This document shows positions 1 through 64,000 of a stretch of DNA of 64,000 nucleotides, piece after piece. Made by a program: the position numbers and the translations under genes. The notes under the pieces were generated by a model, which had not been told where the DNA came from, ran no database searches, and saw nothing but the letters and a program-made list of their open reading frames with translations. The DNA comes from Pristiophorus japonicus (lineage: Eukaryota). The number at the start of each line of letters is the position of its first letter. Position 1 is the first letter of the stretch. The stretch covers positions 54,994,001 through 55,058,000 of the forward strand of contig NC_091995.1 of assembly GCF_044704955.1 (NCBI RefSeq), in the 5' to 3' direction.

Positions 1-2305
1 GCCTGAGGAACTGCGTTCTTTTTCTTTTTTTCCTGAGCTTACAGCTTGTAACTAGCAGATAAGCTACAATCAGGAGTTGGCCGATTACTAAGGCATGCGA
101 TCCCACCCGGATCCACGCAGGTATGTCTGCCCGTATCCCCAAATCCCACCATGCTGGGGGTTTAATCTGGGCAATCTCCTCTGCTAGAATTTCAGTTTTC
201 TGCTCCATGGTGTAAAAATGTTTTTGAGACAAATCCACTGCCTGGAGGAGGGCTGTAAGTTTCTCAGGTAGTGGGGCAATGGGATAGCTAAAATGGGCGA
301 CATATTGTTGTAGGTGGCTGAGGTTGTTTTGTACCGTGAGGTGAATCGTGGAAGGTTCAGGGATGGGTGTGATTCTGGTGTGTGCCACTTGAACCTCTGC
401 CCTGGGTTTAAAGCAAAAGCTGCTGTACGGTATTGGACACCACCTTCCCGGTCCGTGTTCATACCGTTGGGCACTTGTGGTGACACAATATGTCCCACTG
501 TCTACATATGCTACCTGTGGAGGCATGTGGTTAGGGGCCATTACCTCCATTGTGCAATTGATAGGCTCTGCCCCAGCAGTGCTGAACCCGCATTGTGGCC
601 TTGCAAAAGCGTTCAAGTGCTGGGGGCACAGGATTACCTGTGCTCCCCTGCTCCGACAACCCGAGAGGTCTGTACCTGTCACAGTGTGCTCCCACATTGT
701 GACATAAGGTGGGACCTCTTGGAATCGAACATGCACCCCTCCACGAATGACTCCCACATTCTCCACTCGGTACAGGGGTGCTGGTCGTGGGGACGCCCCC
801 ATCACGGGCATCCTGACCACCACACCCATGGTGGTATGGTTTGACTTTCCACAGTCCACCGGTACCGGGTAGGCTTCCGACGCTACACAAAGTTGGTAAG
901 GACTTTAAACATTATCATAAGGGTGCAGTGCTGCTAAGTGCTGGTTGCTGATCCAGGAGGGGACCTGTCCCTGTCTCAGATCCTCGAGGTTACTCCGTCC
1001 CTCTCCCAGCAACCACGCCCCAGAGAGCACGCACACCTCATTTTGGGCGGCTTGATCGGAGGCGTTTCTATCCTCCCGAATCAAGGCGTTTACAGCCCTG
1101 GCCTGCGCCTCCAATTGAGAGATAATCTCCTTTAAGTGAACTGTCATTGCCACCTCTTCGTGGAGCGCGGATCCCACTACGGTATTCTCGTCCCCCAGGA
1201 CTTTGCGCAGCTGATTCTTTAACCCATTTATCTGGAGGGCCAGCTGCATGTTATCCAAACTGTTTATGGCGGACGCCCCGGTGTTAAACCCCGTAAAAAT
1301 GTCATTTAAAGTGCCACGCCTCTGCCTGCCCGGTTCGGCCCTATCCCACTGTTTATACAAGTCTGTCACTTTGACATCCCCGAAGTCCAGTTCGTAGAAC
1401 TTCCGGAACATCTCCCGCAGCAGAGCCTGGTATAACAGCTCGGTTTCCCGGGGACACCACGTAGGTAGGCGGACTTCTGTCAGATTTAGCACCACTGATG
1501 CCACCGCGTAGTGTACCCCCTGATAAAATAGTTTCTCGGTAGGGACCAACACTAAACCATTCCCCGGCCCCCTGGTTGTTGTCGGGCTCCCGTGTGGGAC
1601 GGTGGGCTTGGCCGTGGGTGGGGGCTTCCTTTCCTGAACTACAAGTTCAGTGGCATTTACTGGTACCCGGGGATTGGGGATCACACACGCCTCCCCGCTG
1701 CGATCCCATACCACCCCATCCCCAACATCCTGCCACCACCTATAGAAAGCAATGGAGACCCCCTCTGAACACACGCGAGTGGATCCCAACATACACAAAT
1801 AAATTCCTTGGTCGTATGCCCACCATTTCTCCCAGCACACCGTGACCCCGCCAGATGACCCCATGATGGTTCGGTAGGTATCATTATCCAGACGTTCCCA
1901 GTCCGAGTGTCGGTCCCCCACGTCCCTCTTGAGCTTTCTGAGCCACCACCACTGTCCCAGAGGTATGTCCCCTTGGCAAGTTAGGCATACCTTCCTGCCT
2001 TCTGTCACTCTCACTCTGGAAGTGGTCACAGTGATCTCCGGGCAGGGGATGGAGGTCTCTCCGTAGGTAAAGTCCTTATGGTTGGAGTACTTGGTGGAGT
2101 TCGATCCCAACCACCCAGGCCATTTCTCCTCATGGGAGTAGGTGACCCGGCCATCCGCCGCCGGAGTCCCTTCTCCTGTGGTCACTGTCAGCGCTCTGCC
2201 CCCGGAGCATCCGAAAACCAGGGAGTCCTCGGTGTCCCCTCGGTGCCCGGTGCAGATCCTTAGCGATACCAGCATCACTAACGTCCAGTAGGGAGGTGTT
2301 GACAT
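1..2305 (-). pseudogene. env: env glycoprotein: signal peptide, Ig-like domain, P/T linker, F2-like region, furin site RQRR, fusion peptide, heptads, Cys-rich region, TM, basic tail; one premature TAA at 905-907
   Basis: ATG at 2305-2303 directly follows a polypyrimidine-CAG acceptor. Manual translation past the TAA stays open in the same frame to base 1 (...SPYQLCV...PLYRVENVGV...TYCVTT...WWDLG...VGSHALVIGQLLIVAYLLVTSCKLRKKRKRTQFLR). Confidence 0.85.
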
Positions 2306-2493
2306 CTGAAAGGCAAGAAGAACATGGCCTTGCCTTGAGAGACCTCTCCAGGCTCGGCCCACTTAACATGTTCCAAACATAAACTGCTGTACCCAACCGT
2401 CACTGCCTTACCTAAACACATATACTCACAACACAAAGTAACAAAACAGAAAGGGAAAATATACACACCGCCACCCGTCCCCGGATGGCCAGG

Positions 2494-4958
2494 CTACATC
2501 CTGTCACTGTACAGGCGTCGTCGACCACTCGGCTGACCGTACCCTAGGGACCAGGATGCCCTCCGCTGAGGGGCTCGTATAGTCCCCCTTAATGAGTCTT
2601 GTGCTGCCCTCCAAGGCCGTCCCGAGCCCCGGATAATCGGTGGGAGACCCTTGCTAGCGCAACAGAGCACCCTCCCTGTTGTCTTTCGCCTTCTTGGTCT
2701 GGGGCGGGGAGCTAAGTAAACAGGGGACCACGGCGCCCTGGGCTGTGGCACTCTGTCAGTCCTCCTTACTGTCGGTGCAGAGTCCCGCGTTATGGGCTGC
2801 AATGCCATTTCCTCCATCTCTTGGGCTAGCCCCAGCTGATCCACCATGGGAGGTTCAGCTTCCCCTTGGACCTTGCTAATGGTAGAGCCTTTCTCCCTAC
2901 TTCTGTTAGTGGGCTGGGAACCTCTACCCAGTGGTGGGATAGCCTTACAGGAGCAGTGAACCAGCCCCGGCTGTAGAGCTTCGGGGCCCGCTGCCTCCTC
3001 CGGAGCCTCCAAATCCACCGGGGCCTGTTCTTCCCCCAGTGCCTGATTCCCTTCCCTTGCTCGTCCCCTCTGTTTTTTACCTCTTTTGGGGTCAAACAAT
3101 TTACACTGATTAATGTGATACCACTTCACCCGGTGAGGCAATCGAACCGCATAGACCATAGGGCTAGCCTTGTCGACTATGCTGTATGGTCCCATATACA
3201 GTGGTTCAAATACCCCGATCCGGGCGAAGCTTCTCACCATCACCTGGTCGCCCACCTCCCAATCATGGTGACTGCGGGGTTCCAGCAGCAGCCGATTGGC
3301 ACGGTGCTGTTTACCCATGTTGTTGGCCGCCTGCCAGTGAAACTGTTGAAGCTGTTCGAACAGATTCCTGACAAAGCGGTCCCGGTTCACCTCTCGAAGC
3401 TGCCCTTCGGTGAGAACCAGCGCCAACACATGCACTGGGGTTCTCATGATCCGGCCCGTCATCAGCTCATGGGGTGAGTACCCTGTGCTCTTTGACTGAC
3501 TGGCCCGGATTCCCATGAGGACCAACGGTAAGACCTCCACCCACTTGTTCGGTGAGTCTCCCGTCTCCTTGCGCAGCCTTTCCTTTAGGGTCCGGTTCAG
3601 GCGTTCTACGGGGCCTGAGGACTGAGGATTGTAGGCGACATGCCATTTGGCTCTTATCCCCAACACCTTTAGGGTGGCCTGCATCACCTGGCCGGTGAAG
3701 TGGCTTCCCCGGTCGGACTCCACGATTTGAGGTAGACCTCACCGAGAGAACACCTCCCTCACCAGGATTTTTGCAGTCCCCACCGCGGTAGCTGTTCGGC
3801 AAGGGAAGGCTTCCACCCATTTGGAAAACACATCCACCAGGACGAGGCAATATTTATAACCTCCCTGGGCGGCCGGTAGGGGTCCGATGTAGTCGATCTG
3901 GATCGACTGCCATGGTCCCTCTACCCGCCTGACGTGTCCCATAGACGCCTTCCTTTTCTGAGGGTCTGGGTTGTTTGCAGCGCAAACCAGACAGCCCGCA
4001 CAGAAGTCGCGGACGTCTTCCCGGAGGTCTGGCCACCACCCTGCCTTTTCTACCCGTTGCCAGGTAGATTCCGGCCCAGGGTGTCCCGCACCTGGACCCT
4101 CATGGGCCAGCTGAAGGAATTCCCTCCGGTGTTGTGGCGACACTACCCATTTGTCCCCTTTAAACAACATGCCTTCCCGCACAGCAATATCTGCAGCACT
4201 GTATGGACCCTCCGCCTTTTCCCCCCTTTTTGATAGCAGCCAAGGCAGCCTTCAGGACCGGGTCCTGCATCTGGACTACTTTAAGGTCCGGGGCCGCAGC
4301 CGCCCCTACGCTCCCTTGTGTCCCTGGCTTGCTTCTTGCTGCTGCTATCCTGCCTTTCTCGTATTGGTCCCATGGGCGACCTGTACGAGCATCTTCCCTT
4401 GCCAGCAGGTCTGCCTGCTGGTTACCTTCCCCCCCGTGGCTCAGTTTTGGAGTGGGCCTTTACCTTATGGATATATACATCCCCGGTTTCTCTCACTGCA
4501 GCCACGACGTTTTCTAGCGGGGGTTTGGTCACAAGGGGCTTCCCATCCGCAGAGGTGTACCCCCGGCGTGACCAAATCGCCAGATACTCTGTACACGGAT
4601 TGCAAGTGAACATGCTGTCCGAGCAAATCGTGTATGGGGTAGGGAATTCCTCGGGGTGTGTGACCACATACATCACCGCCGAGATTTCCGCCTGCTGGGC
4701 GCTCAGGGTGCATGGGAGTTTAAGAGCCAAGGCAATTCCTGCCTTGGGATCCCAAACTCTGCAGCCCGTGAGTCTTGTACCCGCGGGCACTGAACTGGAG
4801 CCGTCAACATAGATCTCGCGGCCTGTGGGGTGTATCCCTGCCCGAAATCCAAAGTTGATGTCCCATACCCCCTCCACAGAGCATCTATGCGGCTGCCCTG
4901 GATAGATTAAATTTGCTGCGAGCTTGGGCTCGCAGAGGCCCTTGACCTTTAAAGTCAT
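2494..4958 (-). pseudogene. pol: pol remnant: tether/RNase H, integrase, long C-terminal extension
   Basis: RNase H ORF 4422-4958, frameshifted in a G run near 4430 (GNQQADLLA continues in another frame). Integrase H..H..CxxC, IDYIGP, SDRGSHF, SGPVERLNRTLK and MGPY. In-frame TGA at 3739-3741 where Trp is expected (FSR*GLPQIVESD). Confidence 0.9.
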
Positions 4959-5395
4959 TTATTCTCTAGTTCCCAAATTTTCTGGGTGTACCGAGAGTTC
5001 TGTTCCCGGAGGGACCCCTCACTACCCTTGGCCTCAGTGACCTGACACTGAAAATAGTCCCGGCTATTTCGGAAGGTCTCCTCCAACTGCCTCTTCCCTT
5101 GCTGCTCCTCAGCTAATTCGGCCAGCAGGTTGTCCCCAGCCGCAGCCCGGATAGCAGGGAGCTCCTCTGAGTTCTGAAGACTCTGTTCTAAGTCCTTCAC
5201 CCGCTGGTCGAGCTTTCGGACTTGGCGGGTGAGGCAGATAAGCCAGATGGCCTTTTCCACCCTGTGGTTGTGGTCCTTCCCTGCTGTCCACTGGGCAGCA
5301 GCATCCATTGGGCGCTCTGCCCGAGTGAGGGCTTGCACCCAAGGTTTGGTGAGGTTCATCTTGCCAAAAATGTATGAGGAAATTCTCTCCTCCAT
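4955..5395 (-). pseudogene. gag: N-terminal gag fragment with coiled coil, fused by deletion to the RNase H region
   Basis: ATG at 5395 in AAAATGG context shortly after the putative PBS. Heptad-rich (RQVRKLDQRVKDLEQSLQN...LREQNSRYTQKIWELENK*). Ends abruptly at the pol remnant. Confidence 0.6.
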
Positions 5396-5469
5396 TTTAG
5401 TTTCCTCTCTTATCACCTCATCTGTTTTATTAACATCTCCTGTTTGCTTATGTCCTGCCGCGGTCACCA

Positions 5470-6499
5470 TGTTCTGTAAGGGGTTTTCTCAGGGAGTGTT
5501 GTTGTGCCTTGAGTGTCTCTCTCTGGGCTTCTGCCCTCACAGCTTATGTCTGGCCTGTGAGGTACCCTGAGTGCTGCAAGAGCACCCCTGGAGAGACTGT
5601 GTCCACAGCTTATGAAGGGGGTTTTGAGACTCGTGCGTCCCCACAGCTTATGCCTAGCCTGTGAGGCACCTGTGAGTGTCAAACACTCCTAACCCCTTCT
5701 TCCCTAGCCGGTGACACACAGTTGAGCGTTTTCGAGGCGCTCCTAGCTTCCCTTACACGGTTCTGACATAAGACTCACGATCAGGAGATGTAATACAATA
5801 GAACTGAGACAAGGTGATTCCAGGAGGAATTTTAGGCTTCCAATTTATTTGACAAGGTGTATCTCAACAAACAGCAATACACCAACAAAACAATCCCCCT
5901 AAATCCCACTAAACGGACACAACGAAAATCTTTACACAAGTTTAGCAGTACAATGCCCAACCTCCCACCTTTCCTGGCCTAACTGAGTTGGGAATTCTGG
6001 GGACCAGAGGTTATACTCACTACTGTGCCTTCTGCAGTCTAGTGGTTTGTTTCTTCTATCTTCGGTGCCTTCGGACACTGGTTTTCCTTCAGTGTCGAGA
6101 GGCTTGCTGGTTGTTGGATGACGAGGGCAGGGAACCACCCACACTACGTCAGAAACCCCTTTTTATAGCCAGATTATCCAGTCCGCCTCTCCTGCTGAAA
6201 TCGATTCTTCCCATCGGTGGGCTTTGTGATTTCCTTCCATAGTGTAAACATGGGGAAGACAATAGTCCGATAATGGCTGTGAGTCAGTCCCAAAGTTTTC
6301 GAGCAAGTGCTCTCCCATTGGCTTGAAAGCCCCATGCTTCGGGCTGACTCTGTCTCACCATTGGTCCTCCGGTGTCCTCCCCCGTCCAATCACTGCTCTG
6401 CCAAATTCAAACTGTTATCGGTTTCAATTCACAGCACAGACTGATCCCATAGCCCTTTTCCTTCTGGGTAAAATGAGGGGGTTTTTGTCCTCCCCTACA
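5470..6499 (-). repeat. Putative 5' LTR of the provirus, about 1 kb
   Basis: Starts TGTAGGGG (6499) where host Gypsy sequence stops. Ends ...CCCCTTACAGAACA before PBS-like TGGTGACCGCGGCAGGAC (5469-5452). TATAAAA at 6167-6161, AATAAA at 5849-5844. The second LTR is not in the window, so the boundaries are unconfirmed. Confidence 0.55.
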
Positions 6500-6690
6500 A
6501 GGGCAAGAAGGGCCCCAGATCGACTCACATTGTAAATAGTTACACTATTGACTTTGGGGGGAGGGGGGGGGGAAATTGTTGTTATATATGTATACTTGTA
6601 GTTACTCTGTACAGCCACCAGAGGACTCATCACCTGGAGTCCCAAGGGATCCGATAATACCTGTGTTCCCAAGGGATTATGAGATCCCTT
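6500..6690 (+). mobile_element. Gypsy LTR-retrotransposon 3' fragment (pol C-terminus, PPT, start of 3' LTR); host of the provirus
   Basis: Encodes RARRAPDRLTL*, then ACTATTGACTTTGGG and a G-rich PPT, then TGTTATATATG. Homologous to the reverse complement of 22100-22260. Confidence 0.75.
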
Positions 6691-6910
6691 CCACCTGCCC
6701 TCTTCATTTCCCAAAACCAAGTCCGGAACCGCCCCCTCTCTTGTTGGGCTTGTTACATACTGGCTAAAGAAGTTCTCCTGAATGCATTTTAGGAATTCTG
6801 CACCCTCTGTACCATCCACACTAATTTTTCCCCAGTTAATATTAGGGTAGTTGAAATCCCCCACTATTACAGCAATATAGTTTTTGCACTTCGCAGCAAA
6901 TTTGCCCACA
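6691..6910 (-). mobile_element. CR1 LINE ORF2 endonuclease fragment
   Basis: VIVGDFNYPNINW...FLKCIQENFFSQYVTSPTREGAVPDLVLGNE. Confidence 0.8.
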
Positions 6911-7355
6911 TATGTTCCCTATTTCTGAGTACAGGTACCCTATCTCTGTGTACATGTACCTTATCTCTGTATACATGTACCTTATCTCTGTGTATATGTA
7001 CCCTAATTCTGTATATGTTACCTATCTCTGTGCTCATGTACCTTATCTCTGTGCACATGTACCCTAACTGTGTGTACAGGTATCCCATCTCTGTGTATAG
7101 GTATCCTATCTCTGTGTACATGTTCCCTATATCTATGTACACGTACCCTTTCTCTGTGTACATGTTCCTTATCTCTGTGCACATGTACCCCATCTCTGTG
7201 TGCCCATTCCCTATCTCTGTGTACATGTTCCCTAACTCTGTGTACATGCACCCTATCTCTGTGCACATGTTCCCTATATTTGTGTACATATACCCTATCT
7301 CTATGTACATGTACCATAACTTTGTGTACATGTTCCCTATCTCTCTGTGTACACC
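6911..7355. repeat. 21-bp minisatellite (TGTACATGTTCCCTATCTCTG-like); resumes at 11915-12028
   Basis: About 20 degenerate tandem copies. The same unit lies on the other side of the Penelope element. Confidence 0.9.
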
Positions 7356-7722
7356 CTGGTCCATTCTGCAGTCACCCCCAGCTCTCCCTCCCCTTCCCAC
7401 AACACCTTTCTGTTCAAGCGCAAGAGATGCAACACCTGCCCTTTACCTCCTCCCTTCCCACTGTCCAGGTGAAACAGCGATTTACTTGTACTTATTTCAA
7501 TTTAATACACTGTATTCGCTGCTCACGATGTGGGCTCCTCTACATTGGGGAGACCAAGTGTAGATTGGGTGACCGCTTTGCGGAGCACCTCCGTTCAGTC
7601 CGCAAGTGTGACCCTGAGCTTCCGGCCGCCTGTCACTTTAATTCTCCACTCCACTCCCACTCTGACCTCTCTGTCCTCGGTCTCCTATACTGTTCCAATG
7701 AAGCTCAACACAAGCTTGAGGA

Positions 7723-8355
7723 ACATAAGAACATAAGAACATAAGAATTAGGAACAGGAGTAGGCCATCTAGCCCCTCGAGCCTGCTCCGCCATTCAAAA
7801 ACATCATGGCTGATCTGGCCTTGGACTCAGCATCACTTACCCGCCCGCTCCCCATAACCCTTAATTCCCTTATTGGTTAAAAATCTATCTATCTGTGATT
7901 TGAATACGTTCAATGAGCTAGCCTCAACTGCTTCCTTGGGCAGAGAATTCCACAGATTCACAACCCTCTAGGAGAAGAAATTCCTTCTCAACTCGGTTTT
8001 AAATTGGTTCCCCCGTATTTCGAGGCTGTGTCCCCTAGTTCTAGTCTTCCCCACCAATGGAAACAACCTCTCTGCCTCTATCTTGTCTATCCCTTTCATT
8101 ATTTTAAATGTTTCTATAAGATCACCCCTCATCCTTCTGAACTCCATCGAGTAAAGACCCAGTCTACTCAATCCATCATCATAAGGTAACCCCCTCATCT
8201 CCGGAATCAGCCTAGTGAATCGTCTCTGTACCCCCTCCAAAGCTAGTATATCCTTCCTTAAGTAAGGTGACCAAAACTGCACGCAGTACTCCAGGTGCGG
8301 CCTCACCAATACCCTGTACAGTTGCAGCAGGACCTCCCTGCTTTTGTACTCCATC
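7723..8355 (-). mobile_element. 5'-truncated CR1 LINE (young subfamily)
   Basis: MEYKSREVLLQLYRVLVRPHLEYCVQFWSP... with (ACATAAGA)n tail at 7723-7747. Near-identical to the copy at 24890-25507. Confidence 0.95.
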
Positions 8356-8739
8356 ACCTCATCTTTCGTTTAGACACTTTACAGCCTTCTGGACTCGACA
8401 TCAAGTTCAACAATTTCAGAGCGTAACCGCTGCCAATCTTTGGCTCCCTTCCCCCCGCTCCCCCACACCCGCCACTTCCCCTCCCCTCCCGGAGCTTGTT
8501 TTTTTCTTACTTTTTTTCTCTTTGTCTCGAATGGCAGTTTATCATTATCCCACCATTCACACCCTATCATGACTAATGCTTTTCCAACTCCTGGCATTAC
8601 CATTTGAATTTGGGCCATCAACCCTTTTGTCTCTCTAATCTCTCCTGTCCTCCACCCTATCACAGACCTTCCCTTTTGTTCTTTCTTCCACTCCCCCTTT
8701 CAGTGCTTGTTAAGAATCTGTTCTTTCCAAACACTCTCC

Positions 8740-8776
8740 AGTTCTGACAACGGGTCATCGACCCGAAACGTTAACT
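8740..8776 (+). ncRNA. Minimal type I hammerhead ribozyme motif of the Penelope element (core mutated)
   Basis: agtt-CTGACAA-c-GGGTC atc GACCC-GAAA-CGTT-aact: stem I agtt/aact, stem II GGGTC/GACCC, palindromic AACGTT helix III. G8 of CUGANGA is A here. Confidence 0.65.
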
Positions 8777-9483
8777 CTGCTTCTCTCCCCACAGATGCTG
8801 CCTGACCCGCTGAGATTTCCAGCATTTTCTGTTTTTATTCCAGATTCCAGCATCCGCAGTATTTTGCTTTTGTATTAATGTTTAATTCACTGCCACTTCT
8901 CTTCTAGGAATGCCCACCTTGAAGAAGTTCTGCTCTTCCTTCAGGACGGGATTTCCACTTGTCTCTTTTACCTTGTTCATCTTCTTTGCTTTCTGTTTCC
9001 CTTCTCGTGTTTGATCAAGTATCTGCCAAGACTTGCTTTCACAGCCACATCTCTTTCCTCAGTAACTGTCTCCACCTCAGACTTACCCCATGTGGATTCC
9101 AATTGAAATTCCACCCCTCATGTTTTGGATCCACCCAGGGTTACAGATATCTCTGAGATATTTCAACGTTCCTCAAACCACTGCTCTCGCTGCGTCCTGG
9201 GACCCACACTCAACGCTATGCGCTGCCACATGCACACACCGCCCAATCTCTTCAGCAGCACCAACTCACTCTATCTCTAAGCTGTTCTGGTCCGCAGTTC
9301 CATTTTATCCTTCGCCTCATCCGGCGCTTGAACCAAAAACTTCTTTCCTTCCATTCAGGTGTCAAGAATCGTAAACTTCAACAACGCTTGGACACCAATG
9401 CCCCTCCGGAACCTTCTTCCCCCACACTTTCCTCTGATCTCATCCCTTCTTCTAATCTCACCTCCTGCCATGTTTTCACTATC

Positions 9484-9627
9484 CCCTCTGACCTTCCCCT
9501 CTCTGACCCCTCTGACCTTCCCCTCTCTGACCCCTCTGACCTTCCCCTCTCTGACCCCTCTGACCTTCCCCTCTCTGACCCCTCTGACCTTCCCCTCTCT
9601 GACCCCTCTGACCTTCCCCTCTCTGAC
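9484..9627 (+). repeat. 24-bp perfect tandem repeat x6 inside the Penelope ORF (PSDLPLSD)
   Basis: CCCTCTGACCTTCCCCTCTCTGAC six times. Confidence 0.95.
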
Positions 9628-12067
9628 CCCGAACGATCAGTACTCAGCAAAGGCCTGAGTTTCGTTCGCTTAAGCCCCCACCTCAATGAATTATAACCTC
9701 GGCACGATGCTGAGCTCGTTTTCCACCGCCCTCGTCTCCCACCGCCCTCGTCTCCATGCCCACTTCTTCGGGCCCCTGCACAGCTGATCCTTTCTCCCGT
9801 TTTCAGAATTTTCACTCTATCTGGACCCCTTCCTCTGGCCTCTTACCCACTCTAGACCTCTTCATTGCCCACTGCCGATGAGACATCGCCGTCTCAATTT
9901 CTCTGCTGCCCTCACTCACTCCAACCTATGTCCCTCTGAACTTGCAGCACTCCATTCGCTCAGATCTAATCCTAACCTTGTCATCAAACCTGCTGACAAG
10001 GGTGGCGCTGTTATTGTTTGGCGAACTGACTTCTGCCTTGCAGAGGCTGATCGCCAACTCTCTGACACCCCCTCCTGGAACATGACTCTACTACTGAACA
10101 TCAAGCTATAATTTCCCAGACCGTCACTGACCTCATCTCCTCTGGAGATCTTCCCTCCACAGCCACCAACCTCATAGTTCCCCAACCCCGCACAGTGCGC
10201 TTCTACCTCCTTCCCAAGATCCACAAACAGGACTGCCCCGGGTAGACCCATCGTTTCAATCTGTTGTTGCCCCACTGAACTTATTTCTTCCTATCTCAAC
10301 TCTATTTTTTCTCCCCTTGTCCATTCTCGTCCCACCTACATCCGCAACTCCTCCGACGCCCTCCGTCACTTTAACAGTTTCCAGTTTCCCGGCCCCAATT
10401 GTCTCCTTTTCACCATGGACGTCCAATCCCTCTACACTTCCATCCCTCACCAGGATGGCCTGAGGGCGCTCTGCTTCTTCCTCGAGCAGAGGCCCAACCT
10501 GTCCCCATCCACCATCACCTTCCTCTGCCGGGCTGAACTTGTTCTCACATTGAACAACTTTTCCTTTAACTCCACTCACTTCATCCAAATGAAAGGTGTA
10601 TGGGAACCCGCATAGGTCCTAGCTATACCTGCCTTTTCGTGGGATATTGGAATATTTTTGTTCCAGTCCTACTCGGGTCCCCTCCCTCACCTCTTTTCCC
10701 GGTACATCGGTGCCGTTTCTTGCTCTTGCCCTGAACAATTTCCACTCTTCCCTCATCTTCACATGGTCCATCTCCGACTTTTCCCTTCCCTTCCTCGACT
10801 TCTTCATCTTCTTCTCTGGGGATGGGCTATCGACCAGTATCCACTATAAGCCCACTGACTCCCACAGCTACCTGGACTACACTTCCTCCCACTCCACATC
10901 CTGTAAGGACTCCATTCCATTCTCCCAGTTTCTCCGTCTCCATCGCATCTGCTCTGACGACGCCACCTTTCCCACTAGTGCCTCTGACATGTCTTACTTT
11001 TTCCTCAACAGAGGATTCCCCTCCGCCGTAGTTAACATGGCCCTCGACCGTGTCTGTTATATTCCCCTCCCTCTCAGGACCATGACAGGGTTCCCCTTAT
11101 CCTCATCTTTCACCCCCTCCAGCCTCCACATTCAACGGATCATCCTCCGCCATCTCCAGCGTGATCCCACCACCAATCACATCTTCCCCTCCCCTCTCAG
11201 CATTCCGAAGGGACCGCTCCCTCCGCGACACCCTGGTCAATTCCGCAGTCACCCCCAATACCCCCTCCCCTTCCCATGCAAGCACAGGAGATGCAACACC
11301 AGCCCTTTTACCTCTTCCTTTCCCACTATCCAGGGCCCCAAATACTCCTTCCAGGTGAAATAGCGATTTACTTGTACTTCTTTCAATTTAGTATACTGTA
11401 CTCGCTGCTCACGATGTGGTCAACTCTACATTGGGGAGACCAAGTGTAGATTGGGTGACTGCTTTGCGCAGCACCTCCGTTCAGTCCGCAAGTGTGACCC
11501 TGAGCTTCCAGTCGCCTGTCACTTTAATTCTCCACTCCATTCCCACGCTGACCTCTCTGTCCTCGGTCTCCTGCACTGTTCCAATGAAGCTTAACGCAAG
11601 CTCGAGGAACAGCACATCATCTTTCGTGTAGACACTTTACAGCCTTCTGGACTCAACATCGAACGCAACAATTTCAGAGAATAACCGCTGCTAATCTCCC
11701 TTTCCTCCCCCCACTCTCAGAACCTGTTGCTTTCTTTCATTTTCTCTCCTTGTCTCTGATGGAAATTTATCATAATCCCACCATTCACACCCTATCTTGA
11801 CTAATGTTTTTCTAACTCCTGGCATTACCATTTGAATTTGGGCCATCAACCCTTTTGTCTCTCTAATCTCTCCTGTCTTCCACCCTATCACAGACCTTCC
11901 CTTTTGTTCTTTCTTCTGTGTGCATGTTCCCTATCTCTGTGTACAGGTACCCTAACTCTGTGTATATGTACCCTAGCTCTGTGTCCGTGTTCCCTATCTG
12001 TGTGTACATGTACCCTAACTCTGTACAGGCCTGTAACTATATGACTCTAGGCGTTGCTGCTCCCTTG

Positions 12068-12260
12068 CTTTCACTTTGACCGACCCACCCTCACTCTCCC
12101 GATTCACAAACTGTTCTGAGGTCTTTTACCCGGTGACCGATGACTCGCTGCAGCAGAATATTGCCATTGGGTTAGTGGGCGGGGCGGAGCGCGGCCGGTC
12201 TTGCTGTGATTGGTGGCCCGGCGCTTGTTTGTTGCATTTCAGTCAGGAGCCCAGGAAGTG
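12068..12260 (+). promoter_or_regulatory. B2M: B2M proximal promoter: ISRE, S, X1/X2, Y boxes, GC box, second CCAAT, ETS site; CpG-rich, no clear TATA
   Basis: CTTTCACTTT 12068-12077. S-like CAAACT 12107-12112, then 16 nt to X1 CCCGGTGACCGATG 12129-12142. X2 TGACTCG 12141-12147. ATTGG 12166-12170. GGGCGGGGCGG about 12177-12187. ATTGG 12209-12213. CAGGAAGTG 12252-12260. Confidence 0.8.
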
Positions 12261-12338
12261 AGGAGCAGAAGGGATCGGAGCGGAGAGTGTGAAGCCGGAG
12301 CGGACCCTGAACTTGAGCCCGAGAGAGCTGCAGCCACC

Positions 12339-12387
12339 ATGCTGAAGATCGCGATCTTCACCTCGGTCCTGGCCCTGTGCCTGGCGA
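12339..12387 (+). CDS. B2M: Beta-2-microglobulin exon 1 (signal peptide MLKIAIFTSVLALCLA)
   Basis: Kozak GCCACCATG, hydrophobic leader, phase-1 donor A|GTAAGT matching the exon 2 phase. Confidence 0.88.
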
Positions 12388-12459
12388 GTAAGTGAGCTCA
12401 GTGTTTAAGGGGCCCGGGGTCAGCGCGGAGTTTGGGAAAGAATGTAAACCAGATACGAC

Positions 12460-13045
12460 CACAGTGCTCTTCCTCAGTCCCATTCCCCATCCACAGTGCC
12501 CTCTCCCTCAGTCCCATTACCCATCCACAGTGCCCTCTCCCTCAGTCCCATTACCCATCCACAGTGCCCTCTCCCTCAGTCCCATTACCCATCCACAGTG
12601 CCCTCTCCCTCAGTCCCATTACCCATCCACAGTGCCCTCTCCCTCAGTCCCATTACCCATCCACTGTGCCCTCTCCCTCAGTCCCATTACCCATCCACAG
12701 TGCCCTCTCCCTCAGTCCCATTACCCATCCACAGTGCCCTCTCCCTCAGTCCCATTACCCATCCACAGTGCCCTCTCCCTCAGTCCCATTACCCATCCAC
12801 TGTGCCCTCTCCCTCGGTACCATTCCCCAAGCACTGTGCCCTCTCTCAGTCCCATTCCCCATCCACAGTGCCCTCTCCCTCAGTCCCATTACCCATCCAC
12901 TGTGCCCTCTCCCTCGGTACCATTCCCCAAGCACTGTGCCCTCTCTCAGTCCCATTCCCCATCCACAGTGCCCTCTCCCTCAGTCCCATTCCCCAAGCAC
13001 TGTGCCCTCTCCCTCAGTCCCATTGCCCATCCACTGTGCTCTCCT
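12460..13045. repeat. 34-bp minisatellite in B2M intron 1
   Basis: CACAGTGCCCTCTCCCTCAGTCCCATTACCCATC, about 17 copies with variants. Confidence 0.95.
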
Positions 13046-13627
13046 TTAGACTCAATCCTTCACAGCATAACAGTAGAATGAGCCTTGACACAGTGTAGGG
13101 AGCAGTGAATGAAGGTCACTACGTTTATAGCGAACAGGAATGGTGGAGGACCCCATTACTTATTGAAGGGGGTGCACTGTGGAAGGCTGATGTTTGGACA
13201 ATACTTTATTGTCTCCAGATAATGTTCTGTTGAATTTATGAAGCCCCCATCCCCAGTACAGATTCCCCTGCCTGCTGATCGTAGCGACGGCGTAAGTGTG
13301 TTTGTGCAGTTGATGTGAGTTTGATGCAAACAGTGAACAGGGAAGCCATAGCCAAGGGGGTGGGGTTTGTGCTGTTACGACACAGTGACCAGAGTTCTCC
13401 CATGAGAATTGCGCATTTCTTTCACCAGAACATTTCATTATCTCCAAACTCCCCTTCACTTTGCTCCAGGTAACAGTTCAACCTTTGACTTTCGTCTTCT
13501 CGCACTGTTTATTTTGTTTCCAGTATCCTGTACTTTTTGCCACTTTCACACTGCTTTTTCACCCGTCTCTCTATCTTCTACTTTTGTTTCTGTTAAGTGT
13601 CTGTTGTCTCCATCATTGGGGCTCAGA

Positions 13628-13856
13628 CCCCAGTCAGTGTCGGATATCTCCCAGTCCCAGTGTTTGTGAGTTCCCAGTCAGTGTAGGATATCTCCCAGTC
13701 CCAGTGTCTGGGATATCCCAGTTGGTGTAGGATATCTCCCAGTCCTGGTGTTGGGATATCCCACTCAGTGTAGGATCCCAGTCTCGGTATCTGGGAGTTC
13801 CCAGTCAGTGTTGACTAGTTCCCAGTCCCAGAGTCTGGGAGTTCCCAGTCAGTGTT
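13628..13856. repeat. Degenerate CCCAGTC/GGATATCT minisatellite near the end of B2M intron 1
   Basis: Recurring CCCAGTCAGTGT and GGATATCTCCCAGTC. Confidence 0.75.
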
Positions 13857-13918
13857 GGTGATGGATTGGAATCAGTTGCTGTTAAATTACACTCACTCTG
13901 TCCCTCCTGTGTCTCTAG

Positions 13919-14191
13919 ATGCTCCACAAGTACATGTCTATACCCACACCCCCCCAAAGGAAGGTGAATCAAATGTTCTGCTGTGCCATGCCAAAGATTT
14001 CAGCCCACCCAACATCCAGCTGGAGCTGTTGGAGAATGGAATCATCATACCCAATGCCAACCAGTCTGACCTCTCCTTCGAGACAGACTGGAGCTTCAAG
14101 CTCACCACGTTTGTGCACTTTGTCCCCAAGAACAACGTGAAGTATGTCTGCAGGGTGCAACACAACGGCGACAGCAGAGAGTTTCAGCTGG
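13919..14191 (+). CDS. B2M: Beta-2-microglobulin exon 2 (C1-set Ig domain)
   Basis: APQVHVYTH...NVLLCHAKDFSPPNI...SDLSFETDWSF...YVCRVQH. Acceptor tctctag|, donor G|GTGAGT, 273 nt, phase 1-1. Confidence 0.97.
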
Positions 14192-14334
14192 GTGAGTAAT
14201 GTGTCTGTTCATCATGGATAATGTACATCAATGCACAGTGCTCCCTCTCTCACTCTCCCTCTGTGATACCAAACTCCATCCAATACATAATGTGGTAAAC
14301 ACAGACTCCTCCTCAACTGAACATGTGACAGTAA

Positions 14335-14562
14335 TCCTCCATTAGATTGCAGCCTGTAACTCACTGCAGGTTTCCATTATTCAGTATACACACCATCTGA
14401 TTCCCTCCACTGGATTCCAGCTTGTAACTCACTGCAGGTGTCCATTATTCAGTATATATGCCATTCTACGCCTCGATTATATAAACCATCTGATTCCCTC
14501 CACTAGATTGCAGCCTGTAACTCACTGCAGGTGTCCATTATTCAGTATATACACCATCTGAA
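14335..14562. repeat. Three copies of a unit of about 68 bp in B2M intron 2
   Basis: TGTAACTCACTGCAGGT.TCCATTATTCAGTATA x3. Confidence 0.8.
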
Positions 14563-14689
14563 CCCCTTGGAAAATTAAATGTATACCTTTACCCTTGAAT
14601 AAAGAGTATGTTTATTTGATATAACCTGCCCATGATCAGGTTAAACTGACCAAGTTCCTGTGGCTCAGTAGTTTCATGAAACCTTCAAG

Positions 14690-14997
14690 CTTTGAGCACA
14701 GCAAGATGCCACAAACAGTAATGTGATGGTGACCAGATGGGTGTTGGTTGAGGGCTAAATATTGGAGAGAATGCCCTTGGTCTTCGAAATAATGCTTTGG
14801 GATCTTTTAAGTCCACTTGAGAGGGTTCGGGGCTTCGGACTAATGTCTGATCCGAAAAATGGCACCTCCAACAAAGTAGCTCTCCCTCAGTACTGCACTC
14901 AAGTGTCAGCCTTGTTTCTGTGCTCCAGTCTCTGGAGTGGGGTTTGAATCCACAGCCATGTGACTGAGGCTAGAGTGCTACCCACTGAGCCTCGGCT
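14690..14997 (-). mobile_element. tRNA-derived Deu-domain SINE (SacSINE1-like), degraded
   Basis: Minus strand has A box GGCTCAGTGG, B box GGATTCAAACCC, then AGTGCAGTACTGAGGGAG...GGAGGTGCCATTTTTCGGATCAGAC resembling the Deu core. Confidence 0.7.
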
Positions 14998-15263
14998 AAC
15001 ATCTAAAATAATGTGCTGTGATACGTTGGCACTCTGGATAGAATCTCTGTACAGTGCTTGCGAAGGTGCTGACCTATACACCTAACTCATTTACCTTGGC
15101 AGGTTTCTTTCAGGGATAACATTTTTGGGATACAGGGACATAATGTGTAGTGTGCTTGGGAGGAACGTTGGATTTATGGTTCCCAAAGTTCACCACCACT
15201 GGGTCTTTCCTCACCTCCTGTCTGGTCACAGACTAATGACGTTTCTTTTTGTTTCTCCCACAG

Positions 15264-15274
15264 ACAGCTACTAG
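15264..15274 (+). CDS. B2M: Beta-2-microglobulin exon 3 coding part (D-S-Y-stop); exon extends to 15289
   Basis: Branch point CTAAT, long pyrimidine tract and cacag|ACAGCTACTAG, giving ...EFQLDSY*. Donor GAG|GTAAGC at 15290, like the short exon 3 of other B2M genes. Confidence 0.92.
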
Positions 15275-15911
15275 CCTGTCACAGCCGAGGTAAGCAGTGT
15301 CTCCCAGCACACAGCTGGTTACTGAAGGGACATGCTCCAGCACAACGTTCAAATGCCAGACCCTTTTTTCTTTGTGATTGGCTACCACTGGACACCACAG
15401 TGAGACTCTTAAACGAATCGACTGGGGGGCAAATCATCTTCAAATGTAAACTTTTAGCATGAATAAATAAACTGATACCGGCATTGATCTGATCCTTTAA
15501 ACGACTTGTGTGATGGGAAGTAAGTTTGCTTTTGGTTCTGTAATCTCTGCAATTCTACGTGCTCATTTCTGAGATAGTTTTAGCTTCTTGTCCAGCTCAG
15601 CCTGTGAAATTTGAAGTGCCGACTCACTTGATTTGAAATTTGCCTCCACAAGGACCAGGTTACCCTTCAAATTAAAACATGAGCGAGAAAGGCCCAGTCA
15701 AACTCTCGGCCGAGAGATTGAAATGTCGCCTCATTATCTGAGACCAGGAGGGGGAGGGTATTCGAAGCTGAACCTGGGTCACTCAATCACTTGGTTTAGT
15801 TCTGAAGCTTCAGTTGCCCTGAAATGTGAGCGGTAGATGCACATCTTATGCACTGCTCTGTAACCGAGCACCCCACACAGCAGCGGTTGCAGCAACTTGT
15901 GCCTGTACCAG

Positions 15912-15948
15912 CCAGCTCCCAGCTCCCAGCTCCCAGCTCCCAGCTCCC
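15912..15948. repeat. (CCCAGCT)n heptamer microsatellite
   Basis: About 5 tandem copies. Confidence 0.9.
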
Positions 15949-16789
15949 ATCCGGGGCTCTGGATATTGGGTTTCTGTTCTGTCTGGAACACCTCGGGTTA
16001 GTACCCTCCAACCTGCTGATTACTTACCCTGGGAATCCCTGCATTGGGTGAGGGGAAATCTTGGCTTAGTTCACTGTTTTGAGTTGCGGGGGGCTCAGTT
16101 TTCATACCTGGACTTGGCCTGAAACGGAGATGAGCACCGCATACATTAACTTTTACAAATGCCGTCTAAAACCATAGCCTACATATGACGCCCAACACTG
16201 ATTATCGTATTTTTGCAACGGGGAATAGTTGAATTTAGAGGGTATAGTGCTGTTAATAATAATGATTAGCTTCCAATTTCATGTAATGGGTGCACAATTC
16301 TCTGCTGTTCTTTGTATGCTCATTGGTGTCAATAAAATATTCTTCCTTATCTTGTTGTTTTCTCATTTCTCGCCCCTGTTTGATCCTGAAACAAGCATTA
16401 GTGTCGGTAATCCCAGATTTATGCCCAGGTTCCAGGTTAAATGTAGCAGCCTAGAAAGGACAGAGGGTAGCCACTAGCTTCCCTCATTGAGGCATTGACC
16501 CCTCTACTTATAGCGATATTTTTAGGTGTTTTCAGAGGTCAGTTTGTATAGAAAACAATCTTGGAAAGGAATACATCACCCCAGTTATTTCCTGCTATTT
16601 TATTCTGATCTTTGGGTGAGGAGGAGCTGTGGAGCCTGCAATGGGCGGGGCCAGGCAGCTGCCAATCAGAATAAACACCGAGGCCTAGTTGGACCACAGA
16701 TCGTAGCTGGACAGCAGCTCATGGTCAGAACCATACCCAGGGCCAGAACCATATCCAGGGCCAATTATCAAGCCAATCAGGCAGAAACA

Positions 16790-17312
16790 TTACAACAACA
16801 AATTGCAATTATATAGCGCCTTTAACATAGTAAAACATACCACGGCACTTCACAGGTTACGTTTTGTTTCATAATGCTCTTAAGACAATTTTATGGCAAA
16901 TGGCCAAAAGCTTAGTCAAAGAGGTAGGTTTTAAGGAGTGTTTAAAGAAGCGAGAGGTTTAGGGAGGGAATTCCAGAGCTCAGGGCCTAGGTAGCTGAAG
17001 GCCAAGGGTGGAGCGATTAAAATCGGGGACGTGCAAGAGGCCAGAGTTGGAGGAGCACAGATATCTGGAGGAGGTTGCAGGGATAGTGAGGGGCGAGGCC
17101 ATGGAGGGATTTGAAAACCAGGATGAGAATTTTAAAATTGAGGTGTTGCTTAATTGGGAGATAATTTCGGTCAGCGAACACAGGGGTGATGGATCAATGG
17201 GACTTGGTGCAGCAATATTTTGGAGAAGCTAAACTTTATGGAGGGTAGAAGATGGGAGGCAGGTTGGAACAGAATTGGAATAGACAAGTCAGAAGGTAAC
17301 AAAGGCATAGAT
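16790..17312 (-). mobile_element. L2-type LINE 3' fragment, degraded
   Basis: (CAA)n tail and TATATAGCGCC terminus; homologous to the reverse complement of 40200-40643. Confidence 0.7.
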
Positions 17313-17829
17313 TATATAAACACAAGCAAATGTCTATGTAACAGCTGCAATTCTGGGCTGGTGGCCTGTTAACAGAGTTACATGGCAGTAAGCTAAAGGT
17401 TCCTGGGTTCAAAGGAAGCCCAGGTGGGGTGAGATAAATCGGTCTCTAGTTGGAAGGGTCCCATACAAGATGGGATGCAACAGCATAGGTGCTGTCACGT
17501 TGCAATGGTAGAATGCCTTTTGAGGTTGGGAATGTATAGTGAGACATTTACACTGCACCTGACCTACAACTGCTTAATACACAGGGTGCAGGAAATGGCA
17601 AAGGCTTTCACTGAACAGTTACAACACTCCTACATTTGATTAAAAGGAAATTTTTCAATGCAAAGGAATTTTGCTTGTGTGAGGATTTGAACCCAGCGTT
17701 TGCGACAGCACATAGATGCACAGAAGTTCCATCACATGACTGGGAGACCCTGGGCAGTGACCATCAGTATCATTGATCACATCACTGGGAGTGAGGTCAC
17801 AGGTTAAACAGTATACAGCAAAACTGCAG

Positions 17830-18395
17830 TCTTTCCACCATCTACAAGGCACAAGTCAGGAGTGTGATGGAATACTCTCTACTTGCCCTGGATGAGTGCA
17901 GCTCCAACAACACTCAAGAAGCTTAGCAGCATCCAGGACAAAGCAGTCCGCTTGATTGGCACCCCATCTACCACCTTAAACATTCACTCCCTCCACCACT
18001 GGCGCACCATGGCTGCAGTAAAAACCATCTACTAGATGCACTGCAGCAACTCGCCACGACTTCTTCAGCAACACCTCCCAAACCCGTGACCTCTAACACC
18101 TCCCAAACCCGTGACCTCTAACACCTAGAAGGACGAGGGCAGCGCCGCATGGTAACATCATCACCTGCAAGTTCCCCTCCAAGTTACACACAATCCTGAC
18201 TTGGAAATTTATCGCCGTTCCTTCATCGTCGCTGGGTGAAAACTCCCTCCCTAACTCTGGGAGTCCCTTCACAACAGGGATTGCAGTGTTTCATGAGGAA
18301 GGCTCACCACCATTCTTCTTGAGAGCAATTAGGGATAGGCAATAAATGCTGCGCTTGCCAGCGACGCCCACGTCCTAGGAGCGAATAATAAAAAA
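17830..18395 (+). mobile_element. LINE 3' fragment (CR1/L2 group)
   Basis: IYKAQVRSVMEYS-type RT C-terminus; tail GGCAATAAATGCTG...GCCAGCGACGCCCAC...AATAATAAAAAA. Confidence 0.7.
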
Positions 18396-18399
18396 GTAA

Positions 18400-19062
18400 G
18401 TGAGTGAGATCACAGGTTAAACATTGTACAGTACACTGTTTAACCTATAATCTCACTCAGACTGTAGTTATACTGTACACTGTTTAACCTATAATCTCAC
18501 TCATAGACTGTAGTTATACTGTACACTGTTTAACCTGTGATCTCTCATAGACTGTAGTTATACAGTTTAACCTGTGATCTCACTCATAGACTGTAGTTAT
18601 ACTGCACACTGTTTAACCTGTGATCTCACTCATAGACTGTAGTTATACTGCACACTGTTTAACCTGTGATCTCACTCATAGACTGTAATTATACTGTACA
18701 CTGTTTAACCTGTGATCTCACTCCCAGACTGTGTAGCTGTGCTGTACATTGTTCAACCTGTGATCTCACTCCCGGACTGTAGTTATACTGTACACTGTTT
18801 AACCTGTGATCTCACTCAAAGACTGTAGTTAAACTGCACACTGTTTAACCTGTGATCTCACTCCCAGATTGTAGTTATACTGTACACTGTTTAATCTATG
18901 ATCTCACTCGTAGACTGTAGTTATACTGTACACTATGAGTGAGATCACAGGTTAAACAGAGTACAGTATAACTACAGTCTGGGATGAGATCACAGGTTAA
19001 GCAGTGTACAGTATAACTACAGTCTACGAGTGAGATCATAGGTTAAACAGTGTACAGTATAA
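18400..19062. repeat. 46-bp minisatellite with an internal inversion; resumes at 36598-36965
   Basis: GACTGTAGTTATACTGTACACTGTTTAACCTGTGATCTCACTCATA; orientation flips near 18430 and 18935. Confidence 0.9.
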
Positions 19063-21254
19063 CTTCGCAAGTAGAGTGAGGAATTTTGTGAGTGCAGGAG
19101 TTCGGTGGAGAGGAGGAAGGCGGTGGGGACATCTGACTGAAAAGGAGGAGTGCAGCCACAGAGCCCAAGGTCTGTAAGTTAATAGACATGAGAGCAGACC
19201 TGTGGGACAGTGAGAGGGGCAGCTGCAGATAAAGGTAGGCCCAAGAGCCCAGAGGGAATGCCAGTGTCAGGGAGCGAGGGAAGTGATGTCGGCGCAAGGG
19301 AAGGAGCTGATTGGTGAGTAGTGGTGGTTGTTTTTTTTTTAAGTCTTAAGTAACGTAACAGAAATAAACTTAAGAAAAAGAAGTTTGTTAATAGTCGAAT
19401 AAATAAAGCCATGGCAAGGCAGCTCAGTCCAGCACCTCCTGTGCCATGTGGGAACTCCAGGACGCTTCCCATGTCCTGGACATGTGTGCAGGAGGTGTCG
19501 TCAGCTGGAGGAGCGCGAGCTCTGGGTTTTGGAGCTTGAGCAGCAGTTGGCGTCACTGCGATGCATCCGCGAGACTGAGAGCTATGTGGATAGCCCGTTT
19601 CACCCCGCAGCTGAGGAGTGAGCAGGCAGAGAGGGAATGGGTGACCGCCGGGCAGGTAGTGCATCTCGCTCTCCAACCAGTATTCTGTTCTGAGTACTGG
19701 TGAGGACAACGGTTCCTCTGGGGAATGCAGCCACATCCAAGTCAATGGCACCACAGGTGTCAGCTGTACAGGGGCGAGGAGGAAGATGGGGGAAGCAATA
19801 GTGGTAGGGGATTCGATAGTCAGTGGAGCAGACAGGCGTTTCTGCAGCCGCAGACGTGATTCCAGGATGGTATGTTGCCTCCCTGATGCCAGGGTCAAGG
19901 ATGTCACTGAACGGCTACAACATATTCTGAGGGGGGAAGAGTGAACAACCAGAGGTTGTGGTCCATATTGGTACCAACGACATAGGTAGAAAGAGGGATC
20001 AGGTCCTGCATGCAGGGTTTAGGGAGCTAGGAAAGAGATTTTAAAAACAGGACATCAAAAGTAGTAATTTCTGGATTATTCCCGGTGCTACGCGCAAGTG
20101 AGTACAGAAATAGGAGGACAGAGCAGATGAATGCGTGGGTGGAGAGTTGGTGCAGGAGGGAGGGCTTTAGATTCTGGGGGCATTAGGGCCTGTTCTGGGG
20201 GAGGTGGGACCTGTACAGGCCAAACAGGTTGCACCTCAACAGAGCCGGTGCCTTTCGGGGAGGTTTGCTAGTGCTGTTGGGAAGGGTTTAAACTAAGTTG
20301 ACAGGGGGATGGGCACCAGGCTGTAGCATTAGAAAGGAGGAACAAAGGGCACAAAGGATTGGGAGAGATGGATAGCACTAAAGCAAGAAATAGTACTGTA
20401 TTAGGTGAGGCAGACTAAGAGAGAACACAGGATGGCCTAAGATGGGTTTACAGTGAACGCACAAAGCGTAGTAAACAAGGTTGGTGAGCTGCAGGCGTAA
20501 ATGATGTCATGGCAATAACAGAGATCTGGCTCAAAAAGGTGCAGGATTGGGTATTAAATATTCCTGGATATGGGATATTTAGGGAAAGAAAGGAGGTGGT
20601 GTGGCAGTATTGGTTAAAGAGAATGATACAGTGCTGGAGAGAGAGAATGCCCTGGAGGGGGTCAAGGACAGAATCTATATGGCTACAGTTAAGAAATAAT
20701 AAGGTGCCATTACACCACGAGGTGTATTCTATAGACCACCAAATATGTGGGAAAGATATAGAGGAGCAAATTTGCCGAGAAATTACAGAGAGGTGCAAGA
20801 ACTACAGAGTAGTGATAATGGAGGACTTCATCTATCCTAGTATAGACTGGGATAATAATAGTGTAAAGGGCAGCGAGGGGGAAGAATTTCTGAAGTGTGT
20901 TTAAGAGAACTTTCTTGATCAGTACGTTTCTGGCCCGACGAGGAAGGAGGCATTGCTGGATCTGGTTATGGGGAATGAGGTGGGTCAGGTGGAGCAGTTG
21001 TCAGTAGGTGAACATTTAGGGAACAGTGATCATAAGGTTTAGATTAGTGATGGAAAAAGACAGAGCAATCCAGAGTAAAAATACTTAATCGGAGGAAGGC
21101 AAATTTCAGTGGGATGAGAACAGATCTGGCCCGGGTGAACTGCAATCAAAGATTAGCAGGCAAAACTGTAGTTCGGGTACAGTCAAGGTACATTCCCACT
21201 CGAGGGAAAGGTAGGGCAACTAAAGTCAGAGCTCCTTGGCTGACAAGAGAGATA

Positions 21255-21921
21255 GGGGCCGATTTTCAGCAAGGCTTTCGCCTGCCCAAGTGCCGCCCAA
21301 AGTGCCGGCGATGTACCAGACGGTACTTTTTGTGGGATATCCATGAAGAAGTTCCTTTGAAGGTCGGCGGGCAGCAAATGGAAGATGTACGCCGCCAATC
21401 TGAGCGGCTCCGGGCGGGAGGTCTCATTCTCGGCGGCAGAGGCGCTTGCCGTCCAAGTTCCAGCCGAGGAGGGAGTTGGGCCCACGGAGGGTTGACGACC
21501 TGAAAATAAAAATCACAAATAAAAAATACAAAAATATGAAGACCTTCCGGGGACCCCATGCAGGTTGAAATTTTTTTTTTTAAATGTTCACTTCCCTTTT
21601 TTTCAGGTTCTTCAGACTTACCGTCGGGGGACAGACCAGCCTGTAGCCAGTGGTCCAACCCCATTCTGCTGCCGACTCCCGCCCACAGGAATCTGGGAGC
21701 TCGGCGGGCGGGAGCTCAGCTGCACCACTCATCCATTCACTGACATCAGTGGGCGGTTCCCGGCAATTCTCCCCTCCCACCCGCTCCAGGCCACCTCCAA
21801 AGTGGGGCGGGGCGGATCTGCAGAAGGAATGCCGGTGGCAGTGGGCAGTGGGTGGCAGTGGGCAGTGGGTGGCAGTGGGCAGTGGGTGGCAGTGGGCGGT
21901 GGGCTGCTGAAAATCGGCTCC
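21255..21921. mobile_element. MITE / non-autonomous DNA transposon (PIF/Harbinger-like)
   Basis: 17-bp TIR GGGGCCGATTTTCAGCA / TGCTGAAAATCGGCTCC (1 mismatch); 3-bp TSD ATA. Confidence 0.85.
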
Positions 21922-21979
21922 ATAGACAGTAAGATGAAGCAGAAAAAGAGGGCGCATATAAGAGAGGTCAGGTCGAGAA

Positions 21980-24900
21980 TGTTAAGCGCATAACAAAGTG
22001 ATGCAACTGAGTACTGTAAACAATGAGTAAGTGTGACCTGAGCTCCTTTATTTAAACTCCAGAGTGCTGGTACAGCATGGGAGGCCTGCTTATATACAGT
22101 GCTCCCAAGGGATACTGGGATCCCTTGGGACTCTAACAGGTAAGCCCTCTGATGGCACTATGATACAGGTTGCCTAGGGTTGCATACATAACATCACTCC
22201 CTCCCAAAGTCAATAGTACATTTATTTACAGGGTGAGACGATCTGGGGCTTTTCGCTCCCTTGTCGATCGTCTCGATACAAATGCAGGTGGGGTGAGTTG
22301 GTTGGTTCTTTGCTAGTCTGCTGAGCAGCTGGTCTTGCCAGGTTGCTGGGGATGGTGAGTTCAACTTCGTGGTCAACCGTGATGTTGGTTGCCACGTGTG
22401 TGTGTGTTGGAGGGTCGAAGTTGGTGGTGTTCTCTTCGGGTTGTTCGTGGTTGTTTATAAATCGCAGTTTGGTTTCGTCCAAATGCTTTCTGCAAATTAG
22501 TCCATTGGCAAGTTTGACCTGAAACACCCAACCCCTTCTTTGGCTATGACGATGTCAGCAAGCCATTTGGGACCATGTCCATAGTTGAGTACAAATACCG
22601 GGTCACTGACTTCAATATCGCGTGACATGTTTGCGTGATCATGGTACATGCTTTGTTGATGCCGCCTGCCCTCAACGTGATCATGGAGATCAGGATGGAC
22701 TAGAGAGAGCCTTATTTTGAGTGCCCTTTTCATGAGCAGCTCAGCTGGGGGAACCCCGGTGAGTGAGTGGGGTCTGGTGCGGTAGCTGAGCAGCACTCTG
22801 GACAGCCGGGTCTGCAGGGAGGCTTCCGACACACGTTTCAAGCTTTGCTTGATGGTTTGTACTGCCCGTTCTACCTGGCCGTTGGATGCGGGCTTGAACG
22901 GGGCAGATGTGACGTGCTTGATCCCAATGCGGATCATGAATTCCTTGAACTCAGCACTGGTGAAGCACGGCCCATTGTCGCTGACCAGGACATCAGACAG
23001 GCCATGCGTGGCAAACATGGCTCGTAGGCTTTCAATGGTGGCAGTGGACATGCTTACAGACATTATTACACACTCAATCCGTTTTGAATAAGCATCCACA
23101 ACAACCAAAAACATTTTGCCAAGAAAAGGGCCGGCAAAGTCAACATGGATCCTAGAACACGATTTGGAGACCGTGACCACAAACTTAGCGGTGCCTCCCT
23201 GGGTGCATTGCTCAATTGAGAGCAAGTGTTGCATTGGCGCACGCATAACTCCAAATCTGAGTCGATGCTGGGCCACCACACGTGAGATCTGGCTATAGCT
23301 TTCATCATTATTATGCCTGGGTGGGTACTGTGTAGGTGGCCTATGAACGTTTCCCTGCCTTTCTTAGGCAAAACCACGCGATTACCCAACAAAAGATAGC
23401 CCGGCTGTATGGACATTTCGTCTTTGTGCCGCTGGAACGGCTTGATCTCTTCATGCATCTCCGCTGGGACGCCGGACCAGTTCCCATGGAGGACACAGTT
23501 TTTTACAAGTACAGTAAAGGATCCTGGCTGGTCCAGGTTCTGATCTGGCGGGCCGTAACGGGTGACTTTTCATTTTCGATTGCATCCATTACCAGGAGCA
23601 AGTCTGCAGGCTGTGCCATTTCCACCCCGGTGGTGGGCAATGGTAGCCGACTGAGAGCATCAGCGCAGTTGGTCTGTGGCGGATTACATAGTTGTATGCA
23701 GACAGCATGAGCGCCCATCTTTGAATGCGGGCAGAGGCATTGGCGTTATTCTGAGAATAGCGATATGAGCGGCTTATGGCCGGTTTCTAGCTTAAACTTG
23801 GGGCCAAACAGATACTGGTGCATTTTTTTCACCCCGTAAATGCATGCCAGAGCTTCTTTTTCAATCATGCTGTAGGCCCTTTAGGCCTTGGACAAACTCC
23901 TGGACATATAGGCGACCGGTTGCAATGTTCCTGATTCGTTAGCTTGTTGTAACACACACACGACCCCGTATGAAGACGTATCGCAAGCTAGCACTAAATG
24001 TTTACATGGATTATACAGAACAAGCAGTTTGTTGGAACATAACAGATTTCTGGCTTTCTCAAAAGCAGCCTCTTGTGATTTCCCCCATACCCTTGCATAA
24101 CAGCACATGTAGGGGTCCCAGCAAGGTGCTTAACCCGGGTAGGAAATAGTTGAGGAGTCCCAGCTCTGTCACGTTCTGTGGTCTCGGCGCATTCTTAATG
24201 GTCTCCATCTTGGCGTCGGTGGGTCTGATGCTGTCTTTGAGGATATAACGAGCAAATTCTTTGAGGATATAACGAGCATGGTGGATAGAGGTGTATCGAT
24301 GGATGTGGTGTATTTAGATTTCCAAAAGGCATTCGATAAGGTGCCACACAAAAGGTTACTGCAGAAGATAAAGGTACGAGGGGTCAGAGGAAATGTATTA
24401 GCATGGATAGAGAATTGGCTGGCTAACAGAAAGCAGAGTGTCGGGATAAATGGGTCCTTTTCGGGTTGGAAATCAGTAGTTAGTGGTGTGCCACAGGGAT
24501 TGGTGCTGGGACCATAACTGCTTACAATATACATAGATGACCTGGAAAAGGGGACAGAGTGTAGTGTAACAAAATTTGCAGATGACACAAAGATTAGTGG
24601 GAAAGTGGGTTGTGTAGAGGACACAGAGAGGCTGCAAAGAGATTTGGATAGGTTAAGCGAATGGGCTCAGGTTTGGCAGATGGAATACAATGTCGGAAAG
24701 TGTGAGGTCATCCACCTTGGGAAAACAAACAAAAAAAGGGAATACTATTTGAATGGGAAGAAATTACAACATGCTGCAGTGCAGAGGGACCTGGGGGTCC
24801 TTGTGCATGAATCCCAAAAAGTTAGTTTGCAGGTGCAGCAGGTAATCAGGAAGGCGAATGGAATGTTGGCCTTCATTGCGAGAGGGATGGAGTACAAAAG

Positions 24901-27681
24901 CAAGGAGATCCTTCTGCAACTGTATAGGGTATTGGTGAGGCCGCACCTGGAGCATTGCGTGCAGTTTTAGTCGCCTTACTTAAGGAAGGATATACTGGCT
25001 TTAGAGGGGGTACAGAGACGATTCACTAGGCTGATTCCGGAGATGAGGGGGTTACCTTATGATGATAGATTGAGTAGACTGGGTCTTTACTCGTTGGAGT
25101 TCGGAAGGATGAGGGGTGATCTTATAGAAACATTTAAAATAATGAAAGGGATAGACAAGATAGAGGCAGAGAGGTTGTTTCCACTGGTCGGGGAGACTAG
25201 AACTAGGGGGCACAGCCTCAAAATATGGGGAGCCAATTTAAAGCCGAGTTGAGAAGGAATTTCTTCTCCCAGAGGGTTGTGAATCTGTGGAATTCTCTGC
25301 TCAAGGAAGCAGTTGAGGCTAGCTCATTGAATGTATTCAAGTCACAGATAGATAGATTTTTAACTAATAAGGGAATTAAGGGTTACAGGGAGCGGGCGGG
25401 TAAGTGGAGCTGAGTCCACGGCCAGATCAGCCATGATCTTGTTGAATGGCGGAGCAGGCTCGAGGGGCTAGATGGCCTACTCCTGTTCCTAATTCTTATG
25501 TTCTTATGTCTGCCACGATTCTTCTCCCTAAGAACTTGACCTCTGGCGCCAGGAAAACACACTTCGAGCGTCTCAATCCAAGTCCCACGCGATCCAGCTG
25601 ACTTAGAACCTCTTCCAGGTTCTTCAAGTGTTCGATGGTGTCCCAACCTGTGACCAGTATGTTGCCCTGGACAACGGTGCGCGGAACCAACTTTAGCAGG
25701 CTCTCCATTTTCCTTTGGAAAATTGCCACGGCCGATCGAATCCCAAACGGGCATCTATTGTAAATGAACAGACCTTTGTACGTGTTGATGCAGGTGAGGC
25801 CTTTCGAAGATTCCGCCAGCTCTTGCATCATGGAGGTCAGGTCCAACTTGGTGAATGTCTTCCCTCCAGCCAGGGTCGCAAATAGGTCGTCTGCCTTGGG
25901 TAGCGGGTAGTAGTCCTCTAGCGAAAAACGGTTAATCGTTACTTTATAGTCCCCACAAATTCTGACTGTGCCGTCGCCTTTGAGAACTGCATCAATCGGA
26001 CTGGCCCACTCGTTGAACTCCACCAGCGCAATTATGCCTTCTCGCTGCAGCCTGTCCAGCTCAATTTCCATTTTCTCTTGCATCATATATGGCACCGTCC
26101 GTGTCTTGTGGTGGCTGGGTCATGTACCGGGAACCAAGTGGATCTGCACCTTCGCCCGAGAAACTTCCAATGCCTGGCTCGAACAACGATGGGAACTTGC
26201 TCAGAACCTGGGCACATGAGGCATCGTCGACGGATGAAAGCGCTCGGATGTCGTCCCAGTTCCAGCGGATTTTTCCCAGCCAGCTTCTGCCGAACAGTGT
26301 GGGGCCATCTCCTGGTACAATCCATAGTGGTAGTTCATGCACTGCTCCATCAGTGGAGACTTTTATTGCTGCGCTGCCAATAACAGGGATCAGCTCTTTA
26401 GTGTAAGTTCTTAGCTTGGTATGAATGGGGCTAAGCTTGGGCCTGTGTGCCTTGTTGCTCCACAGCCTGTCGAAGGCCTTTTTGCTCATGATAGACTGGA
26501 TACTGGAGTTCTGTTCAGTTCAACTTTTAACATGATCGGTGGACATTTCGTGGTGAAGGTTTGTACCCCGTACACTTCTGTCTCCTCGGTTCGAGTCTCT
26601 AGTTCAGCCTGATCCACCATGGATCGATCCTCCTCTGCAACGTGGTGATTTGCAGGGTTTGCAGCTCGTCTGCACATTCGATGGAGGTGTCCCATTGTTC
26701 CACAACCTTTGCACACATAGTGTTTGAAGCAGCATTGATGGGCTCGATGATCACCTCCACAGCGCCAACACGGTGTTAACTGCCTCGCATTAACGATTGG
26801 TGGCGGACTCTGGGTCATCTGAGGTCGTGCAGCTGCAGGCGTGTATGTTCTGCCATATGCATTCCTGCCTGAAAACCACGTTACTTTGTGTACAGTACTT
26901 GCCAAAACTTCTTTTTGCTACAAAATTTGTTTGGTGTTATCGCTGGTGGACATAAATGTCTGGGCTATAGTTATGGCTTTGCTCAGATTCGGTGTTTCAA
27001 CAGTCAATAGTTTGTGAAGGATAACCTCATGGTCAATGCCAAGCACAAAAAAGTCTCTCAGCATTTGCTCCAGGAATCCACCTAATTTGCAATGTGCTGC
27101 AAGGCGCCTTAGTTCGGCGACGTAGCTCGCCACTTCCTGGCCTTTAGACCGTTGACACGTGTAGAATCAATACCTTGCCATCAGAACGCTTGCCTTCGGA
27201 TTTAGATGCTCCCGGACCAGTGTACACAGTTCTTCATAGGATTTGGTTGTTGGTGTCACCAGAGCTAGAAAATTCTTCATGAGGCCATAGGTTGTTGCCC
27301 CACAGACGGGAAGGAGGATCGCCCTTCATTTGGCAGCATTCTCGTCCCCTTCTAGCTCGTTGGCCACGAAGTATTGGTCGAGTCGCTCCTCGAAGGCCTC
27401 CCAATTTCTCCAGGACGCCAACAGTTCTTTGCATTTTCGTGTGGTTGTTCGTTATTTCGTCGCCAGACGTTAGGCTCAGAACAAAGTGATGCAACTGAGT
27501 ATTGTAGACAATGAGTAAGTGTGACCTTAACTCCTTTATTTAAACTCCAGAGTGCGGGTACAGCATGGGAGGCCTGCTTATATACAGTGCTCCCAAGGGA
27601 TGCTGGGATCTCTTGGGACTCCAACAGGTAAGCCCTCTGGTGGCGGTATGATACAGGTTGCCTAGGGTTGCATACAAAACA
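21980..27681 (-). mobile_element. Full-length degraded Ty3/Gypsy LTR retrotransposon
   Basis: 214-bp LTRs at 21980-22193 and 27468-27681; TSD GAGAA; PBS TGGCGACGA (27465-27457); PPT beside 22194. gag CCHC, RT (VRICGDYK), RNase H (LACD) and integrase (HVDFAGP, SDNGP, NGQVER), with frameshifts. Confidence 0.95.
24236..25507 (+). mobile_element. 5'-truncated CR1 nested in the Gypsy pol
   Basis: LDFQKAFDKVPH, GVPQG, KFADDTK motifs; (TTCTTATG)2 tail. Gypsy RT/RH sequence resumes on both sides. Confidence 0.95.
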
Positions 27682-28594
27682 GAGAACATATCTGAGAATC
27701 ATGCTAAATATAGAACATTCAGAGAAGAAGTGAAAAAGAAAATAAGGGACCAAAGAAAAGTTTTGAGAATAGAATGGCAGCCAACATAAAAGTAACCCAA
27801 ACGTCCTCGATAGGCATATAAATAGTAAATGGGTAGTAAGAGGAGTGAGGCCGGATAGGGACCAAAGAGGAGACTTATGCTTGGAGGCAGAGGGTATGGC
27901 TGAGGTACCATAGCAAAATATTATATATACTATAATCCTCTGGACCTGATGGCCTACATCCTAGGGACTTGAAAGAGGTGGCTATTGAAATAGTAGATGC
28001 ATTGGTTGTCATCTTCCAAAATTCCAGATTCTAGAAAGGTTCCCACGGATTGGAAGGTAGAAAATGTAACCCTGCAATTTAAGAAAGGAGCGAGAGAGAA
28101 AATGGGGAACTACAGACCAGTTAGACAGAGATCAGTAGTAGGGAAAATGCTAGAATCTATTATTAAGGACATAGTAACAGGGCACTCCAAAAATAATAAT
28201 AGGATTGGTCAGAGTCAACATGGATTTATGAAAGGGAAATCACGTTTGACAAATCTGTAGAGTTTTTTGAGGTTGTAACTAGTAGAATAGATAAGGGGAA
28301 ACCAGTGGATGTGGTGTATTTGGATTTTCAGAAGGCATTCGATAAGGTGCCACACAACAGGTTATTAAACAAAATTAGGGCTCATGGGATTGGGGGTAAT
28401 ATACTAGCATGGATTCAGGATTGATTAATGGACAGAATACAGAGAGTAGGAATAAACGGGTCATTTTCAGCTTGGCAGACTGTAACTAGTGGGGCACCGC
28501 AAGGTTCGGAACTTGGGCCCCAGCTATTCACAATCTATATCAATGATTTGGATGAGGGGACCAAATGTAATATATCCAAGTTTGCTGATGATAC

Positions 28595-30412
28595 GATCAT
28601 CATAGGCAGTCCCTCGGAATCGAGGAAGACTTGCTTCCACTCTTAGCATGAGTTTGTAGGTGGCTGTACAGTCCAATACAAGAACCGCAGTCTCTGTCAC
28701 AGGTGGGACAGATAGTCGTTGAGGGAAAGGGTGGACAGGGAGCCTGGTTTGTCGCACGCTCCTTCCGCTGCCTGCACTTGATTTCTGCATGCTCTCAGCG
28801 ACGATACTCGAGGAGCTCAGCGCCCTCCCGAATGCATTTCCTCCACTTAGGGCGGTCTATGGCCAAGGACTCCCAGGTGTCAGTGGGGATGACACACTTT
28901 ATCAGGTAGACTTTGAGGCTGTCCTTGTAACGTTTCCTCTGCCCACCTTTGGCTTGTTTGCTGTGGACGAGTTCCGAGTAGAGCGCTTGCTTTGGGAGTC
29001 TCATGTCTGGCGTGCGAACTATGTGGCCTGCCCAGCAGAGCTGATCAAGTGTGGTCAGTGCTTCAATGCTGGGGATGCTGGTCTGGATGAGGACGCTAAT
29101 GTTTGTGCGTCTATCCTCCCAGGGGATTTGCAGGATCTTGCGGAGGCATTGCTGGTAGTATTTCTCCAGCGATTTGAGGTGTCTACTGTACATGGTCCAC
29201 ATCTCTGAGCCATACAGGAGGGCGAGTATTACTACGGCCCTGTAAACCATGAGCTTGGTGACAGTTTTGAGGGACTGATCTTCAAACACTCTTTTCCTCA
29301 GGCACTGGCACACTGGAGGCGGTATGGGATCTCATCATCAATGCCTGCTCTTGTTGATAGGAGGCTCCCGAGATAGGGGAAGTGGTCCACATTGTCCAAG
29401 GCCACGCTGTGGATCTTGATGCCTGGGGGGGGGCAGTGCTGTGTGGTGAGGACAGGCTGGTGGAGGACCTTTGTCTTACTAATGTTTAGCGTAAGGCCTA
29501 TGCTTTCATACACCTCGGTAAATATGTCAACTATGTCCTGGAGTTCAGCCTGTGTGTGCGCACAGACACAAGCGTCGTCTGCGTACTGTAGCTCAGCGAC
29601 AGAGGTTGGAGTGGTCTTGGACCTGGCCTGGAGACGGCAAGGGTTGAACAGCTTCCCACTGGTTCTGTAATTTAGCTCCACTCCAGCGGGGAGCTTATCA
29701 ACTGTGAGGTGGAACATGGCAGCGAGGAAGATTGAGAAGAGGGTTGGGGCGATGACACAGCCCTGCTTGACCCCGGTTCGGACGTGAATTGGGTCTGTGA
29801 TGGATCCGTTGGAAGGATCACGGCTTGCATGCCATGGTGGAGCAGGCGGAGTATAGTGATATACTTTTGGGGGCATCCGAAACGGAGGAGGTCACTCCCT
29901 AGACCCTCGTGGTTGACAGTGTCAAAGGCCTTTGTAAGATCGAAGAAGGCCACGTATAAGGGCTGGCACTGTTCCCTGCAGCTGTCGCGCTGCAAAAATC
30001 TGCTGTTGGGGTTGTCCATGAGGATCCTGACGTTCCAGGTTCCGAACTTCATGTTCGAGGAGTGGAAGATGCCTGTGCGTGATTTTTTTTAAAGTGAGGT
30101 GATCGTTGCACGCCGGCTACCACAGGGGCTTAGCTGAGGGAAACCTTGGTCCAGTGGCAAGGGGGTCCAAGACGGCTGGAGACCAGGCACTGCTATATGG
30201 GCCTAATTGCCTACAGCGAGGTGTTGGCCGGAGGCTTGGCGCTGGGTAGTGCCCTTGATGGTAGGTGGTCCAAGGTTTGTATGGGGGCAGGTATTGGGGG
30301 GGGCCAGCGCCTCCCCCACTGATGGCCTGGTCTCATCTCCTCCTCCAGCAGCACGTGTGAGTACAATAGCTGTGACCCCCCCTGCCCCCCCGATTCTGAA
30401 CTCCAGTGCACC
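28595..30412 (-). mobile_element. Internally deleted RTE-clade LINE
   Basis: MKFGTWNVR joined directly to RT (AFFDLTKAFD, GVKQGC, LQYADD, FPYLGS); (ATG)n-type tail; TSD GCTGATGATAC (28584-28594 and 30413-30423). Confidence 0.9.
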
Positions 30413-30663
30413 GCTGATGATACAAAGCTATGTGGGAATGTAAGGTGTGAGGAGAATGCAAAGAGACTTCAGGGGGATATAGACAGGCTAAGTGAGTGGG
30501 TAAGAACATGGTAAATGGATTATATGTGGAGAAATGTGAAGTTATCTATGTTAATAGAAAAAATAGAAAAGCAGAGTATTTTTTAAATGGTGCGAGATTG
30601 GGAAATGTTGGTGTTCAGAGGGTCCTGGGTGTCCTTGTACACGAATCACTGAAAGTTAACATA

Positions 30664-33600
30664 CAAACATAGAAACATAGAAATTAGGTGCAGGAGCAGG
30701 CCATTCGGCCCTTCGAGCCTGCACCGCCATTCAATATGATCATGGCTGATTATTCAACCTCAGTACCCCTTTTCTGCTTTCTCTCCATACCCCTTGATCG
30801 CTTTGGCCTTAAGGGCCATATCTAACTCCCTTTTGAATATATCTAACGAACTGGCCTCAACAACTTTCTGCGGTAGAGAATTCCACAGGTTAACCACTCT
30901 CTGAGTGAAGAAGTTTCTCCTCATCTCGGTCCTAAATGGTTTACCCCTTATTCTTAGACTGTGACCTCTGGTTCTGAAATTCCCCAGCAACGGGAACATT
31001 CTTCCTGCCTCTAAGTCCCGTCAGAATTTTATATGTTTCTATGAGATCCCCTCTCATTCTTCTAAACTCCAGTGGATACAAGCCCAGTTGATACAAGCCC
31101 AGTTGATCCAATCTCTCCTCATATGTCAGTCCTGCCATCCCAGGAATCAATCTGGTGAACCTTGGCTGTACTCCCTCAATAGCAAGAACGTCCTTCTTCA
31201 GATTAGGAGACCAAAACTGAACACAATATTCCAGATGTGGCTTCACCAAGGTTTTGTACAACTGCAGTAAGACCTCCCTGCTCCTATACTCAAATCCTCT
31301 AGCTATGAAGTCCAACATGTCATTTGCCTTCTTCACCGCCTGCTGTACCTGCATGCCAAACTTCAATGACTGATGTACCATGACACCCGTTGCAACTCCC
31401 CTTTTCCTAATCTGTCACCAATCAGATAATATTCTGTCTTCCTGTTTTTGCCATCAAAGTGGATAACCTCACATTTATCCACATTATACTGCATCTGCTA
31501 TGCATTTGCCCAATCACTTAACATGTCCAAGTCACCCTGCAGCCTCTTAGCATTCTCCTCACAGCTCACATTGCCACCCAGCTTAGTGTCATCTACAAAC
31601 TTGGAAATATTACATTCAATTCCTTCATCTAAATCATTGATGTATCTTGTAAATAGCTGGGGCCCCAGCACTGAACCCTGCTGCACCCCAGTGGGCACCG
31701 CCTGTCATTCTGAAAAGGACCCGTTTATCCCGACTCTCTGCTTCCTGTCTGCCAACCAGTTCTCTATCCACGTCAATACAATACTCCCAATACCATGTGC
31801 TTTAATTTTGCACACCAATCTCTTGTCTGGAACCTTGTCAAAAGCCTTTGAAAGTCCAAATACACCACATCCACTGGTTCTCCCTTGTCCACTCTACTAG
31901 TTACATCCTCAAAAAATTCCAGAAGATTTGTCAAGCATGATTTCCCTTTCATAAATCCATGCCGACTTGGATCGATCCTGTCACTGCTTTCCAAATGCGC
32001 TGCTATTTCATCTTTAATAATTGATTCCAACATTTTCCCCACCACCGATGTCAGGCTAACCGGTCTATAATTACCCGTTTTCTCTCTCCCTCCTTTTTTA
32101 AAAAGTGGTGTTACATTAGCTACCCTCCAGTCCATAGGAACTGATCCAGAGTCGATAGACTGTTGGAAAATGATCACCAATGCATCCATTATTTCTAGGG
32201 CCACTTCCTTAAGTACTCTGGGATGGAGCCTATCACCCTGGGGATTTATCAGACTTCAATCCCATCAATTTCCTGAACACAATTTCCTGACTAATAAGGA
32301 TTTCCTTCAGTTCCTCCTTTTGACTAGACCCTCGAACCCCTAGTATTTCTGGCAGGTTATTTGTGTCTTCCTTAGTGAAGACAGATCCAAAGTATTTGTT
32401 CAATTGGTCTGCGATTTCTTGGTTCTCCATTATAAATTCAACTGATTCTGACTGCAAAGGACCTATGTTGGTCTTCACTCATCTTTTTCTTTTCACATAT
32501 CTATAGAAGCTTTTGCAATCAGTTTTTATGTTCCCTGCAAGCTTCCTCTCATACTTTATTTTCCCCTTCCTAATTAGACCCTTTGTCCTCCTCTGCTGAA
32601 TTCTAAATTTCTCCCAGTCCTCAGGTTTGCTGCTTTTTCTCGCCAATTTATATGCCTTATCCTTTGATTTAACACTATCCCTAATTTCCCTTGTTAGCCA
32701 CGGTTGAGCTACCTTCCCCTTTTTATTTTTACTCCAGACAGGGATGTACAATTGTTGAAGTTCATCCATGTAATCTATAAATGTTTGCCATTGCCTATCC
32801 ACTGTCAACCATTTAAGTATCATTTGCCAGTCTATCCTAGCCAATTTACGTCTCATATCATCGAAGTTAACTTTCCTTAAGTTCAGGTCCCTAGTCTCTG
32901 AATTAACACTGTCATTCTCCATCTTAATAAAGAATTCTACCATATTATGGTCATCTTCCCCAGGGGGCCTCGCACAACAAGATTGCTAATTAGTCCTCTC
33001 TCATTACGCAACACTCAGCCTAGGATGGTCAGCTCTCTAGTTGGTTCCTCGACATATTGGTCTAGAAAGCCATCCCTGATACACCACAGGAAATCCTCTT
33101 CCACCGCATTGTTACCAGCTTGGTTAGCCCAATCTATATGTCGATTAAAGTCGCCCATGATAACTGCTGTACCTTTATTGCACACATCCCTAATTTCTTG
33201 TTTGATGCCATCCCCAACCTCACTACTACTGTTTGGTGATCTGTACACAACTCCCACTAACATTTTCTGCCCTTTGGTATTCCGCAGCTCCACCCATACA
33301 GATTCCACATCATCCAAGCTAATGTCCTTTCTTACTATTGCATTAATTTCCTCTTTAACCAGCAATGCTACCCCACCTCCTTTCCCTTTCTGTCTATCCT
33401 TCCTAAATGTTGAATACCCCTGGATGTTGAGTTCCCAGCCTTGGTCACCCTGGAGCCATGTCTCCATAATCCCAATTATATCATAATCGTTAATAGCTGC
33501 CTGCGCAGTTAATTCATCCACCTTATTACGAATACTCCTCGCATTGAGGCACAGAGCCTTCAGGCTTGTCTTTTTAACACTCTATGTCCCTTTAGAATTT

Positions 33601-34485
33601 TGCTGTAATGTGGCCCTTTTTGATTTTTGCCTTGGGGTTCTCTGCCCTCCACTTTTACTATTCTCCTTTCTATCTTTGCTTCTGCCCCCATTTTATTTCC
33701 CTCTGTCTCCCTGCATAGGTTTCCATCCCCCTGCCATATTAGTTTAACCCCTCCCCAACAGCACTAGCAAACACTCCCCCTAAGACATTGGTTCCGGTCC
33801 TGCCCCGGTGCAGACCGTCCGGTTTGTCCTGGTCCCACCTCCCCCAGAACCGGTTCCAATGTCCCAGGAATATGAATCCCTCCCTCTTGCACCACTCCTC
33901 AAGCCACATATTCATCTGACCTATCCTGCGATTCCCACTCTGACTAGCACGTGGCACTGGTAACAATCCTTAGATTACTACCTTTGAAGTCCTACTTTTT
34001 AATTTAACTCCTAGCTCTCTAAATTCAGCTTGTAGGACCTCATCCCACTTTTTACATATATCGTTGGTACCTATATGCACCCCGACAACTGGCTGTTCAC
34101 CCTCCCCCTTCAGAATGCCTTGCAGCCGCTCTGAGACATCCTTGACCCTTGCACCAGGAAGGCAACATACCATCCTGGAGTCTCGGTTGCGGCCGCAGAA
34201 TCGCCTATCTATTCCCCTTACAATTGAATCCCCTATCACTATCACTCTCCCATTCTTTTTCCTGCCCTCCTGTGCAGCAGAGCCACCCACGGTGCCATGA
34301 ACTTGGCTGCTACTGCCCTCCCCTGATGAGCCATCTCCCGTAACAATATCCAAAGCGGTATATCTGTTTTGGAGGGAGATGATCGCAGGGGACCCCTGCA
34401 CTGCCTTCCTACTCCTGCTCTGCCTAATGGTCACCCATCCCATATCTGCCTTTGTAACCTTTACCTGCAGTGTGACCAACTCACT
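30664..34485 (-). mobile_element. Near full-length CR1 LINE (ORF1 esterase + ORF2 APE/RT), degraded
   Basis: ORF1 VIGDSIVRG...HIGTND; ORF2 ETWL, GGGVAL, GDFN, GNYRPVSLTS, QGSVLGP; (AAACATAG)n tail at 30665-30683. Confidence 0.95.
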
Positions 34486-34826
34486 ACCTTGCTGACCACT
34501 GAGTAGCAGAAAACTGTTTGACGACAGACAGCCCTAAAAGGCTTTAGTTTTTCATAATGCAGCTGCCAGCGATATGTCGATGCGGAGAAAAGTGTACAAC
34601 TTTTGTACAATGTCAAAAAATCTGGGCTGCATTCAGCACTGTTGTTCCCCACAAGGTTGCGTTTGGTATAAACATCACATAACATATGGGTACAGCAAGA
34701 AATTAAGAAAGCAAATAGTATGTTCGCCTTTATTACAAGAGGATTTGAGTATAAGAGCAAAGAAGTCTTACTGCAATGATATCGAGCACTGGTGAGATCG
34801 CAGCTCGAGTATGGTGTACAGTTTTG

Positions 34827-35479
34827 GGGGTAGAAATTGTCCTCCACCCGAGAGGGGGTGCACCTACCGTTTTTTAAGTTTCTCTCCGCTGCAGTCCATG
34901 GGACGGGGAGATACCGGAGAAGTTCAGCACTTTGTTTTTTTTCTTCGTGGTGCGGTGTTCCAGTCAGGTGAGGGGCGCAAGGGTCCACGTCTCGATCAGT
35001 CATCAGCGCGACGTGGACGTGTCGCATCATGCGTCACAACGTCTCTCCCCTTCACTTAAAGGGGAGGGCCGCTGCGAACTCTGCAGCCACTTCAGTGGCC
35101 CCCACTGGGCCACCAGGGAGGGTTTCGGCCCGGTCAGCGGCCCGGCTGAACCCGAGGACATAATTGTCGTGCCGACCTAGCAGTCGACCGACAAAAAAAA
35201 AATAAAACAACATGACGGCCGTGGCAGTGCGCCTTCTCCTTTAAGGGCAGCCATTTCACTAAGTGTGCACCGACAGCAAAAGCGGTAATGGGTCAGCGCG
35301 TGCACGCCGCGGCGGGAAAACGGGCAGAGGAGTGGTCCCGGACACCGCTCCGCTCCCGAGGAAGGGCAATTTCTAAAACGGTGGCCCCTCCACGGAGAGT
35401 CAGCAGCCATTCCACGCAGCCCCGTGGCCGTCGCTTTCTGGCGGTCAGCGGCCTTATCGAAACGGGCAATTCCGGCCCC
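34827..35479. mobile_element. Second MITE (PIF/Harbinger-like), GC-rich
   Basis: Imperfect TIR GGGGTAGAAATTG / CAATTCCGGCCCC; 3-bp TSD TTG splits the CR1 QFWSP codons. Confidence 0.75.
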
Positions 35480-35979
35480 TTGGTCTCCTTACCTACGGAA
35501 GGATATACTTACCACTGAGGGAGTACAACGAAGGTTCAGCAGACTGATTCCCGGGATGGGAGGATTGTCCTATGAGGAGAGATTGAGCAGACTAGGTCTA
35601 TATTCTCTAGAGTTTAGAAGAATGAGAGATGATCTCATTGAAACGTACAAAATTCTTACAGGGCTTGACAGGGTAGATGCAGGGAGGATGTTTCCCCTGG
35701 CTGGGGAGTCTAGAACCAGGGGCACAGCCTCAGAATAAGGGGTCGGCCATTTAGGAGTGAGATGAGGAGAAACTTCTTCACTCAGAGGGTGGTGAATCTC
35801 TGGAATTCTATACCTCAGAGGGTTGTGGAGGCTCAGTCGTTGAGTACATTCAAGACAGAGCGATCATTTTTTGAATATTAAGAGATATGGGGATAGTGAA
35901 GGAAAGTGGAGTTGAGGTATAAGACCAGCCTTGGAGGAGCAGACTCAAGGTGTCAAATGAGGCGATACGCAATTTTGGC

Positions 35980-36597
35980 CCCATAAGAGTACAAAAGTAT
36001 GGAAATTATGATGAACCTGTATAAAACACTGGTTCGGCCTCAACTGGGGTATTGTGTCCAATTCTGGGCATCGCACTTTAGGAAGGATGTGAAGGCCTTA
36101 GAGAGGGTGCAGAAAAGATTTACGAGAATGATTCCAGGAATGAGGGACTTCAGTTACATGGATAGACTGGAGAAGCTGGGGTTGTTCTCCTTAGAGCAGA
36201 GAAGATTGAGAGGAGATTTAATGGAGGTGTTCAAAATCATGATGGCTGTAGACAGAGTAGATAGAGAGAAACTGTTCCCATTGGCGGAAGGGTCGAGAAC
36301 CAGAGGACACAGATTTAAGATGACTGACAAAAGAACCAAAGGCGACTTAAGAAAAAACTTTTTTGCATAGCAAGTGGTTAGGATCTGGAAAGCACTGCCT
36401 GAAAGGGTGGTGGAGGCAGACTCAATTGTGTCTTTCAAAAAGGAGTTGCATAAGTACCTGAGAGAAAAACATTTGTAGCGCTACAGGGAAAGAGCGGGGG
36501 AGTGGGACTAGCTGAGGTGCTCTTGCAAAGAGCCGGCACGAGCTCGACAGGCCAAATGACCTCCTTCTGTGCTGTAACCATTCTATGATTCTATGAA
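35980..36597 (+). mobile_element. CR1 3' fragment
   Basis: LYKTLVRPQLGYCVQFW...RTRGH; (ATTCTATG)2 tail. Confidence 0.9.
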
Positions 36598-36965
36598 TTA
36601 CAGTCCGGGTGTGATCACACGTTAAACAGTGTAAGTATAACTGCAGTCTGGGAGTGAGATCACAGGTTACAGTGCACAGTATAACTACAGTCTGGGAATG
36701 AGATCACAGGTTACAGCGCACAGTATAAGTACAGTCTATGAGTGAGATCACAGGGTACAGTGCACAGTATAACTACAGTCTGGGAGTAAGATCACAGGTT
36801 ACAGTGCACAGTATAACTACAGTCTGGGAGTGAGATCACAGGTTACAGTGCACAGTATAACTACAGTCTGGCAGTAAGATCACAGGTAACAGTGCACAGT
36901 ATAACTACAGTCTGAGAGTGAGATCACAGAGTGAAACAGTTTACAGTTTAGCTACAGTCTGTGAG
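36598..36965. repeat. 44-bp variant of the 18.4-19.0 kb minisatellite
   Basis: CAGTCTGGGAGTGAGATCACAGGTTACAGTGCACAGTATAACTA, about 8 copies. Confidence 0.9.
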
Positions 36966-37749
36966 TTTGTTCCTGTTAACATCTGTCAAAGTGAGAGGCA
37001 GAGTTCAGATTGTGATGTTTGTGGATATGTTGTGCACAGGCGATCAGCCAAGTCTGGGATCGGGACAATATACTGAGACAGGATAGGATCTGTGTCATGC
37101 CTGCTGTTTTCAGTTGATGCTCATGTTTAACTGCCCGCTCCACTCCTCTCCTGCCTCAGTGATATTTATGGTTTTTTTTATTTGTTTGCTGCTCGGTTAT
37201 CTGCTACAGAGAGTCCCTGGGACTTTCCACCGCAGCACCGAGTGACCTGTGTACTGCTGGGGAGGGAGGAGCCTTGCTGCTTCTGGGAATTCCTGCCAAG
37301 TTCAACCACAGGACCAGCTCGTCACCACATACTGAGACCTCTCCTCAGCCCCTGTCCTCCTCCCTCTTAAACCTGCCGTCGTCAACCCTCTCCCTCAAAA
37401 TAAAACACCCTGTACTTGCAAACCACCGCCCCATCTCCAACCTCTCGGCCGAAATGGCTTCCTTCCGTGCTGTAAATTTCTATGATTCAATGATTCTCTT
37501 TCCTATCTCAAGTACTTCAACGTGTTGTTGACTCCCAGATCCGTGCCCATCTTTCCTGCAACTCCATTTTTTAACCTTTTCAATCAGGTTTCTGCCGTGA
37601 CATAGTATGAACCAGCCCATATCAAAGTCACAAATGACGCCTCATGTGACTATGACCAAGCTAATCTGCCACTCCTCACTTTCTCGACTTTGACACGGTT
37701 AACCACGCCATCCTCCACAAAGTATGGCTCAAGGCCAGAGTCTTTACTC

Positions 37750-39695
37750 TGAGACTGAGGGGCTATGGAGGGAGGGATTGAGGGACTGAGGGGGAGGGAC
37801 TAGGGGGGGGGGCTATGGGAGGAGGGGCTGAGAAACTGTGGGGGAGGGGCTGAGGGGGAGGGGCTGTGGGGGGACTAAGGGACTAAGGGGGGGAGGGGCT
37901 GATGGGGAGGACTGAGGAGGCGGATTGAGGGGAGGACTGAGGGGGGAGGGACTGAGGGGGGAGGGACTGAGATACTGTGGGGGAGGGGCTGAGGCGGGAG
38001 GGACTGAGGGGGAGGGATTGAGGGGGAGGGATTGAGATACTGTGGGGGAAGGGCTGATGGGGGGTGACTGACGGGGAGGAACTGAGGGGAGAGGTACTGA
38101 GATATGGTGTGGTAAGGGCTGACGGGGAGGGGCTGAGGGGGGAGGGACTGAGGGTCTATGGGGGAGGGACTGAGGGGGGAAGGGGACAAATTTGCTAGAG
38201 TTCTTTGAGGATGTAATGAACAGGGTGGATAAAGGGGATCCAGTGGATGTGGTGTATTTGGACTTCTAGAAGGCATTTGACAAGGTGCCACATAAAAGGT
38301 TACTGAACAAGATAAAAGTTCACTGGGTTGGGGGTAATATATTAGCATGGATAGAGGATTGGTTAACAGAAAACAGAGTCGGGTTATTCTCGGGTTGGCA
38401 ATCAGTAACTAGTGAGGCGAAACGGGGATCAGTGCTGGGACCCCAACTATTTACAATCTATATTAATGACTTGGATGAAGGGACTGAGTGTAACGTAGCC
38501 AAGTTTGCTGACGATACAAAGATGGGAGGAAAAGCAATGTGTGAGGAGGACAAAAAAACATTAAAAAGGACATAGACAGGCTAAGTGAGTGGGCACAAAT
38601 TTGGCAGATGGAGTATAATGTTGGAAAGTGTAAGAAAAAAAATCGAAGAGCAAGTTATTATTTAAATGGAGGATAATTACATAGTGCTGCAGTACAGCAG
38701 GACCTGGGGGGGTCCTAGTGCATGAAACACTAAAGGTTAGTACGCAGGTACAGCAAATGATCAGAAAGGCCAATGGAATCTTGGCTTTTATTGCAAAGGT
38801 GATGGCGTATAAAAGCAGGGAAGTCTTGCTACTCCTGCTCCTATTTCTTACGTTCTTATGTTCTTATTATGGGAGGGACGGAGGGATGAGGGGGAGGACA
38901 GGGGGATGAGGGACTGAGATGGAGGGACTGAGGGATTGAGGGTAGAGGGACTGAGAGGGGAGGGAGTGAGGGGGAGGGAGTGAGGGGGAAGGACTGAGGG
39001 GGAGCGACTGAGGGGAGACGGGCTGTGGGGGGACTGAGGGGAAGGGACTGAGGGAGGAGGGATTGAGGGACTGAGGGGTTGAGAGCAGAAGGACTGTGGG
39101 GGGGGGACTGAGGGAGGAGGGACTAGGGTGAACTGAGGGGCTGAGGGGGGAGGTGCAGAGATTGAGGGGGAAGAACTGAGGGAGGAGGGACTGAGGGACA
39201 GGGACTGAGGTGGATGGACTGGGACTGAGGGGGGGAGGGATTGGGGAGGAACTGAGGGACCAAGGAGGAAGGGACTGAGGGGGAGGGACTGAGGAGGGAG
39301 GGACTGAAGGACGTGGGACTGAGGTGAATGGACTGAGGGATTGAGGGGAGTGGACTGGGACTGAGGGGGTAGGGACTGAGGGGGGAGGAACTGGGGAGGG
39401 ACTGAGGAGGAAGGGACTGAGGGGGATGGACTGAGGAACTGAGGGGGGAGGGACTGAGGTGGATGGACCGAGGGACTGAGGGGGGAGGGATTGAAGGGGG
39501 AGGGACTGAGGGAGGAGGGATTGAAGGGGGAGGGACTGTGGGGAGAGGAACTGTGGGGGGAGGAACTGTGGGACTGAAGGGGGAGGGACTGAGGGGGGAG
39601 GGACTGGGAGTGAAGGGGGACTGAGGTACTGAGGGGGGATGGACTGAGGGGGGGACTGAGGGGGGAGGGACTGAGGGGAACTGAGGGACTGAGGG
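37750..39695. repeat. G-rich GGGACTGAGGGG low-complexity array, interrupted by a CR1 RT fragment (38186-38866)
   Basis: Dozens of GGGACTGAG(G)n units; the insert has KVPHKRL and KFADDTK and a TTCTTATG tail. Confidence 0.9.
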
Positions 39696-39967
39696 CCTAT
39701 GTATGTGAGATTATGTTCGAATGTGTGTTTGTGAGAGCGTGAGATTATGTGTTTTGTTTGAGAGAGTGTGAATGTATCGGAGTCTGTATGAGAGAGTGAA
39801 TGTGTGAATATGTGAGTGTTTGTGTGTGAGGTATGAGAACATGCATTTGTATGTGCGTATATGTTTATTCGTGAGTGCGAGTGTACATGTGTGTGCGTAT
39901 ATGCACACGAGTGTGTGAATGTGAAATCATGTTTGTATGTGTTTATGTATGTGAGTGTGTATATATG

Positions 39968-40643
39968 CGACATAACTAAAACCGCCTATTTCCACCTCCG
40001 TAACATTACCCCTCTCCGCTCCTGCCTCAGCTCATCTGCTGCTGAAGACCTCATCCATGCCTTTGTTACCTCCAGACTTGACTACTCCAACACACTCCTG
40101 GCTGGCCTCCCACATTCTACCCTGCGTAAACTTGAGGTCATCCAAAACTCGGCAGCCAATGTCCGAACCCGCACCAAGTCCCGGTCACCCATTATCCCTG
40201 TGCTCACCGCCCTACATTGGCTCCCAGTTAAGCAGCACCTCGATTTCAAAATTCTCATCCTTGTTTACAAATCTCCTCCCTATCTCTGTAATCTTCTTCA
40301 GTCCCACAAATCCCCCCGCTCCAGAGATGTCTGCGCTCCTCTAATTCTGCCCTCTTGAGCATCCCAGATTTTAATCGTTCATCCATTGGCGGCCGTGCCT
40401 TCAGCTACTTGGGCCCCAAGCTGTGGAACTTCCTCCTTAAACCTTTCTGTCTCTCTACCTCTCTTTCCTTCTTCAAGATGCTCCTTAAAACCTACCTTTG
40501 ACCAAGCATTTGGTCATCTGCCATAATTTCTTATGTGGCTTGGTGTCAAATTTAATTGTTTTGTCTTATAGCATTGCTGTGAAGTGCCTTGGCACGTTTT
40601 ACTATGTAAGAGGCGCTATATGAATACAAGTTGTTGTTGTTGT
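39968..40643 (+). mobile_element. L2 LINE 3' end
   Basis: AYFHLRNI...LIHAFVTSRLDYSN...LHWLPV...FKIL; (GTT)n tail. Confidence 0.9.
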
Positions 40644-40822
40644 TGGAGTTGGGTGTGTATGTATGTGTGGTGGATGTGTTTGTGTGTGCGAGTATGTGAG
40701 AGTGAGGGAGGGATTGTGTATTTGTGCAGTGGTGTTTGACACGTTGATATTGTCACACAAGTAAGAGTCAGCTCTGAGCTGTCTCTTGGGCTGCCAGTTG
40801 GTTTATTATTTCTGAGAGCTAT

Positions 40823-40970
40823 TTCTGGGAAGCCGTGTGATGGAAAGTCCCTGAGCTGGGATTGTGTGAGCTTTCAGTTTCAGGGTAAACAGCACAGGGC
40901 ACTGTACCACCTCTTGCAGTCCAACCAACCAATGGAAATTGGACAGTCCGCAGCATCAGCAGTTACTGGG
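40823..40970. promoter_or_regulatory. Candidate distal immune enhancer: GAS, NF-kB, ISRE, inverted Y and X1/X2
   Basis: TTCTGGGAA 40823-40831; GGAAAGTCCC 40842-40851; CTTTCAGTTTC 40871-40881; CCAAT 40929-40933; minus-strand CCCAGTAACTGCTG 40970-40957. Confidence 0.65.
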
Positions 40971-41064
40971 GAAAACCCTGTCAACCACTGTCTGCTCAGC
41001 CCCACATTCCATCTGCTGGCCCAGTCACCCCCGGGGGCTAAACTAAGGCAGCACATCCATGTCG

Positions 41065-44000
41065 AGCCCTCTCCCTCCCTCTCCCATTCCATCTCCCTGT
41101 TCCTCTATCTCTCCCACTAACTTTCTCTCGCCCTCACTCTCTCTCTCTCGCCCAATTCCTCTCCCTTGCCCTTTCCCTCTCTCTCCCCATCACTTTCACC
41201 TGCTCCCTCTCCCTATCCCTCACCTACATCAGCTCCTTCTCCCTCCACTTAACCCTCACTTACATTAACTCCCTCGCCCTTTCACCTCTTTCCCTCACTC
41301 TCACCCTCTCCCTCATCCTCTACCTATCCCTCACCTATACCAACTCTCTCTCCCTCGCGCTTTCCCTCTCTCCCTCCTGCTCCCTCTACACACTCTCTCT
41401 CCCCCCCATTGAACCCCTCCCTTACTCTCCCCCTCTCCCTCACGATCCTTCTCCCCCTCATCCTCCCCCACTCTATCTCACTCGTTGCTTCCCTCTCTCC
41501 TTCTGTGCTCCCTTTCCCCCTCTCTCTCCCACTGACTGTCTCTCACCATTACCCTCACTGTCTCCCTCGCCTTTTCCCTCTCTCCTTCACTCACTCTGTC
41601 ATGTATGTACTTTTGGGATCACTAGCCACTAGATGGCATCACTGTTGGAGGCCATTGGGCTGCACTTATGTGTGTGCAGCCCAGGTATAAAAGGTCAGCC
41701 ATTTTGTATATTAGTCACTTTGGGCCTTAATAAAGCAGAGCCAAGATCATACCTCTTGGAGTTAAACAGTACTCAGTCGAACAGTTATTGCTTACACAAA
41801 ATTTGGCGACGAGGCAACAACAACCTTTGCATGTAAAATTGAGTACAATTGGATTGTTGGAGCGATTTGTGGAAGGAGAAGATTGGGCAGACTTTGTGAG
41901 CCGTTTGAGCCAGTTCTTCGAGGCCAACAAAATGGAGGAGGTCGGCGACGCAGATCGGCACCGGGCCGTGTTCCTCATAGCTTGCGGTCCAAAAATTTAT
42001 GGTCTGTTAAAGAATCTACTCCTGTCTGTGAGTCCAACAGAGAAGACGTATGAAGAATTGTGTACACTGGTACAGGACCACCTTCAGCCAGACGAAGGCA
42101 TCATCATCTCGAGATACAGATTTTACACGCATGTTCGCTCAGAGGGCCAGAATGCGGCGGAATTCGTTGCGGACCTGAGACGTCGAGCGGGACCGTGTTG
42201 GCAGACATGCTGCAGGACTTCTTTGTAATCGGCATCAACCACGAGATGATCCTGCGTAAACTACTGGCGGAGAGGTTGGACTTGAACAGGACCATCACAA
42301 TTGCTCAGTCATGTATGACAACGGATAGAAGTGTACAGCAGATATCAGTGAAAAATCGAAACTCGGCAAGTACTGTAAATATGATTGATTTGGTGTTCGG
42401 CAGAGCGGCACATGGCAGGGCCTACCCGACTGCGTACCCGAAACCTGTGGCTGCCCAAAGTCTGCCAGCGATTTCTCCGTGTTGGCGTTGTGGGGTAAAT
42501 CACCGGCACCAGCAGTGCCAATTTAAGCAAAATAGTTGCAAAGGCTGTCTGCGAGTGGGGCATCTCCAGCGCAAGTGTCCGCAGATGAGCAAGCGTATTG
42601 CCACACACCATGTGGAGGATAATGGTCAGACTAACGCGGATCCGGATACCCAATCTGAGATACTAGAGGAGAAAGAGTATGGACTGTACTCATTCCTACC
42701 TAAGAGCAAACCGATAATGATCAACGTGAAATTTAATGGAGTGCCGGTATCGATGGAACTGGACACGGGGGCGCGTCAATTGATAATGAGCCAGAGGGCA
42801 TTCAACAAGCTGTGGGATACTAAGGCTATGAGGCCCAGGCTGAGTCCAGTCAATGCCAAGTTGTGTACGTACACCAAAGAATTCATAACGGTGATTGGCA
42901 GTGCCACAATAAAAGTGTCGTGTGACGGTGCGGTTCACGAGTTACCGCTCTGGATTGTCCCAGGCAATGGTCCAACGCTGTTCGGCAGGAACTGGCTTGG
43001 AAAAAATCAGATGCGATTGGAACGACATCAAGGCTTTGTCGTCGGAGAAAGATACATGTGCCAAGTACTGAGCAAGTTCCCCTCGCTGTTCGAACCAGGC
43101 ACCGGCAACTTCACGGGAGCCAAGGTGCAGATCCACATGGACTTGGATGCAAGACCCGTCCATCATAAAGCTCGGGCAGTTCCGTATATGATGAGGGAGA
43201 AGGTCGAAATCGAACTGGACAGACTCCAGCGTGAAGGGATCATATCACCGGTTGAATTTAATGTATGGGCCAGCTCCATTGTTCCTGTGCTGAAAAGTGA
43301 TGGCACAGTCAGAATCTGTGGAGACTACAAGGCTACAATCAACAGGGTTTCGAAACAGGATCAGTACCCATTACCAAAGACTGATGACTTGTTTGCAACG
43401 CTAGCAGGGGGGAAGTCGTTCACCAAACTGGACTTGACGTCGGCCTACATGACACAGGAGCTGGTCGAGACATCGAAGACACTTACGTCACTAACACGCA
43501 TAAAGGACTATTTATTTATCACAGGTGCCCTTTTGGAATTCGCTCGGCTGCAGCAATATTTCAGAGGAACATGGAGAGTCTACTGAAGTCCGTTCCCAGA
43601 ACCGTCGTGTTCCAAGATGACATCCTGATCACAGGCTGTGACTCCGAGGAACATCTGCACAACCTGGAAGAGGTTCCACATCGTCTGGACAAAGTGGGAC
43701 TCAGACTGAAACGCTCGAAGTGCATCTTCATGGCACCAGAAGTCGAATTCCCGGGGAGGAAAATTGCTGCTGACGGCATCAGGCCCATGGACGTGAAAAC
43801 CAAAGCCTTCAAGAATGCACCCAAGCCACAGAATGTGACGGAGCTGCATTTGTTCCTGGGTCTACTCAACTACTTCGGTAACTTCCTACCTGAATTGAGC
43901 ACCTTATTAGAACCACTGCACATGTTGCTAAGAAAAGGCGATAACTGGGCGTGGGGTGCGTCTCAAGACAGAGCTTTTGAGAAAGCCACTAATCTGCTTT

Positions 44001-47000
44001 GCTCTAACAAGCTGCTGGTACATTATGACCCATGTAAATGTTTAGTATTGGCCTGTGATGCTTGGTCATAGGGAATTGGTTGTGTACTCCAACAAGCTAA
44101 TGAGTCGGGTAAACTTCAACCAGTCGCATATGCTTCAAAAAGTTTGTATAAAGCGGAAAGAGCCTACAGCATGGTAGAGAAAGAAGCACTAGCCTGTGTG
44201 TATGGGGTTAAAAAGATGCATCAGTACCTGTTCGGTCTTAGGTTTGAACTGGAGACAGATCACAAGTCACTCATTTCACTGTTCTCTGAAAACAAAGGTA
44301 TCAATACCAATGCTTCATTTCGCATCCAGAGGTGGGCGCTGACATTATCCGCTTATGATTATGTCATATGCCATAGACCTAGCACCGAGAATTGTGCCGA
44401 TGCTTTGAGCCGGTTGCCGTTGCCCACACCGGAGGTGGAACTGCCACAACCGGCGGACCTATTGTTAGTTATGGATGCTTTTGAGAGTGAAGGAACCCCT
44501 GTCACGGTTCAACAAGTTAAGACCTGGACCAGCCAGGGCCCGATTTTATCGGTGGTGAAGAGTTGCATCCTCAAAGGTGATTGGTCTGCCATACCCAAGC
44601 AAATGTGCGAGGAGACCAAACCTTACATTTGTCGCAAAGATGAACTGTCTATTCAGTTGGATTTTATACTGTGGGGCAATCGTGATGTTATGTCCAAGAA
44701 AGAGAGAGAGAAATTTGTATGTGAGCTACATAGCACACATACTGGCATTGTAATGATGAAATTCATCGCCAGGGTCTCATGTATGGTGGCCAGGAATTGA
44801 CTGTGAGCTGGAATCAAGCATGCATCAGTGCAACACTTGCATGCAGCTCAGCAAAGCACCAGTGGAATCGCCGCTGAGTCTGTGGTCGTGGCCATCCAAA
44901 CCATGGTCCAGGATCCACATAGATTTTGCAGGTCCCTTCCTGGGGAAGATGTTTTTAGTTGTGGTGGATGCATATTCGAAATGGATAGTGTATAATCATG
45001 TCATCCAGCACATCCACAGCTGCCATTGAAAATGGACTTTCAGTCCCTGACATGGCCATTGCCACTCCCACCAGGTCAGCCACCCAGCCACCAGTTACAA
45101 CAGGCTCGAAAACTCACCCAAGGCTGGAGTTGAACTGAACAGTCAATCCGGGAGGGTAAAACACCGGATCATCTCAATTTATAAACGACTGTGTTAATAT
45201 CTCAGTGTGTGCAGCCCAAATATAAAAGGTCAGCCATTTTGTATATTAGTCACTTTGTGCCTTAATAAAGCAGAGCCAAGGTCATACCTCTTGGAGTTAA
45301 ACAGTACTCAGTCTAACAGTTATTGCATACACAACACACTCCCTCTCTTCTCACTCTCCCAGCCCACCTTGCTCTCACCCTCTCTGTCACTTTCCCACTC
45401 TTTTTCGTCCTCTCCCTATCCCTCTCCCACGCCATCTTACTCGCCCCTTTTCCCCTCCCCCTCCCACTGACTCTCTCACCATCACTCTCTCCCTCTTCCT
45501 CACACTCTCCCTCCCTCTCTCTCTCTCTCTTTCACTCCCACTTCGTCTCTCTCCATCCTCTTGCCCTCTCCCCCTCTCACTCCCTCACCCACTCGCTTGC
45601 TTTTTCCCTCTCTCTCCCTCACCCACTCCCTCGCCCTTACTCTCTCTCTCCCTCACTCTTGGACTCTCCCTCTTACTTGCGATCTCCCACTCACTCTCCA
45701 TTTCCCACTCCTTTACTCATTCTCCCTCACTATCTCCTTCTCCTTCGTCCTCACTCTTGGCCTCTTCCTCTGCTTCCTTATCCACTCACTCTCTCTCTTT
45801 CACCATAGCCCTCTCCCTCAACCATTCCATGTCCCTCACTATTTCCCTCTCTCCCTCTCCAACCCCATCTCTCTCTTCCGTTCTCCCTCCCACTCACTCA
45901 CTCTCACTATCCTTCCTCTCCTGCTCCCTCTTCCTCTCCCTCACGCTCGCTCTCCCTGTTTCCCTCTCACTCACCATCACTTCCTCTCCCACTCCCTCAT
46001 TCTCCTCCTTTCCCTCGCCAATTCCCTTTCCCACTCCCTCTACCTTGCCCTCTCTCTCTTCCACTCCCTTCCTCATGCTCGCTCTCTCCCTCAGCCTCTC
46101 CCACTCCCTCTTCCTTGTGCTCTCCCTCCTTCTCCCTCACTCATTCCCATGCTCTTTCCCTTTCCCCCCACTCACCCACTTCCTCATTCTCCTTCATCCT
46201 CTCCATCTCACTCGCCCCTTCTCTCTCCCTCACACCATTGCTCACCCTTGCCCTCTCTCGCTCCCTCTCCCATGGCCGTTCCCACTCCCTCATACTATCT
46301 CTCCTTCTCCCTCACCCACTCCCATACTCTTTCCCTCTCTCCTCCACCCCTCCGTCCCCACTCAACCTCTCCCTCACTCTTCTTCTTGTCCTCTTTCCCG
46401 TGTTCTCCCATGTCCTCACCCACTCCATCTCACTCGCCCTTTCCCTCTCACCCCCTCTCCCTCCCACTGACTCTCTCACCATCATCCTCACTCTCTCTCT
46501 CTCTCTCCTGCTCCCTCAGTATCTCACATTCCTGCTCCCACTCCCCCTCTCTCTCCCCCGCTCCCTCACTCTCTCCCTTTCCCTCACCCTCACGTTCTCC
46601 CTCACCCTCACCCACGGCCTCTCCTTGTCCTTGCCACCTACCTTGCCCTCTCTCTCCCACTCCTTCTCCTACTTCACTCACTCCCACATCCTTTCCCTCT
46701 CTCCCCCCCACTCTCGCCCTCTCCCTCACACACTCCCTCTCCATTTCTCTTGCCCTCTGTCTCACTCCCATTTCCCTGTCCCTATCCTTCACTCTTTCCC
46801 ACTGCCTCGCTCTACCTCCCCCTCTCCCATTACCTGCGCTCTCTCCCATTCCCTCAACCTTTCTCCCTGTCCCCCTCTCCCTCCTTTTCTCTCTTTCTCC
46901 CTCCCTCACCCTCTCCCACTGCCCTTCCATCGCCCTTTCGCTCTCCCTCACCCTCCCTCACACTATCCCTATCCGTGCCCTTTCACTCTCTCTCTCCACC

Positions 47001-47640
47001 TCCCTCTCCCAATCACTCTCCAATTCCTTCTCTCTTCCTCCCCCATTCCCTCTCCGTGTTCCTCTCTTCCTCCCATTCACTCTATCTCACCCTCACTCTC
47101 TCTCCCTCATCAGTTCTCTTTCTCCCTCATCCACTCCCTCTTTCTCGCCCTTTCCCTCTCTCCCTCTCCCATCCTCCAACTATCCCTCACCCATACCAAC
47201 TCCTTCTCCCTTGCCCTTTCCCTCTCTCTTACCCTCATTCACTCCATCTCCTTTTCCCTCGCTCCCTCTCCCTCCTACTCACTCTCTCTCACACACACTC
47301 TCTCTCTCTCTCTCTCCCTTGCCCTCGCCCTCACCCCCACTCTCTCTCATCCTCTTCCTCACTCTCTCTCTTCCTCTCCCCTCTCATTCCCTTTCCCACT
47401 CCCTCTCGCTCCCATACCTTTCCTTCTCTCCCTCACGCTCTTTCGCTTCCTCACCACCCTCACCCTCAGTGCCTCACACACTCCACTCCCTCGCCCTTTC
47501 GCTCACCCACTCCCTCACCCTTACTCTCCCCCATGCTCTCCATCGCAATGTTCCTTTCCCACACCCTCACTCTCACTCTCTCTGTTGCCCTCTCCCACTC
47601 CCTCGCTCAGCCTCTCGGTCACTCAGACGCTCTCCCTCAA
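41065..47640. repeat. Long C/T-rich low-complexity tract (41065-41596 and 45337-47640) split by a Gypsy insertion
   Basis: About 2.8 kb of nearly G-free CTCT/CCCT/CACT sequence. Confidence 0.95.
41597..45336 (+). mobile_element. Degraded Ty3/Gypsy LTR retrotransposon with deletions in integrase and the 3' LTR
   Basis: 5' LTR 41597 to about 41801, PBS TGGCGACGAGG 41804-41814, gag CCHC, protease LDTGA, RT FQDD, RH LACD, truncated IN; partial 3' LTR about 45206-45336; TSD CACTC. Confidence 0.95.
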
Positions 47641-48239
47641 CTGGCCGAATAGCTTCTTTCTGTGCTGTAAGTGTCTATGATTCTATATTTGGGCCACTCC
47701 TGATCTACTCACTCAGGCATTGTTTGAAGACTCCGGCTTGTGCTGAGTGGTGTTGACTGTTGGTATCAGGGTTCCTGGGTTTGGAGAGAGAGTGTCAGAC
47801 AGGGTCCTGGCTCCAGACATCTCTTCCGCAATCCCAATGAACAAGGGCTAGTATGATTCCCAGGTGACAGAGCGGACAAATCAAGTTAGGGTACCAGCAA
47901 AAACTGACAACTCAGGAACAGGCCATCCCGTGCTCAGTAATCACTCTGTAATCGATGTGATACTTACACGTATGTGCATCTCACCTCACATGACAGCCCA
48001 TCACTTCCAATAGCAGTTTATGAAGGCCCAGGTGGAGAATCCAAATGTTCAAGGCAAACCAATGAGTGGGGAATCTCCAGCAACATGCCCACTGAGACAA
48101 CATACAAGTTGGAGATTAAGATGAGGCACAATGGTTCATTTTAAGCACATTTACTTTTTACAATGTTTACAGCGTTTTAATCAGTAAAACGAAGATAAAG
48201 TGGGCTAATTATATCCCTGACGATGTTTATCGGACAGAT

Positions 48240-51200
48240 TTACTGTAGTTTAATGACTGTATCCTCACTGGTGTGGTTTATATTTACTGTAATTTAGTGA
48301 CTGAATCCTCATTGGTGTGGTTTAGTGACTGGATCCTCATTGGTGTGGTTTATATTTACCGTAGTTTAGTGACTGGATCCTCACTGGTGTGGTTTATATT
48401 TACTGTAGTTTAATGACTGGATCCTCACTGGTGTGGTTTATATTTACTGAAGTTTAATTACTGTATCCACGCTGGTGTGGTTTATATTTACTGTAGTTGA
48501 GTGACTATTTCCTCACTGGTGTGGTTTATATTTACTGCAGTTTTGTGACCGGATCCTCACTGGTGTGGTTTATATTTACTGCAGTTTAGTGACTGGATCC
48601 TCACTGGTGTGGTTTATATTTACTGTAGTTTAGTGACTGGAGCCTCACTGGTGTGGTTTATATTTACTGTAGTTTAGTGACTGGATCCTCACTGGTGTGG
48701 TTTATATTCACTGTAGTTTAGTGACTGGATCCTCACTGGTGTGGTTTATATTTACTGTAGTTTAGTTACTGTATCCTCACTGGTGTGGTTTATATTTACT
48801 GTAGTTAGTGACTGAAGCCTCACTGGTGTGGTTTATTTTACTGCAGTTTAGTGACTGGATACTCACTGGTGTGGTTTATATTTACTGTAGTTTAGTGACT
48901 GGATACTCAATGGTGTGGTTTATATTTACTGTAGTTTAGTGACTGTAGCCTCACTGGTGTGGTTTATATTTACTGTAGTTTAGTGACTGTATCCTCACTG
49001 GTGTGGTTTATATTTTCTATAGTTTAGTGACTGGATCCTCACTGGGGTGGTTTATATTTACTGTAGTTTAGTGACTGGATCCTCACTGGTGTGGTTTATA
49101 TTTACTGTAGTTTAGTGACTGGATCCTCACTGGTGTGGTTTATATTTACTGTAGTTTAGTGACTGGAGCCTCACTGGTGTGGTTTATATTTACTGTAGTT
49201 TAGTGACTGGAGCCTCACTGGTGTGGTTTATATTTACTGTAGTTTAGTGACTGGAGCCTCACTGGTGTGGTTTATATTTACTGTAGTTTAGTGACTGGAT
49301 CCTCACTGGTGTGGTTTATATTTACTGTAGTTTAGTGACTGGATCCTCACTGGTGTGGATTATATTTACTGTAGTTTAGTGACTGGAGCCTCACTGGTGT
49401 GGTTTATATTTACTGTAGTTTAGTGACTGGAGCCTCACTGGTGTGGTTTATATTTACTGTAGTTTAGTGACTGGATCCTCACTGGTGTGGTTTATATTTA
49501 CTGTAGTTTAGTGACTGGATCCTCACTGGTGTGGTTTATATTTACTGTAGTTTAGTGACTGGATCCTCACTGGTGTGGTTTATATTTACTGTAGTTTAGT
49601 GACTGGAGCCTCACTGGTGTGGTTTATATTTACTATAGTTTAGTAACTGGAGCCTCACTGGTGTGGTTTATATTTACTGTAGTTTAGTGACTGGATCCTC
49701 ACTGGTGTGGTTTATATTTACTGTAGTTTAGTGACGGGATCCTTACTGGTGTGGTTTATATTTATTGTAGTTTAGTGACTGTATCCTCACTGGTGTGGTT
49801 TATATTTACCATAGTTTAGTGACCGGATCCTCACTGGTGCGAGTTATATTTACTGTAGTTCAGTGACTGGATCCTCACTGGTGTGGTTCATATTTACTGT
49901 AGTTTAGTGACTGTATCCTCACTGGTGTGGTTTACATTTACTGAAGTTTAATTACTGTATCCACGCTGGTGAGGTTTATATTTACTGTAATTTAGTGACT
50001 ATTTCCTCACTGGTGTGGTTTATATTTACTGTAGTTCAGTGACTGTATCCTCACTGGTGTGGTTTATATTTACTGTAGTTTAGTGACTGGATCCTCACTG
50101 GTGTGGTTTATATTCACTGTAGTTTAGTGACTGGATCCTCACTGGTGTGGTTTATATTTACTGTAGTTTAGTTACTGTATCCTCACTGGTGTGGTTTATA
50201 TTTACTGTAGTTAGTGACTGAAGCCTCACTGGTGTGGTTTATTTTACTGCAGTTTAGTGACTGGATACTCACTGGTGTGGTTTATATTTACTGTAGTTTA
50301 GTGACTGGATACTCAATGGTGTGGTTTATATTTACTGTAGTTTAGTGACTGTAGCCTCACTGGTGTGGTTTATATTTACTGTAGTTTAGTGACTGTATCC
50401 TCACTGGTGTGGTTTATATTTTCTATAGTTTAGTGACTGGATCCTCACTGGGGTGGTTTATATTTACTGTAGTTTAGTGACTGGATCCTCACTGGTGTGG
50501 TTTATATTTACTGTAGTTTAGTGACTGGATCCTCACTGGTGTGGTTTATATTTACTGTAGTTTAGTGACTGGAGCCTCACTGGTGTGGTTTATATTTACT
50601 GTAGTTTAGTGACTGGAGCCTCACTGGTGTGGTTTATATTTACTGTAGTTTAGTGACTGGAGCCTCACTGGTGTGGTTTATATTTACTGTAGTTTAGTGA
50701 CTGGATCCTCACTGGTGTGGTTTATATTTACTGTAGTTTAGTGACTGGATCCTCACTGGTGTGGATTATATTTACTGTAGTTTAGTGACTGGAGCCTCAC
50801 TGGTGTGGTTTATATTTACTGTAGTTTAGTGACTGGAGCCTCACTGGTGTGGTTTATATTTACTGTAGTTTAGTGACTGGATCCTCACTGGTGTGGTTTA
50901 TATTTACTGTAGTTTAGTGACTGGATCCTCACTGGTGTGGTTTATATTTACTGTAGTTTAGTGACTGGATCCTCACTGGTGTGGTTTATATTTACTGTAG
51001 TTTAGTGACTGGAGCCTCACTGGTGTGGTTTATATTTACTATAGTTTAGTAACTGGAGCCTCACTGGTGTGGTTTATATTTACTGTAGTTTAGTGACTGG
51101 ATCCTCACTGGTGTGGTTTATATTTACTGTAGTTTAGTGACGGGATCCTTACTGGTGTGGTTTATATTTATTGTAGTTTAGTGACTGTATCCTCACTGGT

Positions 51201-54200
51201 GTGGTTTATATTTACCATAGTTTAGTGACCGGATCCTCACTGGTGCGAGTTATATTTACTGTAGTTCAGTGACTGGATCCTCACTGGTGTGGTTCATATT
51301 TACTGTAGTTTAGTGACTGTATCCTCACTGGTGTGGTTTACATTTACTGAAGTTTAATTACTGTATCCACGCTGGTGAGGTTTATATTTACTGTAATTTA
51401 GTGACTATTTCCTCACTGGTGTGGTTTATATTTACTGTAGTTCAGTGACTGTATCCTCACTGGTGTGGTTTATATTTACTGTAGTTTCGTGACTGGATCC
51501 TCACTGGTGTGGTTTATATTTACTGTAATTTAGTGACTATTTACTCACTGGTGTGGTTTATATTTACTGTAGTTCAGTGACTGTGTCCTCACTGGTGTGG
51601 TTTATATTTACTGTAGTTTAGTGACTGTATCCTCACTGGTGTGGTTTATATTTACTGTAGTTTAGTGACTGGATCCTCACTGGTGTGGTTTATATTTACT
51701 GTAGTTTAGTGATTGGATCCTCACTGGTGTGGTTTATATTTACTGTAGTTTAGTGATTGTATCCTCACTGGTGTGGTTTATATTTACTGTAGTTTAGTGA
51801 CTGTATCCTCACTGGTGTGGTTTATATTTACTGTAGTTTAGTGACTGGAGCCTCACTGGTGTGGTTTATATTTACTGTAGTTTAGTGACTGGAGCCTCAC
51901 TGGTGTGGTTTATATTTACTGTAGTTTAGTGACTGGATCCTCACTGGTGTGGTTTATATTTACTGTAGTTTAGTGACTGGATCCTCACTGGTGTGGTTTA
52001 TATTTACTGTAGTTTAGTGACTGGAGCCTCACTGGTGTGGTTTATATTTACTGTAGTTTAGTGACTGGAGCCTCACTGGTGTGGTTTATATTTACTGTAG
52101 TTTAGTGACTGGATCCTCACTGGTGTGGTTTATATTTACTGTAGTTTAGTGACTGGATCCTCACTGGTGTGGTTTATATTTACTGTAGTTTAGTGACTGG
52201 ATCCTCACTGGTGTGGTTTATATTTACTGTAGTTTAGTGACTGGAGCCTCACTGGTGTGGTTTATATTTACTGTAGTTTAGTGACTGGAGCCTCACTGGT
52301 GTGGTTTATATTTACTGTAGTTTAGTGACTGGAACCTCACTGGTGTGGTTTATATTTACTGTAGTTTAGTGACTGTATCCTCACTGGTGTGGTTTACATT
52401 TACTGAAGTTTAATTACTGTATCCATGCTGGTGTGGTTTATATTTACTGTAGTTGAGTGACTATTTCCTCACTGGTGTGGTTTATATTTACTATAGTTTA
52501 GTGACTGGATCCTCACTGGTGCGATTTATATTTACTGTAGTTCAGTGACTGGATCCTCACTGGGGTGGTTTATATTTACTGTAGTTTAGTGACTGGATCC
52601 TCACTGGTGTGGTTTATATTTACTGCAGTTTTGTGACCGGATTCTCACTGGTGTGGTTTATATTTACTGCAGTTTAGTGACAGTATCCTCACTGGTGTGG
52701 TTTATATTTACTGCAGTTTTGTGACTGGATCCTCACCGGTGTGGTTTATATTTACTGTAGTTTAGTGACAGTATCCTCACTGGTGTGGTTTATATTTACA
52801 GTAGTTTAGTGACTGGATTCTCACTCGTGTGCTTTATATTTACTTTAGTTTAGCGACTGGATCTTCACAGGTGTGGTTTATATTCACTGTAGTTTAATGA
52901 CTGTATCCACGCTGGTGTGGTTTATATTTACTGTAATTTAGAGACTATTTCCTCACTGGTGTGGTTTATATTTACTGTAGTTCAGTGACTGTATCCTCAC
53001 TGGTGTGGTTTATATTTACTGTAGTTTCGTGACTGGATCCTCACTGGTGTGGATTATATTTACTGTAATTTAGTGACTATTTACTCACAGGTGTGGTTTA
53101 TATTTACTGTAGTTCAGTGACTGTGTCCTCACTGGTGTGGTTTATATTTACTGTAGTTTAGTGACTGGATCCTCAATGGTGTGGTTTATATTTACTGTAG
53201 TTTAGTGACTGGATCCTCACTGGTGTGGTTTATATTTACTGTAGTTTAGTGATTGTATCCTCACTGGTGTGGTTTATATTTACTGTAGTTTAGTGATTGT
53301 ATCCTCACTGGTGTGGTTTATATTTACTGTAGTTTAGTGATTGTATCCTCACAGGTGTGGTTTATATTTACTGTAGTTTAGTGACTGTACCCTCACTGGT
53401 GTGGTTTATATTTACTGTAGTTTAGTGACTGGATCCTCACTGGTGTGGTTTATATTTACTGTAGTTTAGTGACTGGATCCTCACTGGTGTGGTTTATATT
53501 TACTGTAGTTTAGTGATTGTATCCTCACTGGTGTGGTTTATATTTACTGTAGTTTCGTGATTGCATCCTGACTGGTGTGGTTTATATTTACTATAGTTTA
53601 GTGACTGGATCCTCACTGGTGTGGTTTATATTTACTGTAGTTTAGTGACTGGATCCTCACTGGTGTGGTTTACATTTACTGTAGTTGAGTGAACAGATCC
53701 TCACTGGTGTGGTTTATATTTACTGTTGTTTAGTGACTAGATCCTCACTGGTGTGGTTGAAATTAACTGTAGTTTAGTGACTGGATCCTCACTGGTGTGG
53801 TTTATATTTAGTGCAGTTTGTGGCTGGATCCTCACTGGTGTGGTTTATATTTACTGTAATTTTGTGACTGGATCCTCACTGGTGTGGTTTATATTTACTG
53901 TAGTTTAGTGACTGGATCCTCACTGCTGTGGTTTATATTTACTGTAGTTTAGTGACTGGATCCTCACTGGTATGGTTTATATTTAATGTAGTTTAGTGAC
54001 TGGTTCCTCACTGGGGTGGTTTATATTTACTGTAGTTTAGTGACTGTATCCTCACTGGTGTGGTTTATATTTACTGTAGTTTAGTGACTGGATCCTCACT
54101 GGTGTGGTTTATATTTACTGTAGTTTTGTGACTGGATCCTCACTGGTGTGGTTTATATTTACTGTAGTTTAGTGACTGGATCCTCACTGCTGTGGTTTAT

Positions 54201-57200
54201 ATTTACTGTAGTTTAGTGACTGGATCCTCACTGGTATGGTTTATATTTAATGTAGTTTAGTGACTGGTTCCTCACTGGTGTGGTTTATATTTACTGTAGT
54301 TCATGTGACTGTATCCTCACTGGTATGGTTTACATTTACCGTAGTTTAGTGACTGGATCCTCACTGGTGTGATTTATATTTACTGTAGTTTAGTGACTGG
54401 ATCCTCACTGGTGTGGTATATATTTACTGTAGTTTAGTGCCGAGATCCTCACTGGTATGGTTGATATTTACTGTAGTTTAGTGACTGGATCTTCACTGGT
54501 GCGATTTATATTTACTGTCGTTTAGTGACTATATCCTCACTGGTGTGGTTTATATTTACTGTAGTGTAGTGACTATATCCTCACTGGTGTGGTTTACATT
54601 TACTGTAGTTGAGTGACTAGATCCGCACTGGTGTGGTTGAAATTAACTGTAGTTTAGTGACTGGATCCTCACTGGTGTTGTTGAAATTAACTGTAGTTTA
54701 GTGACTGGATCCTCACTGGTGTGGTTTACATTTACTGTAGTTGAGTGAACAGATCCTCACTGGTGTGGTTTATATTTACTGTAGTTTAGTGACTGGATCC
54801 ACACTGGTGTGGTTTATATTTACTGTAGTCTAGTGACTGTATCCTTACTGGTGTGGTTTATATTTACTGTAGTTTAGTGCCTGCATCCTCACTGGTGTGG
54901 TTTATATTTACTGTCGTTTAGTGACTATATCCTCACTGGTGTGGTTTATATTTACTGCAGTGTAGTGACTGGATCCTCACTGGTGTGGTTTACATTTACT
55001 GTAGTTGAGTGAACAGATCCTCACTGGTGTGGTTTATCTTTACTGTTGTTTAGTGACTAGATCCTCACTGGTGTGGTTGAAATTAACTGTAGTTTAGTGA
55101 CTGGATCCTCACTGGTGTGGTTTATATTTAGTGCAGTTTGTGGCTGGATCCTCACTGGTGTGGTTTATATTTACTGTAGTTTTGTGACTGGATCCTCACT
55201 GGTGTGGTTTATATTTACTGTAGTTTAGTGACTGGATCCTCACTGCTGTGGTTTATATTTACTGTAGTTTAGTGACTGGATCCTCACTGGTATGGTTTAT
55301 ATTTAATGTAGTTTAGTGACTGGTTCCTCACTGGGGTGGTTTATATTTACTGTAGTTTAGTGACTGTATCCTCACTGGTGTGGTTTATATTTACTGTAGT
55401 TTAGTGACTGGATCCTCACTGGTGTGGTTTATATTTACTGTAGTTTAGTGACTGGATCCTCACTGGTGTGGTTTATATTTACTGTAGTTTAGTGACTGGA
55501 TCCTCACTGCTGTGGTTTATATTTACTGTAGTTTAGTGACTGGATCCTCACTGGTATGGTTTATATTTAATGTAGTTTAGTGACTGGTTCCTCACTGGTG
55601 TGATTTATATTTACTGTAGTTCATGTGACTGTATCCTCACTGGTGTGGTTTACATTTACCGTAGTTTAGTGACTGGATCCTCACTGGTGTGATTTATATT
55701 TACTGTAGTTTAGTGACTGGATCCTCACTGGTGTGGTATATATTTACTGTAGTTTAGTGCCTAGATCCTCACTGGTATGGTTGATATTTACTGTAGTTTA
55801 GTGACTATATCCTCACTGGTGTGGTTTATATTTACTGTAGTGTAGTGACTGGATCCTCACTGGTGTGGTTTATATTTACTGTCGTTTAGTGACTATATCC
55901 TCACTGGTGTGGTTTATATTCACTGCAGTGTAGTGACTGGATCCTCACTGGTGTGGTTTACATTTACTGTAGTTGAGTGAACAGATCCTCACTGGTGTGG
56001 TTTATATTTACTGTTGTTTAGTGACTAGATCCTCACTGGTGTGGTTAAAATTAACTGTAGTTTAGTGACTGGATCCTCACTGGTGTGGTTTATATTTAGT
56101 GCAGTTTGTGGCTGGATCCTCACTGGTGTGGTTTATATTTACTGTAATTTTGTGACTGGATCCTCACTGGTGTGGTTTATATTTACTGTAGTTTAGTGAC
56201 TGGATCCTCACTGCTGTGGTTTATATTTACTGTAGTTTAGTGACTGGATCCTCACTGGTATGGTTTATATTTAATGTAGTTTAGTGACTGGATCCTCACT
56301 GCTGTGGTTTATATTTACTGTAGTTTAGTGACTGGATCCTCACTGGTATGGTTTATATTTAATGTAGTTTAGTGACTGGTTCCTCACTGGTGTGGTTTAT
56401 ATTTACTGTAGTTCATGTGACTGTATCCTCACTGGTGTGGTTTACATTTACCGTAGTTTAGTGACTGGATCCTCACTGGTGTGATTTATATTTACTGTAG
56501 TTTAGTGACTGGATCCTCACTGGTGTGGTATATATTTACTGTAGTTTAGTGCCTAGATCCTCACTGGTATGGTTGATATTTACTGTAGTTTAGTGACTGG
56601 ATCTTCACTGGTGTGATTTATATTTACTGTCGTTTAGTGACTATATCCTCACTGGTGTGGTTTATATTTACTGTAGTGTAGTGACTATATCCTCACTGGT
56701 GTGGTTTACATTTACTGTAGTTTAGTGACTAGATCCGCACTGGTGTGGTTGAAATTAACTGTAGTTTAGTGACTGGATCCTCACTGGTGTTGTTGAAATT
56801 AACTGTAGTTTAGTGACTGGATCCTCACTGGTGTGGTTTACATTTACTGTAGTTGAGTGAACAGATCCTCACTGGTGTGGTTTATATTTACTGTAGTTTA
56901 GTGACTGGATCCACACTGGTGTGGTTTATATTTACTGTAGTCTAGTGACTGTATCCTTACTGGTGTGGTTTATATTTACTGTAGTTTAGTGCCTGCATCC
57001 TCACTGGTGTGGTTTATATTTACTGTCGTTTAGTGACTATATCCTCACTGGTGTGGTTTATATTTACTGTAGTGTAGTGACTGGATCCTCACTGGTGTGG
57101 TTTATATTTACTGTCGTTTAGTGACTATATCCTCACTGGTGTGGTTTATATTCACTGCAGTGTAGTGACTGGATCCTCACTGGTGTGGTTTACATTTACT

Positions 57201-60200
57201 GTAGTTGAGTGAACAGATCCTCACTGGTGTGGTTTATATTTACTGTTGTTTAGTGACTAGATCCTCACTGGTGTGGTTGAAATTAACTGTAGTTTAGTGA
57301 CTGGATCCTCACTTTGTGTGGTTTATATTTAGTGTAGTTTGTGGCTGGATCCTCACTGGTGTGGTTTATATTTACTGTAATTTTGTGACTGGATCATCAC
57401 TGGTGTGGTTTATATTTACTGTAGTTTAGTGACTGGATCCTCACTGCTGTGGTTTATATTTACTGTAGTTTAGTGACTGGATCCTCACTGGTATGGTTTA
57501 TATTTAATGTAGTTTAGTGACTGGTTCCTCACTGGGGTGGTTTATATTTACTGTAGTTTAGTGACTGTATCCTCACTGGTGTGGTTTATATTTACTGTAG
57601 TTTAGTGACTGGATCCTCACTGGTGTGGTTTATATTTACTGTAGTTTTGTGACTGGATCCTCACTGGTGTGGTTTATATTTACTGTAGTTTAGTGACTGG
57701 ATCCTCACTGCTGTGGTTTATATTTACTGTAGTTTAGTGACTGGATCCTCACTGGTATGGTTTATATTTAATGTAGTTTAGTGACTGGTTCCTCACTGGT
57801 GTGGTTTATATTTACTGTAGTTCATGTGACTGTATCCTCACTGGTGTGGTTTACATTTACCGTAGTTTAGTGACTGGATCCTCACTGGTGTGATTTATAT
57901 TTACTGTAGTTTAGTGACTGGATCCTCACTGGTGTGGTATATATTTACTGTAGTTTAGTGCCGAGATCCTCACTGGTATGGTTGATATTTACTGTAGTTT
58001 AGTGACTGGATCTTCACTGGTGCGATTTATATTTACTGTCGTTTAGTGACGATATCCTCACTGGTGTGGTTTATATTTACTGTAGTGTAGTGACTATATC
58101 CTCACTGGTGTGGTTTACATTTACTGTAGTTTAGTGACTAGATCCGCACTGGTGTGGTTGAAATTAACTGTAGTTTAGTGACTGGATCCTCACTGGTGTT
58201 GTTGAAATTAACTGTAGTTTAGTGACTGGATCCTCACTGGTGTGGTTTACATTTACTGTAGTTGAGTGAACAGATCCTCACTGGTGTGGTTTATATTTAC
58301 TGTAGTTTAGTGACTGGATCCACACTGGTGTGGTTTATATTTACTGTAGTCTAGTGACTGTATCCTTACTGGTGTGGTTTATATTTACTGTAGTTTAGTG
58401 CCTGCATCCTCACTGGTGTGGTTTATATTTACTGTCGTTTAGTGACTATATCCTCACTGGTGTGGTTTATATTTACTGCAGTGTAGTGACTGGATCCTCA
58501 CTGGTGTGGTTTACATTTACTGTAGTTGAGTGAACAGATCCTCACTGGTGTGGTTTATATTTACTGTTGTTTAGTGACTAGATCCTCACTGGTGTGGTTG
58601 AAATTAACTGTAGTTTAGTGACTGGATCCTCACTGGTGTGGTTTATATTTAGTGCAGTTTGTGGCTGGATCCTCACTGGTGTGGTTTATATTTACTGTAG
58701 TTTTGTGACTGGATCCTCACTGGTGTGGTTTATATTTACTGTAGTTTAGTGACTGGATCCTCACTGCTGTGGTTTATATTTACTGTAGTTTAGTGACTGG
58801 ATCCTCACTGGTATGGTTTATATTTAATGTAGTTTAGTGACTGGTTCCTCACTGGGGTGGTTTATATTTACTGTAGTTTAGTGACTGTATCCTCACTGGT
58901 GTGGTTTATATTTACTGTAGTTTAGTGACTGGATCCTCACTGGTGTGGTTTATATTTACTGTAGTTTAGTGACTGGATCCTCACTGGTGTGGTTTATATT
59001 TACTGTAGTTTAGTGACTGGATCCTCACTGCTGTGGTTTATATTTACTGTAGTTTAGTGACTGGATCCTCACTGGTATGGTTTATATTTAATGTAGTTTA
59101 GTGACTGGTTCCTCACTGGTGTGATTTATATTTACTGTAGTTCATGTGACTGTATCCTCACTGGTGTGGTTTACATTTACCGTAGTTTAGTGACTGGATC
59201 CTCACTGGTGTGATTTATATTTACTGTAGTTTAGTGACTGGATCCTCACTGGTGTGGTATATATTTACTGTAGTTTAGTGCCTAGATCCTCACTGGTATG
59301 GTTGATATTTACTGTAGTTTAGTGACTATATCCTCACTGGTGTGGTTTATATTTACTGTAGTGTAGTGACTGGATCCTCACTGGTGTGGTTTATATTTAC
59401 TGTCGTTTAGTGACTATATCCTCACTGGTGTGGTTTATATTCACTGCAGTGTAGTGACTGGATCCTCACTGGTGTGGTTTACATTTACTGTAGTTGAGTG
59501 AACAGATCCTCACTGGTGTGGTTTATATTTACTGTTGTTTAGTGACTAGATCCTCACTGGTGTGGTTGAAATTAACTGTAGTTTAGTGACTGGATCCTCA
59601 CTGGTGTGGTTTATATTTAGTGCAGTTTGTGGCTGGATCCTCACTGGTGTGGTTTATATTTACTGTAATTTTGTGACTGGATCCTCACTGGTGTGGTTTA
59701 TATTTACTGTAGTTTAGTGACTGGATCCTCACTGCTGTGGTTTATATTTACTGTAGTTTAGTGACTGGATCCTCACTGGTATGGTTTATATTTAATGTAG
59801 TTTAGTGACTGGTTCCTCACTGGGGTGGTTTATATTTACTGTAGTTTAGTGACTGTATCCTCACTGGTGTGGTTTATATTTACTGTAGTTTAGTGACTGG
59901 ATCCTCACTGGTGTGGTTTATATTTACTGTAGTTTAGTGACTGGATCCTCACTGGTGTGGTTTATATTTACTGTAGTTTAGTGACTGGATCCTCACTGCT
60001 GTGGTTTATATTTACTGTAGTTTAGTGACTGGATCCTCACTGGTATGGTTTATATTTAATGTAGTTTAGTGACTGGTTCCTCACTGGTGTGGTTTATATT
60101 TACTGTAGTTCATGTGACTGTATCCTCACTGGTGTGGTTTACATTTACCGTAGTTTAGTGACTGGATCCTCACTGGTGTGATTTATATTTACTGTAGTTT

Positions 60201-63200
60201 AGTGACTGGATCCTCACTGGTGTGGTATATATTTACTGTAGTTTAGTGCCTAGATCCTCACTGGTATGGTTGATATTTACTGTAGTTTAGTGACTGGATC
60301 TTCACTGGTGTGATTTATATTTACTGTCGTTTAGTGACTATATCCTCACTGGTGTGGTTTATATTTACTGTAGTGTAGTGACTATATCCTCACTGGTGTG
60401 GTTTACATTTACTGTAGTTTAGTGACTAGATCCGCACTGGTGTGGTTGAAATTAACTGTAGTTTAGTGACTGGATCCTCACTGGTGTTGTTGAAATTAAC
60501 TGTAGTTTAGTGACTGGATCCTCACTGGTGTGGTTTACATTTACTGTAGTTGAGTGAACAGATCCTCACTGGTGTGGTTTATATTTACTGTAGTTTAGTG
60601 ACTGGATCCACACTGGTGTGGTTTATATTTACTGTAGTCTAGTGACTGTATCCTTACTGGTGTGGTTTATATTTACTGTAGTTTAGTGCCTGCATCCTCA
60701 CTGGTGTGGTTTATATTTACTGTCGTTTAGTGACTATATCCTCACTGGTGTGGTTTATATTTACTGTAGTGTAGTGACTGGATCCTCACTGGTGTGGTTT
60801 ATATTTACTGTCGTTTAGTGACTATATCCTCACTGGTGTGGTTTATATTTACTGCAATGTAGTGACTGGATCCTCACTGGTGTGGTTTACATTTACTGTA
60901 GTTGAGTGAACAGATCCTCACTGGTGTGGTTTATATTTACTGTTGTTTAGTGACTAGATCCTCACTGGTGTGGTTGAAATTAACTGTAGTTTAGTGACTG
61001 GATCCTCACTGGTGTGGTTTATATTTACTGTAGTTTAGTGACTGGATCCTCACTGGTGTGGTTTATATTTACTGTAGTTTTGTGACTGGATCCTCACTGG
61101 TGTGGTTTATATTTACTGTAGTTTAGTGACTGGATCCTCACTGCTGTGGTTTATATTTACTGTAGTTTAGTGACTGGATCCTCACTGGTATGGTTTATAT
61201 TTAATGTAGTTTAGTGACTGGTTCCTCACTGGGGTGGTTTATATTTACTGTAGTTTAGTGACTGTATCCTCACTGGTGTGGTTTATATTTACTGTAGTTT
61301 AGTGACTGGATCCTCACTGGTGTGGTTTATATTTACTGTAGTTTTGTGACTGGATCCTCACTGGTGTGGTTTATATTTACTGTATTTTAGTGACTGGATC
61401 CTCACTGCTGTGGTTTATATTTACTGTAGTTTAGTGACTGGATACTCACTGGTATGGTTTATATTTAATGTAGTTTAGTGACTGGTTCCTCACTGGTGTG
61501 GTTTATATTTACTGTAGTTCATGTGACTGTATCCTCACTGGTGTGGTTTACATTTACCGTAGTTTAGTGACTGGATCCTCACTGGTGTGATTTATATTTA
61601 CTGTAGTTTAGTGACTGGATCCTCACTGGTGTGGTATATATTTACTGTAGTTTAGTGCCTAGATCCTCACTGGTATGGTTGATATTTACTGTAGTTTAGT
61701 GACTGGATCTTCATTGGTGTGATTTATATTTACTGTCGTTTAGTGACTATATCCTCACTGGTGTGGTTTATATTTACTGTAGTGTAGTGACTATATCCTC
61801 ACTGGTGTGGTTTACATTTACTGTAGTTTAGTGACTAGATCCGCACTGGTGTGGTTGAAATTAACTGTAGTTTAGTGACTGGATCCTCACTGGTGTTGTT
61901 GAAATTAACTGTAGTTTAGTGACTGGATCCTCACTGGTGTGGTTTACATTTACTGTAGTTGAGTGAACAGATCCTCACTGGTGTGGTTTATATTTACTGT
62001 AGTTTAGTGACTGGATCCACACTGGTGTGGTTTATATTTACTGTAGTCTAGTGACTGTATCCTTACTGGTGTGGTTTATATTTACTGTAGTTTAGTGCCT
62101 GCATCCTCACTGGTGTGGTTTATATTTACTGTCGTTTAGTGACTATATCCTCACTGGTGTGGTTTATATTTACTGTAGTGTAGTGACTGGATCCTCACTG
62201 GTGTGGTTTATATTTACTGTCGTTTAGTGACTATATCCTCACTGGTGTGGTTTATATTTACTGCAGTGTAGTGACTGGATCCTCACTGGTGTGGTTTACA
62301 TTTACTGTAGTTGAGTGAACAGATCCTCACTGGTGTGGTTTATATTTACTGTAGTTTAGTGACTGGATCCTCACTGGTGAGGTTTATATTTACTGCAGTT
62401 TAGTGACTGGAACCTCAATGGTGTGGTTTATATTTACTATAATTTAGTGACTGGATCCTCACTGGGGTGGTTTATATTTACTGTAGTTTAGTGACTGTAT
62501 CCTCACTGGTGTGGTTTATATTTACTGTAGTTTAGTGACTGTATCCTCACTGGTGTGGTTTATATTTACTGTAGTTTAGTGACTGGATCCTCACTGGTGT
62601 GGTTTATATTTACTGTAGTTTAGTGACTAGATCCTCACTGGTGTGGTTTATATTTACTGTAGTTTAGTGATTGGATCCTTACTGGTGTGGTTTATATTTA
62701 CTGTTTTTTAGTGACTAGATACTCACTGGTGTGGTTTATATTTACAGTTGTTTAGTGATTGGATCCTCACTGCTGTGGTTTATATTTACTGTATTTTAGT
62801 GACTGGATCCTCACTGGTGTGGTTTATATTTACTGTAGTTTAGTGACTGGATCCTCACTGGTGTGGTTTATATTTATTGTAGTTTAGTGACTGTATCCTC
62901 ACTGGTGTGGTTTATATTTACTGTAGTTTAGTGACTGAATGCCCACTGGTGTGGTTTATATTGACTGTAGTTTACTGACTGGATCCTCACTGGTGTGGTT
63001 TATATTTACTATAGTTTAATGAGTGGATCCTCACTGGTGTGGTTTCTATTTTCTGTAGTTTAGTGACTGGATCCTCACTGGTGTGGTTTATATTTACTAT
63101 CGTTTAGTGACTGGATCCTCACTGGTGTGGTTTATATTTACTGTAGTTTAGTGACTGGATCCTCACTGGGATGGTTTATATTTACTATAGTTTAATGACG

Positions 63201-64000
63201 GGATCCTCACTGGTGTGCTTTATATTCACTGTAGTTTAATGGCTGGATCCTCACTGGTGTGCTTTATATTTACTGTAGTTTAGTGACTAGATCCTCAATG
63301 GTGTGGTTTATATTTACTATAGTTTAGTGACTGGATCCTCACTGGGGTGGTTTATATTTACTGTAGTTTAGTGACTGTATCCTCACTGGTGTGGTTTATA
63401 TTTACTGTAGTTTAGTGACTGTATCCTCACTGGTGTGGTTTATATTTACTGTAGTTTAGTGACTGGATCTTCACTGGTGTGGTTTATATTTACTGTAGTT
63501 TAGTGACTGGATCCTCACTGGTGTGGTTTATATTTACTGTCGATTATTGACGAGATCCTCACTGGTGTGGTTTATATTTACTGTAGTTTAGTGACTGGAT
63601 CCTCACTGGGATGGTTTATATTTACTGTAGTTTAGTGACTGGATCCTCACTGGTGTGGTTTATATTTACTGTAGTTTCGTGACTGAATGCCCACTGGTGT
63701 GGTTTATATTTACTGTCGTTTAGTGACTGTATCCTCATTGGTGTGGTTTATATTTAATGTAGTTTAGTGACTGGATCCTCACTGGTGTGGTTTATATTTA
63801 CTGTAGTTTAGTGACTGGAGCCTGACTGGTGTGGTTTATATTTACTGTAGTTTAGTGACTGGATCCTCACTGGTGTGGTTTATATTTACTGTAGTTTCGT
63901 GACTGGATCCTCATTGGTGTGGTTTATATTTGCTGTAGTTTAGTGACTGGATCCTCACTGGTGTGGTTTATATTTACTGATGTTTCGTGACTGGATCCTC
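48240..64000. repeat. 44-bp satellite array (about 355 monomers, runs off the window) with higher-order repeats
   Basis: Consensus TTTAGTGACTGGATCCTCACTGGTGTGGTTTATATTTACTGTAG, containing a BamHI site. Confidence 0.98.

What the first reader, a model, noticed from the sequence alone, without database searches (positions are those of the whole stretch)
1742..2041. Immunoglobulin-like domain built into the N-terminus of a retroelement envelope fusogen
Seen: between the signal peptide and the fusogen core the env reads ITVTTSRVRVTEGRKVCLTC-x10-W...DQGIYLC. This is the A'-B strand pattern (V.EG..V.L.C), the C-strand Trp and the F-strand D-x-G-x-Y-x-C of V/I-set Ig domains, with 61 residues between the canonical Cys and an extra Cys pair. 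A Pro/Thr-rich linker (KPPPTAKPTVPHGSPTTTR) follows. Known: paramyxo/pneumovirus F proteins use a separate attachment protein, and I know of no sequence-recognisable IgSF domain in classical retroviral SU. Inference: a captured host IgSF module acting as receptor-binding or immune-decoy domain, giving a single-chain attachment plus fusion protein. I cannot tell whether this has been reported.
Basis: partly seen in the sequence, partly recalled or inferred. Interest (0 to 1): 0.9.

Follow-up and report, generated by a model that had tools for sequence, protein, structure and literature searches.

The report
Antibody-like tip on shark retrovirus envelope
A broken copy of a very abundant shark endogenous retrovirus encodes an envelope protein with an antibody-like domain at its front end, probably the part that grips the host cell; mammalian retroviruses are known to use such domains, but here one sits on a different kind of fusion machine.

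Summary
The Ig-like domain is real. It scores Pfam Ig_3 E=1.1e-5, below the curated cut-off, beats 300 of 300 shuffles on a host V-set profile, and a low-confidence model matches only IgSF folds. It is present in 150 of 150 scored copies and under purifying selection (dN/dS 0.17). The element is not a lokiretrovirus: its RT groups with true retroviruses and looks snakehead-retrovirus-like. Its Env core resembles loki/F-type fusogens only by language-model features and motifs; HMMER finds no link. None of the 22 published loki Env N-termini seen has an insert. Sister Env families vary in this slot; two shark heads and a frog gene-model tail are Ig-like. Ig-fold N-terminal receptor-binding domains with a proline-rich linker, including a SIRP-derived IgV, are described for gamma-type Env. 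Foamy Env already joins attachment to an F scaffold. What is new is the combination. No host donor was found and binding is inferred. The scan noted this layout twice before in other genomes.

The parts
1742..2041 (-). Ig-like (V/I-type) domain, Env residues 89-188; C110 at 1976-1978, W121, C171 at 1793-1795
2246..2305 (-). env start codon and signal-peptide-like residues 1-20
   Evidence: sequence; no signal-peptide predictor was run
2306..2322 (-). splice-acceptor-like pyrimidine tract plus AG directly before the env ATG; AG-ATG kept in 19 of 20 copies
   Evidence: splicing is inferred
2042..2245 (-). N-terminal sub-region (residues 21-88), conserved in the family, fold unclear
   Evidence: dN/dS 0.23 for residues 21-85
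1628..1741 (-). segment between the Ig domain and the linker (residues 189-226), with C207 and one N-glycosylation sequon
1571..1627 (-). Pro/Thr-rich linker (residues 227-245), running into the start of the conserved core
1316..1570 (-). F2-like first part of the fusogen core, from the GP-x-G motif to the furin-type site RQRR (1316-1327)
   Evidence: compared by eye with published Loki Env
1..1315 (-). F1-like part: fusion-peptide-like start, heptad region, Cys-rich region, second heptad, membrane anchor (about 41-106). Broken by an in-frame stop at 905-907; the gene ends about 30 bases left of the window
2494..4958 (-). 3' part of pol (RNase H, integrase, C-terminal extension), with frameshifts and a stop in this copy
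4955..5470 (-). 5' remnant of gag, joined to pol by an internal deletion of about 3.2 kb at about 4957-4960
5452..5469 (-). primer-binding site, 5 bases after the LTR; one mismatch from a host tRNA-Arg(TCG) 3' end
5475..6499 (-). 5' LTR (TG...CA). The 3' LTR lies left of the window (L021:4593-5593), 95.8% identical, with a 4-base target-site duplication

Best explanation
This is the env gene of one defective copy of a high-copy shark endogenous retrovirus of the snakehead-retrovirus-like lineage. Its Env has an F-type (class Ib) fusion core and carries a host-derived Ig domain as a plug-in head that binds a cell-surface partner. Shown: the Ig fold signal, its family-wide conservation and purifying selection, the provirus anatomy, the RT position outside lokiretroviruses, and the variable head slot on a shared core. 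Inferred: Env is made from a spliced RNA and cut by furin at RQRR; the Ig head stays on the F2-like subunit, held out on the Pro/Thr linker; it binds a host surface protein (IgSF-type contact) and concentrates or triggers the fusogen, as the RBD plus proline-rich region does in gamma-type Env. The head was captured long ago from a host IgSF gene and has diverged beyond donor assignment.
For: Ig signal. Conservation: 150 of 150 scored matches span residues 1-231/235 at 93-100%. C107, C110, W121, C157 and C171 are kept in 20 of 20 subfamily-A1 loci and in 14-15 of 15 A2 loci. dN/dS between one A1 and one A2 copy is 0.17 in the Ig domain against 0.12 in the F1-like part. The head is less conserved than the start of the core across species (45% against 69% to Rhinoraja P0002), as expected of a receptor-binding part. 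Slot: at least five Env families in G000 share the core but differ in the head. Heads of family B (L068), Chiloscyllium P0026 and the tail of frog gene model P0035 also beat the shuffles (0 of 300 each). Published Loki Envs have no head. Precedents for position and role. RT.
Against: No binding data. Pfam score is below the curated cut-off. Both AlphaFold models are low-confidence (pLDDT 44.5 and 47.6) and Z stays under 8. A profile of family A alone finds only weak PDB hits, with a non-Ig protein first (ArfGAP E=0.13, CRTAM E=0.2). The JAM-A hit at 3.7e-9 came from a mixed-family profile and sums two domains. No host donor among 30 host V domains. HMMER links the core neither to PF00523 nor to any solved F protein; F-likeness rests on Atlas scores of 0.92 and on motifs compared by eye. 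SnRV itself could not be put in the tree.
Confidence: 0.58

Rival explanations
1. The Ig head is real and host-derived but serves mainly as an immune decoy or shield (engaging an inhibitory receptor or masking the core), while cell attachment uses the core or glycans.
For: 22 of 22 Loki Env N-termini seen lack a head, so a related core can presumably work without one. Families C, D and E have heads with no Ig signal (20, 73 and 148 of 300 shuffles as high). Hotzel argues that a newly captured RBD first has only a helper role. Poxvirus and herpesvirus IgSF decoys are established knowledge (recalled).
Against: Position (N-terminal, before a proline-rich linker) matches known receptor-binding domains. 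Similarity to any host protein is very low, whereas mimicry usually keeps donor likeness.
Confidence: 0.17
2. The Ig fold is real but is an old viral module passed between retroviral Envs (like RBD-C) or inherited from the ancestor of this lineage, not a capture from a shark gene.
For: No donor found. A and B heads from Envs only about 25-28% alike in the core are weakly linked through P0026 (blastp E=2e-4 and 2e-8 among 9 heads), which points to one old origin. RBD transfer between distant Envs is documented.
Against: The canonical B-F Cys pair, the Trp and the D-x-G-x-Y-x-C motif are kept, which RBD-C lacks. The P0026 head hits antibody VH chains (E=0.008) and the frog tail hits SLAMF5 and CEACAM (E=0.004, 0.054), both cellular. 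This rival concerns origin and is compatible with receptor binding.
Confidence: 0.18
3. The region is a Cys/Trp-rich viral beta domain that only mimics Ig motifs.
For: Score below the Pfam cut-off. Rhinoraja homologues P0002 and P0005 have no Pfam hit at E<=0.5. Low model confidence. The Atlas notes that shuffled proteins reach 0.9 in 4-10 of 100 cases.
Against: Independent sequence, profile-versus-shuffle, language-model and structure comparisons all point to IgSF. UniRef independently names the distant relative P0026 'Ig-like domain-containing protein'.
Confidence: 0.07

Closest known systems
SIRP-like IgV RBD of alpharetrovirus-like Env (Env-Dbi) and RBD-C of MLV/FeLV (Hotzel, bioRxiv 10.1101/2024.03.17.585361; abstract, section 10, first part of discussion and passages read)
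   Same: N-terminal Ig domain after the signal peptide; proline-rich region after it (RBD-C); canonical B-F disulfide plus an extra disulfide (Env-Dbi); heads exchanged between Env lineages.
   Different: There the scaffold is a gamma-type SU/TM of mammalian ERVs and the donor (SIRP) is clear by BLAST. Here the core is F/loki-like, the host is a shark, and no donor is recognisable.
Lokiretrovirus Env (Wang and Han, PMC7947760; main text parts 1-3 of 4, supplement parts 1, 40, 68 and searches)
   Same: Core motifs correspond by eye: GP-x-G start, furin site, G-x-[IV]-P-S, cysteine series, membrane anchor. The pol has a tether plus a second RNase H.
   Different: No N-terminal insert in 22 of 22 Loki Env N-termini seen. 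RT is not in the loki clade (LPQGF, not CPFGY; AU p=0.031). Loki was reported in 0 of 6 chondrichthyan genomes.
Snakehead retrovirus (SnRV) and elephant-shark CmiERV lineage I (PMC12193657 passages; PMC4422223 part 1 of 2; Hart 1996 not held, recalled)
   Same: RT about 49% identical by hand count (97 of 199 columns, against 74 of 199 for Loki-Lca); tRNA-Arg primer site (an SnRV trait by recall); cartilaginous-fish ERVs of this lineage are known.
   Different: No SnRV Env sequence or structure was available, and the passages read do not describe its fold or an Ig domain. The accessory ORFs of SnRV were not looked for.
Foamy virus Env and coronavirus spike as class Ib fusogens (Fernandez et al., PMC11468914; passages read)
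   Same: One chain combines an F-like scaffold with a receptor-binding module; the paper states that the scaffold accepts modules at the N-terminus.
   Different: The foamy RBD is a novel fold inserted before the furin site; here the module is an N-terminal IgSF-type domain.
CrocERV31 nectin3 capture (Chong et al., PMC4299795; passages read)
   Same: An ERV carries a captured host IgSF sequence at the env position.
   Different: The whole nectin3 mRNA replaces env there; here one Ig domain is built into a retained fusogen.

Membership tests
IgSF V/I-set domain | B- and F-strand Cys about 55-75 residues apart, C-strand Trp, D-x-G-x-Y-x-C before the F Cys | tested here: met
   C110, W121, D165-Q-G-I-Y-L-C171; Cys and Trp kept in 20 of 20 A1 and 14-15 of 15 A2 loci; the Asp is Glu in A2
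IgSF V/I-set domain | Score above a curated Pfam Ig cut-off | tested here: not met
   Ig_3 26.3 bits against 30; V-set and I-set not listed at E<=1
IgSF V/I-set domain | Two-sheet Ig sandwich with the B-F disulfide | tested here: inconclusive
Lokiretrovirus | RT falls in the loki clade | tested here: not met
   Two quick trees place it with class I retroviruses and frog/coelacanth pols, away from P0041 (SH-aLRT 99 and 98); AU p=0.031 against joining P0041. Only one loki row, identified by eye against Loki-Lca
Lokiretrovirus | Tether plus second RNase H in pol | tested here: met
   RT_RNaseH 471-603 and RNase_H 651-793 in another copy's pol; shared with all retroviruses, so not diagnostic
Lokiretrovirus | Env with detectable similarity to PF00523 fusion glycoprotein | tested here: inconclusive
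   0 of 27 core sequences hit PF00523 at E<=1 and the profile finds no F structure; Atlas 0.92 to Baculo_F/Gypsy and Fusion_gly clusters; motifs match Loki Env by eye
SnRV-like (class III) retrovirus | RT closer to SnRV than to other groups | tested here: inconclusive
   Hand count against the published alignment: 97 of 199 (SnRV) against 74 of 199 (Loki-Lca); other groups were counted only in part; SnRV was not in the trees
SnRV-like (class III) retrovirus | tRNA-Arg primer-binding site (recalled as an SnRV trait) | tested here: met
   PBS of other copies matches host tRNA-Arg(CCG); this copy's PBS is one mismatch from tRNA-Arg(TCG)
SnRV-like (class III) retrovirus | Accessory ORFs and complex splicing; large Gag coiled coil (the latter recalled) | not tested
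   Gag N-terminal half looks helical by eye; no predictor run; no RNA holder listed
Gamma-type Env with RBD-C or SIRP-like RBD | N-terminal Ig-fold domain followed by a proline-rich region | tested here: met
Gamma-type Env with RBD-C or SIRP-like RBD | Gamma-type TM (immunosuppressive domain, CX6CC) | tested here: not met
   No retroviral Env Pfam hit for the family-A Env at E<=5; no adjacent Cys pair in its sequence
Class Ib fusion protein (F, foamy Env, spike) | Domains I-III fold and trimeric six-helix bundle | not tested

The most novel reading that the evidence does not exclude
SnRV-like retroviruses of fishes and frogs carry an F-type (class Ib) Env with an N-terminal plug-in slot that has been filled more than once with host IgSF V domains: one kind in the shark A/B families, and a Cys-less SLAM/CEACAM-like kind in a frog relative. 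Ig receptor-binding heads would then have been captured convergently on both structural classes of retroviral Env, and one such Ig-headed env (family B, L068) would have been domesticated by the shark host.
Probability: 0.3. Interest if true: 0.75.

Novelty: new variant of a known kind. Interest (0 to 1): 0.52.

Why it matters
It extends receptor-domain capture, so far shown for mammalian gamma-type Env, to the F-type fusogen and to the oldest jawed vertebrates. It suggests that F-like Env is not confined to lokiretroviruses and foamy viruses but also occurs in an SnRV-like branch, which bears on which Env the first retroviruses had. One genome holds at least five families with a shared core and different heads, so head exchange and receptor use can be studied directly. 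The concept itself (Ig head, proline-rich linker, fusogen) is not new.

Tried and rejected
Lokiretrovirus membership, my first working idea and the closest kin named in the two earlier scan notes, was rejected on RT. The careful tree did not finish; both trees are quick ones (52 and 27 rows; P0120 dropped for short cover). A single-sequence AlphaFold model was too poor to use (pLDDT 44.5). Foldseek against viral models found nothing (best E=0.11). Profile-profile comparisons of the family-A head with the B, P0026, frog, C, D and E heads were all non-significant (probability under 4%, 6 of 6), so shared ancestry of the heads is only weakly supported. A donor search was negative: best blastp E=0.055 for the window head against 30 of the 150 listed host V-set loci; I-set and C-set host domains were not sampled. 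The frog Ig tail has no match in G000 with this query. Viral contigs gave no relative; three metagenome hits were 15-18-residue chance matches. Expression: no RNA holder listed, and the four runs laid are contigs of unrecorded kind. Literature: no paper describing an Ig domain in an F-type, loki or SnRV-like Env appeared in searches. 'Immunoglobulin' had 0 hits in PMC7947760, PMC9040795, 10.1101/2023.10.26.564294, 10.1101/2021.11.23.469661, PMC12690878, 10.1101/2024.07.05.601823, PMC12440569, PMC12193657, PMC13709493 and PMC12583693; PMC8672886 had two unrelated hits. Subscription journals are mostly not held; Hart 1996 was not held; bioRxiv supplements (for example Hotzel's Env list) were not seen and could hold fish Envs. 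No complex prediction was sent.

Full report
Observation. The finding lies on the minus strand in an ORF that starts at the ATG at 2305 and stops at 905-907; the same frame goes on past the left end of the window. Bases 1742-2041 are residues 89-188.

The element. The window holds most of one provirus of about 7.9 kb: 5' LTR at 5475-6499, a 3' LTR left of the window that is 95.8% identical, TG...CA ends and a 4-base target duplication. It is defective, with a deletion of about 3.2 kb from gag into pol, frameshifts in pol and the stop in env. The family is abundant: 9399 first-look candidates, of which 150 were scored, and all 150 cover residues 1-231/235 at 93-100%. A second subfamily (A2, about 55-60% to A1 in the head) is also abundant. 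Other copies show gag with a CCHC finger and pol with protease, RT, tether, RNase H and integrase. The env ATG follows a pyrimidine tract and AG in 19 of 20 copies. Named Env homologues come from sharks and skates, and proteins labelled Pristiophorus japonicus match G000 at 100%.

The Ig domain was useful to the virus. C107, C110, W121, C157 and C171 are kept in 20 of 20 A1 loci and 14-15 of 15 A2 loci. Between one A1 and one A2 copy dN/dS is 0.17 in the domain and 0.12 in the F1-like part (one pair, pS 0.65-0.70). It is therefore not a chance insertion in this copy.

Which retrovirus? The nearest pols are frog, Xenopus and coelacanth sequences at 41-45%; an eel pol that matches the published Loki-Lca by eye (P0041) is only 33% identical. 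Two quick trees put the shark family with those pols and class I retroviruses, away from P0041 (SH-aLRT 99 and 98), and the AU test rejects joining it to P0041 at p=0.031 (one loki row, no SnRV or foamy row). By hand count against the published RT alignment it shares 97 of 199 columns with snakehead retrovirus and 74 of 199 with Loki-Lca, and has LPQGF where Loki has CPFGY. Its primer site matches host tRNA-Arg, an SnRV trait by my recall. Wang and Han found Loki in 0 of 6 chondrichthyan genomes, while Han reports SnRV-like ERVs in elephant shark. I read it as SnRV-like at about 0.75.

The core. HMMER does not link the core to PF00523 or to any solved F protein (0 of 27 sequences). The Atlas puts it next to Baculo_F/Gypsy and Fusion_gly clusters at 0.91-0.92. 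By eye it follows the published Loki Env from the GP-x-G motif through the furin site and the cysteine series to the anchor. So the F-type call is probable, not shown. In 22 of the 23 Loki Env proteins seen, that motif follows the signal peptide at once; the 23rd lacks its N-terminus, and the supplement was held only to page 300 of 318. The shark Env has about 225 extra residues in front.

A variable slot. G000 holds at least five Env families that share the core at 25-32% identity but differ in the head. Heads of A, A2, the skate homologue, family B, Chiloscyllium P0026 and the tail of frog model P0035 score above shuffles on the host V profile (0-1 of 300); heads C, D and E do not. P0026 hits antibody VH chains (E=0.008) and the frog tail SLAMF5 (E=0.004). 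Profile comparisons between the heads are not significant, though blastp links A2 to P0026 (2e-4) and P0026 to B (2e-8) in a nine-sequence set. One old capture for A and B is the simplest reading; the frog head may be a second. That the frog tail belongs to env is inferred from a gene model. No donor gene was found among 30 host V domains.

Mechanism. Shown steps are those above. Inferred: spliced env RNA, signal peptide, furin cleavage at RQRR, trimeric F-type core, and the Ig head on the F2-like subunit at the end of a Pro/Thr stalk, binding a cell-surface protein to attach or trigger. I give this 0.58; immune decoy 0.17; an old viral module with no shark donor 0.18; not Ig 0.07.

Comparison with what is known. 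Hotzel's preprint describes the IgV-like RBD and proline-rich region of MLV and FeLV, RBD transfer between Envs, and a SIRP-derived canonical IgV RBD recognised by BLAST (abstract, section 10, first part of discussion). Fernandez et al. show that foamy Env is an F scaffold with an inserted RBD and note that the scaffold takes N-terminal modules, as in spike (passages). Chong et al. report nectin3 replacing env in a crocodilian ERV (passages). I found no paper on an Ig head in an F-type, loki or SnRV-like Env, within a library that lacks most subscription papers. Two earlier notes of this scan saw the same layout in other cartilaginous-fish genomes and named loki Env as closest; they are not independent evidence. 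My RT result differs from a loki reading.

Verdict. The feature is real and functional in the family, and is a new variant of a known kind: an Ig receptor-binding-type head on an F-like Env of an SnRV-like shark retrovirus. The side finding of a lone open family-B env among decayed relatives deserves its own look.

Noticed in passing
L068:3351-5708 (G000:C18, about 30167350-30169700, minus strand): A single env of a second family (B) has an unbroken 786-codon frame, while its listed relatives in G000 are 78-89% identical in DNA and nearly all carry stops or are in pieces. Only integrase scraps lie upstream. This is the pattern of a host-co-opted env. Its head is Ig-like but has Trp in place of the F-strand Cys.
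   Followed up: partly
P0035 (Pyxicephalus gene model), residues about 1190-1331: A frog pol 44% identical to this family's pol ends in a signal-peptide-like stretch and a Cys-less SLAM/CEACAM-like IgV. Probably the env exon, but the locus could not be fetched.
   Followed up: partly
P0026 (Chiloscyllium punctatum, 739 aa): A full-length Env relative, auto-named 'Ig-like domain-containing protein' in UniRef; its closest relatives in G000 (up to 76%) are heavily broken. Possibly another co-opted env.
   Followed up: partly
L069, L073, L083: Env families C, D and E share the core but have Cys-rich heads with no Ig signal. D and E keep a short V-C-x-x-C-like motif at the place of the B strand, so they may be degenerate Ig domains (not significant).
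   Followed up: partly
window 5452-5469 and L024, L026, L034, L036: Primer-binding sites differ between copies and follow different tRNA-Arg isoacceptors (CCG and TCG checked), as expected if the site is copied from the primer during replication.
   Followed up: partly
L028, L034, L036 gag-pol junction: gag and pol are in one frame, separated by TGA followed by CTA, a read-through-type context (the meaning of the context is recalled).
   Followed up: no
window 2494-3100: pol runs on for about 200 low-complexity residues after the integrase SH3 region; an accessory frame could lie here.
   Followed up: no
window 2042-2245: Residues 21-85 begin with a motif that aligns weakly to the A'-B strands of the frog IgV (E=0.014); possibly the remnant of a second Ig domain.
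   Followed up: no
P0003, P0006: Host gene models (Niban-like and zinc-finger) have env pieces of this group fused in; probably annotation artefacts, though exonisation is possible.
   Followed up: no
window 48320-64000: A 44-base satellite array of at least 356 copies, 91% matches, with strong strand skew.
   Followed up: no

Follow-up and report, generated by a model that had tools for sequence, protein, structure and literature searches.

The 64,000-nucleotide stretch of Pristiophorus japonicus DNA that we analysed (the window) carries the gene for beta-2-microglobulin (B2M), whose exons splice into a 110-aa product identical to the beta-2-microglobulin-like protein of this species (P0001). 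A probable last exon at 16537-16780, with an acceptor near 16536 and an AATAAA near 16667, would make the gene 4.4 kb long, as in white shark and catshark; the same segment also overlaps a promoter-like GC box and three CCAAT boxes. The B2M promoter is of the class I type, with an IRF element, S, X1, X2 and Y boxes in this order. Compared by eye with the mouse modules printed as primers in PMC4374748, its X1X2 agrees with H2-K at 13 of 19 positions and with H2-Eb at 10 of 19, its S box agrees with mouse S at 4 of 6, and its spacings (16 nt from S to X, 25 nt from X2 to Y) are both those of H2-K.

Repeats make up most of the window outside B2M. About 6 kb upstream of the gene, an LTR-type retroelement occupies the minus strand of 1-6500 with frames for integrase and RNase H and an envelope-like frame of 485 aa that shows a weak Ig-domain match. 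The 31.5 kb from 16790 to 48315 are 29% unmasked and about 70% masked as repeat, with transposable element (TE) domains in several of the unmasked pieces. Two related, degenerate Gypsy-like LTR elements lie there in opposite orientation (~41600-45334 and ~21980-27500, 67-71% identical in pol); the first has LTR segments that are 95% identical, and the second is broken by a CR1-like LINE. The end of the window, 48316-64000, is a satellite with a 44-bp unit repeated at least 356 times, whose higher-order periods are near 1406/1409, 968 and 2288 bp; it sits in the expected interval between B2M and BRD2.

On the 3′ side of B2M, about 28.5 kb from its start codon, lies the 336-bp island that concerns us here (Table 1). 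It is bordered by a LINE and TG-rich tract on one side and by a CT-rich tract and then the LTR retrotransposon at ~41600-45334, with Pfam RT, RNase H and protease domains, on the other. An earlier note had called this DNA non-repetitive, which holds within the window, where no copy of 40641-41065 was found elsewhere in the first 48.4 kb. Along the plus strand the island carries GAS, kB and ISRE and then an X-Y module in inverted orientation, and motif scans placed the GAS, kB, ISRE and minus-strand X1, X2-like and Y elements just where that note had read them. The kB decamer GGGACTTTCC occurs twice in the 64-kb window, with 0.14 copies expected. From the start of X2 to ATTGG the island measures 25 nt, equal to the B2M promoter (12141 to 12166) as had been claimed, and the S position is indeed as poor as described. 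A pyrimidine tract precedes X1 at 40971-40975. The X2 box is outside one mismatch of both the CRE and the AP-1 consensus, and the full palindromic RFX consensus has no match anywhere in the window. A loosened X1 pattern was not used as evidence because it had been shaped after both sites were known.

Table 1. Features of the B2M locus and of the islands 3′ of it (positions in the window)
Feature	Position	Strand	Remark
B2M promoter	12068..12170	+	presumed target of the island
B2M promoter boxes	IRF-E 12068-12076; S-like 12107-12112; X1 12129-12140; X2 12141-12147; Y 12166-12170	+	
B2M coding exons	12339-12387, 13919-14191, from 15264 (span 12339..15274)	+	spliced translation; Pfam C1-set E 7e-17
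Second single-copy island	36967..37446	+	exact kB 37219-37228, GAS 37281-37289
Single-copy island, 336 bp	40729..41064		unmasked after self-BLAST, TRF and low-complexity masking
Second, imperfect GAS-like site	40810-40818	+	one mismatch to TTCNNNGAA; direct repeat, 13 bp upstream of GAS
GAS / STAT consensus site TTCTGGGAA	40823-40831	+	
NF-kB site GGGACTTTCC	40842-40851	-	
ISRE / IRF element	40871-40881	-	
Y box ATTGG	40929-40933	-	full NF-Y consensus AACCAATGG at 40927; 9/10 to B2M promoter Y decamer
X2-like box TGATGCT	40952-40958	-	directly 3′ of X1; 7/7 to mouse H2-Eb X2 by eye (PMC4374748 primers)
X1 box	40959-40970	-	perfect RGYAAC RFX half-site (40962-40967); 8/12 to H2-Eb X1 by eye
One-mismatch kB-like site	40969-40978	+	minus strand is the pyrimidine tract 5′ of X1
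S-box position, GACAGT	40987-40992	-	16 nt before X1; 2/6 to either mouse S box by eye, not recognisable as S
Third island	47687..48237	+	CCAAT 48057, kB 48069-48078, RFX half-site 48079 (all within 48057-48084)

Set by eye against the same mouse primers, the island X1X2 agrees with H2-Eb at 15 of 19 positions and with H2-K at 12 of 19, and its 25-nt spacing and CCATTGG context are those of H2-K, the H2-Eb spacing being 24. Judged from these comparisons the module is a hybrid, with a class-II-beta-like X1X2, a class-I-like Y and spacing and no S box, and such a hybrid favours RFX/NF-Y/CIITA over NLRC5 as its putative readers. In PMC4374748, the S box decides NLRC5 use and is essential for NLRC5, which was at no intergenic MHC enhancer in mouse; since the class I S box is missing here, CIITA is the likelier co-activator. 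The island may still work like a distal S-Y enhancer, because some CIITA targets are also without an evident S box according to PMC2278383, where S-Y modules are said typically to have a pyrimidine tract in front of X1. For the RAB4B module, mutation of S is reported to have cost about 40% of activity, and the reversed module to have kept its reporter activity. Most CIITA-bound XY sites in mammals are reported to regulate no gene.

In the 48,315 bp of non-satellite sequence the island is the only place where GAS, kB and ISRE fall together, at any span from 60 to 400 bp. When the observed site counts were placed at random (300,000 trials for each of two lengths), the probability per window was 0.004-0.006 for the triple within 60 bp and 5e-5 to 1e-4 for the triple and X-Y within 150 bp, a test that is partly post hoc since the motif classes were named beforehand by a reader who had seen the site. 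We quote this count-conditioned null because an order-3 Markov null (676 simulations) under-counted ISRE cores (2.8 vs 10 observed) and over-counted kB (17 vs 10 observed). Dinucleotide shuffles of the island never held all four elements (0 of 20,000). When the X1X2 (19 nt) and Y (10 nt) of the B2M promoter were scored at their fixed spacing over about 96,500 positions, the island reached 21/29, the best in 48 kb, the runner-up having 17/29. The two modules align without gaps, agreeing in the boxes and differing in the 13-nt spacer, a pattern described for conserved XY boxes in PMC4381081. The X match alone is unremarkable (35 sites at 12/19 and 4 at 13/19 in 48 kb), and in the LINE beside the island, at 40180-40220, an X-like 13/19 and an ATTGG occur at a spacing 1 nt shorter, which we read as a chance pair. 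When a 15-nt segment taken from the mouse H2-Eb primer was compared with the 64 kb, a match with two or fewer mismatches, also the best one, occurred at 40951-40965 and nowhere else; 0.18 such matches were expected anywhere in 64 kb, and 16 of 100 shuffles had one.

Two further islands bear kB sites. The one at 37.2 kb holds the only other copy of GGGACTTTCC in the window (at 37219), 62 bp from a GAS that is identical to that of the index island and overlaps a one-mismatch kB; it is a possible second module of the same enhancer cluster. It also contains two RUNX cores, and the 3.3 kb that separate it from the index island are mostly repeat. The third island is a weaker candidate module; its minus-strand acceptor at 48092 and donors at 47989-47967 may mark an antisense exon, as at the sawfish BRD2-B2M locus. 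Three of the four kB-consensus sites of the 31.5-kb interval fall in the three islands (P 0.003 if the full interval is the background and 0.04 if it is unmasked DNA, calculated post hoc with the index island excluded). A locus control region is a cluster of hypersensitive sites that gives position-independent, copy-number-dependent expression, and of this the three kB-bearing islands are suggestive only. These two islands, and BRD2 as a target, are absent from the earlier note.

We consider it somewhat more probable than otherwise that the island is a gene-less, cytokine-inducible distal enhancer of the shark MHC that would loop to B2M; its target is probably B2M and possibly BRD2. RFX on X1, a CREB/ATF-type factor on X2 and NF-Y on Y, in promoter-like phase, would together hold the site open as a platform and could recruit a co-activator, CIITA more likely than NLRC5. 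STAT at the GAS, NF-kB, and IRF or ISGF3 at the ISRE, 50-110 bp away, would confer inducibility by interferon and TNF/TLR, and the complex would loop to the nearest promoter with the same module, that of B2M, probably acting together with the islands at 37.2 and 48.1 kb. That the factors bind, that the site is active and that it loops to this target is carried over here from mammalian work. This reading is supported by the single GAS+kB+ISRE triple, the best match to the B2M promoter module and the H2-Eb match, by mammalian distal S-Y modules that bind RFX/CIITA and the activity of the reversed RAB4B module, and by the placing of three of four kB sites in islands. Against it stand the absent S box, the poor CRE at X2, the common X matches and the pair at 40180, as well as the mammalian CIITA-bound XY sites that regulate nothing and the chance that BRD2 is as close as B2M. 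The distal B2M/MHC enhancer that the earlier note proposed thus fits anatomy, statistics and mammalian precedent, with function and target as candidates. Its further idea that the island supplies an input absent from the promoter is only partly true: 11950-12345 contains no GAS and no kB even when one mismatch is allowed, but a 44-bp minisatellite of intron 1 (13710-13846), just before exon 2, has four kB-consensus matches, which count against the enhancer reading.

The same enhancer could instead act mainly on BRD2 or on farther class II or class Ib genes, which we regard as unlikely. The first coding gene beyond the 3′ end of B2M is BRD2 in the three annotated elasmobranchs, where it has the same orientation as B2M and lies 68.5 kb (white shark), 86.5 kb (catshark) or 31.6 kb (sawfish) away. 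The interval between the two genes contains no annotated MHC gene in these three species and one uncharacterised antisense locus in sawfish (PMC10751288). For P. japonicus we infer the same position, as BRD2 is outside the window. A BRD2 or class II target would suit the class-II-beta-like X box, and IFN-gamma-induced CIITA binding is reported to be associated with BRD2 in human monocytes. However, no promoter seen is nearer than that of B2M, which has the same Y context and 25-nt spacing as the island, BRD2 lies beyond the window, and in the three species at least ~0.5 Mb separates class II genes from B2M.

Rather less probable is that the island is a promoter, either of a non-coding transcript toward B2M or, as a relic, of a lost class II-type gene that faced BRD2 head-to-head, the arrangement that DMA has in lobe-finned fish and tetrapods. 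Its X-to-Y polarity points away from the expected BRD2, as does the DMA S-X-Y module of a bat, ~17 kb from BRD2, and in both lungfish and bat DMA is head-to-head with BRD2; polarity alone, however, is a coin toss. The sawfish antisense locus across the interval and an AT-rich tract ~120 bp 3′ of Y would also agree with a promoter. Against this, the minus strand has no ATG from Y to the island edge and no splice signals in the island, and no remnant of an MHC domain occurs in the scanned ORFs. Pfam was run on all 263 stop-to-stop ORFs of at least 30 aa that overlap selected non-repeated segments, and it recovered B2M exon 2, our positive control, and above the curated cut-off no other host-gene domain, a LINE endonuclease being the only other such hit. 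The longest island ORF has no homologue at E<=1, a second has two weak matches of many short stretches (E 2e-4 and 5e-4) that we read as low-complexity noise, and the other island frames were checked with Pfam only. This agrees with the earlier remark that no coding exon is visible nearby. Rfam was negative for structured RNA at gathering thresholds (1-48,400), with three sub-threshold matches, all in the TG-rich tract outside the island. A possible micro-exon of 31 nt lies on the plus strand at 40730-40760, about 60 bp from the GAS; it has a good donor-like site at 40761 and a weak acceptor that failed the polypyrimidine filter, and was treated as probable chance.

With no exon, TATA box or CpG island, a hidden antigen-presentation gene at the island is unlikely, very short or non-coding exons being what could still be there. 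The earlier note had offered the promoter of such an unannotated gene as its alternative; it is disfavoured by the empty ORFs, by the lack of a TATA box or GC box in the island, by a CpG o/e of 0.21, and by the synteny, with BRD2 next after B2M in 3/3 annotated elasmobranchs. The low CpG o/e (the B2M promoter has 0.72), the missing TATA and GC boxes and the lack of homologues in Pfam, Rfam and protein searches make the island enhancer-like more than promoter-like. As for a DMA relic, reedfish has a psmb9-like gene in tandem upstream of brd2a, instead of a class II gene, and cartilaginous fish have no DM; both argue against it and leave capture of the module as a promoter to speculation.

LTRs can carry ISRE, GAS and kB sites, and the island might be a TE fragment, for example a solo LTR, that happens to hold immune motifs, functional or not. 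We think this improbable. The extent of masking in the interval, the TE domains in more of its unmasked pieces and a minus-strand AATAAA after the motif cluster would suit such an origin; against it, the island occurs once in the window, does not resemble the LTRs found there and carries no terminal repeats at its ends, and a phased MHC-type X-Y module beside B2M would then be a coincidence. Nor does it look like a duplicate, as blastn found no similarity to the B2M promoter or to the island at 37 kb. A chance assembly of short motifs without function is very improbable: although the motif classes were picked when the site was already known, individual motifs occur often (13 GAS, 10 kB and 10 ISRE cores in 48 kb) and one X/ATTGG chance pair exists at 40180, the joint probability of about 1e-4 per window, the shuffles and the independent H2-Eb match speak against it.

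[quoted passage not shown] The island resembles them in its gene-distal X1-X2-Y in promoter-like phase, in the pyrimidine tract before X1, in the class-II-beta-like X and in lying inside the MHC; X1 with its tract, X2, and the order and spacing of Y are all found, and S is not. It differs from them also in its class-I-like Y context and 25-nt spacing, in its place 3′ of B2M, in being fused to GAS, kB and ISRE (class II promoters are said to have neither kB nor ISRE), and in being known from sequence, with RFX/CIITA binding putative. We therefore call it a variant and not a member of that class, as it has no S box and adds GAS, kB and ISRE. With class I and B2M promoters, built as enhancer A, ISRE and SXY (mouse H2-K, PMC4374748), it shares the plus-strand order of kB, ISRE and module, the ISRE orientation of the shark B2M promoter IRF element, and the CCATTGG context and 25-nt spacing of H2-K. 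It is unlike them in that X-Y is reversed relative to kB-ISRE, so that in module polarity kB and ISRE come 3′ of Y and are not followed by a co-oriented SXY and gene, that the NLRC5-type S is missing, that a GAS is added and that no gene was found after it. Provided that B2M and BRD2 have the same order here, the island shares with the DMA promoter of bat and lungfish an X-Y module that lies upstream of BRD2 and faces away from it; this likeness is positional only, and sharks have no DMA. Distal S-Y enhancers and kB-ISRE-SXY cassettes are already established in mammals, and the kind of mechanism is not new. Among the matches listed for shark, elasmobranch or cartilaginous-fish work on promoters, enhancers and B2M/BRD2, no title concerned a shark MHC cis-element, which is weak evidence as few subscription journals were covered (further sources: PMC5437515, PMC10210626, PMC7922096, PMC6523485, PMC3837245, PMC4219347).

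As a doubtful speculation, an RFX/NF-Y module that belongs to no gene and is combined with interferon and NF-kB sites may have stood upstream of BRD2, facing away from it, since the jawed-vertebrate ancestor. It would serve in sharks as a long-range enhancer of the MHC-resident B2M, and in the lobe-finned lineage DMA, once placed head-to-head with BRD2, would have captured it as its promoter. If this were true, the mixture of class I and class II traits would have survived from an early stage of the MHC enhanceosome site, and the lasting linkage of B2M and BRD2 in elasmobranchs would be easier to understand; an X-Y module of the same polarity would be expected between B2M and BRD2 in other sharks and rays, and in reedfish between psmb9 and brd2a, where there is no gene. 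Returning to the distal enhancer that we favour, the island offers a mutable test object of 150 bp on the question of whether shark CIITA or NLRC5 reads a module with a class-II-like X, a class-I-like Y and no S. If functional, it would explain in terms of gene regulation why B2M and BRD2 have stayed linked in the elasmobranch MHC, and long-range MHC control by RFX/NF-Y modules would predate the split between cartilaginous and bony vertebrates.
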